NCBI GenBank assembly: GCA_973895155.1
Contig: OZ316894.1
Location: 3,248,944-3,312,943, forward strand
DNA from: Marsupella aquatica
Taxonomy: Eukaryota; Plantae; Marchantiophyta
Length of the DNA stretch: 64,000 nt
Direction of reading: 5' to 3'
The translations under genes were made by a program, and so were the position numbers. Shown in pieces: positions 1 to 64,000 of this stretch. The notes below the pieces were generated by a model. It was not told where the DNA came from. It made no database searches and saw only the letters and a list, made by a program, of their open reading frames with translations. Positions within the stretch are counted from its first letter, which is position 1, and each line of letters begins with the position of its first letter.

Positions 1-3000
1 GCCAGTAGTGCGGTAGGCCTCGCAGGACAGGAATCAATCATCCCAAGCATGGGAAATGTACCGCTGGCTACTCCGACGACGCAATTTTCACATCCGATGA
101 CATCTAATGTTCCTGCAGCACCGCCGTTCCAGACCTGTCTCTCTCTCTCTCTCTGGGTGCGGCGAAAACCAAGCGATTTGAACTAAACCGAGATCGGCGT
201 CAGGACGCATTAGCAAAATTCAGAAAAGCCGTTAAAAAATTGGAGCTTCTGGAAACGCGCAAAACACTACAGCATGTGCGAGATACGCGGAAACAGGGGC
301 AGGAGTATCTTGCCTCAATGTGCCCAGTGCCTCTGTTCGATATCGCACAGTACATCCGTGTTTGACAAGCAGGAAGGCAAATAGTAAAGGGACAATTCCG
401 GAGCGGTTTGACAGGTGATGCGTAACATGGTGCCCATCGTTGACGAACCACTCTTGAGGTTCAGAATGAGTTCCAGCTCTGAACCTCTGCTGTTGTGAGT
501 TCGTCTGGTAGACTGGACGAGGCATAAAAGTCATATCATAGGCCGGTATGAATTCCTGATCGATAGGTCGACTGGTTGATGCGTTCAGATTACCCACTGA
601 TGAAAAAGGGGCTTTAAGCGCTATAGAACGGAGACGTGTTGGGTTGAAAGCCGCCAAAATTCTTTTGTCCGTTGGGAATTAGAGTCTTTCACATAGACAT
701 CCAACCAGGATAAGAAATAAACTGCCGTTTGCATCTTTAATCGGAACGCACGAGACAGTGGAAGAGCGCATAGGGTGTGGTTGATTATTACAGAGGGTTG
801 ACGACCTGTCGCCTTCACCATTGCAGGAGGATTGTGGTTTGCCTTGCTTTGCTTTGATTGCTTACCTGAAGGCTTGCAAAAGAAGCTCGCCAATCTTCCA
901 TGTGCTCGGAGGTTTCCCGTTCATGGAGGAGGTTCGCATTCGCATCGGCAATCCTGAATTGGAAATCCAAAAATTCCTCATCACTTTCGGACGACGAGCC
1001 TTCGTCTAGTTCTAAAAATGCCTCGACAAGACCAGCAGGAGTTGTTGGCTCTGTTCCAGTTGTGGTTGGCGTTGCCGATGTTGCTGCCGCTGCTGCTGGT
1101 GCGAAGGTGTTCTCATTCATACTTTGAAAACTGTTTTCCATGGACGTCATTGGGCCCCTTAACTACCTGATCAAATCTCTTTCTTGCCAACTGCAGCGTC
1201 AGAAATGATCACAGCTGTGCCATTCCTTCTGGCAAACGTTCCTTGCGTCCATTGCGTCCCGTCGATGAAGTTGATTGCCACTCCTGAAGACGACACCTAC
1301 TGTAGTTGCAGCAGTAGTCGGGTCCCGTTCCTTGCCTGTTCGTGGATGATGTTGATCAAACACAACACAGTGCCCCCACCACCCCATACTAGATGCTCTG
1401 CATACTCACAATGCCCTCCACGTCGACCGAGGAAAAGACCGTTGTCGTCTTCCCACCAGTTAGAACCAACAAGCTCGCTGCGCTGTATCTCGGTACTCAA
1501 CTCCAACTAATTCCAGCGACGGAGGGCCCATTTCCCTTCTACTCTAGGATGAATGCATGTCGAGAAACAACACCAACATCTCCTTCTGACAGTGAATGTC
1601 GTGAGGTAAGGATTCGATCAGCGTTCGTTCTTCGAGAACAATTTCACGGAAAAATGACAATAAAATCGTTCGCAGAAGGTAGAGACCTAGTCAATCGGAG
1701 GTAAGGAATCGTTCACTGCCTCGTTTTGAATGGACAAATCTATCCCTGCCTATCTCTCTCAGCCAACTACGCTATCTTCCATGAACGAGGAGGGCCCTCC
1801 CTTGTCCGAGACGAGCACCAGCGATGTTTCAAAGGCAACTCCGTGTCACCCTCTCCAACTGGAAACGTGCATCAGATAAAAAAAAGTAACAAGCACTCGA
1901 GAAGTAGAATCTAATCCATGCCGAGTTCCCACCTCAGCTCAGCTCAGCTTCGCCGGTGGTGGTCGAAAAGTAGCTCCGACTCCGCTCTTCAAAGAGGATC
2001 AGAAAGCTACGGGCAATCAAAAAGACAAGTAACAGGGGGCCCGCTGATGATGACTGCTCTTCTTTCCGATCCTCCCTGAAATAAGGAAGCACGGAGCAAA
2101 AGCAAGCGGTCCCCGCGCGAGTAAACTCTGTTTCAAAATAGGCCCCAACCGAACCGGTCAATACCGGTCATCGTCTTCTAGCTGTACATCAAGCAGCTTC
2201 CCGCGTGTCTATCGTTCACAAAATCATCGTCATCGAGAATCTTTCAATTTCTCCACCTTCCAATTCCCCAATCTGCTGCACCATTCTGGCCTCAGTCTGC
2301 CCTCTGTCCAGAGCTCTACACTTCTACGTCCATTAATCTATCAATCAGTCCGAGCTGCATCCCGCTTCACAGAGCTAGAGTAGAAATTCCTCCAAAATAC
2401 AACGCGATATGACACTCTACTACTGCTACCAAAGTCTTAGTGGATGTATGCACTAAACCAACTCTGGCTTGGCGATAGAGGGAAGTTCCACTCTACGACA
2501 TCTGCAGACTGCGTCGGTGTGCAAATCCAACGACCTGAAGCCAACCGACAACGCTCTCAGCCGATTTCCCAGCTCGCTCCTCCACAGGAACGCTTCTACT
2601 ATCGTAACTCCGCATCCGAAGGTTCATCATCATTGTCACTCTCCTCATCTTGCGGACTATAACGAATCCGAACCGTCCGCGTCATTATCCACATGAAAAA
2701 GCATGCGTAGAGAGAGGAAGGGAAAGTAAAAGAAAAAGAAAAACCACTGTACACATGCTCTAGGGATATAACTGGCACCGCGAATCCTGATAAGAACGAG
2801 CTCCAGACAGCAGCACTTCACGGAACCGAATCTCGGGGAAAGTACTAAGGAGGAGGAGGCAAGGAATGAAGGAAATCTCCGGAATGCTAATCACGCAGCA
2901 CCTCCGCGGCAGAACGCGCAACATCATCTCCAACGAGCGATGAGAATTACTGACGCCTTTGCTTTTGCCATCGATCAATCACTCACTCCTCCAGCTTGCA

Positions 3001-3397
3001 GCACGAATCGGACAAAAGCGTTTCACAATCCGACTAGCAGCTTCGGCTTCGGCTGACGAGCACTTCGGCAGTAATGCAGCGTCCAAGGCTCCGAGCTGCT
3101 TTCTTCCATCGCGCATTCTTTAGGCTCTACAGTCGCGTTTGCATCGCTTGCGTGCATTTGCTCGAGTCTCACGACACGATCAGAGCACGCACAGGCCAGC
3201 ACCACCAGCGCCGAATTGCAGTCTTGCAGAGGACGGGCGGGGCGGCTCCATTAATGTGAGGCGGCATTATCAACCACAACTCACGGAACTAACTTCCTGA
3301 TGAGAGGAGCAAATCGAACAGAGAATCATTCTCGACTGCCGCGATTGAGCTCTTCACCCTCTTTCAACCCTCAACACTGTAGAATAGGGAGTCTCAA

Positions 3398-3612
3398 AGC
3401 TTCAAAATTGCTTGACCTCTTAACTTAATAATTAAGGTTATGGACAGCAAAAATATGGACTACCAAAAAGTCACAGCTTCAAAATTGATTGATCTCTTAA
3501 CTTAATAATTAAGGTTATGGACAGCAAAAATATGGACTACCAAAAAGTCACAGCTTCAAAATTGATTGACCTATTAACTTATTAGTTAAGGTTATGGACT
3601 ACCAAAAAGTCA
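3398..3612. repeat. Tandem repeat, 77-bp unit, about 2.8 copies, inside an imperfect inverted-repeat pair (about 3377-3407 / 3716-3745); possible MITE
   Basis: Unit agcttcaaaattg..ttaacttaataattaaggttatggac..caaaaagtcac starts at 3398, 3475 and 3552. tctcaaagcttcaaaa on the left is mirrored by ttttgaagctttgaga at 3716. Confidence 0.75.
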
Positions 3613-5072
3613 GTCTGGAGACTAACGGAAAATGAAAAATGAATTTAATTTTTTTACATTATTCTGTGAAAAAGTTAAGACCATTTGCTTGTGGCAAAAA
3701 GCACTCATGTTCAACTTTTGAAGCTTTGAGATACCTTGTTCTATAGCCATCATCTCCAGCTTTGAGACGTTGAGACACCCTGTTGTATAGCCATCATCCC
3801 CAACTTTGACGCCCTAGTTTTAAACATTTTTTTTCCTTTTTTAGTCATTGTGGCAAATGTCCTCTCTGAGGAAGAAGATGCTTCCAATAATACTCCTTAT
3901 GTGTATTTCCTGACCATTAGATCTCCTTAGATTTAAGGTAGACAGTCAGATTCTGTCAAATGGGGTCTATGCTTCATAAGTGGGAAACTGGCTAATGTGA
4001 TAAAACAATCTAGGTAATTTTGGCCAAAAGTGTCCCAAAAAATGGAGGGAGGTGGAATCTGGCAAAATTTTGCATGTATAGAAATAATACTCTCGCCTCC
4101 AACCCAACCTAGGTCCCGCTGTTGACCTTTGTCTCCTAGTAGCTTGTGTCATCCTTTGAGTTACACACCCACTAATTCTTTGCAATCATGTGTCTATCTT
4201 AAGTTATGGCTCCTTGCCGGTGATAGCATCAATGGCACCATTGTCAAGCCATGCAAATGGCACAACCAACCCTGGGTGCACCTCAAGTTGGAACTGAGCC
4301 AACGAGTCTCCCCTATGTTTCCCTTATATAATGCATCAGCATTCTTGTGTCACTTTTCTTCAATTGGCATAGAGCAAGTATTAGGTAGTAATGAATCTCA
4401 TTATTGATCACAATTGATTCATGGTTTGTGAGGTTCTTAGAAGAAATAATAGTTTCATATATGTTTTATGGGGACCAGTCACCCACAGGCCCGGTTTGGT
4501 CCCCCTTTACAGTCCATAACACTACACATTGCATGATGATCAAGATCTTCTACTTTGTAATGATGTGCAAGTTTGTGTATATCTCTGTACTTTGATGTCT
4601 CATGGTCAAATGTACTGTAATGCTGGCAGCACTGACAGTGCAATGCAGTGTAAGTGAATGCTGATTTGTAAGCATGAACACAATATATTATGTGTAAAGT
4701 TTTGAAGTCCATTGTAAATTGATGCATTGTGGCGAGTTAGTAGGCTTCTTGTTCAACACCCTCACACCATTTGAATGAGTGAAAGGACAGAAAAATCAGC
4801 AAATAGTACGCAAAAGGTATATATGTGGTCTCCAAACGGGTCCAAAAATTAATGGCCACCACCAAACAAACTACAACTGCACGTTGATAAGCAGTTTATT
4901 TTATGGCTTTGGAAAAAAGGGAGGGAAACCCCACACAGAAAATTGGCTGGGAAACCAGCAGGAGGGCAAGGCAAACCCCTAAACTTTTTTCCAAGAACTT
5001 GCCATGGATCACACTATCTAAGTGTCCTGCTAAGCATCAACTCACGCTTGAGAGAACAGAATCCGATAACTG

Positions 5073-5406
5073 TGTTAAGGATTGCTCTTAGTCTTGTGAC
5101 TCAAAGGTTACGGCACTTAGGCTAACCACAGTTAGGGTCTTAGCTGAGGTTAGGTTAGTTGTGTGTGACCTTGTATATACCAGGGCTAGTGTAAGCCGTT
5201 GGTGTGTGGTGTGCTTACTCATTGTAATGGAGCAGCTTGAGGAAGAGGGAGAGCATGTGTGTTCGTCTACTCTTGAAGTAAAGCTTGAGTGTTCGTGTGG
5301 ACGTAGCCTTGGAGAAAAGGTGAACCACGTAGAGATTGTGTCGACTACGTGTGCATGGAATGAATCATGGTTGTATGGTCGTTGCGAATGATGTCTTAGT
5401 TCAACA
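5073..5406 (+). repeat. 5' LTR of copia element
   Basis: TGTTAAGG...TTCAACA; matches 11949-12282 with 8 substitutions by manual comparison. Confidence 0.97.
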
Positions 5407-5408
5407 AT

Positions 5409-5420
5409 TGGTATCAGAGC
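5409..5420 (+). promoter_or_regulatory. Primer-binding site complementary to the 3' end of initiator tRNA-Met
   Basis: TGGTATCAGAGC, 2 nt after the 5' LTR. Confidence 0.96.
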
Positions 5421-5741
5421 AAGCCTGGGAGGTGACGTTGAGGTGATCAAAATTTTTGTGACGTGTTGGCACCTGACGGTTTTTTCCAGCGATTAGAGTC
5501 GGTGGATTTCACGGAGTTCCGTCGCATGGAACTTGGAGGTGTTGGGCTCACGGATAGATCGGGGCAAGGGCTATCTAACGGTGTAAAGAAATCTTTGAAT
5601 GGAGTTTGTGGTGCGGAGGAATTCATGTTTCCATCGTTCTGGATTTTTTGTGATTCGTGTTCGACGGTTTTCTTCGACGGTTCTTTCGGGGGAGGACCTG
5701 AGATCGTTTACTCAACGGTGTGAGATTTGTGGTGGACGAGG

Positions 5742-5890
5742 TGACGCATACTATAGCTATGATATAGACCTTGTAGATCGGGCATATATATATATGATAT
5801 ATGATAAAATGACGCATACTATAGATATATATGCTATATGATAAAATGACGCATACTATAGATATATATGCATAAAATGATACTATAGTC
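5742..5890. repeat. Short AT-rich minisatellite in the copia leader
   Basis: About 3 degenerate copies of (atgataaaat)gacgcatactatagatatat. Confidence 0.75.
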
Positions 5891-7257
5891 ATATAGTCTG
5901 CTATCGAAGGTGTAGCGAGTGCGACGTTTCGAGCAAAAGAGCCGTTCTGAGTTTCTGACCGGCTATGAAGTCTTCTTTTGACTGAAGCGGGGTTTCTTGT
6001 CGTTACGTCCGACTCGGAGGAAGATTCGTGAAGTGCTACGGCTTAAAGGAGAGATCGCGGTGAGGCGGTCATTTTGAGTCCGGGATTGGCACTTAACACG
6101 AAGTGAAGGCGACGTGATGAAAGGTTTTTTCTCTACTGTGCCTGCAAATAGTGCCGGTGAATACGAAATTTTTTTCCCGTCATCGATCTTCATTTTCTCG
6201 AGCAAAACGGAAGGTGCATTTTTTCTTTTGAAACAACATTTGTTTGTTTGGGGCAAAGCTTTGGTTTTAAAGGGGTTTTTCCACCCCTTATGTGTGTATA
6301 CACACACAGGGTCGACCCCATCGCGCGCCCCATCCCCCTCCCTCATACAAGCCCTTCGCCATTTTTTGGTTGTAGCCGCGACCGCCGTGGACCCTATCGC
6401 GCCGACCGGCACCCTTCGCCCTGCCCACGCCTTGCCAGGCCTTGCCACCCCACCTCCGGTTGCTCCTTACCCCGTCGCACCCCGTTTCCCCCTCCTGCCG
6501 CCGTTTTTCCTCGGTCGCTGCTTCGCGGCGTATGTTTTGTGTTTTCGGTCAGCTGCCCTTGTAACCCCGCCTCAATGCCCTGTATTTTTGCCTGGCCCGA
6601 CATGCATCGCCTATACGCGTGTGCGCCTTTTGGGGCCGTATTTTAGTAAAGGGGCTTAACACCCCCTTTAGGCCCTTATTTTTATTTTTCCCACTCCTCA
6701 TTGGTTATGCCGCTTCTCGGGACCTGTCGCCCTCCGAATTAATCGCTACGACAAGGGGAACGGCCCCCTGTGAGACCTGCTGCACAGTCCGGGGAATATT
6801 CTGAAAAAACAAAGAGTTGTTTTTTGGCCTTTAGTCAAAGATTCCAAGGTCCGAATGATAACTTTTTTTGGATCTTTTTTGGCGAGGACGTAGCCACTGA
6901 AGCTAGCAACGCGGTGCACCACTTGATTTGCATTTTCGACGATGGGTGGTACTTTGAATTTTTCTTATTCCCCGAGGTGGTCAACACGGGGGAGAATTTT
7001 TGAGTTTTATCCACCTTGACCGAAACATGAAAAAGTTTTTCGTCGGATCTCAATTTTGATTACAGATTTGAGCGTTGGCTTGCTAGGCTAGTGGGCTACG
7101 TGGTGGTGACAAGTTTCAAGTTTTTTGGAAAGTTGCAGAAAACAACATTTTTTCGTGACTTGGATTTGAGTCAACAAGAAGGAAGGAAGGAAAAAGCAAC
7201 AAAAGCATATAGGGAGCAACACAACAATAGCACGTGGAGAACGTTGGGAGGGCAACG

Positions 7258-10200
7258 ATGGCATCCAAGTTTGGAGGTGTCAAGTTTGAGGTGGAAAAGT
7301 ATGATGGGCGCACAGATTATTTGCTATGGGAGAAGCAGGTTAAGGGAATTCTTCGTGCTATGGGCCTAGATCATCTGCTATCGACTCGGGAGGAGTCTAG
7401 GAGTGAGGAGGAGATCCCGTTGAGGAAATGGAGGCAGGAGCAAGTGATCGCTGTGAATGCGGTTATGCTGTATCTAAAGCCGCATATCATTAAGAAGCTG
7501 GACGACTACGAGGATTGCGTATCCTTATTCAAGGCCCTGAGAGAGAAGTACTACCGCGAGGATGCCTCAGATCGGTTGTACAAGAAATCTCTCTTAATGA
7601 GCTTGAGGCTAAAAGGAGGTGTTTACAAAAGACAGTAAACAGGAAACAAGATTTAATAACAGAAACCGGTAACAGGAAAAAAAATGGTAACAGGAAAATG
7701 GGTGAAAAAAAATTTTGAAATTTTTATTTTGAGAAAAAAAAAGTTTTTTTTTCCGGTTGATCAGTTTTTTTTGCTAGCGCCCGGCGCTGCTAATAGTAGC
7801 GCCCAAAGCTAGCCAAAAATGTTGCATTATTAATTTTTTTGGGAAATAACATGTTTTAGGAGACATTTTTAAATTATCATTTTTCCTGGTAACAGTGATT
7901 TTTTCCTAGTAACAGCATTTTAAAAACAGGAAAAAAAAATCTTGTTTACCTGTTTCCTGTCTCCGTCGCTATACCCGCTAAAAGAAGGAGGCAAGCTTCG
8001 AGATCACTTGGATGAATTCGATAGCCTAGCTGTAGATTTGTCAAATCTTGGCAAGGGAGTGGAAGATGAAGATAAGGCATTGCTTCTTCTTAGCTCCTTA
8101 CCCCCATCGTATCAAGGTTTGAAATAGGTTCTCTTGTATAGAGACCTCAAAACCATTTCATATGATGAGGTGGTAAGCTCTTTGCTGTCAGATGATGCAC
8201 AGAAGAAACTGGGTCATACCCAAACACCATCTTCATCTGGCAGTGTGTTAAATATGAACCGTGGGAGGACTCAACAACGGATGACTAGTGAAAACAGGTC
8301 TTTTTCACAATCATACCCCTCACAGAATAGAGGCAAGGAGAAGGCTCGGTCTAAGTCTAGATCTAGCTCTAGAGAGAAATCTCTAGAAAGGAAACCAATT
8401 ATATGCTGGAAATGTAACAAGCCCGGCCACATGAAAAGAGATTGTCGAGTCAAGCAGACTCATCAACCATCAGCGAACGCAGCCACTGATGTTGATATGA
8501 TTGACTTGCTTGATGATGAAATCTTGTGAAGTCAAGATGTTGCCCTTTGCATTTCATCCAGTAACAACGGTGATGAATGGATTTTAGATTGTGCTTGTAC
8601 CTATCATATTTGTTGTATGAAAGATTTTTTTTAGTTCTTACTCAATATCAATCGGTTCCGTGTTGATGGGGAATGATCATCCTTGTCAAATTGTTGGAAT
8701 TGGATCCGTGAAAATTTGGATGTTTGATGGAGTTGTGCGAACAATGAGTAATGTCAGACACATACCTGACATGAAAAAGAACTTGATTTCTCTTAATTGG
8801 AATGCTGGAAGCAAATGGATGTCGGTGGAGTTCTGCTGATGGTATTCTTCAAGTGTCAATTGGAGGCAAGGTTGTCATGAAGGGTAAGCGGCACAGGAAT
8901 CTATACTTGTTGGAGGGCAACGTGATTTGTGAAGAAGCCAATGTAACTAGATCTCAAGGCGAGATGACTCAGTTGTGGCACTACAGATTGGGACACATGC
9001 GTGAAAAAGGTTTGGCGGTACTTCGCAGGAAAGGACTTCTTTTTAATTTGGAATCTACTAAGATAAATTTTTGTGAACATTGTGTACTTGGGAAGCAGCA
9101 CAGGAGAACATTTGGTGTTGGAACTCACAATACCAAAGCTATACTTGAGTATGTACATAGTGATGTGTGGGGTCCAGCCCCAACTCCCTCACTTTCTGGA
9201 AAATTGTACTATGTCACGTTCATTGATGATTACTCCCGGTATGTGTGGATCACATTTATACACGCCAAGTCTGAAGTTTTTGGCACTTTTAAGAAGTGGA
9301 AAGCCCAAATTGAGAATCAGATTGGATCCAAAGTGAGATATCTACGATCAGATAACGGCGGGGAGTACAGTTCAAGTGAATTTGAACTGTACTGTGCAGA
9401 GCAAGGAATTACTCGCCATCTCATGACAATTTATACTCCTCAATAGAATGGTGTTTGTGAGCGGCTGAACCGAACACTATTGGAGTGATAGAGGAGTATG
9501 TTGAGCCAATCAGGGTTACCGCATGAATTTTGGGCTGAAGCTGTAAATACGGCAACTGATTTGATAAATCTTTATCCTTCAAGTGAAATCAATTTCAAGA
9601 CGCCGTTTGAAATGAGGTATGGACGGCACGCAGACTATTAGGTTTTGAGAGTCTTTGGAAGTGATGCATATGCTCTCACACCTAAGTAGAATCGATCTAA
9701 ACTAGATTCTACTTCCAAGAAGTGTCTTTTTCTTGGTTATCAACCAGGTGTGAAAGGTTATAGGCTATGGGATCCAGAAGCTTGTACGTTGCTTGTCAGT
9801 AGAGATGTATCCTTTAATGAATCCAGATCATCAAAGGAGGGGGAGAATATTTAGACTTCCCGTACTGACAAAGGTAAATCTCCTATCCTGGACCATATTG
9901 AGGGAGAGATTGGTCATGAGGGTTTTTATGACATAGTTGAAGGATGTGCTCCAATAATGGAGCTGGTTCCGATGATAGAACAAGAAGAGCAGGTTGTTGT
10001 TGGAATACCTCAAAATCAACCAACGGAGCAAGATCAGCCAGAATCATCAGCTAGAAAATCAAGGCGAACTACTCAAGCTCCTACAAGGTATGGACAATGG
10101 ACAGATTCATCAAGGTTAGATAATGTTGACATTGCACCTAATGATGATGATAGAGCACTGATCTTGGAAGAAGGAGAACCGTCTTCATATCATGAGGCAA

Positions 10201-11744
10201 GCATTTCAGACGAGAAAGATTAATGGAATGCAACAATGCAGAGGGAGTTGCAATCTTTAAGTGACAACAAAACATGGGAGCTGGTGCAGTTGCCAAGTGA
10301 TCAACAAGTGGTGGATAGCAAGTGGATTTACAAGCTGAAGGACAACTCTTGAGATGGAGGAGACAAGATATACAAGGCAAGGCTTGTTGCCAAGGGATTC
10401 ACTCAGGAGAAGGGAGTGGATTACAATGAGGTCTTCTCTCCAGTTGCCAAGTATTCCACGATACTAATTTTGTGTCAACTTGTTGTGTTTTTTGATCTGG
10501 TGTTAGATCAAATGGATGTTGTTACTGCTTTTCTCTATGGCACTTTGGAGGAACAAATTTTCATGAGGCAACCACTGGGCTTTGTGAAGAAGGGTCAAGA
10601 AAGTTTAGTTTGCAGGTTGCTTAATCCCTGTATGGATTGAAGTAAGCTCCTCGACAGTGGAACAAGCGGTTTGATGATTTCATGCTTACACAAGGATTCA
10701 CTAGAATGGTATATGACCCTTGTGTGTATACAAAATCAGTCAAGAATGGTGTGTTTGGTTTACTCATTCTGGTGCTCTACGTGGATGACATATTGATTGC
10801 GGCTAAGGATCAAACTGAGGTTGACAAACTCAAAGCAAAATTGAGTTCTGAATGAAGGATCTTGGAAAAGCCAAAAGGATCTTAGGTATGGAGATTACGA
10901 GGAACTTTGAAACTGGACAGTTGTGGCTGAATCAAGGCAAGTATGCTGAAAAGGTACTTGCAAGATTCAACATGGAAAATTGTAAGCCAGTAAGTATTCC
11001 TTTGGCTCCACATTTCAAGTTATCATCGGCTTTCTGCCCCACAAATCCAGTGGAGAGAGGCTTGATGACTAAGGTTCCTTATGAGAAGGCAGTGGGCAGT
11101 CTAATGTATTTGATGACATGTACCAGACCTGATCTAGCCCTAGCAATGGGCAAAGTTAGTAGATTCATGGGAAGGTACACTAGGAGGCTGTGAAATGGAT
11201 TCTCAGGTATCTTAAGGGCACAATAGACTATGGTCTATTGTTTGAAAGTAGATCAAACAAAACCAAATCTTTGGTTGGCTATGTAGATTCTGACTACGAA
11301 GGTTGTCTGGAAACAAGAAGGTCAACGACTGGGTATGTGTTTACTCTTGGAGAAGGATGCATAAGTTGGAGATCTACCTTGCAGAAGTGTGTATCTCAGT
11401 CTATTACAGAAGCAGAATATGTTGCAGCAGCAGAAGCAACAAAGAAAGCAATTTGGTTGGATAAGCTGGTCACTGAGATGGGATTGGAGCATGGAAAAAT
11501 GGCTCTTCATTGTGACAGCCAGAGTGCGCTTCACCTAGCTATTAACCAGGTTATGGATAGCAGGGTGAAACACGTTGACATCAGGTACCATTTTATTAGG
11601 CAAGCAGTGTCTGATAAAATGTTTGAGCTAGTCAAGATTGATGGAAAACTCAGCCCGGCTGATGCTTTTACCAAAGTGATTCCTTTGGAGAGTTACTCAA
11701 GACACCGTGCTACTTTGCAGGTTTTACATTTGCAACACAAGTAG
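7258..11744 (+). pseudogene. Copia gag-pol polyprotein, disrupted by stops, frameshifts and a MITE
   Basis: Gag start MASKFGGVKFEVEKYDG..W; Zn knuckle CWKCNKPGHMKRDC; protease WILDCACTYHIC; pre-integrase LWHYRLGHM and CEHC; integrase HSDVWGP, FIDDYSR, LRSDNGGEY; RT YKARLVAKG and LYVDD; RNase [29 protein letters not shown]. Confidence 0.96.
7616..7976. mobile_element. 361-bp MITE inserted in copia gag (8-bp TSD; hAT- or Mutator-type)
   Basis: TSD GCTAAAAG at 7608-7615 and 7977-7984; inverted ends gacagtaaacaggaaacaagattt / aaatcttgtttacctgtttcctgtc; removal restores gag MSLRLKEGGKLRDHLDEF. Confidence 0.93.
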
Positions 11745-11937
11745 AGTAACTTAACAAGATGTGATTTATGCATATGAGTTACTCAATCCTGTTATGGCTA
11801 CGGCTTAATTCTAGTTAACTCTTAGTTAACCTTAAATGGTTTTTAGGGGGACACCTATGGTTTTAGGTGATTGTCTAGAATTTCCCACTGAGTATCTCAT
11901 ATGGATAGCAGAAATTGCAGTCCCCAAGACTAGAGTC

Positions 11938-11946
11938 AAGGGGGAG
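11938..11946 (+). promoter_or_regulatory. Polypurine tract of copia element
   Basis: AAGGGGGAG just upstream of the 3' LTR. Confidence 0.85.
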
Positions 11947-11948
11947 TT

Positions 11949-12282
11949 TGTTAAGGATTGCTCTTAGTCTTGTGACTCAAAGGTTACGGTACTTAGGCTA
12001 ATCACAGTTAGGGTCTTAGCTGAGGTTAGGTTAGTTGTGTGTGACCTTGTATATACTAGGGCTAGTGTAAGCCGTTGGTGTGTGGTGTGCTTACTCATTG
12101 TAACGGAGCAACTTGAGGAAGAGTGAGAGCATGTGTGTTCGTCTACTCTTGAAGTAAAGCTTGAGTGTTCGTGTGGACGTAGCCTTGGAGAAAAGGTGAA
12201 CCACGTAGAGATTGTGTCGACTACATGTGCATGGAATGAATCATGGTTGTATGGTCGTTGCGAATGACGTCTTAGTTCAACA
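11949..12282 (+). repeat. 3' LTR of copia element
   Basis: TG...CA; near-identical to the 5' LTR; followed by TSD AACTG. Confidence 0.97.
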
Positions 12283-12689
12283 AACTGCTGCATGCACGCC
12301 CCATCACCTGAAGTTTTGTTTTGTTGTTCTCAAAGGTTGGGACTGCAAGAGCCAGAGTGTTCCCTGCCTTTGCCCTTGGATCTCCCATTATAAGTGCCAT
12401 CAGGCCTTCCTCAAGAGGGGGTTGAGGGATGACATCCTCAGTAACTCATACGATGCAATCCCTTAAGTATAGCAATGTAAGAGAAAGGACTGCCTAATGC
12501 AAGACAGCCCTAAGATCAAGCAAAACACATCATGGAGACTTGGTGGTCACATCTAAAATAACTAGATACACTAAAATAGAGCTACACCCTCACTTGACAA
12601 ACAACTCCTCTTAGACCCTGCATCTGGGTGGACTTGCTTGTTCCCCCAGCATTTCATGACATTTGACACTAGTACATTTTTGCTCATTT

Positions 12690-13170
12690 TCCGATGCTCC
12701 CGCTGAAACATGAAACAGGCGTCCGATAGCCAGAGTTACGCAAACTTTCGTTAACAAAAGTATCGGAACTTGCGATCCCCACAGCTTCGGGAACCCAGTA
12801 TCCAATTTCCAAAACATCGGACATAATTTGCGATACGCTTAATATTGGAACATATCCGATGTCTTGACTATCGGACCCCTCTTCTAAAAATTGTTACTAA
12901 ATTTCCGATCCCTGAAGTATCGTATTTGATGTCCGATTGAGTAAATTACGGAAATATTGCGATCAAAAATGTATCACTTAGTGCTTCCGATAGGTTGGGT
13001 ATCGGAAATTGTTTCCAAAGTAGTGTGTATCACAAATAAGTCCGATGCGACAAGAATCGGAAATGGAGTCCGAAAGGGTTTATATCGGATATATGTGGTT
13101 CGAGGTCAAGATTTGAACAAGGAGGTGTTTCGATGGGCTTCCGTTGTTTTAAGCATGGGAAATGGTATCG
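12690..13170. repeat. Left subterminal repeats of CACTA (TCCGAT/ATCGGA motif)
   Basis: Dense direct and inverted copies of (T)CCGAT / ATCGG(A). Confidence 0.85.
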
Positions 13171-13362
13171 GGAATAAATGGACGTGACTCAAATGCATAT
13201 ATTACTTAGGGATTGCAATTTGGATTGTGTCAAGGGACTATATACAGTTGTATCCAAAATTATATCCAACCAATGAATCTTTGGGCATGTGTGAAATGAC
13301 ATGACAAAATGTATATGATATCCATGAAGATAAAACATATAGGGGTTTTACCTAGGTCGCAT

Positions 13363-16300
13363 CTATTGTAATGAGGGGTCCAAATCCTCTACTACAACTA
13401 CACTTGGCTTGTCTTGAACAATGGATCGTGAGCGAGGGATGTAAGGCATAACAATGGACCACTCTGGGTCATTCGGATAAGGAAGATAGAAAGATTGCTC
13501 CAAATGATGGGGAAATGCAAATGGATCTGAGGTCCTCCAATTGGAACTAATGACACTAGTTGCACTGGTCTTCAATCGTGTGAACCCACATGCATCTTCT
13601 TCACAGGTCCGATTATGGCCAACAAGATTCATCCGAAACCATTTGCACTTGAACACCACCTCCTCCAAGGTTGTATGGGCATGATAATTTACGATAAGAA
13701 TCTCCTCTATCTTCCCATAGTGGGCCACAGTTGAACGTATTGGATTCCGGTCAGAAGTGTTACTTTGTGACTCTTGGGTGAACCACCCCATCACCCCACA
13801 ATCTTGTGTTGCTGCTCTCTTCATATCAAGATGTTGGATTCGAAAATGCCTTCCCTTTGACCACATGGCTGTTCGAGTCGTGACCATGAGTAATGGACCA
13901 TGAACAAGGGTGCGAATGTCATTGGTGACCTTTGGAAAGTGCAAAACACTCTCACCCTGACCCAACAAGGCATCAATCTCTGTCAACTTCTCCTTCATAT
14001 ATGGGAGAAACTTGGGGAAGAGGCGTGGCCGACGACTATTACTCTTCTCCTCCTCATAAAATGCAGTCCACTCCCCTGCAATCTCTGGTGAGTTATACAA
14101 CATGAATGTGGTGAGTTGTAGACGTTCAGCAGAGCCTAGTAGTCGTTCTCCCTTTGCTCCAGTGAGTCTATCCTCTTCATAATCTGCCTCTCGTGCTGAC
14201 TCATCTATCCAACCCCTTGGAGCATTTGGATCAAGTGTAGCCACAATGTTCGTACAATAGAACATACTCTCTGCTCCAAGGTGACGTTCGGCAATGCTAC
14301 CTTCCACCCTAGCACGGTTTGATACATATGACTTCATGACTCCCATGAATCGCTCTACCCAATACATCCAACGACAATGTACTGGGCCTGCAATGGCTAC
14401 TTCACGCACTAGATGTACAAGAAAATGAACTTGACCATCAAAGAAGGAAGGAGGGAGTGCTCGCTCCAACTTGCACACAACCTCCACTCCAAATACCTCC
14501 ATGGCAGCAATCTCTCCCTCGTTGACCTCCTTTTGACAAACCCATCTCAACAATCTACCCAATGACCAAAGTGCATCCCGAAGATCCTCGCTGCCCAATC
14601 CAATAATAGCAACTGGAATAACGTGCTGCAATAGACGATGATAATCATGGGTCTTCAAGAAAGCTGGCCATTTTGGAGAGTCATCTCCACCAAATGCCTT
14701 GTGAAGATTGGCACCATACCCTGTAGGAAACTGCATTGACCCTATCCGCTTGCGAAACTCTATTCGCTCACTCCTTGTGAAAACCCATGGGGGATGGATA
14801 GTAAGGGGAGGGTCAGGGTCCATAGATGGCCAAAAACCATGAAGGCCATGCATCCCCATCTCCTCACAACTCTCCCTCCAATTGTTGTTTTTCTCTCCAT
14901 ATAGATGGCGGATCAATGACCTCCCAACATTCCCCTCAATATGCATAGGGTCCAATAGATGATTTATCGACATGTGTTCCCAATATGGAAGTTGTGCCAA
15001 TGCAGACAAACGGGTCATGCCACATCTAGCCAAGGGTAATGGGTCATCTGGATCAGTCACCCTCTCCCATACCTCCTTCCAATATATTGGGTCCTTTGGT
15101 AAAGGCTGAGGTCTTGTGTCTGGCTGGCCCTCATCCGTGTCATACAAAAATGGATCATACCTCCAGTCATGCCCCTCAGGAAGATACTTTGTGTGACCAA
15201 TGTAAACTATCTTCCGCAGGGTGGTAGACTTTGGGCGCGCCACTCCCTCCAAGTCTGGTCCACAAGTTGGGCAAGCACGATATCCAGAAGTTTGCAAGCC
15301 AGAAATATATCCAAACCCTTCACAAACAATGGTCACAAATTAAAACCCATTAAGTTTTGAAACCAAACCAAAGGGAAAAAAATAAACAGAACGATATATA
15401 TATATGGGTAGCTGCACAAGCCATACTTAATTTATAAAGAGTTAGTCGGGTACCTGGAAGATCATGCATGGTCCACATAAGAATGGCTTTGAGCTGAAAC
15501 TCACGGGGTAAGCCCCCTGTATGCACTCGACCATCATAGCAATCCACTCCCCCCCAAAGTTTCTGTAGCTCCTCAATCAACGGTTGCAAGTATACATCAA
15601 TCTTCTTCACTTGCTTAGGGCCAGGAATAATCATAGATAGGAGCAAATGACCCTTCTTCATGGCCATCCATGGTGGGATGTTGTAGTTAGTGAGGACTAC
15701 TGGCCATACAGAGTATGGTTTGGCCTTGCCGGCCAGTGCAAATGGGCTAATGCCGTCTGATGCCAAACCAAGGCGAACATGACGAGGGTCAGTCTTGAAC
15801 TCACCCCAACGCTCTTCCACAAATCTGTTTGCAGGAGAGTCAACCATCATGCGCATGGTTGGATCCTGAGTAGTGTCTGAACGGTGTCGGGAATGCCATA
15901 CCATATACTTAGCCAACTCTACGCATCAAAACTGGTGACGCAAACGAGGAATAAGGGGAAAGTACCTCATAACCTTTTGAGGTACTCTTCCTGTCAACAT
16001 ATCCTCACGATATCTTGGCGCGTTGCACACAGGACATGTAAGAGCATTTGAGTGCTCCTTCCTGAACAAAACACAATCATTCACACAAGCATGTATGACC
16101 TCATACTTGAGGCCTATGGACTTCAACACTTTCTTCGCCTCTTTCCATGATGCTGGCAAGTTATTCCCCTTTGGTAACATACGATCATGCAATGTCCTGA
16201 AAATATCATCAAGAAGCAAGTTGCTTGCTCCATGTCTTTGTTGCAAGTTCAGTAATAACATGATTGCTGAAAGACGAGATAATCTAGACCCCTCAAAAAG

Positions 16301-18115
16301 ACGAGTCCGTGCATGCTCTTGAGCCTCCTCCCACTGGTGCAAGTGTGGATTCCGTGAAGGAGTATGCCTATGAGGAGGAGGTAAGTCAATGTCCTCCCAG
16401 TCACCTGGGTCATGATCACCCCGGGGATCACCCTCATCTGCATCCATGAATTGGTGCATCAACTCATCCATAGCCCGGTCCTCATCCACTCTTTCTTGGG
16501 TAGCATTAGGTAGTTCATGTGGAATGTCCATATCCTCAAAAGGTTGACCCCCTTGCCTACCATCCATGGCCTGAAGGAGATGTTGTCGCACAGCTCGTGA
16601 TAATACCTCAATATCTGGCTGAACAAATGCATTCTATCATACACAAAAGAAAACAATGAGAATGATATAAGTCCAGGTCTCTCAACCAACAATTGAGACA
16701 TCCATATATGAATGAGTCAAAAGACTCCATAGCTCTTGAAACCAATTAGAGAATGACTCAAGTAATATTTTTATAAAAGTGAACATATACACATGTTTGT
16801 ATGTGCTATGAAGGACGACACCGTATGGCCATCTTAGGCGCGTTCCAATCATAGTCACAAAAGAGTTCCTCACCAGCCCTAATAGTCCTAATGGCTACAG
16901 TCATAACATGGTCATCCATATGCTTCACATAGTAAGGTGGTGGCGGTGCCCCAAAAATCTGAACCCACTCTACATTTGGTTGAAGTCCTCGTCCTCTCCC
17001 TTTGGTACTATTGATATACCCAGCGATGTTATCACATCGCATAGGATCACCATCAATCATCCTACAATGCCAAGGCCTCTTGAGGACCTCATCCGGATCG
17101 GAATCCATTTGCAATGCATACACTCCCCATGATGGTTGTTGCCGTAAAATAATGTTCCAATTCTTGGCAGTGTATATAGGGCCAATATAAGGAAATAAGT
17201 GTTCCCCATCATAACCTCTTCGCCATGGCTTTGGATGGACCACAATGTCCTCCAAAGCAAATAACCCAAATCCTACATCAACACCAAGGGAAGATGACTG
17301 CACTATCCAATGACGGCCCCATATCTCTATAGGGGCATTAGTGGGTATGCCTTGAGGGATTTTGAATATCTCAGACGAGAAGTCCTTCACAAGAGGCAAC
17401 GCCTTTCCAGTGAGATATGACAATCCCAACCTACCCTCCACTACCACATAACCCTCACCTGGCTTCATCATAGGCGGACCTACCAAGTTTGGGTCTTGAG
17501 ACTCACGAGTGCCCAATGGTTCGTAATGTCTCCTATGCCTATGGGAGCGTGGGCCGGTGCGTAAAACCCTAGATGGAGGTACCTCCAGGTCACCTTGCTC
17601 AATGTCCTCCACCCTTGCTACAGGTACACTCCCGCCCTCACCATTGGGGCATGGGGCAGGAGGAGGGGGTGTAGATGTTGATGCAAGCATCCGTCTTGCA
17701 CTAGCCAAGAATGTGTCTAGCCATAGCTCTTTAGAGATCAATGGAGGAGGGGGCCTACGGGGCACCTATTCATTCAAAAAAAATCCAAAATTAATAAATA
17801 TATGATGATAGTGGCCATGATTGTAAGTGGAAAATTATGTTTCCTTCAAAATGTGTGGGATGAGAGTATGGGGTGCATACCTGGTGAGTTGAATGTCCTG
17901 GTAAATCAGGTTGGTGTTGCCCATAATTCTCAATATGCTCAATACACTCCCAAGCTTGACGAACCACCATTCCCTTACATCGCACACACCAACATGGAAT
18001 GGGGCCTAGAGGAGGAGGATGATGCAGCCTCGGAGGGGGGGGGGGGAGGAATGTCCCCCTCAGAAGATGACGAGTCCGAGTCAGAATCTGACTCGGAACT
18101 CCCAAAATTTGACAT
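13363..18115 (-). pseudogene. CACTA TnpD-type transposase; predicted exons 18115-17881, 16618-15454, 15317-13363 (about 1,117 codons); one in-frame TGA and one homopolymer frameshift
   Basis: Exon 1 PIPCWCVRC...CIEHIENYG resembles the transposase-associated domain. Core motifs: IHACVNDC..CPVC, RLGLASDG..YSVWPV..YNIPPW, HDLPG|FGYISG, ACPTC, DPMHIE, LPPSFFD..HFLVHL..GPVHCRWMYWVERFM, YGKIEEI..FKCKW. GT-AG junctions are in matching phase. TGA at 15926-15928; G12 run at 18035-18046. Confidence 0.92.
16806..17765 (-). CDS. SET-domain protein (putative lysine methyltransferase) exon inside the CACTA transposase intron; 319 open codons
   Basis: Four SET signature motifs in order: VGFGLFALEDI (GxG), PYIGPI (YxG), IDG..NIAGYINS..PNVEW, AIRTIRAGEELFCDY. 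Preceded by a T-rich tract and AG acceptor (17767-17766); TAG at 16806-16808. Confidence 0.88.
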   Translation of the reverse strand: MPRRPPPPLISKELWLDTFLASARRMLASTSTPPPPAPCPNGEGGSVPVARVEDIEQGDLEVPPSRVLRTGPRSHRHRRHYEPLGTRESQDPNLVGPPMMKPGEGYVVVEGRLGLSYLTGKALPLVKDFSSEIFKIPQGIPTNAPIEIWGRHWIVQSSSLGVDVGFGLFALEDIVVHPKPWRRGYDGEHLFPYIGPIYTAKNWNIILRQQPSWGVYALQMDSDPDEVLKRPWHCRMIDGDPMRCDNIAGYINSTKGRGRGLQPNVEWVQIFGAPPPPYYVKHMDDHVMTVAIRTIRAGEELFCDYDWNAPKMAIRCRPS

Positions 18116-19172
18116 CTGCCCATCAATGTGAAAATTAATCACATGTCAAAAATCTTTCCCACTCATATTAAGTACCCTAAATACAATATGTCAAGATTGG
18201 AACCTAGTTTACACTAAGCGAATAATTAAAAATAATGACTGTGCATCTTACCTAAATGATATCCGCACTGAACAATGCCTACTAGGATCTTGGCCTTAGA
18301 ATATATGCTAAGACAATATCCGAAATGTCTGCACAATTAAAGGAATACCATCAGAATTTATCTATACATATGTCCCCATAGAATCATATCCACTATATAT
18401 TGTGGCCATCAATGAAAAAAGTTTAGCCAAATATATACTTAAAGTGCTCACCTCCAAATGATAAAGGGAGTATATCATACCTTTCGGATGCACGGCCTAT
18501 CGCGATGCATAATGCATTGCAAAAATGGACCTACAAAAATACAAACAAAGAGAACGACCCAACCCTCCGCAAAAAAATACTGCACAATACACGCACATCA
18601 GGTTAACTTTGTTTGGCCCCCAAAATTAAATTCACATACAAGGTGGACAAATTTGTCAAAACTTTTAATGTGAGTGGGTCAATGATCATACCGTTCAACC
18701 CCAAAAGTATGTTGTCGTAAGGGGGACGTTACCGCACCTATAACCGGCTTTTATTCAAGAACCCCACCGCCCAAACAAAATCCGGCTACTCAACCAGGCC
18801 TACAATTACAATGCAAGTTTTCACATCAACTAAACTTACATTTCCTTACCACGTCCCCAGCACCCCCCCCCCCATTGACTAACTTATTATAAATCCATCC
18901 TTAAAGGCATAAAAAATAATGGACAAGCTAAGTCCGATCATATTGGAAGAGGAGTCCGATACTTTAAGCATCGCTATTTCCGATCCCATTTTCGATAGTT
19001 CAAGTATCGGATGTTCCGATTCTTAAAAAGTCGGATGGAGGGCACAATAGGGTTTGGTACTTTTCCCGACTAAAGTACGAATGTCTTTGTATCGGGCTTG
19101 GTTTTGGATGCAACTTGGGAGGAGCTGCCGAGTGAACACAAAGTGGAGGAGCATGCATTGGAGGTCGAGGCT

Positions 19173-21964
19173 ATGGAGGGGAATGGCACGGCTGGGGGGG
19201 AGGAGACGGAGCAGCCAGGGTGGGTGGAGATGGAGCAAGGCCGTCACAGCAGATCTCGGACATTATGGCAGAGATTTTCAAGAGGCAAGCAGGCCTGTCT
19301 GCTGAAGCTGCGGCCATAGCAGCTCAATTGACCCAGGGCCTGATTGACGAATCCAGGCAATCTGCCATAAGTGAAGCAGAGAAGGCTTTCATGGAGAGGC
19401 TAGAGAAAGGAAAGGAGAAAAAAAGAAAGAGGAAGGAGGAGAGGAAAGGCAGGCCAGTGGAGGCCCTCTCACCACAAGAAAGAGAGAAGAGGCTTAGAAA
19501 GGAGGCTCGAGCTGCAGAAAGGGCAAGGATTGAGGAAGAGAGGCTACGAGCAGAGGAAAGGGCCAAACGACCAAAATTGTTCATTAATAAGGGAGGAGCT
19601 CCGATGACAAAGAGCTACAATTTGTTCAGAAGTCAGCTAGGGCAGGTGTTGAGGGCAAATTTCAGCCCCTTAGACTACTGGGGGAAGAAGAAAGAAGAGG
19701 AGAAATTTCAAACAAGGGAGCAAGTGAAGGAGCGATTCTGTAATGGCTGCTTCCTGGATGATCGATGGCTGAATAAGAAGATCTCACGTTCACTTGCAGA
19801 TAGACGTAATAATGTGAGAGAAAAGATGAGGAAGTACCTGGCAGATTGTAAGGAGGAGGCAGAGGTGATCAGGCAGAGAGATCCCCCGGATGAGATACCA
19901 GCTGATGCCTGGTCTGCTTGGATTGATGCTGAGCTACAGGTTCGTGCTTGGCAAGCGAGACGTCACTGGCAGGCTGAGCTCGATGAGGCAGAGAAGAGGG
20001 TCCTTTCAGGACAGACTGTTGACATCCCCCTCCTACAGCAAAACTTAATGGAATGGGAGGCCAAATTAGCACTGCTTGGAGACCCTCCACTTTACATTCA
20101 AAATACAATTGAGAGGGTGGAGAAGAGACCTGCAGTTACTCACCGAATGGGGCAGGGTGGAGCGCATCGTCTCAAAGCAGAGTTTGTAAGTCCTCTGCTC
20201 CCCTCCTCCTTGCTCGCCTCCTTGCTGAATTTTCACCTTGAAATTGGGTCCTCCCTCTCCCTGATCACCTCAGGCACAACCTTGGCTATGCCTGCATAAG
20301 TCCTCCCAGACCTCCCCTCTTATCCCTGTGCGTTTGTTATCGAGCCTGTATCGCAAGTTTTGATGTGTCCTTATTTTTTTCTGTTTCCGATTCTATTCCG
20401 ATTGCTGAAGAGTCGGAAATGGAGTGGGACTCTCTCTTATGGGTTTTGGACGCAAGGCTTCCGATTATGGTCCGATTACCTGAGAATCGGACCCTGCATC
20501 GGACCTTAGGTTTCGGGGTTTAGGGTGGAGGGGTCCGATTAGGGAAGCATCGGAAAAATTCAAAATTTTGAATATTTGACTGTTTTAGGCCACGCCGGGG
20601 GGTTTTTTTTTTTAAGGAGTGTCGGGCTTAGGTTGTAGTTGCTTTTTGCGATAGTTAGGCCACAATAATAAGGGAGTATTTTATATAGGTAGAGTGGGTA
20701 GTGATACCCATGAGTTGAAAGGGATGTGGGGGTGTTAGGGAATTTTTCTATGTGTGGGGCTAGGTAGGGATTATTATTCATTAAGTAATGTGGGGGATTT
20801 GGTAGGGATTAACTTTTAAAATAATGTATTTCAAGTAATGGGGGGTTTCAATTTTATTCTCATTTGCCGGGGAGGGGGGTTAATTATTATCTTGAGTATG
20901 GTGCAGGAGCGAGAGCATGGACGCCCAATCTTGCCACCTGAGAGAGAGTTGGCTAAGAAATTTGGAACGCGGGCTCTGAAACTTCACATGCAGGACGAGT
21001 TGGGGTTGGTAAGTATATGCACAATTGAAAACCATATTTCTAACCTTTGAATGCAACATGGTTATAATCACTCCCTTGTAGGTCATTTGCAACACTAACA
21101 CTTGGGTTCATGGTTGCTTACATGTATGTAGGAGTCAAATGAGGAGTCGGAGGGTTTGGACTCAGACGAGGAGGGTTCGGGGGCCTCAGATTCAGAGTCT
21201 GAGGCTGAGGCTGAGGAGGGGAGTGTGGCACCCACCCCTGTTCGCTTGATTGGCGGCACATCCCGAGGGACTCGAGGTAGTCATTCCAGACGGAGGACTG
21301 ATGGTGATGTAGGTGGCCGTAGAGCAGCAGGAGGTAGTGGGGGTGCTACAGCTGCTGGAGGTGGTGTTGGGACAAGTGGTAGTGGGCGCCGGGGCGGTTT
21401 TCATCGATCTGCAGGTGCTGGTGGGCGGGGTAGTACTGGGGCCCATAGTGGTTCTCACAGGCCCGGGTCTGGTGGGGGGGGGTTGGTAGTGGGCCCCATG
21501 GTGGTTCTCGCCGCCATTCAGGGGTTGTTGGCGGGAATGGTTCTCGCCATTCAGGGGCTAGTGGTGGAGGGGCTAGTGGGGGTGGGAGCACTGCTCGTGG
21601 TCATTCAGGGGCCAACAGGGTGAGTGGGACTGCAGTTGGTGGCATTGGTGATGGGACTCCATCTCACCAGTCAGGGGCTAGTGGAGGTGCAAGGTCTCAC
21701 CACTCTGCAGCCCAAGGGGGTAGTGGAAGTGCATCATTTCATACTTGCTCCGATGCTGGGGGTGTTACAGTGCCTTCTCATGACTTAGAAGGTGATGTTG
21801 GTGACGTTGGTACCGCGATAGCTCCAAGCACCACAGCTGCAACTGCATCTCATGCTGTCATTGATAGGGTCCTAGGGTTAGTGCCAGATGCCACTACCCG
21901 ACCAGAGAGTTATCGCCCTCGTGCCAAGAAGAGGAAGGGACGACATGCACCAACATATGGATAG
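19173..21964 (+). CDS. TnpA-like (Ptta/En/Spm ORF2) protein with Gly/Ser/His-rich tail; predicted exons about 19173-20185, 20907-21008, 21132-21964; two G-run frameshifts as assembled
   Basis: Basic coiled region; TnpA-like block FRSQLGQVLR..W..K..VKERF..PPDEIPADAW; THRMGQGG..EF|EREHGRP formed across a GT-AG intron; phase-0 junctions; C-terminal RPRAKKRKGR (NLS-like); frame breaks at G7 19194-19200 and G9 21474-21482. Confidence 0.75.
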
Positions 21965-22223
21965 GCCAGGTAGCTTAGCATAGGACCATTTGTAGGTAGG
22001 CCGCGATACCATGCAGGTTGAGATGGATTATACACCTGTACATGTAAAGGTTGTACTTTCCATGTTAGAGGAGGCCATCCTCTTTTGTATATATAATGGC
22101 AGGGGTTTTCCCCCTTTTGAGTCTCACTACCATTCTTGCTACCCATGCTCACTTCCATGCATCCCAACATTGTAACCCCCACACCCCCAAAATTAATAAT
22201 CTGAAATTTTACCCCTTCAATTA

Positions 22224-22723
22224 TCCGATACTCCTCTGATCTTAAAAATATCGGAATGTCCGATTCTCCCAAACTCGGAATTTGCCATCCCTAGAGAATC
22301 GATCTTTCCGATACCCTCGGTTACGGTCTTTCCGATACTTCTAGTAACGGTATTTCCGATCTTTATAACGACGGTATGTTCGATACTTTTATTTACGGTC
22401 TTTGCGTAACCTTTTGATACGCAATATGCGATATTCAGAGTTACCCAAAGTCCGATTCTTTACGTATCGGAAGTGTATCGGAAGTGTATCGGAAGTGTAT
22501 CGGCTCCCCTCTTCCATTTCCGATTTGCAGAACATCGGACGGCTACTTTTCCGTTATTCTTGGGTACGCAAAGTGCGTTAAGTTTTGTATCGCAAAGTCC
22601 GATTATCTTCCGATTGTCGTTATCCGATGGGTTGAGAGTCGGAATTTGCGATACGTTTAGAGTCGGATGAGATGTTTTTCTTGGCAAAATTTTACAAAGG
22701 GATCCGAAGGTGTCCATATCGGA
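22224..22723. repeat. Right subterminal repeats of CACTA (TCCGAT/ATCGGA), including an 11-bp tandem (GTATCGGAAGT) x3.6 at 22464-22503
   Basis: Seen directly in the sequence. Confidence 0.88.
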
Positions 22724-23121
22724 AATTGACCTCATAATGTACTAGTGTGAATGGTTCTTCTTCATCAATCATCATTTTTCTGTTCCTTGCGTGTGTGGTT
22801 CCTCCATTCCCTTTTGAGTTTGAGATTTCACTAACATAACATCCCAGGAATGTTGTAAAAGATGAAGAAAATAAACACCTGAACTTTTTGCAGTGGTTTC
22901 CCAATGCTTGGGCCATCCAATTGGTTTGGGAAGAACAGAAACATCGAGTGCGAGCTACAAAACATTGAGACTGCACAATCTGACTTGCCTTGTAATTTAA
23001 AAAAATTTAAAAACCAAAAGTCACCATTCAAACTAACTCATTGTAATTGAGTTGCAAAGTACAAACTCAGTTCCTCATTCAGAGTAACTAACCAGTTTGT
23101 CAAATTGAAGAATTGTTAGGA

Positions 23122-23275
23122 GAGATATATTAATGGACCCCCAAAATGAAAAGTGCTACTTGATGGACCCCATGAATGTACATATCCTTAATAGACTTTA
23201 AACCAACCTACCTAAAGCCTCATGTGTTCATCAAGTAACAATTTCCAATTTAGGGGTCTATCATGTATATATCTC
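23122..23275. mobile_element. MITE, same family as 27262-27428
   Basis: Long imperfect TIRs gagatatat..tggacccccaaaatg / atttaggggtcta..tatatctc; TSD decayed. Confidence 0.7.
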
Positions 23276-23858
23276 GAGCTGTTCAAGACCCCCAAAAGTA
23301 CAAAGTATTCTCCCCCCTTAAGTCATAGTAAGTAACTGCTTCAGGACAAGACTGTTAAATCTCTGTACAACACTACAGTAGTCCTTCAGGTTTTCAAGAT
23401 TGCCATTCAAAAAGTGTCATAGAAGATCCTGCTTTAAGCAGATCATGACCTCTGTTAGTCATAGTTTTTTTTATGTGAATTGGACTCGTGCAGTGAGTAT
23501 GTAAGCTACTGTAGTGAGATCATGAGGTGGTTCCAAAAGTTGTTCCAAGAAGTTGGCCACAAGGATTTTGAGAAAGGTCGCTACTGTTGGCCTTGGACAG
23601 GCTGAAAGGCGACACAACTCCCATAGAGGTGTCAGGGTCCGTGTACCCCCACCACTACTGCACAGTGGCCTAGATTGATCTGCTTTGTTTGTGGATCATT
23701 ACCGCATTGAATGCAACTGTCTGGTATGCAGCTTTTGGACTTCTAGGAACCACCCACCCTCAAGCTGAGCACATTCCTTTGACCCATGTCTAGCGTAAAA
23801 GCAAAACATGGAAGCTTACAAGTTACAAGTTTTGAACTGGTAGATGAACTCATGGCAT

Positions 23859-24476
23859 ATAGCATTATAGCATACTCATCCTGGAACATGAAAATTTATT
23901 TTGTCCTCATGAAAAGTTATTTTGTCCTCTAGCAAAAAGTTTAAGTTTTTTAGTGAAATACAGATGATCTATTTTTTTGTGGCAAATATAAACAGTACAT
24001 TAATTAGGAAGAGTGACATTGAAAAGTTGTGCACATAAAGTATAAGAATAAAAGTACACATGTAAAGAAAAATAATAAAGAACAAGAAAAATTTAAGTCT
24101 AAGGTATTGGGTTCTGCACATACTATACACCAGTAAAGATACTTATGTACTTATCTTAGGTAATGACACTCAAATGAATTAAAACCATAAATTTAGGACA
24201 CAAAACCATGAGTAGAACTAAAAGACATGAGGAGTGCACCTTCATTAGATCATTTCTTCTTCACTAAGGGCTAGAACTTCCGTGAGCTTTGTTTAAAGGG
24301 TGGATGATCAAAAGTATATCAAAGATTGAAAAATTTAGAGGGGTGCCAGATTAAATTCAAAATCTAAAGTATACAAGGGATGCACCTTGGTAAGACACAT
24401 TGAATCAAAATACACAAGAAAAGAAATTTGAATAAGACAAAATACTAGAAGATGGATTCACCATATAGCAGTCTCA
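23859..24476 (-). mobile_element. AT-rich non-coding insertion flanked by a perfect 36-bp direct repeat; homolog at 52821-53563
   Basis: ttacaagttttgaactggtagatgaactcatggcat at 23823-23858 and 24477-24512; internal blocks shared with 52821-53563. Strand is inferred. Confidence 0.75.
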
Positions 24477-27261
24477 TTACAAGTTTTGAACTGGTAGATG
24501 AACTCATGGCATTATCCCAGCCAAGCCCAACCCGAGCCTGCCCCATTGTCAGGTCCCAACATTTGGTAGTTTTTTCTCGAGGAAAATTGGGGGTGGGATG
24601 AGCAGGCAGGGTCAACCGTTCATTTAAGCAAGGAACGAGCTTGCAACTCTGCCCTGTTTGCAATGGGGAGGGGTTAGCCTTGTTTAGGGCAATGTTGACC
24701 AGGGTTTGGTGGGATGTGCCTTACCACATGGCAGTCAACCAATCATGGGGGGCCTTGGTTAATTCCTGTGGTTCAGTATGCAAAATGGGGGTCAAGGTGA
24801 AATAAAATTTCTTGGGGGACAGGTTACCAAGTTTGATCAGTTTGGGGAAGAGGCTACAACTTTCAAGATCCTCTCTAGAATAAATTCTCTCGAATATATG
24901 TCTCTAGAATATATGTGAGCCCCTTGGGATGAAAAGTTTGCTTGCTGATGTCCCCAAGTTTCAGATGGACTTGGTGAGGTCCTCCCACTAGTTATGGGTT
25001 TTCAGTTCTTCCCAAGGCATTAATTGTACATAGCATACAGCAAACTATGCAGTAGTGGACAATGTTACTTCGCTAGGTTATTGTGGAGACTTGTAGTGCC
25101 CTGATGTCCAATGTGTCACTTCAGATGATCCACCAACTATATTGAAGTCAATCCTCCAAGTTGGGCATTGGTGCCCAATTTGGACTCTTTGTACCATTTC
25201 TTTGTGTAATAAAATCCAACGAGGCTTCCCTGCCCTAGACCTGTAGCCAGCTGAGGGCTCCTTAGTTCTGTGTAAAAAGGAGCGGGGGAGTGGGCCTAAT
25301 GCTGGGCCTAATGCTGTTGATTGATTGTGATGATGGGGAAGTTCCTGAAGTTCTATAAGTCTCTATCCCGTTATCAACCTTTGGTCCACCCGGGTGCCCA
25401 CCCCCTCTATGGGCCACCCATGTTGTCAATACTCAACGATGAGATTCAATGGGTTCAGGGAGCCCTGGGGAGTCTGGGTGGGTGGGTTCAAGGAGCCCTT
25501 CAAACTATACTTGTGAATAGGACTGGGTGGATAGGTCAAGGCATAGGCAGTCTGGGTGGGCTAAGGGAGCCACTTGCATATTCTGTAGAAACTATATTAC
25601 CAATGAATTCCGGCCCCTCTGCTAGAAATATTGCTTGAAATTAACTTATTCGGCTTCTCCTCATCAGTAGACTCAACCGACTATTATGAATGTTACCCAA
25701 TAAAGTTTGAGTGGCTTTAATGCCTTTAAAAAAGCAATATTAAGGAGTACCACAGTAATTTCCGAATCCTTTGCACCCTATATTGCTTGAAACAACTTTG
25801 AACTATATGCCACTAACGATGTTCAAATTTACAGTCACAATTTTTTTATATCCAGATTTTGTACATGGATGACAAATCCACTAATGTAATCAAGGTAGCC
25901 AAATGTTAAACTGTATAATATTTGTAAATATGATAATAACAATAGCACTATTCTATATTGAAACATCGTTCGTGGCAATGAAGTAAAAAGCTGGTGCTTG
26001 AAATTGACTTGCTCCGTTTCTTCCCATCGATGTACTCTCCAACGACTATCATTACAAACTTTGCAACATGGGGTGGGTCCACACTTGAACACTGTCGCCC
26101 GATATTCAATTCAACGCATGCATCTCGCGCGCAGCCAAATCGTGTCGGATGTACGAAATCGAGATAGAAAGTTAGCAACCATCTGCCAACAATCTCTGTC
26201 ATTCCGCTTTAACCTTTAGATCTGCTCATTTTGTATACTTCTCACTTTCTCAGTCTATTCCTTTCATCTCCCACTGTAGATATTCGTGACATTTGGTCGA
26301 CGATGTGAATGACCCAAAGGGCATATAATTGAAGAACTACAAGTCGAACAGTCGATTGAAAACTTACTGTTGACCTCGTATTAAGCCACTCATCCCTGGC
26401 GCATATGCAGTGTTACCTTTGTCATTGGATGATCTGATTTTACGGCAGGGAAGCCGCTTATCATGGCATGAGGATCTTTCTCAGTCTTGTGAGTGGCTAC
26501 TGAACTATCATAAGAGTAAGCTTAATCATATTTTAATTGCTCAACTATCACCACTTGATTTTCCGCATAGAATAGGCCAGCACTGAGCTCCACTCCAGAG
26601 TGTCTCGTGTGTTGTTGTTTAGCTGGCTGTCTAATGTCTACAATAGTTTTTTGGATTAGACATCATAGCCTTAGCCTGTCGATTCTGTCCAGAGCTTTTA
26701 GACATCCACTGACCCTCTCTCTGCAAGTCCTCGCGATGCAAGTGCTGCTTCCCTCCAATCGAGGTTGCAGTTCTATTTCACTGTTACAAGAGCAATCACG
26801 TCTCACTAAAAGATAAATGTGTAGTGCAATTCCATCTATATGTGATGAAAGCTCTTGTCCATAAGTGCAGGGAGACCACCCCTTGCATTTGCTGATAAGT
26901 GTTTGGAGAGCTTTGGAAGAGTACTAACTACTCCACTTTGTATGTCCCCCAAATTTCTTCAAAGAAATTTGTTTACTGACATACAAAATAACAATTCAGT
27001 CTTGCAAAGGGTGACATGGGGCCACATGAGACCCACAAAGGCAGTGAAGCATTCCATGTGAGCCTCTCCTTGGTCGAGCCATGGTTCTCCCCAACCCCCA
27101 TAGAGGTCATTCAGTGGCCCCATGAATTCCCGAATCAAGTCCAACGAAGAACCTCATTGTTAGTTGGACCCTCCTCCAACTCTCACGTCGAGCCAATAAG
27201 GGTCTATGGATTCAGTTGAAATTTTATTTATGGCGACCAAGGAGTTATAATAATTTAGAAA

Positions 27262-27428
27262 GAGAGATTTTCTTGATGGACCCCAAAATGAAAATCTTTA
27301 CTTGATGGACCCCAGAGTGATCCATACCCTTGATGGACCTTAAATCAAGGGTCCTAAAATCTCATGGGGTCTCATAGGGTCCATTAAGTAACACTTCTCC
27401 ATTTTGGGGTCCATCTAGTATCTGTCTC
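27262..27428. mobile_element. Mutator-like MITE with 10-bp TSD
   Basis: TSD AATTTAGAAA at 27252-27261 and 27429-27438; long TIRs gatggaccccaaaatg / cattttggggtccatc. Confidence 0.88.
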
Positions 27429-28724
27429 AATTTAGAAAGGAAGGTTATGCCTGTAGATCTTCCGCCCAATCGAGGGAATGAGAAATCGATGTTTTTTTAC
27501 AATTTGGAGGGTGGCCGCACATAGTGCAGAATTTTATGTACTTCTTTGTTACATTTATCAATAAATGTTTTTTAGATATACATTGCAATAATTGATAAAT
27601 GCATGTGTATAATTCTAGACAAATACGCACTTATGTAATTATGTTTTGGTGTTGCTATTTTGTCATTCAGTGAGTGTCTACCACACTCATACAAAGTGTA
27701 TTGCTTTGGAACATTTACAAAGGAAATCATCGTAACATTAGGGGACTTCAAAGTAAACCTGCACTTATACGTGGAATGCACTTATCCACAGTTCACTGTT
27801 GGCTTTACACGAACTTGGGGGGCCATTCAAGTATGGTAAGTAGTGGGCCCAAATAAATGCTCCCCTGGATTGCATATCTTGTCTAGAATTTTTTTCCACC
27901 TGCAAAGGTGGTCCAAACGTTTCCAAACTTTGGCTCTTTCAAGGGATTTGTATGATTGGGTGGTGGGCCTCATCAAAGAAAAAGCCCCCAAAAGTTGGGG
28001 TTAATGCTGCGCCCTATTTTTAAGAAAATGACATTAAGAGTGAGTGGGGGAAAGGGCCACAATCATCCCATCCGTGTGTTCTTGGCCTTGATTTAGCCTC
28101 CATCTCAAATTGGAGGGGCTTTGATTGACAGTTTTTGAGAGCGTCCATTTCCATGAAAGTAGGTATCTGGCTGCGACTACTGAAAGTGAGGAGAATGTTT
28201 AAGTGTAGTAGGGATGAACATAGTTGGGCAAGTAATTACATGCACAAGCCACACCCCGTTGTGTGGTCCAGTTAACATACTGTGTGCACTGTTTTTACTA
28301 AAATGTATCCTATCCCCCAAACTGGTCAAGATTACTAACATGCCCCCAAAACTAATTTAACTGTCAGGTTGCCCCTCAAGTCCTGTACTGTTTGGCTTCA
28401 CTAGACTCTATGATGAACCCAAGATTGCACACAATGGGTTTCTGGACACATGGAGATTCATGATTTGCCTGTACTAACCCCCTCTAATGGTGCTTCCACC
28501 TCCACCAGGTTCCCTCATCCAATACTCACCTGAATGCATGGGTCCACCATATTCTACAAGCAAAAACTATTATATTTTGGTCCCCCTCACTTCCGCCAAC
28601 TCTCCTAGAGCTCATCAATGCCCAATGTCTCTGCTATTCTCTTTTGAGCTCTCTTGATCTACATTGGAATGAGCTAAAAATGAAGTTGAAAATTGAAATC
28701 CATTTCAAACAATCTAATGTGATT

Positions 28725-28859
28725 GCCCAAAGAGGCATGACTGTGTGGTAGCTCAATTGAGTGGATAATGATAGGTCTTGAGTTCAACTGTTATGACTAA
28801 CTATTCCCTTTCTGCGGGGTTTCACAGATTTCCCCTTAAACTTTAATTAAAAAAAAAAA
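28725..28859 (+). mobile_element. Short tRNA-derived SINE (family B), copy 1
   Basis: A-box-like TAGCTCAATTG, B-box-like GAGTTCAACT, oligo-A tail; homolog at 40811-40913. Confidence 0.65.
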
Positions 28860-29736
28860 CATTCCATTGTGACAAAATTGGGCAGAAATGTTCATATTTT
28901 CTATCAGGAAAACAAACTGAACAAATGTGCAAACATATGTAATGTTTTCTTTTTGTAGAAAACCAGGGTGGGAGGCTCAACAGTACATCAAAAAAAAGTT
29001 TGAAAGGGTTTGATCCCAGGCTTGACTGATTTGGGCTGGGTTACCTTTAGGGCAATGAGGTCCGTCAGAGTGTGTGTTCTCGGCCGTCCGATGTGTTAGG
29101 TGAATCATACATGAGTGAATTTAACCAATACCAAAAACAAATGACAAAGTAATAAACAAACTAAAAAAATAACCAGAATACTAAGTTGGTGTCTTTAGAG
29201 TGATAGACAAACTTGTAATTGTCAGTTTTTGGCTAACCATAGATGTGAATTCTTTAGGCATGGAGTTGGACTCCACTCTTACCTAGAGCCTTGTAAGCTT
29301 TCCAGTCCTTTGTCCCATTGTCCTTTTAGGGAGGTGCTTTTGTAGTGTCTGGTTTGAGGTTTTGTAGTGGTTCTCCTGTGTTTTCCTAATTATTAGGGGT
29401 CTCAAATCTCTCATTTCTGCCTCCGGTGGCGGTCAACAATGAATTCCAAAAAAAAATGGTGGACACAAAAATGCGTGTTCGCACATTCATGACCAGTGGT
29501 TGAAACTGGTAATTTTGGGCTTTTTCCTGGCAACTTCAAGGTGTGAGACTCCCTATTGGTGCTTTTGTAGCAGTGGAGACATGACAAGGTCCGTCGTCTC
29601 CATTCAACCCTCATAAGACAGGAGTGACTAATTGGACTGACTAATTGAACTGAAAGTCTGGTGTGAGAAATATGGCAGGAATGTAGTACATATTTCCTTC
29701 TTTGTAATCTGGCAAGTGAATCCGACACTCTCAAAG

Positions 29737-30015
29737 TTTTTTTTTTGGCTTGAAAACCTGAAGCAGGTCCATCTAACAGAGGATAAACATCCTGCTCGCA
29801 TTTCTATGTAGGGTAACCACAAGGGGACAATATCCAGGATCTCACACTACCCAGGAGGGAGAGAGTATTAAACCAGAATCCCAAAGCGAGTAGCTAGGGG
29901 CTAAGGAGATAATCAATACTCCCACCACTACACCTCACACACACATTAGCATACACCTTGAGAATAATTGAACCTGTGACCTCTAGGTTCTAGGTTCTCA
30001 TCCTCTGGCTCTCAT
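29737..30015 (-). mobile_element. tRNA-derived SINE (family A), copy 1
   Basis: Oligo-T at 29737-29746 is the minus-strand A tail; near-perfect TSD gacactctcaaag (29724-29736) / gacagtctcaaag (30016-30028); homology to 35527-36111 and 58678-59150. Confidence 0.78.
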
Positions 30016-33000
30016 GACAGTCTCAAAGTAGCACACTAAATATTGCCGGGCTCACTCGGCGGTACCAGAGCTAAGCTATTTCTAGATTATTTCGATTACT
30101 ATACTTTGCTCTTTGGAAATTGTAAGCCTCGTCGATCACTTCGTTTTTTATATTTTCGTGAATCATCGCGGTTATCATGGCCGTACCTGCTGATGAAGCT
30201 TGATGCAAGCTTTGGCAGGCCATTCAGCCGTAGGAATTGGGGTCTACTTTCAGGTCTTGCTTGCTCTTTTGCCAGATCTAGGATTCCACGAGCGATGTCT
30301 AATCTCAGTCTGCGTGAAATACTATGCGTTGGAGATGTCTTGGCCTCTTTCCAATCGCCCTGTGAGAAGAACATCCAAGTGCCCATCAATTTTGCTTTTC
30401 AGCCAGGAGGGTTTCCGTCTTTGACGTTTAGGATTTAAACTCCGAGGCTTGTGTTTCTACTATCGGTCCCTAATCATCAAGATCATTTCGCGATCTTCTG
30501 CGCTAAGGTTGATGTCATTCGTCGTCAAGTGAAACACTCTAACTAAGCTTGGATTGTTTATTTGGTGTACTTTAATTACAGCAGAAGCTGGACTCTAGTC
30601 CGAACTAGCGCCTCAATTCACTCGACATGATTCGGTACCATGCTTTTCCCCTCTCCTGAGCTAGTGCTGTCGATGTCAGTATTCTAGGGCAACAATATTA
30701 CGGAGAACTTTTCATTCGGCCTTATCTTTAAGAGTTTGTCTTGCAGTAACTTATTGGTGTGAGGTGCCATTTGAGTTGAGGCCATGGGAGCAGATGACCA
30801 CTGCGGTAAGCTTTTTGACAATTTGTTGGCTGCTTTGGCACCAGCTTGAGTTTAGTGCACCTAGGCCGGATCGAAATCAACCCTATGAATGCGCTCCTGT
30901 GGGCTTGAGTGGTTTCTTTCCCAGCAAGCTAACTATCCTCTGGGCTGTGTTGCAGAAGTGCAAAGCCTCTTTCGTTTTTTTCAATGAAAGTGTGCTTGAT
31001 TTGAAAGATTGTTTCTAGTTGTTTAGCAATCAGAGAACCTTATGCGAGCGTGTCATGTTAACAATATATCATGAAACAATGAGGCGGGTTGACCCCTTTT
31101 CCCCATTGGATATAGAAGCCGCATCTACAGAGCATTCTCACAGGTCTTATTGGTCATCCTCACATGCTTTCTATCTATTCAGTGTGATATATATGAATCT
31201 AAATTGGTGTCAGCATCCTCTTTCATGCTTTTGCGTGCAAGACCTGGCACGGGTTTTGTGACAGCACTAATTGCCGGATGAGCATCATGAAAGGCCATTG
31301 GTAGTGCACCACTCCCTGAGGCGCCGAGAAAGTCGTTCAATTACAACCACTTTTGCGACCACGATAGTTTGTGTAGCGATGCAGGGGCCTATCTATGCCT
31401 GGAAGCTCAGACTGACCTACTGTATGACGTGGCCAGTACACTGCTGAACTGTACAACCGAGTCCTATGGTATTTGCAGTTTAGTATATCCCATGGATGAC
31501 AAAACAGATTGCTCTTGAATGGTTATTCCAGCTACTAAAAATATGAAAGTTGGGGCCCGGCTTGGGACCCGAGATTTAAGGTGGTCTCTGAGGGAATTTT
31601 CTCCACAACAGAGGTAAAATGACATCTTATTTTAAGAATGGCACTTCTTATTCTGCATTGCGATGCTCGTGAATTTAAAAAAGTGAGCGCACGCAGGGTC
31701 GAAAGCTGTCTTCGTGGCAGGAATTTATGATTGGATGTGTGCACTTAAGTAGCTGGTGTGCACCATTCCACACAACCAGATGGTCCAGATGCACATGACT
31801 CTTCCACACAGGCTCTCAACGCGAAGCAGTGGGAGACGACTCAGGCAGTGTCAAGTTGGCACAACAACTCTAGAAAACTGCAATTTCCTGACCGCCTGTA
31901 CGTATTGTCTGCAACAATGGGAATATCGGTGCACACGCTTCGCAGTTTTTGGCTGTCCTCTACTCTCTAATATCGGTATCCAAACCTATGTCTGCTCGAA
32001 TCCTTGCAATAAAGTCTAATTGTGGATAGGAGCAGTGGTCTGGCGAGTTCTGGATCCATTCTTACTGTTCATTCGCGGCAAGGTTTGCTTCTACAGTCGA
32101 TGAATCTTCGTCAGTCCTTTTTCAGAATTCGGAGTGGTTACTGCCTGCTTTCCTGACCCGTTGGACGTGTTCCAAGCTGCACCGCGCATCCCTTACGTGA
32201 TTCGGATGGTCTGAACAGGCTGGGAAGAGAACAGAGCAGATTGTCTGCCAATTTTAGATATTGGCACATCCTCGGATGCATCGAAATTTTGCCAAGGACC
32301 AGACCTATGCTACATCCGACCACTTCTGTGTTTATCCAGGGAAAAGCAAGAAAGCCTCGCCAATGATTCATTTACTATATATACAAACCTGCACCTCTGA
32401 TCAATTCTCTAGTTCTTTCTTGTGTAATTTATCCATGTAACCTCCAAAGACATGCCCCTAACGAAGAGTTCAATCCCCAGCAAAGTAACTGCCATCACAG
32501 GTAAACATTAAAGAACTACGAAAACAAATCGTAAACAATGTTGCTATTGAGCAGTGGACGAGTGTACCATGCATTCGTATCGCTGATTTCCACATGCACT
32601 GAAGTTGCGATCACAAGAAGCGAAGCGAAGCGCAATCATCAAACACAGTGATCGTTCATCAGATCAAAATCATCCAGAATATTTGTGATCTAAGCATTTA
32701 TGAAGTCAGCAGGTCAGGCAGTAAACTTTTCTCGAACAATCAAAATCTTTCCGATCCAGGATTCGAAGTTGCAAACACACCAAATCAATCTGTTCTCACA
32801 CTCAAACATGACACTAGAAATTGAGGTTTAATAACACAATTTCAAACCAGTGTCATTTTTGTCCGACTTTTATGATGTCGAAGTCTCCAGGTGATACTAT
32901 TTGTGTCTGACTTTGATCTTCTGCCAATTCCCACAGATCATGGAATGTTTCGATCTTGTCATGCTATTATGGTTCCTCTGGCCAACCGATACCCAGTTAG

Positions 33001-35526
33001 TCAGTGGCATCGAGGGACCAGGAGGTTTCTCTGTGTGTTAACTAGAGATCCAAGTTTTCTAATTCTAGAGTTCATGGTAACCTGGAGTTACCATGAACGG
33101 ATATTGGAGTGCTTCAAATCATGACAAAACATGATTTTACAAATCTCAAATCTCGCCATGTGATAATCTTCCTGCGAGTTAGCATATGCAAGGCTTTGCC
33201 ACTTCTGGGGATCCTTCAACACAACACTAGAGCTTCTCTGTTTTTAGCGAACAACATACCATCTCATCCTCGATGTTGTGGTGACATAAATGAAAACTTT
33301 ACTCAGCCCATTACAAAGGAGAGATTATTCCATAACCAATGTCAAGAAAGAAAAATGGCCCCGAGACGCAGCAGCATCAAATCATGAGGGGAACAGCAGC
33401 AGACTGAGGAAGAACTTAAGGGAGGAAAAGCATAAGACTTACCAACTCTGCCATACGAGGGTATATTGAAAGAAATAGTGGAGCAGCACCAAGAATTCAT
33501 CAGTGCAGGGCATGAAAGCCTCAATATCTCAGGTTGCCATGATTAGTGTCAGCACCAGCATGGAGACAACGTCCAAGATCATCAATGCCAGCGAATGCAA
33601 TGCAGCTGAAGACCCGTCTATTAATTCATATTCAGTGCAGTGCTCAAGGTCCTATAAAGGATTCGTAACTAACATCGGAAAGTCCATGCTATGCTGAACA
33701 CCCTCCAGTGTTCGATGTAGTATTGCATTGGCGAATTATGATTTTGCTTTATACTCAATTATATGTTATAAAACTACTGCCATTACCAGCCCTTGTCTGT
33801 TGACTGGTACTGCATAACGATGAATAACTGGAACAATGCAGTGCCCCTTGACTCTGAGCTCATGGATGAGATTTTGAACAAATCTCACGATAAAGTGTCA
33901 TTCGGCTTCCTCCAATTCAAAAAACCTACATCAGAGTGTACCGCTTGCGACTAAAAGTGGAATAAGAGAGAAAGCTTGATAGACCAATTACTTGTGAAGG
34001 CAACTGCTGGATAGAGAGAGGTTGATTTCGAACACTTGCGGCTGGAACTGCTCGAAAGATGAAATATTGATTTGGAACAACCGCTTAGAGTAGTGAAAGC
34101 TTGATTTGGAGCAAATCTTCTTTTAACTTTTGACACTCCCTGGAATCACTTAGTATAAAACCCCTAAAACACGTGAAAACAAACCAATAAAATGTACGTG
34201 AGTGGCATATAATGCGAGATAAATGGCACTAAACAGCCATTGAATCATGATGCAGTTTGACTCATCGGAAATCGAAAACCCTACTATCTAGATTTGCGTT
34301 TGTCATAATTAATGTCTTCCAGTTTCTGAAGTTATCTCCGGGAGGGTAAGTAAAGAACTTAATGAGACATCCTTTCAATTTCAGACCGGTCGCCTGAGAG
34401 ACCGGTCCCAATATAAATATATACATTCAAGGCATAGGGAAACTCTCAAATGGCAGTATCTCTTACAAGGTGTGTCCGAGAAAATTGAACCTTAGACGTT
34501 GTGCATGGTAGGGAAATAGAAACAAGACCTTTCCATCAGGTCACAATCCACTTTTCATGAAGGATACATTGCCCTGAGAGAAAGTTGTAGATTGATGGAA
34601 ATTGTTCAAGTGACAATGTTTTTCCATGTATGCAACGGGATATGCACACGATATCCTGGTTTCGGCTTTCAACTGCCCGTGTTCATATTTGCGCTTCTTT
34701 ATAGATAGACGGTATTGTGATTTTGCAACTTTTTCTTTCTTAGCTTAACAGACTGCATTGTTCATCTCATGAGTTTTCATTCCTGGCCCTTTCTTTCCAA
34801 ACATTTTCTCTGACGTTACTTTAGGAATATTGTTTCGTTCCTTTTGAAATATGTCAAAGTCTCAATCTCTATGGGAAAGACAAAAAATAAACAACATTAA
34901 AATTCAGCTTTCATATCTGCAACAAAGTATTATACATTTGAATCTCAATCTGATGGAATGAGTGAGATCTCAAAGGTCTGGCTCTAGGAAGCTGGAGCAA
35001 CATCATTCTTCCCGGAGAATGCTATCATTCTACAGTTCTTTCATTCCCGGAGAATTCGGTATAGGACCTCCGGTGGCGTAATTCGAGTATCATGTTTGTC
35101 TCTAGAAAACTGGCGTTGCATTAACTCCTAAGTTTGTGTAATTGCTTTTGCAGTCACGAGCTCAAAGCTATGAACATCTCCTTTGGTGCTAGCTAAGAAC
35201 CATTTCAAAGCTATGAACATCTCCTTTGGTGCTAGCTGACTCTCGTATCTGTCCCATATTCTGGACAACGAGTCCCGCAATTTGGTTACTTAGGAAGAAA
35301 CGAACTATTCGATAAAGAATAACAGTTGCCAAATCTTCTAGTACTGATGACTGTAAAAACAAGTATCTCAGACGACTTAAAATTCTATTGTTGGTGACAT
35401 ACTTGTTATGCATCGTACCAGCACTACAACTACTTATAATTCTATTACCGGTAACATACCTGCTATGCATCTTACCAGCAGTACAACTTACTACATAAGT
35501 AAGGAGAGTGAGAGCTTCATGTATAT

Positions 35527-36111
35527 AGGCCCATCCAAGAGAGGATAGATGTCCTGCTCTACAGCATGCATTATCCAAGAGAGGATAGATGTCCTGCTCT
35601 GGAGCATGCATTTCTATGCAGAGTAGCCACAAGGGGACGATACCCAGGGATCCGACAGGCCCATCCAACAGAGGATAGATATCGCCACAAGGGGACGATA
35701 CCCAGGGATTCGACAGGCCCATCCAACAGAGGATAGACATCCTGCTCTGGAGCATGTATTTCTATGTAGAGTTTCTATGCAGAGTAGCCACAAGGGGACG
35801 ATACCCAGGGATCCGACAGGCCCATCCAACAGAGGATAGACATCCTGCTCTGGAGCATGCATTTCTATGTAGAGTAGCCACAAGTGGACAATATCCAAGG
35901 ATCCGACACGGACACAGACCAGGAGTGAGAGAGGATTAAACCAGAACCCTAAAGCGGGCAACCAAGAGCTGAGGAGATAATCAATACTCCCACCACTACA
36001 CCCCACCCACACACACACATATACCTTCGACACCACTTGCGTGTGGAGGGAGTATTGAACCTGGGAGCTCTCAGTTCTAGGCTCATCCTCTGGCCAACTG
36101 ACCAAAGTTGT
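35527..36111 (-). mobile_element. tRNA-derived SINE (family A), copy 2, with an internal tandem expansion of about 88 bp
   Basis: Minus-strand head TGGTCAGTTGGCCAGAGG...CCCAGGTTCAATAC (A/B-box-like); TSD TTCATGTATAT at 35516-35526 and 36112-36122; about 4 partial copies of ggcccatccaacagaggatag..gatccgaca. Confidence 0.8.
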
Positions 36112-37154
36112 TTCATGTATATGTTGCAGCCCAACAATAATGTAATGACTGAATATAAAACTTTTCAGTCATGCAAGAATGTAAGGGATATAACGGTGGA
36201 TATAATGCAAGGGGAGCACTGCTGTAGTTACGGACCCCCCTAGGGGTTGCTTGCAAATTCTTTGGCACGGGAGAGCACCACGTCAGAATGGACGTAAACA
36301 AACAAGACAAGACCAGTTTGCAACGAAAAAGAACCACCCTAGTCTTGTTTGTGTAACTTTTGGGTGGCCGAGCCATAATCCTTAGAGTAAAAATTAAAAA
36401 ATACAAAGGAGGGGATGATTTAAAAATAATAATAACCATTTTACTTACCATTTTAGTTTTGTGCAAATTGAGAATAATACACTTAAACAATATATTCACA
36501 TTAAATTTGGTTATAACCAGATGGATAAGTCAGCATTAAAGGGTAATTAAGTAACTACCCTTCATATGAGTAACCGCCTATTGACTCCTAGACCCTAGGA
36601 GACCGAATTGGCATTACCGCACTCATCCTCCTCGCTCCCGGCCATCTCTGTAGACTCCTCTTCAACAGCGGCAACCACTCTCTTTGAACTGTGTTTGTAT
36701 GATTTATTTCTTTGAAGCTTCCCTGATGTAAAGCGAGCTAAGAAGTAACAGATGAAGGGAGTCTCAACCTGTTCTCAGCTTTGTTGCGCTCTTGGCGATG
36801 CACATGGTGACCTGCAATGGAGGTGAATTCAGAGTAGCAGAATAGTAAGTTAATCGATTGGACTGGGAAGGAAATTTTGTGTTGAGGTTACAAGTGTGTA
36901 AGGACAATTGTGAAAGATCTGGTTTTCTGTTTGATGGAAATGTGCGCACTTTGCAGCTAGGATGCAAGAAATCTTACCCTGGCTTGAACTTTTGACCTTC
37001 CTGTCCTATTTAAGAAGCATGATATATAAGGTCATACTAGGGGGTTTTGTGCTTTGTCTTAAGAGCTTGCCTAGCAGCACTGTCAAATTGGTAGCAATTG
37101 CTGTCATTCTACTTTGCAAGTAATCAAAAAGCTGAATTCTGTACTTTGACACTT

Positions 37155-37345
37155 GGGGATTTCACTTTCACAAAAATGACATATCACGTGCGACGAAGGA
37201 TAAGATCATTTTATTGGTTCTAAGGGAAGACTTAAGAAGTTTTGTAGAGGAACAATAGGGTCTTTTAAATTCAATTTTGAGACTTATAAGAACAATAGGG
37301 TCTTTTTAATCCATTTTTAGAATATTCCAAGAATATTCCAACTTT
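37155..37345 (+). repeat. Dispersed repeat, probably a DNA-transposon terminus; inverted homolog at about 61553-61742
   Basis: ggggatttcactt..aaaaatgaca..ttttattggttc..aagggaagacttaagaa matches the reverse complement of 61650-61742. Confidence 0.65.
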
Positions 37346-40300
37346 ATAGGGGTTAAAAAATATATATTTTTTCGTACATTTTAGGGGGTCCGAGGCCTAA
37401 AAACGTCGCAGGTGATGGGGAGGTCCCTATTTAGTGAGACCCCCGAGCTTCAACAAAGCAATCACTTGATTGCAGAGGGACTTGATGGGAATTGAGTCGA
37501 CGAATCACTTAATGATGAAGACAAAATTGAGTCGATGAAGCACGGACAAATGAAGACAGAGAATTGAGTCGATGAAGAGAGCAGCTGGCAAAGATTTTAG
37601 GAGTCTCCATCTGTTCATACAAAATGCCTTAGGAGAATTGATATGAAATTTTATGTTGTCTGTCTGTGGAAAGCTAAATTGGGAAGAGACTTTGGAATTG
37701 AATGCTGGTTCTGCATAGAGCTCTGAATCGGGGAGAAACTAGGAAGTCAAATGTACTGTAAGGGATTCCTCCGATGCTATCAAAAACTCAAACTAAGCTC
37801 CTTAATTAAAACACCCTAACTATGCAAATAAACAAGTGGGTCCATGGATGAATTACTTCAAGTTAGAGTACAAATATTCAGAAGTGGAATCCCCCACAAT
37901 TAACAGGCAAGGTAAAAATCATGCCAAGGGTGGTGCTGTAGGATTGTGAAGGGGGTTCAAAGTTTGGCCTCTAGTGAACGTCCGCACAAATGTTTTGTAT
38001 GTTGATTGAAATTGTTCTGATAGAACTTCAATCGTTATGCGTTCAACATTTGCACAGTCAACTTACCCATTTGCATGCTTTTATTGTAGGTGACCTGTAA
38101 GTCAAGACTTACGCTTGTCTAAATTCCTTTTTTCTAGCTCAGCTTGTGCATCCAACTCTTCACACTACAAAGGGCATTCAAATTTGACTTAATTAGGTAT
38201 CAACAGGGGTCTAAACATGCCTTTACACTAGCTTACACTCCATCTTACAGGTCTGTAAAGTTGGGTTTCATGGTGTAACCCTTCCTTCCCCCCTATTATT
38301 TCAAACTTTACCCTCTCCACAAACTTACGCACTCTCGCGCGCATCAAGCTTTGTTAGCTATGGCTGCCCTTCAGAAATTATGGAGCTCTTCCACTGATTG
38401 GGTTCCTCTCGATTCAAATACTACTGATGGCCCGCTTGATAAAATGTATTAAGAACTCTACTAAAAAGTCTTTTGATTTGCATTGTTTGTTTCCTCCCTG
38501 TTGGCCTTCCTCATTTCTTGAACTTGAATGCCTCGCTAGTAGATTTGGGAGAGGTGTGACCAATGTCCACACACTTTGTTCTAATTACCAGCTGCGCTTT
38601 CGCTCTCTAATTCAATCTTCTAATAGACCCAAGCATGTTGCTTTGACTTGAACATGGATGCTGCCAAACAGTTCTTGCTAGAGGCTCAATCCTCGTCCAA
38701 TTCTTTCCACCTCCATGACTGAGTGCCCCAAAAGCTTTGCCTCCTGCCTTCACTCCGCTGCGCCCCAAGCTCAATGATATTGTAATCCCGATTGTAATGT
38801 GCCAAGGCTCGGCCTAAGTGATGACCAAATCGGCCAAAGCTCCTTTGATGTTGAAATGTGCAGGTGTGACTGAATTCTGTGATTCACATCGCTGGCCAAT
38901 GGAGTCCGCATTGTGCCCTTCCCAAGGTCTGTTTTTAACCTCTAGCTCGTGGAAGTAGCATTCTTTGAACTTGGAGGAAGGGACCTTCAATGTGTGTTGA
39001 AGACTGGAGATCGAAAGTGGAGACTGGAACATAGCTTGCTTGCTTTGATCGTTCTGAGGTGATCTGATAACATTAATGTGTTGAGCTCTGTGAGAAGTTG
39101 AAGACCTCAAAGTTGACGCCCCAGATTTTCCCAGTGTTCTTATTGTTTTGCAGTTTGAACGATTCCACGGGCAAATTTTGGGGAGATGATGAAAGAAATC
39201 TCTTTCAAGAAGCTTTTTAGTGCCGTTCTAGATATATTGTAGGATTTTGTCTAGCTTTGCGCTATGGAATATCCAGAATGATAGACGTGGTAGGTCCTGG
39301 TGTCAATTTTCAACATTAATTGCTTGAAATTGCCGTTCTAGAGTTTATATATCCTGGTTCAGTGAGGAATCTAGAGTCTCGTTGTTGATGTTAGACAACT
39401 TACACTGCCAATTTGCTCTTCTCCCTGGCGATTCCTACTTGTTTTTTGTAGGTGGCTTATGGTTTGATAAAACAAGATAGGTGCAACCCTATCTCCCTCC
39501 CTTTGATTACAATCTTTGGAAGCATCGATGTCATTGATGGCTTTGGGATCTTCCATTCTGAACCTGCTCAAAATTGTCTTACAAGTGTTGGTTATGGTGA
39601 GGTTATAGGAATCTTTGAAACTTTTTGTTGGCAGCTTTTTGTTGAGTAATTTTTGTTGGCACTTGTCTCAATGATGAGTTTTTCTTGAAACTGCTCACCG
39701 GTAACATCTCCAACAACAGTCTACTTCAGAATCAGATTTTTTTCTTATCCATGCACATTCTAACCCAAGCGGAGGTAAATAATGGATGCTCAGGATCTCC
39801 AAAGCATTCTAGGCTGCCGGTGCATCGAAGATAGAGAAAAGGGGAATGAAGGCTGGCAATGGGAGATATAGAGTGCAGCACAGGCCGTGGAATTGTTTTG
39901 CTGCCGAGTTTTGAGATCCGAACGAAAAGGAGAGGAAAGGGCTGCGGATGTTGCTTCAATTCATTACCAAAAAATCCTGCTTTGCCTTTGATTTGTCAAT
40001 GCATTTACCATGGTATGCAGTTCGGTACTTGCGCCATCTGCAGAATATTATAAAAAATGTGGAGACTCGTTCTTGATGGTATTTAGACCTGGAATGGCTT
40101 CTTTTATTTGGCAGAATGGTTGCCAGGCTGCTGCGACTACAATAGTAGTTGTGTGCAAGAAAAGAGGATGCATGAAAATACTTTCACATTGTAACTGGTC
40201 ACCCATGATTAATTTGAAGCTTTCAGTAGCTGGAAAAATGTATCAAAACTGCAAAGGCATCTAGGTTGGATGAAAATTTTTGTTTGGAAATATACTAATT

Positions 40301-40810
40301 AATACTAGTTCACGGAATCTTTAATGACAGATGCTGAGTGATGTAAATAATGTCCTTTGTACATTAGACTCAAAATGAATGAAAAGTATCTTTCCACAAT
40401 TGCGCGTCTTTGTACAGTAGGTTAACTTGACCGTATGAATATTTGGGGTAGGATGAGACCAGGGCTGGTGCTGTTCATCAAAAGGCCGTTGAATCAGTTT
40501 TAATTTCTGTTTCAAAGTTCAATGGAGGACAGGAAGCACTGTTTGACGATAGGCTTTGTTGCATGTGCATACTTCTAAGTGGAAATCTCTATAATTAGCA
40601 GCAGAAATGAAATGGCTTTCCTGTTTAAGTTGTGCTGTGCTCTATATTTCCTACTTTCAAGAGGAGATGCTTCTGAATTTCTGGAGAGTGAGAGAGATCT
40701 ACACTGTTTAGGGTAATTTGTATCATATTTTATTTAGTCTCCCTGCTTAAATAGTCTCACACACACTAAAAAAAGTGTGACTACAAGTCTCAAAAGAATA
40801 TAAAAGGTAG

Positions 40811-40913
40811 GCCCAGAGAGACATGACTTTGTGGTAGCTCACTTGAATGAGTAGAGACTGATAGGTCTTGGGTTCAACTATTGTGGACTGACTTTTTACA
40901 GATTTCCATTAAA
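40811..40913 (+). mobile_element. Short tRNA-derived SINE (family B), copy 2
   Basis: gcccagagagacatgac..TAGCTCACTTG..GGGTTCAACT; imperfect flanking direct repeat aagaatataaaaggtagg / aagaatagaaaaagtagg. Confidence 0.65.
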
Positions 40914-41657
40914 AAGAATAGAAAAAGTAGGTTCCTGATTAGTCTCACATGGATTAACAAAAAATGACACTAAGAAAAGAACCCCTGTGGATTCTGAGTC
41001 TGAAAATGACAATTCCAGATCATAAGATGATGAATTTGGACATGAGAATATATTCAATCTAGATCTGGAAATGGATTTAGAGACTCGGATGGAAGTAGTA
41101 CAAGCAATGAGTTTTGTCTACTTTTGGTAATTCATTCTAGTTTGATTTTGATTCCATTCAAAATCTATTCATCATGCTTTAGTAAAGTTGAATTTTAATC
41201 GAGATTTTAATTGACCTTTGGTTTTTATTTTATATACAAATCAGTCTTACTACTGGAAAAAATTATATTTTCTATAATTTAAGTTACACACATCAATTCA
41301 GATATCATCATGCACTATTTGTGTCTCACCAAAAATAATCTCACTTACATTAATTTAGACTGACATGTATTTACTCTCACTTCTTATCACATTAATTATG
41401 GGGATATGCTTGAAAAACCTTTGTTCCTAAATATTGTGTGTGAGACTAATTAAGGTAATCAGTGTAACCACTGGTCTATGTTAGACAAACTTACAGTGTC
41501 AAGTCGCGCTCTTATCAGTGTTTTGTAGGTGTCTTTTGGTCTAATAGGACAAGATAGCTGGAACTGCCTTAATAGCTTGCCTTCGGTTACAAGTTTGGAA
41601 GTCATGATGGCATCTTTTGGCTTTGGGATCTTTCATTCTGAGCCTGCACAAAATTAT

Positions 41658-41788
41658 GGGTCTCTGTAACTGCACATCAAAATATGACATATACGATGTA
41701 CGATACCCCTGCATACCGTGATAACCCTACTTTTTTTTCTTTCAATCAATGAATGTAGTCATATTTTGATGTGTGATTATCAGCAGGG
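41658..41788. mobile_element. 131-bp MITE with 9-bp TSD (Mutator-like)
   Basis: TSD CAAAATTAT at 41649-41657 and 41789-41797; perfect internal inverted repeat cacatcaaaatatgac / gtcatattttgatgtg; paralogous empty site near 39569. Confidence 0.88.
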
Positions 41789-42448
41789 CAAAATTATCTT
41801 ACAAGTGTTGGTTGTGGTGAGGTGATAGGAATCTTTGAGCTTTTTGTTTGCAGCTTTTTGTTCAGTGCCTTGTGTTGGCAGCTTTTTGTTTAGTACACAG
41901 GTATTTTTCTAATGGTCTAACGTCCACATATGATTGAATCGATCATTTGTAATATGATTGTCATATTGTTCTACTTTTCTTTTGGAATTCTTACGGCAGA
42001 ATGATGTGGCCTGTGCATAAGATGACGAAGAAAGTTAGAGAAATATTGGGATTGGGAGCTGCTGACAAATGAGTCCAAACACCTTTGGGTGAGTCAGTTT
42101 AGTGTTCAAGATACCTTGTCTTACTAACTTACTAACTATACTGTTTGTTTGAGAATGTTTCATTCAGGCAGTAACCGAATATATTTGTTGACGTATGTTT
42201 AACAGTTCAGGTGAGCAAAGGATGTCACGAAGGCAGGATCCAATGGGTTCTTCAAGAGTATATTTGTGTATTTCTTGGATGCAATGGCTTATACTCCGGA
42301 TATTTTTATATGCCCGGTACTCTCAATATTGTTGTGGATTGACAGGGATATCTTATATGAGTTGTAAATGAGGGCATTTGTAATATCGATGGGGCCAGCC
42401 CAGCTTTTTGAACTTTCAAATATCCAATTCCTTCTCTACTGTGATCAG

Positions 42449-42562
42449 CTGGCAGGTGCTCAGTGTTCTCCATCAGCACATTTGTGGGTGGAACCAGTGA
42501 CGGGTTCTTATCAAGAGGAGGACCAAAATAATTCTTCGAGCCCGGGAAATGTTTGGAATAAG
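42449..42562 (+). pseudogene. Relic exon resembling the N-terminal region of plant extra-large G proteins (XLG)
   Basis: After acceptor gatcag|, the exon translates LAGAQCSPSAHLWVEPVTGSYQEEDQNNSSSPGNVWNK. This resembles the XLG consensus as I recall it (LAGVQC..xHFWV..DGSYQEEGQ.N..G.IW.K). Confidence 0.6.
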
Positions 42563-43649
42563 GCAAGGTTTAAGTCATGTGCTACTTAAGTGATAAACCA
42601 GTGCTGTTTTGTCCTTCTTCACCATTTATATCACTTGGCCGAATTAATATAAGTTATATTCTCCTCTTAATACTGTCTTGTAGTTTGATTCTCAAGTTGG
42701 CATGGCAAAGCTGGGATTAATTCTTGGGGGATTACAGTAATTTGTCGTGCAGGAGAAGAAATATTTGAGAAGATAGTGCAACTGGTATGCTCCAATTATA
42801 TTGTTGAATTGAGCTCATTATATTCGTCTGCCCATGTAAATAATGTTTCCAACAGAGCCTGTCTGGTGAATTCTCATTTCGTTTCATCAACTGAAGCCAG
42901 ACTTCCTAACAATCATCCTAATCTATAATACACTGTTGCGCCTTTTTTTCCAGTGGTCGTCATTCAAAAATGCAGGGCCAACAAAAAAGGTAATCAATAG
43001 ACACAAGGGATAAAACCAAAAACGAATTAAATATAGAATTGACCAAAAGTACAGTAATTTTTTCACACAAAAGGGAATCAAATGGTGGACACAAAAGACA
43101 AAAATGAAACTAACTCAATTGTATGCACGAGTATCAAGGAAAAACTTGATTGTACCATCATAGATACACAAGAAAACAATATTGAGTGCACTATAAGTCA
43201 CTATAATACCATTTACTCTAAATGGTACATTTACAAACTCAAGAAAAAATGGGAACAAATCTTAGCCCTTAGTTGAAAATTTGTTTTTTTTGCAACCGCC
43301 GGATCCATCCATACCCCTATTAATCTCAATTACCTCTGCCCAAGCTACCCAAGCTACCCCTAGCCTACCCCCAAACTTGACAAAGATAACAATTTTATTG
43401 AATATTAATTAAAAGCTAATTATCAAAATTGAGTTTTAAAGAATTGGATATTAGCCTTAAAGTTTTGGTAAAACTTGAGTATAAATAAAATGTATACAAT
43501 ATTAATTTCTCTAAAAAAAATTTAAAACAATTTTTTTTGTATCATTTGGTTGTGCTTGGACTCTATGCTATAGTGACCGTTATCTCGCGTCTCCAATTTG
43601 TATGTGCAAATGCATGAGTTGTTGAACACCACCACAACAACTCTACCTT

Positions 43650-44790
43650 GCCTTGACATCTCTCATCTCGCCTCACATTTACATCTTTCTCTCACCAAGA
43701 CAAATTTTTTCTCACCCTCAATATCTTTTAGGTCCTTGATTTTGTTTCTTTCCTCCATATATTTTCTCATTTGACTCGACATCTTTTAGGTTCTTGATTT
43801 TTGTTTCTCTCCTCCATATATTTTATCATTTGACTTGACATCTTTTCCTCACCTCCACATCTTTTCTCACATTGACATCTTATCTTTTTCTCACCTTACC
43901 ATCTTTCTCTCACCACAACATCTTTCCCTCACCCTCAACATCTTTTCTCTCCTCAACATTTTTTCCTCATCTTTACATGTTTTTCTCACCTCGCCATGTT
44001 TTCTCTCCTTGACATCTTTTTTTCACCTTGACTTCTTTGCCTCACCTCAACATCTCTTTTTCTCATTGAATTGACATTTGTTTTCACCTCAACATCTGAC
44101 CTTTTCCTCACTTTCAAATTTTATCTCACCACAACATCTTTCCCTCATCTCCACATATTTTTCTCACATTGCCATCTTTTCTCTCCTTGACATATTTTTT
44201 GCTTGACTTCTTTTTCTCAGCTCGACATCTCTTTTTCTCATCTATATCTTTGTTCACCTCGACATCTTCTCCTCGCCTCGACATTTTTTTCTCACCTCAA
44301 CATCTTTCCTCTCCCTTGACATCTTTTTCTCACTTCAACTACTTTTTCTCACCACACCATCTTTTGTGCAACTTTTGTCTTAACAACATCATTTTTACTT
44401 AACGACAGCTTTTCTCTTAACAACGTCTTGGGTGCCACAACATCTTTTTTATTAACGACATCTTGGGTGACACAACATCTTTTTTCTAAAGTACATCTTG
44501 GGTGCCACTACATTTTTTCTTAACGACATCTTGGGTGACACGACATCTTTTTTCTTAATGACACCTTGGGCGACACGACATTAGTTTTCACCAGGACATC
44601 TTCGGTGACACGACATTTTCTTTCTCAACAACATCTTGGGTGACACGACATATTTTTTCTTAACGACACCTTGGGCGACATCACACCTTTTTTCCTTAAT
44701 GGCATCTTGGGCAACACAAAAGCTTAACGACATCTTGGGCGACAGTGCATATTTTTTTCTTAATGACATCTTGGGTGACACGACATCTTT
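43650..44790. repeat. Degenerate minisatellite tract: CT-rich ctcacctcaacatc units, then about 33-bp ttaacgacatcttgggtgacacgacatctttt units (44390-44790)
   Basis: Visible periodic gacatc/caacatc cores. Confidence 0.8.
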
Positions 44791-45610
44791 TGTGCAACGC
44801 ACAGGTATTGAGCTAGTTTCACATAATACAGATTGGGTGCAGATGATGTCTCACAACTCCCGTGTGTGATTACAGAACTGCCATTACATCAAATTTTCAC
44901 ATGCATGTCTTGCTATGGTCAATTTCTGGTGAGCTGTGAAATCACTCCTACAGCACATTTGACAAAGTTCAAGGAGCACAAGCTAGTTTGAGGCAAAAAT
45001 AGGATTACTTAAATGGTCAGGATTTCCCTCATACTCTATTGACAGTGTGACCTGAAATGTAAAATTATATGAGATCTAAGAGCTATCATTTTGTTATTGA
45101 GTTCTTTTTATTATGAATGTCATTTGAATTACGTGTGAATTTCACTTCTTCTGTTATTGTTTAGTGATTTCCAATCATTGTGATGTAAACGGGGATGTAA
45201 AGTGCTTGCATTAATATCATTGTTGACACATTGTAGATTCACTTTGAACAGTTACATTGAATGTGTACAAGGTCTCTTTATGAAGTAACCCTAAAACTTG
45301 AAACAGTCCCAATGACATCTGAATTGTTCTATTTGTGTTAAGAAAGGGTCATCGGACAAATCGTAAGTATTAGATGTTAACCTAGCGGAAACCTTACCAA
45401 TTTTACTTCATTAAGTTGCAGAACAGTGTTCCGCAAGAGAAGAATATTTCTACACATAACCAGAAGCATTTGTTCTATTCGTGTTAAGAAAGTGTCATCA
45501 GACGAATGGAAAGTATTAGATATTAAACTAGCAGAAAAAGTTAGACAAGGGAGATGAGGGAACTCGGACTTTGACTCATGTGTGGTGTGATTCACAAAGG
45601 AAAACATGGT

Positions 45611-45899
45611 GCTCGGGGGGTTGACTATCAAAAATCTTAGGAACCACGTGCGATCCAAAATAGGTATTTTTCATAGAAATTAGCTAAATTTTTAAAAAGC
45701 GTAGGAAGCAAAAGAAGGTATTATAGACCCATATTTATAGAATATTCTCTAATATATACCTTTTATAAAGTAAAATAGGTCATTAATATTGGAAATAGAG
45801 AATTTTTTTGGAATATTCCCATTATAAAATATGTGTGTTTATAATAGGTTAGGATCGCACGTTGTACTCCAAAATATACACTAGGTTAACCCCCCGAGC
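45611..45899. mobile_element. MITE with TIR GCTCGGGGGGTT / AACCCCCCGAGC
   Basis: Perfect 12-bp TIR plus inner inverted repeat acgtgcgatcc / ggatcgcacgt; flanking CATGGT duplication at 45605-45610 and 45900-45905. Confidence 0.85.
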
Positions 45900-47140
45900 C
45901 ATGGTGACATAAAAAAATTGGATTCTACCTGGGGCTACTGTTGGTTTGTGAGTTGAGCTTTCCCTAGTGGCAAAAGGCACTGTGATTGTAAGTGTTGATC
46001 AAAGGTTAAGAGTTGGTAATGCCCCTCTGGGGACTAATGGAGCACTCATCAAGATTCAAAAGATTATATTCGAAGATGAGTTGGAGATTCAAGAATATAG
46101 TGTTGGTTCATACGTGGAGTGGGATATATAAATCCTTTCTATTACCTTCACATTTAGAGGAGCCGGAGGCAGTTGAAGTTGTTGGTGATGCAAAAGATAA
46201 TGATCATGCTGATGAGGGGGACAATGAAGATTTCAAAGGAGATGAGGAAGGTGGACAGGAGACAATTGTCGTCCACAAGAATGTCTAGATGCAATTGATG
46301 GTGAAAGTCATTGATGAAGAGAATGTACACTTTTCTATCACTATGGTTAGTGCAATTAATCCAAACACAATACTACAAGGGACCATTCTCGGTGATACAC
46401 GTTGGAATTTTGATTACCAATTTTTTTAACGGAGCGACAGTGCCTTCTGCCACTAGGGAAAGCAGAATCCATTTGAGATATATAGAGATTGCCTTCTTCC
46501 GTGGTTGATCGAGAGACTACTTGCTCCCGGTGGTAAAAGTTTGATACATGTACCATTTTTTTGAATCAGGCAGTGGATCTGAAAGATGCCTCAAACTGTG
46601 GAAAGAGATCCTATGTTACTAAACTTAGATCCAGAAAGAAGCCGAGAAAAGATCTATCCAAGAAGGAGAAGGCTCTCACATTGGAACATATCCAACTCAT
46701 AAATACAACTAATTGTTGTACACCAGGAAATGTTGTCAGTTCTTTGAGCCTCATCTTGCCCTAAAAATCAGGGAAAGATATTTTGCAAAATCCTTTCAAG
46801 ATAATAAGAAGAATAGATCAGGCTGGTGATACAAAATGCACTCAACACAACGGAGGGTGAGAAGATATTGGGGATTGAGGGAGTACATGCATTTGTCTTG
46901 AGGCATGGAAGATACAGGGGAAGATATTACATGCCAAGAAGAAGACCCAATTTGATATTATGAAGAAACATGTTAGGGCAAGATTGAAGATCTCCCAACA
47001 TGGAAAATCAGGGTCCAAAGAAACAAATGAGTTAGAGAGTATCTCAATCATTGATGTCTTTGAGATTGATTTTTGATGAGATTGCAGATAATCATCCAGC
47101 AAAGCTCAGAATAGTGGCCAACAACTCTAGAGTTTTCCCT

Positions 47141-47505
47141 TGTTAAGTTACTCAAGGTCTAGGGTTACGATATGTAACCATAGTTAGGCTAACTGTAGTC
47201 GGAGATGTGGTTAGGTTAACTAGGATGCACACTATATGCCAAGCGGTGTTTGCTTGGATAAGTGGAACTTAGGCTCATTGTTATGGAGCCACTTGAGAGA
47301 TGAGGAGAGCTTACACTGTGGAGACTTGGTATGGCCGACGGGCTTAGAGTTCAGTATTTAAGCTCTCTCACAAACCAACAGTAGCCATACGTACGTCCAC
47401 GGGAACAGTAGCCTCGAGGAGGTGAACCACGTATCTCTTGTGTCGATTACTTGCGCGTTGGATGTGTCATGTGCTTACCGTTATGAGTGTCGTCTATGCT
47501 CAACA
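47141..47505 (+). mobile_element. Solo LTR (365 bp) related to the copia LTRs at 5073 and 11949
   Basis: TGTTAAG...TCAACA; TSD TCCCT at 47136-47140 and 47506-47510; shares gtagcct..ggtgaaccacgta..ttgtgtcga.tac with the copia LTR. Confidence 0.92.
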
Positions 47506-47579
47506 TCCCTAGGGAGTTGCCTACAAGTGATACTTGGGAGACTGTGAGGGAGAGAGTAAAAAGTATATATATTTCACAT

Positions 47580-48770
47580 GGTCCCATACGCGGCCCAATT
47601 GACTTTTCGGCCAAGAACACGCTTAACATAAGCGTCTTTCACAAAGGTATGAGCCATAAGTCCATTGATCGGTTTATTGTAGCCATCAACGACTTGGGAT
47701 AGATGCAACAAGTCTGCAATGGGATGCCAACTGAGCTATTTAATCTATAACCACTGCGCGTTTTCTCTCCAAAACATGTACTCAAATCTTGGTCACTAAC
47801 ATCAGTTATCTTATAAGGATTTTCACCGACATTGGGGAGTCCAAAGGTGACAGCAAAATATGTCGGGTCTCTCTAGAATTCAGCAGGATCCCAATCCTGC
47901 GCACTCTTCTCACTCTTCCGACTTGACACGCGGGGTTCTACTGAAACAGCAGGTGTGGCACCCCCAACAACTACAGGTACATCTCTAACCTGCAGTGCCT
48001 CTACACGGTCTATTGCATAATTAGCGACATCTTTTGAAAGTACAACACCCATCGTAACTTAGTGGGATTTGGGCTAATCAAATGTGATGCGCAATGGGAT
48101 GAAAAATTTCTGAGAGTGGTTTGGTGGAGCTGGTGCGCCTCCCTCCAAATGCGGGATTCAAAATCATCTAAGTGTTTGGAAAGAATGACAAGAGAATCCA
48201 AAAGTGACCAAGTGAGAGCAGTTCGCGCGCATTGACCTTCAAAAGGGCCCAAAAGAGACAAACAAATTAAATGTGGCTTAGCCAACAGGCACCAAGTACC
48301 CCCGCACCAAGTACCCCCACCACGCCGGGAAAGCCATGTCAAAGGATGTGACTCCTGTGAAGGACATCACGCGAAAGCAACAAGTTGGCCCCACACCTTG
48401 TGAGGTGGCCTTTCATAAATTGAAAGTCGCGTTCAAAATTCAAAATGGGAGAAGGATGCTTGTCTCAAACTAGATCCTGTTCACATGGGCACGCAAATGA
48501 CGGCTTAAGCTCATAATGGCTACCCTTGAGTCACGCATTAGTGATGGAATAATGATTATTGAAAAGTCCTTAGTCACTTCAAGATTGTGTAATCCTGGCC
48601 ACACATGAGCCTTGGAAGTCCTTGGACATGAAGTCATTTTGCCTAGTCCTTGGGGCCTCCTTTGGTACCCCTCTAGCTTGCTTTTGACTAAATATACAAC
48701 TTTTATATATATCAAACCAAGGTACACTTCTTTAGTCCCATAGATTCTACTATTTTGTTTGATACCAAAT
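47580..48770 (-). mobile_element. Possible decayed LTR-retroelement internal fragment
   Basis: Minus-strand TGGTATCA (PBS-like) at about 48760-48767, followed by broken coding-like frames; no diagnostic domain recognised. Confidence 0.3.
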
Positions 48771-50699
48771 AATTTTGAATAGAAAAATGTATCTCCAAGG
48801 AAGAGTTTATTTTACCGTTGACATTTCAATGGAATGTTGAAACGGTGTTCCGCAGTTTTTTTCCGTGTATTTCTGAAATGCGACTTGTGCGTTTTAGAGA
48901 TTGAATATTCTAACATGCTTTGTTTGTTGATTATGTAGGCGATTCAACTTTGCGGTCACGACCTGACTTCGACAGACCTCTCCCACAGACTTTAAAACTA
49001 CAGCTTGACAATGCCCCAAGCGATAACTAAAACTGTTTTTTCATGGCTTATTTGTCACTTTTAATGGCAAACCAAGTTTTTGAGGAGGTTCAACTTGGGT
49101 TTCTTATGGTTGGTCATACACATGAAGATGTTGATACAATGTTTGGGAATTTATCAGAATCTTTGATGCATCATCCAACTTGGACATTACCAGATTTGAT
49201 GACCTTGTTCATAAAGACGAGGACACCATTCAAGTCCCCTTCCGCATGTTGTTCAAGAGGTACCAGCCTTTAAATCGTATGTTGAGCCATTTCTTTTGTT
49301 AGGGCCTGATTCATTAGTTGGACACGGAAAACCTCATCTTTTCCGTTTCTATGTTAGACACGATGGCATGCCATGCTTTCAATATCAGCTAAAGTGAAAT
49401 GATGATGTACCTTGGCTGCCCAATGATGGCATTGAAATGTGGTCATGGACAAAAAATGGCTGTCCAAACCTTCCAACTGGAGTGCCAAAGAGACTACCTA
49501 TGACCAAGATAAAAATGTTGGCTGATGTGCAACAAGGGATACAAAGCATTTGAAGTGCTTCCAATTGATTAGAGATAAAAGTGCTACAGGTCAACTGCAA
49601 GATTGAGGGGTACCAAAGGAGCCTGTCTGAACTGAGTAAACCACTTTAAAGGACTGATGAAAATGACTGAAAATGTCATTAAATGGGGTTGATTGAATAC
49701 CCTCCCAAAAGGTTGGACACACGTACTTCCACAAGGTCGGGGGCAGTTACGTTCCAACAATGTTGTGCACACTTCCAAAGACTTGGCATGCAAGATCTAA
49801 CCATAAATTTTTTTCCAAACAATCCTAACCATTCCATGTCACATTTTGGTCATTATTGAATATTCTTGGAATATGGACAAGGGATATGTCCTTTTTGTGG
49901 AGAAAATGAGAGACTTAAATTCAGTACCTATCAATCTTGCTTTTGACCTAAGATGATTTGAAAGAATCTTGAGATGTCTCATCAAATATTGGAATAGTGT
50001 GCTAGCAACGTTCGCTGGAAACAGAGGTTGTGCAATATCTGGTTGAAAATGGACCAGAATGGAAAGGTGGATTTTGGCCAAGGACAAATTGGGGAGACAA
50101 TGTTTCAAAAGCATTCCGGAATTTTGTTGTGCCATATGAACTAGATGCAAAAGAAGACTAAGTTGGACCAGTGAAGAACAAGCCTCATGAAGCCTTTCAG
50201 CGAAGGGTAGATATTGTGAAGGGATAGTTTGTCTCTTATAAATGTATTTTTTTATAATGATGCAAAGACTAGACTAATTAAGGACCAATGATGGTCTATC
50301 ATTCTCCTTATTGTGTCAAGAGATGTATTTTAAGAATGAAACTCTTATGGATGGTGATTTGTGTTGCAAAGGACTCGACTAGACTTAATTAGAGTTAATA
50401 TTAATTAATTAATTCCGTTAAAGATATTTAGGAGACACTGGAGCCTGGTATTGTCAAAATGGAGATTTTGGTGTGTTCCTAGGTCTCAGTAATTTTTTTC
50501 AAGGATCAGACACATAGACCAAATTTTGATCCACACAACACCTTAAACTGCCCCTAGCCATGTAAGGGGGAAGTGTCCAAGAGTTCTCACTTTTTCACTT
50601 TCCTCTCATGAATCATCTCATGTAGTTTGCTATGAAGAACCAAAAACACACTTAAAGGTCTTCAAACTCGGTATTCGTTCTCGTAAAGAACAAGATGGG

Positions 50700-52477
50700 G
50701 TTGGTTTGATAGATTTAATCAATAATAAAGAACTAAAGATGTTTTTCACACATAGTAATCAAATTTGATTACTTCACTAAGGTATTTTGAAGATTGCTCC
50801 ACAGCGGTGAGTAGTTTTTAATGGTAACTCAGTATTGGGTAACTATAAATTAATGAAAAAGGAATGATTAACAAAACATAAGAGAAAATAATCTCAAAGT
50901 ACGCTAAGGGAGTCTGGAATAGACCAAGGTTACTCCTTAGACATAAGTCAAAATGAAAAGACTTAAGGATTCAAATCCACGTTTGTTTTTCAGATCTAAA
51001 CTGCTTACTAGAGTACCTTTTAAAATGCCGTCAACATGTCTTATCCTTTCTTTCTAAGTGGTACTCAAATAAGATCTAAAAGGTAGCTACTTCAACATTT
51101 AGATGGTACTAAACAACACGAAAGAAAATCCATCAATTTCATTAAGACATAAACTCAATGAGTTAACTTTAAGAACTCAGGAGATTGTAATAAATCACCA
51201 AAAAGGAATCTATCATCACAACTCAAAAAATTTGCACAAAAGGAATTTTATTTCTTGTGTTTATAATCATAGGTAAAAACACAAGAAGGAGGTAAGTCTC
51301 TCCAAATGTTAAACCTGATCTCGAACTCATAGATTCATGATCAACTAGTTTAACACAAGGAAAAGGCAAAAATGCATAACTTAACCATCAACTACACTAG
51401 TGGTGGAGGGGTCTTATAGTAAAAATCTACACAGTAAGAGGTCATAAAGTCGAAGAGACATGCCTCTTCATACTCTTCAAAAAGTTAAAATGACGATTCA
51501 GTAAGTGAAAAGACAAAAATCTGGCTAAGTCTGAACTCGTAAACTAGTAAAAGTTGTGAACTAGTAAACTCTTAAACTCGTAAAAGTCTAACTAAGTCAT
51601 AACTCGTAATAATTGCAACAGAAGTAAAAACTTGGCAAATTCAACTATTTTTAACTTCTTATTCGTAGCTCAGAAAAGCCTCAAATTTTGCCAGAAGGCT
51701 TTCCTAAGTACAGACTACATGCTAAAGAAGTATGACAAGCTTTTAAAGCTCTAGAACACATTTCTAAAAATCGGACAAGATGCACTACTCTAAACAAACT
51801 AGAAACTCTTAGGACTTCTCCTCAAGCTTGTTGTCGGATGTCTTCTGGTTCGAGTAGCTCCACTGCTGTAACTGTTTGATTTTGTGTAACTTCCATTAAT
51901 TGGCGTGGGGATCCTCGAGAATAGGGTAGGCATCTCAGTTGCCTTTCAGGATACATCAGGGGCATTCTCTTCCTTAGATAACTTATGTCTATTCGAAGAG
52001 CTTCTCTATATATCCCAATCACGTCATAATTATTGCAAGTAGCAGCATATACTTGGGGATAATGGTATAGGAATTCATCAAAGTTCAGCATCCTGGAATA
52101 GAAAGGGTGAAGCCTCCATTTGACATCTCTGAAATACCGGTTGAAGTTGGCCAGAGTTTGAGAGGTAAGATGGAAGAGAAGTCAGTAATGAGCACCTATG
52201 TCTTGCATTCCTTCCCTTTCAAGGTGAGCTCTTCATCCGTTGTGGAGTCCCGTTGAACTAGTCGTAAGATGTCACGATCACAGGGTCGCCAACTCTTAAG
52301 GCGTAACTCGTAAAGCAGTGAACTAGTAAACTTGTAAACTGAGTTTACTCGTAACTTAGGAACTTAGTAACTTTGAATGCTGTTTCAGTTACAGTTAGCA
52401 ATAATTGCAGTCTAAACACCGTAAAAATTTAAAAATTTTCAGTTTCTTCATGCTTTTGGAATTACCCACTATTTACA
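50700..52477. mobile_element. Possible LTR-retroelement remnant with AACTCGTAAA/AACTAGTAAA repeats and a short gag-like minus ORF (51822-52091)
   Basis: Repeated aactcgtaa/aactagtaa motifs at 51530-51610 and 52300-52370; ends in ..TTACA; PFYSRMLNFDEFL is only weakly gag-like. Confidence 0.3.
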
Positions 52478-52820
52478 ATCTCCTCTCCTAATTCCATATT
52501 GCTTCACAATTCAGGAAAGGATACTATTTAGTGTGAAACCTGATGTAACCAGGTTTTTGTCATGGCTAGTGGTGGTTTAAAAACACAAGACAGTTGCAAC
52601 TGCTTGTAGAACAGCCAGTTTTGTGACCGCACTTGAATGCTTTTAATTTTTCCTATCTGCCTAGCTTTAAATAGAATAGAGTCAATGAGTAGAACACACT
52701 CACCTGGGGCCAAGTCACCAAAGGTGCCACAAATGGTTGAGGCTGAACAGAGTCCTTTTGCTGCCAGTAGGGCAGTGTCATGAGACCTGCCAACAAATGA
52801 TAAATAATGCATCCATATAA

Positions 52821-53563
52821 TAGCATGTTCATCTTGGAACATGCTTCATTTTTTGTTTTTTAGTGATGTGCCGGTGATCTAATTTTTTGTGGCAAATATA
52901 AACTGGACAGTCATATTGACTAGGAAAATTACAAGTCTATGATATTGAAAAGTTGTGCACACAAAGTACAAGAGTAAAAGTACATATGTAAAGAAAAATA
53001 ATAATGACCAGGAAAAGTATCTATGTACTCGATATTGTACTGTGGGTACAATATTGGTTGAAAGTGAAATGTACACTATTTTTAAATATTGTACTGTGGG
53101 TATAATATTCATTGAAATAGAGTGAACTTTTTAAACTTTAATTTTGAGCTGCATTTTTAGGGGCTCTTAATTTATTCAGGCGACACTTATTGATGTAAAC
53201 CACAAGAATTGTAAAGATATCAACCAATGGGGATATAAGCTACAATACATCCAACTGTTGAGTTCTAGTTGCCCGGTTGAGCCTGGTGGAGAGTGTCTCG
53301 TTCTCAGAAATAAGGACTAATTGAACAGACCAAAGTAGAGTCATAAAAAGATCAACGTTTAATACCCTAAAGTACGTGATTGAAACCAAGGCATTTAAAA
53401 AATTAGGGGGGTTAGAAGAAATTACTAAATTTGAAATAATACAAAACAAAAGCCTAGACTAGGTCAAATGCATAAAAAAAAACATGACAAGTAACATGCA
53501 TAAGACAAAACAACCAAAAGGTGTTCTACCATATAGCCTAAAAATTTCATCCATATATGGATG
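52821..53563 (-). mobile_element. Second copy of the long-TSD AT-rich element; 17-bp direct repeat
   Basis: ataatgcatccatataa at 52804-52820 and 53564-53580; both ends (tagcat..catc.tggaacatg; taagacaaaa..accatatagc) match 23859-24476. Confidence 0.75.
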
Positions 53564-53924
53564 ATAATGCATCCATATAAATTGTAACCCATTAGTGTAG
53601 TTTTGCGGTTGTGTTTCAATTGTCCTTACTGTCTGCTATACGTTATATATAACTCAGCTAGGAAGGAACGCAGATTTAACAGGATCCATTAGAACGAATC
53701 CCTTGCAGGTACATACGCCCGTGATCGAGGTATATACCAGTTGGTCCTTTAAACAGGAATATCACTTTGTTTTGAGGGGTTTAGAGTTTGGATACTAACA
53801 GAGGATGTAGGCTGCGAACGTGTGAAATTAGTCATAGAGATATTTACACTGTCTATAAATCCCGCGTAAATATTACTTCTAGGATTCGAGTTTTCCAGTG
53901 CGTTTTCTAGTCTGTTGTTCTCAT

Positions 53925-54057
53925 ATAGTTGTCTCAAGAGATGCCGGCTGTTGGCCTAACAAAGCCTCTCTCCGGAACTTATACGTTTTCAAATAGTTGT
54001 CTCAAGAGATGCCGGCTGTTGGCCTAACAAAGCCTCTCTCCGGAACTTATACGTTTT
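53925..54057. repeat. Perfect 65-bp tandem duplication (period 68)
   Basis: atagttgtctcaagagatgccggc...cttatacgtttt at 53925 and 53993. Confidence 0.92.
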
Positions 54058-56159
54058 GCAAAATTGGCTTCTCTTCCAGGGCTTCAATTGGCACCTTCCG
54101 ATTCAACTTCGACTGTTTTGCTGTGCATGTTTTCATATGTACATGCCAGCGATGATCACGAAGAATTCTGGTCATGAATCCGCTGCTATATATGAGGTGT
54201 GATTGACCTGCGGATTGACCATGCACCGCCCAAATTTGGAAAGAAGATCAGAACGCATGATTCAGTTATATCGCTTAATAATTTCTTTCACAACTGCGAC
54301 CAGAAGCCTATAACTGAAGAAGTTAAACCCCGGAGTTAAACAACCCATTGTCGGCAGAGGGGAATTCAATGACTATCCGGACAAGTCATTGGGACCTTCC
54401 CCAGCCGCATGTGCTCCAAGTTTTAGCTAGAGGACTGCGTCCAGCATAATTAATTCATCGTCGAATCAAACTATATGCATGCATCGGACAGTGCCAAGGT
54501 GAGTACCAATGCTGTCTGTCAGGCCAGGGCCTATACAACTCAGTCACAAAAATCTTGATCAATTAGAGATTAACGCCTTACTGCTGTTAATTATAGTCAG
54601 ATTAACTGCAGATGTAGAGAAAGATTTGATCGAAAGATTACGTGAAGTCTAGCAGTCGTCGTATATACATACTTTCAACAACTCAAAAATATTTGCACAT
54701 CTTTGAATTATTTCTGACGTAGGAGACGCATCTTCACAAAGGAAACTGAAGTCCCTTGTACTGGAAGGTGAGCTGCACTCTTCAGGCCAGGCCAGGCTTA
54801 TATGGTAGAAGGTTTCTGTGTTCGACCCGCTACAGAACGCAACTCAGTTATGATTTTGCCGGCTCTTGACATGTCAATGTGGAGCGAATTCTGTTAATAA
54901 TTGGACAGCAAATTTGTGAAAAACAATTCTGACCTGGAATGCGAGCAAAATGTGAGATTGACAGAAAACTAAGATTATAGAAGACAGGCCAAAAAGTGAT
55001 GGCGGTATGGTATCATCCCATCGGGGAACTCAGGAGACACAAATATGTCATTCTTGTCGTAAGTCCACTTGTTTTTATATATGGAGCCAGAATGTACATG
55101 GAACATGGGGCTTCACTCCAGGCTAGGTCAATTCAATAATGTTTTGGGCATCCCCTCATGTTTGTTACTAGCCCATTAATGCTCTTGTTTTACACCATCT
55201 TCATTGAGATTATGTTTTACTTGTGGTCGGGTTATCACTGTTACTATATTGTCCTTGTGGTTGGGTGATGGATTTTGGCCATTAAAAATCAACCATAGGT
55301 CTCTCAAAGAGTTAAATAAAAGTTTTTTTTCTTTTCTCACTAGCCTAGTGACTTATGGTCATGACATATGACTAATATTTAGGACAAAAGGTGACTTTGG
55401 TAGTTCATAATCTTTTCTGTCCCTAAATTTTAGCTTAACTACCAAGTTAAAGGCCCATCAAATTTTGACATTTTAGACCCCATACTAAAAAGGAGCCGAT
55501 ACGTTTAGCTAAGGACGATTGCCTAAGAGTCACCGAACTCCTCTAGCTGCAACTCCGATTCATTCCCCCCCAAATTTTGGGTGAGTCTGTGCCAGTATGC
55601 AAAGAGATAGCTCGTCAAGATATATAGCACTCGCACTTCGGTCCAAGAGCTCCAATCGTAGGTGTTGCGAGACTTCGAGGTAAGGCATTACAAGAATATA
55701 TGCGGTATGTAGACTGGCGAGTGGTGACTGCACATTTGCTTCTCTCCAAACTCCTAACTTAAGTTTTATTATTAGTTCGTGGCAGAGATGACTTCGATCC
55801 CAATGCACCATTATCGACCGTGAATGAACGTGAGCAGGGAGATGCATTTTCTGTCAATGCCTGATGCTACATTACTGTCAACATACGCGGTCGAGAGAAG
55901 TTTGTCTGCGTGCACCCAGTTCGTCTAATTATGCAAATGAATGTCGTCATATGAGTTGAATTGAAATCCAGTAGTGACAAGGTACTTGATTGGTTTGAAT
56001 TGCAGGGGCTCGGACCAAGATTTATAGAAGGCTACGACAGCGATCGTCGAATCTGTAGGAAATTCCAGGGCTACGCAACTAGCTCCTAGTCTCGTTCAGT
56101 TTCCCACTAAGTAACTGGGAATAGTCGCTTGCGTTGAAGTTGAATTTCAACACTCAAAA

Positions 56160-57096
56160 ATGGATCAGCATCACAATCCAATTTTCCTTCATCTCTTAGT
56201 ACTCGTGTTCGTGGGCCTTGCCCTCCTCCCTCCCGCCTCTTCTTCGAAACCCCCCACGATCAGTCCCCATGGCACCCTCTCCATTAGCACATCCGACAAT
56301 ATAACCACTGTAGTTATCTACAACCCGCCAATAAACCTCTTCGACTTGAAGCTCGGAGCGGATCTGTTTGCCTTCTTAAGCTCCCTAGATCCCTCTAACC
56401 GCACCACGCCACCGCCCAAGGTGGTGATCTTTCGCAGCGGCGATCCTGAACTCTTCATAGCGCATCTCGACCTCCACGCGTTTCTGCCCCCTATTACCCC
56501 TGAGAAGACTCTTCTGACACAACTGTACCCTAAGCGGGCTTGCTCTACTCCAAAATTTGACGACGACTGTGTTCATTGGGGAACTCAATGGGGAAACGAC
56601 CGCCGGTGGCAGTGACTTTCTTCTCCAAATGGACATGCGATTTGCAGGCCCGAAAGCACGCCTTGGGTCGTTGGAGACGTCAATTGGCCTTACGTTGGCC
56701 TCAGGCGGGATGCAGTATCTTGGTCGGCTGATCAACAAGGGGAGGGCCATGCAGTATCTGCTCTCGGGAGATAGCGTGGACTGCAAGACCGGGAAGGAGA
56801 ACGGCTTGTTCAATGATTGTTTTCGAAGCCAGGAGGAATTGGAGGAGACTGTTTTCGCGTTGGCGAAGAGGATTGCCTTGAGGCCGGAGCAAGGACTGCA
56901 AGGGACCAAGGTCGCGCTGCAATCGCTAAATCCCCCCGCCAGCGTGCTTGCGGCAGACCAGATTGCTATTCAGCCGTTGTTTGCGAGTCCAGTAGCGCTT
57001 GCGTTGATCCAGAAGTTCCTGGTGCTGGATAAGAATCAAACGAGGAGCCCGTTTGAGTTGGGGTTGGATGCTACGCTGGCAGAATTATATCAGTAG
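56160..57096 (+). CDS. Enoyl-CoA hydratase/isomerase (crotonase-fold) protein, intronless, with N-terminal signal-like peptide; one +1 frameshift at CCC 56528-56530 (about 311 aa if corrected)
   Basis: NPPINLFD, KVVIFRSGDPELFIAHLD, IGELNG..AGGSDFLLQMDMRFAG..ARLGSLETSIGL..GG.QYL.RLI..GRAMQYLLSG..D...G..N; hydrophobic FLHLLVLVFVGLALLPPASS N-terminus. Removing one C joins ORFs 56160 and 56557 as LTQLYLSGLALLQNL. Confidence 0.88.
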
Positions 57097-57839
57097 TCAA
57101 TGAAGAACTTCCAGTTTTTTATAAAGAAATGTCGTCAGTTACATTCTCAAAACAGTAATCTCAACGAGCCGCAACGTTGAGGGTTTACCTGAATCCTTGG
57201 TTTGGCACCGTCAGAAGACTGCCCGATTTTTTTCCCTTATGGTCTTTAAGGTTAGTGATGGAAGCGGGACGCTGCAGCTATAGACCATTTTACTGCTTAG
57301 AGATCTTTGTTTCCCGTATTTTAGTGTCATATCTACATATCAAAAGCCGAGTAAAATGTCTGATACAACTTTGAGTACCATTAGCATACATTCCCCCACC
57401 GGACTCGTGGGCTTATCGGGCTGTCATGATGTGAGATTCACAGACTCTAAGGTTAAAGTTTTTGGTTACTTTAGAGGAGCACCAAAAATGGCCATCACAA
57501 ACATCACAGATATGAATCACCCGAGCACAGAAATACATCCACGGTGCAGATCTGGAAATTGTTGATTTAATTGGTGTTTTGCCAAGTCGAGAGAGCTTTT
57601 TTGTCATGCATTCTTGAGGTTTAAGCTCCCGTAAAGTGGGACTGGTTTCTTTCTGCTTGGATGGGATGTTCCCACACAGAGCACCTACGTAATTTGGAGC
57701 ATAGATTGATATTCTTTGCTTGCCACATCTGGGCCCTTGTTTGTAGACTTTATTGCCCACTTCTGGTCCCAGAAATCTGGCTTCAATTATTTCATACTCA
57801 TTCCACTGTTATATAATTCTTTGCGCGCCGAAATCTGGT

Positions 57840-58420
57840 TTAACAGCGTTATCTTTCGTGGTTTATGAAGTCTGTCGAACTCTCGATCTGCACACTACTC
57901 TTCGATTTTTCTGCTGCCTGTGTTGAACCAGGGGGCAATCGATTGAGACAGACAGTACCACCACCGCTCACACATAGAGTTGGCTTTCAAGGATTTCATT
58001 GTCCTGAGTGGTGGAATTGGATCCAATTCGAAACTTCACTTCAGCAGCGATCTTGCAATTCCCTGCGCTTCCCAATTCCAGTCAGCACAATAGATAATTA
58101 TTGCATGTAGTTACTATCAGGGTTCATAGCAAGTGCTCGGTCAAGAAAGACATCCCGAAACTCTATCTACATCATCAATTGTGCACTCGAAATATGGTGG
58201 GAACTTCTCAGAGGTACTGTTATCTGGTATCTGTGGATGCGAAGGCGTCAAGTCGCATTTCATGTCGCACAAATGTGGTCCAACTTTACGGCAACATTTT
58301 GGCATTTCATGGAGAAACCTGATCAAATTGAAGGGAGCAGATGCAACAAAAACTGAGCTGCTGTGGTCCCCGCTATGGTCTCAATTCAACGTATTTGTGG
58401 AGTTCACCTGTGGGTCGTTG
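57840..58420 (+). pseudogene. Decayed L1-type LINE ORF2 C-terminal fragment
   Basis: EIWWELLRGTVIWYLWMRRRQVAF resembles the W..LR...W.IW..RN...F tail of plant L1 ORF2; upstream TLLFDFSAA resembles the H.FF.C zf-RVT end. Confidence 0.55.
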
Positions 58421-58677
58421 TAACCTGTGTGGCCGTTTCTCGTCCTAATGTTCTAATTTGGATGAGTGTGATTTTAAGGATAGTTGAGAGTCTGCTCTGG
58501 CGATTTCTCTATTAAAGAGATAAATGCCTGCCCGGATCCTCCTGGTTTGGAGTATGTGACAACACTGTAAGCTACTCTCCTTTTAAAATGAGATATTTTC
58601 TAATTCTTTTAAGAGCACAAGTTGACTTTCATTAGTTAATGTGCTTTATTTTCATTAGGAGTGGTCTTCCGCTCCAC

Positions 58678-59150
58678 TTTTGTTTGTTTGTTTGTTTGCC
58701 TTGAAACCCAAAAGCTGACCCATCCCATTTTTTTGGTGTTGCCTTGAAACCTTTTTGTTTTGTTTTGTTTTGCCTTGAAACCTAAAGTTGACCCATCCAA
58801 CAAAGGATAGAGGATCAACTCTGGAACATGCACCTCTATAGAGTAGCCAACAAGGGGGGTCATACCCAACTAAGGGGGGTCATACCCAACTCCAGAACAT
58901 GCACCTCTATATACTGCCCACAAGGGGGGTCATACCCAGGACTAGGAGGGAGAGGGTTGGACCAGAGCCCAAGCAGACCAGCCAGGGCTGAAGAAAAACC
59001 AATACTCCCACCACTACACCTCATTCACACACACTCACTCTAAATTTGCATGTGGAGGGGGGGTTGAATCTAGGATCTCTCAATTCTAGGCTCATCACGT
59101 AGCCAACTGACCATCTAGGCTCATCACCTGGCCAATTGACCACAGCCACT
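58678..59150 (-). mobile_element. tRNA-derived SINE (family A), copy 3, inserted into a satellite of about 80 bp
   Basis: (TTTG)n at 58678-58698 is the minus-strand (CAAA)n tail; body and head are homologous to copies 1 and 2. Confidence 0.75.
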
Positions 59151-59632
59151 TGGTTGGGCTCCACCTTTTATGGTGAGTACACTATTCAGGTTCTCATTAT
59201 GAAGTGCACAAGTTGATTCTCAGTAGGTATGTGCTTCAGTTTCATTAGGAGTGGGCTTGGGCTCCACTTTTTATGGTGAGTACACTCTGTGCAAGAGTTG
59301 ACTCTCATTAGGAATGGGCTTCAGTTTCATTAAGAATGGGCTTGGGCTCCACCTTTATGGTGAGTACACTGTGCACAAGTTGACTCTCATTAAATAGGAA
59401 TGGGCTTCATTTTCATCAGGAGTACGTGGGCTTGAGCTCCACCATTTATGGTGGATACACTGTGCACAAGTTGACTTTCATTAGGATTGGGCTTCATTTT
59501 CATTTTTCTTTAGGAGTGGGCTTGGGCTCCACCTTTTCTGGTGATTATACACCAGAGGACACAAATTGGGTCTTACTAGGAATGGGCTTCAGTTTCATTC
59601 GAAATGTGCTTGAGCTCCACCTTTTATGGTGA
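59150..59632. repeat. Tandem repeat of about 80-85 bp, about 5-6 degenerate copies; one more unit at 58612-58680
   Basis: gcacaagttgactctcattagg..gggcttcagtttcattagg..gggcttgggctccacctttatggtgagtacact, repeated. Confidence 0.85.
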
Positions 59633-61552
59633 GTAGATTGTTCACCACAGGAAAAGAATGAACACTGGCGAGACAAGGAATGAGGCTTTTATACGGGAAG
59701 ACAAAAATTAGGACAAAAAATTGCTATATGGCGTAACTCTAGTACATGTTTTTTTCCTGTTTCATTTTAGCAAAAAATCAGAGTTTTAATGTGCTGTTAA
59801 GATAAGACATTCATCAAAATAACTACACTCCTTATGATTTTCAAACCCCCGTAACCAAAAAAATAAACCATTACTTTTTATTTATGTTTTTGCCCCTTAA
59901 AATAAATGTAAGTTTACATTTAAGCCAAATCCCAACAATGGCGGGATTGTTACCCTGCACAGTACTTGCAACAGCGGCAGGCCCTGCAGATGGCAAATGA
60001 CACCAATGTTACACTGTGCACATGGCAAACGACACCATTCTTTTACATCCTGCACACGGCCAGCTACAACAACAACAACAAATTCCAATGTGAGACGCAA
60101 CCAGACACCAAGCAATGGCCAGAATTTTTCCAGGAAAGGGGCTGTTTGAGCAATGGTGGAAATTTTTTCAATCTTATGACAGCAAATGCAAACTTAAAAC
60201 ACTGTCAGGAATTGAACCCTGAACTGTCCAGCGAAGTCGACAGTCTTCCAAGCACAGTTAAGTCTAGTAGCCCAGCCCTATCGTGAGGATACGAGCTCCA
60301 TCCGTTGCCCTGCACTGATGTAATACATTTCCAAAAGATTCAGCACTCTTCTTCCAGCCGGGCTTCCAGCACCGCTCTCTGAATGGGATTTCGCTTCTAA
60401 CATCGAACAAAGGATCCGACGCGAATGCAAAAAGCATTCCTTAAAAGAAGTGGGCTATATCCAGGGCAATACCTACGGGAGCATCTATATACGATGTTCT
60501 CAGCCCACATCGACAGTGGCTTGTGCTCTAATTGGAGTTTGTTCACCGAAGCTCTGTCTGTATGGTAACGCTACCATTCTATTCAGAGGAACTGGAAGTA
60601 CATGTAGTTGAGACTTAGGCAAACATCCAATTTCTCTGGGCTCGTCAAAGTTCGAGTATTCCTTAGTATAGCTGCAAACACCCTGAAGGCGAATCCGAAC
60701 ATTGCACAATGCACTGAAATCAGAATGAAAGAGAGAGGACCAAAAGCTAGCACACAGCCAAGGCCAAAATTGAGCGCAGCCTTTACAGCCAAGCGACCAA
60801 ACACACAGCCAAATAGAGCAGCAAGACCAAAATGACCTGAAAAAGCCAAAATTAGCCAACCACCAGCAGCTAGCAAAATGAGCACAAGCAACAGACGCCG
60901 AAGCAAAAACACAGCCAAAATGAACCCTGAAACAACCGAAAGAGCCACACAAAAATGAGCCGAAACGACACAGCAGCTCAGCCCCCAGCACTCCATTTGT
61001 GCATAGGTACCAGTTTGAGCACGAGCTACCATTTGAGATCAGCCCCTAGTATAATTCCATTTGAGCGCAGCAACCACCCCCCTCCATTCGAGCACAGCAG
61101 GTTGAGGCACCCTCTATTCAAGCACAGCTCAACCCCCAGCACTAGATTTCAACAACAACAAGCCCAACAGCAAATAGTGCTTTGACATGCCCTATTAGCG
61201 GGAATGATGTGAGACCCTAAAAACATATATTTTCCTCGCCCTTATGTACTTTCAAGCAGCCATTTTTTTACTATGTTTACCCTTCAAAAACTTTAAGTAA
61301 AGTTTTGTTTTGAGTTAAACAATGCTTATAAAGAAAAGATAAGTATCACATAAGTTAATTAGAAACCTAAATTTTGCGGTCATTCAATTGGCATTTTCTT
61401 CCCACTCAATGCAACTTACTCCGCCTCTCCACTTAGTTGATAGTACATCCTACATCTCCTATACTTTGCGGTTTCATTGTATGGAGGAATCCCATCACTT
61501 GTGATTAAGGCCTCAGATCCCCTAAAATGTAAGAAAACCAATTCTTTGTTAA

Positions 61553-61742
61553 CCCTTGTAAAGTTGGAATATTCTCAAATTTTGATTAAAAAGACCATAT
61601 TGTTCTTATAAGTCTCAAATTGGATTTAAAATACCTATATATTGTTTTTCTCAGAAATTTCTTAAGTCTTCCCTTGGAACCAATAAAATAACACTATCTT
61701 TTGTTGCATGCGATGTGTCATTTTTGTCGAAGTGAAATCCCC
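61553..61742 (-). repeat. Inverted copy of the 37155-37345 repeat
   Basis: ttcttaagtcttcccttggaaccaataaaa..tgtcatttttgtcgaagtgaaatcccc. Confidence 0.65.
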
Positions 61743-64000
61743 GAGCTCCTATACAATCCATAGACCACAAAACTAAATAATTATATGTATTATTATATGG
61801 TTGTACAATCATCAACTTGTCTATCATGTTGCTCCCTACACTCTCAAATAGTATCGCATGGTGGATACCATACACTATGAATAGGAAGCTAGACACTATA
61901 GGTTACATATTCAAGGCATCAATTCTCTACCTTGCTTCACAAACTGTTCCATGACTGGATTATTTTCATATAAGGGAGGGGAATTGAGCCAATGTGAACT
62001 TACAAATCATTTGCTTGAGCTCATGGCATAAGTGACCTTTCATGAAGGTCACTTGAATGCAAAAAAAGGGTAAGTCTCCCAATACCAATTGTGTGGCAGT
62101 CAACACCTCGGTATTGGGCTTATCACGAGATTTTCACTCTTCTATGATGATGATAGAATAAAATAAATACAAAGTATATCCTAGTTGTTCTTCGAACAAA
62201 CTAGCCTCTTACTTGCAATTATAAACAAGACTTAAAGTGTAAACTGCAAAATTTAGGGGTACCAAAGGAGGCAATCTGAACTAAGTACAACCACTTTGTA
62301 AGGGAGGGATATGCTTAATAGACCCCCTCCTGGACATAGTTTGCTTGATCAACCCCCTGGAAACATTTTTGCCCCAATCGACCCCCTCTTTATGATCCGT
62401 ACCCTTTGTTCTTCTATAAGTTATTATAGAGTGAGTTTCTGCCTTATAAAGACCAAATTGGGTCACTTGTCACTGTAACCATTTCAACCACGAACTATGC
62501 TCAGAATCACAGTGACCGAGTGTTGTCAAGCCGCAACCGTTCCCGGCACTAGAAGAAACCGGCCCGTTTTGAGACCTGGAGATGTGTGACTTGTCCAAGA
62601 CCTTCATGAAATAGCGACTCCAAGGTTGTTGGTGTCATGTTAGTCACACCTTCTTGACTGAGTTTTGGTGAAGTTTTGCCAAGTCATGTTTACAACTTTT
62701 AGGTAAGTTGCAACTATAACTTAGTTAAGGCAATTAGGGTGAAGTTATACAAGTGACTCTACATTAGAGTACAACTTATGAGACCACTACATTTGAACCC
62801 TTAAACCTTAAAGTATGGGATCCGCGACCATATACATATGATTTTGGATACACCATATGTCATTCCACATCAATTTAATAATAGTTTAGTCATACCATTC
62901 TAAACCATAATTACTTGATCTTAGATAGCATTAGTTTTCTTTTAGGCTCATCATTTGTGCTCTTAATTAATGAGCATGCAACAAGGCTATTGTAAGGTTA
63001 ATCCTAGCCCTGTGCGTTCATTTAATCTTTGCTCATATTGTGTTGTGTCAAATTTTCTTTAGGGTTTACAGCTCATGTCAACGCAAAGTGGTCGAGTGTC
63101 ACTGGGTTCAGTTCTCTCACTAAGTGTTAAGGTATGCATTGTGCGTTGCCTTTGGATACGAGTTTAGGGTGCACGGGTTTTTCAACAGGAAACACACCAG
63201 CAGAGTGCAAATGGGAGTTGAAGGTGCGCGGGAACTCGGAGGTTTTTGTCAAGGAAAAACTTGGATGTCCATTGTGCTTACCAACAACCATCGTTTAGGG
63301 CGAGGAGCTTTACGGACTTCCGCTTGTCGTGCTTGAGTGTACATCTGCCCTCTATACTTTTGGGAGCTTTGGACTAGAGCAGATGATCGGAAGCCTCGGA
63401 CGAGAGACACAAACTCCAATATCCAGCTCGTAGATCAATCCGTGATTGATTTTGTCAGGTGTGCGACCTTCAAGCTCTTCTCCATTGTGCGCTTCCAGTT
63501 GAATGCTGCAAGGTCTGAATACTATCGGGAGCTCGCATTTGGGCCAAGGTTTAGGTATTTTGTCATTGGAGGACTGAGCTGTGGGTTTAGGCCGACTTAC
63601 TATGAGCTTATGTTGTTGCAGCTGTGACCAATAACTGAGGAGCTGCGACCAGGAGCTTATTTTGTTGCAGCACTGCCGTGGACAAGGGGTTGTGGAGGAT
63701 CGGGGAGCTGCGACGTAGAACTGAGGAGCTGCGAAAAAGTGGGGAGTGATCTTGAAGGCCAACTATCTAGCGTGAGGTGGATCATCGTGGTTGCAACAGC
63801 GATCGGGCCCTTTTTTGCATTGGCATTGTCAGTAAGACAATCTGTGGACGCGCGAAAGAGTCGCAAGGAGTTGTTCTTGTGGGCAGAGATTGGAGTTCAC
63901 ATTTGGTAAGTCCACCTCAATAATGACATACATTATAGGTGGAGGCAATGTTATGGCCTCTTGTTGTCTTTAAACTCATTCTCCACTCACAAGAGAATGA

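Follow-up and report, generated by a model that had tools for sequence, protein, structure and literature searches.

The region described here lies in a 64,000-nucleotide window (the whole stretch of DNA analyzed) from the liverwort Marsupella aquatica, and it is enclosed by a complete 10.1-kb CACTA element with 12-bp terminal repeats and a TGA target duplication (Table 1). The hallmarks of CACTA/EnSpm transposons are present as CACTA inverted repeats at 12667 and 22747, a 3-bp duplication, and subterminal clusters; the TCCGAT motif occurs in 46 copies within the 10.1-kb element, versus 18 in the other 54 kb of the window. On the minus strand the Cys/His exon comes first and a 115-nt intron separates it from the SET exon, which ends at a stop of its own; the transposase follows after a 172-nt spacer. 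The gene on the opposite strand, for which a Pfam comparison gave no informative match, we take by resemblance to be probably TnpA-like. This copy is broken in two places, since exon 1 is frameshifted and the transposase frame holds a premature stop, and a reading of it as intact was dropped because of these lesions.

Table 1. Features of the CACTA element, in window coordinates (a slash marks a splice boundary)
Feature	Position	Strand	Remarks
Target-site duplication TGA, left	12664..12666	.	identical triplet at 22748-22750
Terminal inverted repeat, left, 12 bp	12667..12678	+	starts CACTA
TCCGAT subterminal cluster, left	12690..13089	.	13 copies, both orientations
Transposase exon B	13363..15317	-	end of Transposase_21, DUF4218, DUF4216; stop 13365-13363
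Transposase intron, phase 1, predicted	15318..15453	-	one frame restored; related family shares position and phase
Transposase exon A	15454..16633	-	acceptor most likely 16633 (TAG/AAT), alternative 16618 (CAG/CCA), both phase 0
Premature TGA in transposase	15926..15928	-	codon 231 counted from 16618; Arg in relatives
Spacer after SET stop, 172 nt	16634..16805	-	AT-rich; possible poly(A) region (TATAAA 16775), 3' part of long intron
SET exon	16806..17765	-	319 codons + stop; frame begins at acceptor; first ATG at codon 26
Intron, phase 0, 115 nt	17766..17880	-	last 16 bases common to distant family
First coding exon	17881..18115	-	Ser/Asp-rich start, then CxCxxC-x14-H knuckle; frameshifted
TCCGAT internal cluster	18933..19020	.	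5 copies, between the two divergent genes
Divergent gene, main exon	19136..20185	+	first in-frame ATG 19262, donor after 20185
TCCGAT internal cluster	20386..20554	.	8 copies, in divergent gene's intron
Divergent gene, probable second exon, inferred	20907..21008	+	AG before, GT after, open frame
TCCGAT subterminal cluster, right	22224..22723	.	16 copies
Terminal inverted repeat, right, 12 bp	22736..22747	-	
Target-site duplication TGA, right	22748..22750	.	

An earlier sequence-only reading of this DNA placed a phase-0 donor after 17881, and it is present there (CAG/GTATGC). The same reading had exon 1, from 18115 to 17881, encode a Cys/His motif. The motif is found but the frame is not, since 235 nt is not a multiple of 3: the frame from the ATG at 18115 runs for 46 codons before a stop, and it is not the one that encodes the Cys/His motif. 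A stretch of 12 C (18046-18035) marks where the frame shifts, and the Cys/His frame can instead be entered from an alternative ATG at 18123, with 81 codons up to the donor. Identification of the exon as a transposase-associated motif holds for the CxCxxC...H pattern, while the motif is only weakly and partially related to PF13963. This copy has no Pfam match, relatives reach E-values of 0.011 (L007) and 0.031 (P0080) that both fall under the curated cut-off, and profile-profile comparison gives a probability of 84% over 31 columns, in the CxCxxC..H half only. A related motif is N-terminal in angiosperm CACTA transposases. The suggestion that the shared N-terminus steers the enzyme to DNA is unsupported: exon 1 encodes a Cys/His knuckle of about 30 residues, different from the known DNA-binding domain of Spm, a tandem helix-turn-helix (10.64898/2026.08.24.746577).

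The SET acceptor at 17765 (TAG/GTG), with the SET frame opening exactly there, and the stop that closes 319 codons at 16806 are both as previously read. The translation matches the Pfam SET model PF00856 with 33.6 bits (cut-off 22.4) and has no match in NCBIfam. Its fold prediction, made for the core alone with 93 sequences, is confident (pLDDT 91, pTM 0.87; with 15 sequences, pLDDT 42), and known structures retrieved with it have the SET fold at Z 10.9-11.9. These scores are tied (within 1) among Set1, SET8, EZH2, SET7/9, and LegAS4, with no single histone class closest. The terminal Tyr of ELxxxY is kept in 71 of 75 alignment rows and the GxG motif in 79/85 and 83/86, while the NH motif keeps its Asn in 80/90 rows and has Ser for His in 86/90. 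Over a diverse clade (taken from a quick tree), the SAM-site and catalytic positions are conserved. The best profile match is LegAS4 (E 1e-7), likewise without the NH His (Phe there). LegAS4/RomA, SET8, Set1, EZH2, and SET7/9 have the SET fold in common with this protein at just 17-30% identity over the aligned part, which supports neither orthology nor substrate. A bacterial origin based on the LegAS4 match was dropped, as the E-value is only 1e-7 and the fold scores are tied with those of eukaryotic SETs. Relatives in viral and prokaryote contigs numbered 0 among 49 and 106 pattern matches, respectively.

The transposase core recognized earlier downstream of SET is borne out (PF02992, E 6e-41; PF13960, E 3e-29), although a stop breaks it in this copy. 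Its translation contains the motifs LASDG, MHD, CPTC, HFLVH, and VERF, in keeping with the DDE, C(2)C, and H(3-4)H signature of TnpD, and their acidic residues are presumably the DDE residues. Its acceptor had been set at 16618, where a phase-0 CAG/CCA does exist. The site at 16633, 15 nt upstream, is the more likely acceptor because its tract is T-richer (13 T of 20, versus 8 before 16618) and TAG/AAT also occurs in relatives, and 16618 was dropped in its favor. Of six related loci checked, five have Arg at the position of the premature TGA and one has the identical stop. The present copy cannot make the full transposase; the products of about 397 and 1,117 residues foreseen for the two splice forms (78+319; 78+1,039) are valid only with both lesions read through.

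A set of 33 loci was assembled for comparison, with exon 1 upstream in 14, the transposase downstream in 12, and the divergent gene in 8 (about 30% identical, orientation unchanged). L006 has a CACTA terminus, and its spacer after the SET stop is 146 nt. No splice count includes loci L029-L033, ordinary SET genes of bacteria, L020 belongs to another family and is treated separately, and the SET-acceptor count omits spurious anchor matches in L013, L014, L015, L017, L019, and L029. The donor GT is present in phase 0 in all 16 related loci where it was located. Conservation of the acceptors among homologs had been set beforehand as a test, and it is observed: the SET acceptor AG occurs in 20/22 related loci covering the site and the transposase acceptor AG in 14/15, both in phase 0. 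The intron between exon 1 and SET measures 116-118 nt in 15/16 related loci, versus 115 here. Because all 27 related loci are of one distant family, they amount to a single independent comparison.

This distant family, whose SET is only about 40% identical, has the same order, splice phases, and SET stop. The last 16 bases of the intron are identical with one gap, as in 0 of 5,000 shuffles (controls that ignore shared ancestry and T-rich make-up). Between the two SET exons, identity is 52% at first, 61% at second, and 34% at third codon positions, and 14 of 44 fourfold-degenerate sites are identical; judged from sequence, the SET fold and motifs are under coding constraint. Recurrence in the distant family of the three sites, their phases, and the intron length is more than chance. 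In the SET exon and the transposase exon alike, conserved coding sequence begins 5' of the first ATG. The first 25 SET-exon codons match P0001, P0002, P0007, and P0008 (the latter two without Met at the place of the first ATG), and the first 15 or so codons of the transposase exon are matched in L006 and in six proteins from gene models. In the related family both the SET and transposase frames open at TAG/, with an ATG at SET-exon codon 4 and at transposase-exon codon 8; internal starts are possible there.

Existing gene models show some of the expected joins. Calypogeia fissa model CAM6082608.1 joins exon 1 and SET at the identical junction, and Cys/His is joined to SET also in Riccia sorocarpa models and in the continuous Logan ORF P0051. 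Seven models, namely P0060, P0180, P0082, P0105, and P0121 from Riccia sorocarpa plus P0119 and P0173, link SET pieces to a transposase exon. In weak searches, no gene model turned up in which exon 1 runs straight into the transposase: exon 1 as a query for longer proteins (itself a weak search) gave 0 of 101 candidates, and transposase exon A gave 7 matches, none with the bryophyte knuckle joined to transposase.

The arrangement first read from the DNA, one first exon with two phase-0 acceptors and a SET exon that carries its own stop, is supported by the conservation of both acceptors. On balance we favor a CACTA transposon with a SET exon in the predicted first intron of its transposase gene, used by alternative splicing and encoding a likely lysine methyltransferase. 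To go by the conserved sites, it is probable that both splices, exon 1 to SET and exon 1 to transposase, occur. Alternatively, the short form could be mainly a brake, with the nearer acceptor diverting transcripts and a knuckle-SET protein repressing or modifying the element's proteins (as an enzyme with a non-histone substrate, or as a pseudo-enzyme). The first strong acceptor past the donor is the SET acceptor, also the best-conserved non-coding stretch; the NH motif is altered, a close histone methyltransferase relative is absent, and P and Ac/Ds elements are cited as splicing-controlled (PMC4158355). A decoy exon, however, would not need SAM-site and catalytic positions kept across a diverse clade, and LegAS4/RomA, the best profile match, is described as active and as methylating H3K14 despite being without that same His. 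We consider the brake reading rather unlikely, although the substrate may be a non-histone one.

The seven models linking SET pieces to a transposase exon could be taken to mean that SET is a cassette within the transposase, yielding a knuckle-SET-transposase fusion like SETMAR. These models differ in junction point, however, and in most of them the terminal Tyr is lost. The present copy and L006 have four phase-0 GT sites in common, but all are weak (at most 4/9 consensus bases) and lie inside the core; no donor near the SET end is common to both, and both families, as well as L020, retain the stop right behind ELxxxY. All of this makes such a fusion very improbable. SET could also be a captured free-standing gene that just happens to be flanked by exon 1 and the transposase, transcribed from a promoter of its own and translated from an internal ATG. 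An ATG does occur at codon 26 here and early in the exon of the related family, and many database relatives start near the exon start (from unspliced gene calling). The distance from donor to SET frame is only 115-118 nt in both families, however, the SET frame starts precisely at an AG and in phase with the donor, and the residues 5' of the first ATG are conserved while the ATG itself is not; a captured gene is thus very improbable.

Under the favored splice model, a single Cys/His first exon would be joined to SET or, past SET, to the transposase, and the short form would end in, or read through, the 172-nt spacer. A regulated switch is unnecessary, and both forms may be produced together. 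The SET form is likely an active methyltransferase. Its product would methylate protein lysines, most probably those of histones at the element's own copies, although it is only a tentative suggestion, drawn from the anti-silencing roles of TnpA and VANC, that histones are the substrate and that the effect favors the element's expression. The TCCGAT clusters would probably be bound by the divergent TnpA-like protein, and the complex there would recruit the SET form, with the shared knuckle as docking or pairing module. Targeting via such a complex is more likely than DNA binding by the knuckle. It is possible, if doubtful, that the copy represents an old, widespread bryophyte CACTA lineage with a histone methyltransferase as transposase splice isoform, in which the shared knuckle would guide both enzymes to the motif clusters, and the choice between acceptors would set whether chromatin is rewritten, as an escape from silencing, or the element jumps.

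If the proposal is true, no plant transposon before this one would have been shown to encode a histone writer of its own. Known anti-silencing by plant transposons uses DNA-binding proteins that either clear DNA methylation or call in enzymes of the host; a lysine methyltransferase spliced to the transposase's first exon would give a transposon a direct chromatin-writing route. Liverwort and moss laboratory models make the proposal testable. There is also a warning for annotation: many Riccia and Calypogeia "SET domain genes" appear to be transposon exons, which would inflate counts of the host SET family.

Such a SET-carrying CACTA layout was not found in the literature searched, and its nearest parallels each differ. 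En/Spm elements (maize Spm; Arabidopsis Spm3, AT2TE20205) are described as producing TnpD and TnpA by alternative splicing (10.64898/2026.08.24.746577). They resemble the present element in CACTA ends, 3-bp duplication, subterminal clusters, transposase domains, and two products per gene (predicted here). The maize TnpA/TnpD analogy drawn in the sequence-only reading is nevertheless loose. The second isoform here is SET-fold, with a coding N-terminal knuckle common to both products, and what is probably the TnpA-like gene stands apart in divergent orientation; the sole accessory candidate lies on the opposite strand and not in a single same-strand transcript of the maize type. Separate TnpA genes are also described (10.64898/2026.08.24.746577). 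HarbingerS and SET-carrying MuDR families of Phytophthora are reported as DNA transposons with a SET methyltransferase gene (PMC12730594), but these belong to other superfamilies and another kingdom, whereas here the element is a bryophyte CACTA and SET is predicted to serve its transposase gene as an alternative last exon. VANC (VANDAL/MuDR), TnpA, and fungal TET/JBP transposons are described as acting on the element's epigenetic state (PMC12730594; 10.64898/2026.08.24.746577); they strip DNA methylation or recruit host demethylases, whereas SET here would write a lysine methyl mark. SETMAR (Metnase), described with SET and transposase within one transcription unit, is a domesticated host fusion. 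Here a single reading frame of that type is not seen, given the SET stop in both families and no shared strong donor; SET instead lies inside a mobile element, with its own stop and predicted alternation with the transposase.

The Cys/His, SET and transposase exons lie on the minus strand of a complete 10,081-bp element of the CACTA superfamily, the transposase of which carries Transposase_21, DUF4218 and DUF4216 domains. The hexamer TCCGAT occurs 46 times within the element vs 18 times in the remaining 54 kb of the window, and forms clusters at either end of the element, in the stretch separating the two divergent genes and inside an intron of the plus-strand gene.

Features of the CACTA element and its surroundings (window positions)
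Feature	Position	Strand	Description
Terminal inverted repeat	12667 to 22747		12 bp, starts CACTA; target-site flanks TGA on either side
Minus-strand gene order		-	Cys/His exon, 115-nt intron, 319-codon SET exon with own stop, 172-nt spacer, two-exon transposase
Exon 1 ATG, sequence-only reading	18115	-	
Exon 1 ATG in frame with CxCxxC..H	18123	-	
SET acceptor	17765	-	phase 0
Far transposase acceptor, sequence-only reading	16618	-	AG, phase 0
Alternative transposase acceptor	16633	-	TAG before AAT, phase 0
TGA in transposase	15928-15926	-	
Divergent gene	19136-21960	+	
G run in divergent gene	~19193-19202	+	may hide a further frameshift
TCCGAT cluster	18933-19020		divergent promoter region; possible self-regulation sites
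TCCGAT cluster	20386-20554		plus-strand gene intron; possible self-regulation sites
LTR retrotransposon	~5070-12285		LTRs 98% identical, integrase domains; right end ~380 bp left of CACTA end; probably Ty1/copia
Tandem arrays	43670-44800		19-nt and 35-nt periods
Long inverted repeat pair	37152-37401 / 61505-61745		separated by 24 kb; complementarity 81-88%; may be two copies of a small element
Enoyl-CoA hydratase-like frame	56518-57093	+	probably a host gene exon

A metagenome scan returned 33 loci: 27 copies of one related CACTA family (SET about 40% identical to the one here), L020 from a third family, and five bacterial SET genes, which were excluded from the comparison. The 27 copies, which count as one comparison, keep the element order unchanged, with exon 1 upstream in 14 loci, the transposase downstream in 12 and the divergent gene in 8; one copy, L006, extends to a CACTA terminus. 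The sequence-only reading had looked to other family copies for its two acceptors, and both are kept there: of the 22 loci covering the SET acceptor, 20 have AG (the exceptions being one AA and one replacement by other sequence), and 14 of 15 have AG at the transposase acceptor. The donor is GT wherever located (16/16), all three sites are phase 0, the SET and transposase frames both open directly after TAG, and the exon 1-SET intron measures 116-118 nt in 15 of 16 loci. Between this copy and L006, SET exon identity is 34% at third codon positions, 52% at first and 61% at second, with 14 of 44 fourfold sites identical, and yet the final 16 intron bases match with one gap (equalled in 0 of 5,000 shuffles, which ignore ancestry); for the whole intron the figure is 0 of 500, again from shuffles blind to ancestry. 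With neutral sites near saturation, the SET acceptor therefore appears to be under selection. The transposase internal intron, a positive control, keeps its position and phase in the related family. In the third, distant SET family (L020, 112-1288), a TAG lying 131 nt beyond the SET stop opens an acidic frame that resembles the transposase exon start; the transposase core is absent from that contig. By this comparison the exon 1/SET/transposase architecture is a real, conserved feature, and a well supported one.

The copy studied here is itself broken. Its donor, SET acceptor, SET stop and far AG are all present as first described, but the exon 1 proposed to encode the Cys/His motif (235 nt) reaches a stop after 46 codons and has CxCxxC..H in another frame, the shift lying at a run of 12 C. 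The related family holds its Ser-rich start and the motif within a single frame, so the frameshift reads as a lesion or read error of this copy. The transposase TGA is Arg in five of six loci checked and an identical stop in the sixth. The protein lengths proposed earlier fit an unbroken element but not this one, and the far acceptor, though it exists, has a rival 15 nt upstream that has a better T tract and agrees with the relatives.

In an intact copy, a single transcript starting upstream of exon 1 would yield a knuckle-SET protein (~397 aa) when the near acceptor is used, and a knuckle-transposase (~1,122 aa) when it is skipped for the far one. That both splices occur is, judging from sequence comparison, quite likely; splicing might conceivably also serve as a regulated switch. 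Exactly this exon 1-SET junction is used in the Calypogeia model CAM6082608.1 (a prediction, not a transcript), and Cys/His is joined to SET in Riccia sorocarpa models, also predictions, and in one continuous Logan ORF. In the SET exon 25 codons precede the first ATG and are conserved in the related proteins P0001, P0002, P0007 and P0008, although the Met itself is missing from two of these four; the ~15 codons before the first ATG of the transposase exon resemble L006 and six gene-model proteins. Counting against the splice model are the early internal ATGs of the 27-copy family and weak searches that found no gene model running from exon 1 straight to the transposase. Seven gene models, likewise predictions, instead fuse SET pieces onto the transposase exon, but their joins differ among themselves, mostly lose the catalytic Tyr and have no strong donor in common, which makes a SET-transposase fusion a weak reading. 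Among named relatives, a Calypogeia fissa gene model comes closest to the SET exon (61% identity), so a liverwort is the likely host; distant ones (P0165, P0166, P0095, P0104) are known from Ginkgo biloba, Adiantum nelumboides and further Calypogeia models. A quick tree was built from the 111 of 203 proteins covering the SET core; its knuckle-bearing or transposase-linked members are dispersed through one 76-row clade (support 98), so the link of SET with knuckle and transposase is old.

The SET core is predicted with pLDDT 91 and pTM 0.87 and matches SET structures, with Set1, SET8, EZH2, SET7/9 and LegAS4 tied at Z 10.9-11.9. The GxG, Asn and terminal Tyr are retained across the alignment, and in 86 of 90 rows Ser takes the place of the NH-motif His. 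LegAS4/RomA, which gives the top profile match (E 1e-7), has no His there either and reportedly methylates H3K14, so methyltransferase activity is plausible by analogy, and we lean towards an active product. That it lays down a histone mark favouring the element is a tentative proposal, somewhat short of an even chance; the main rival is that the SET form is a brake, or acts on a non-histone substrate. The suggestion that the shared exon 1 directs DNA targeting is unsupported, since its product is only a knuckle of ~30 residues, whereas the Spm DNA-binding domain described in a 2026 preprint belongs to TnpA-like proteins, has a tandem helix-turn-helix build and finds its targets through clustered motifs (10.64898/2026.08.24.746577). 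Angiosperm CACTA transposases have a transposase-associated domain, to the second half of which the knuckle aligns (probability 84%, 31 columns); scores against that domain in Pfam are below cut-off. Our preferred guess is putative docking onto a complex at the TCCGAT clusters. The divergent gene, which by resemblance we tentatively take to be TnpA-like, gave no informative Pfam match; it is kept at ~30% identity in unchanged orientation in the 8 loci, and its putative later exons are Gly/Ser-rich.

Neither for CACTA elements nor for bryophyte transposons did our literature search turn up a paper on SET, although Repbase may hold such annotation; 'methyltransferase' is absent from the main text of the same preprint, on 962 Repbase Spm structures, the supplements of which may hold SET annotation, and the accessible part of PMC4158355 has nothing on the first exon. 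Among DNA transposons, SET genes are reported from Phytophthora, in its HarbingerS and MuDR families (PMC12730594). Like Spm, the element here would make two products from one gene; unlike Spm, its second product is a SET protein and its accessory gene is divergent.
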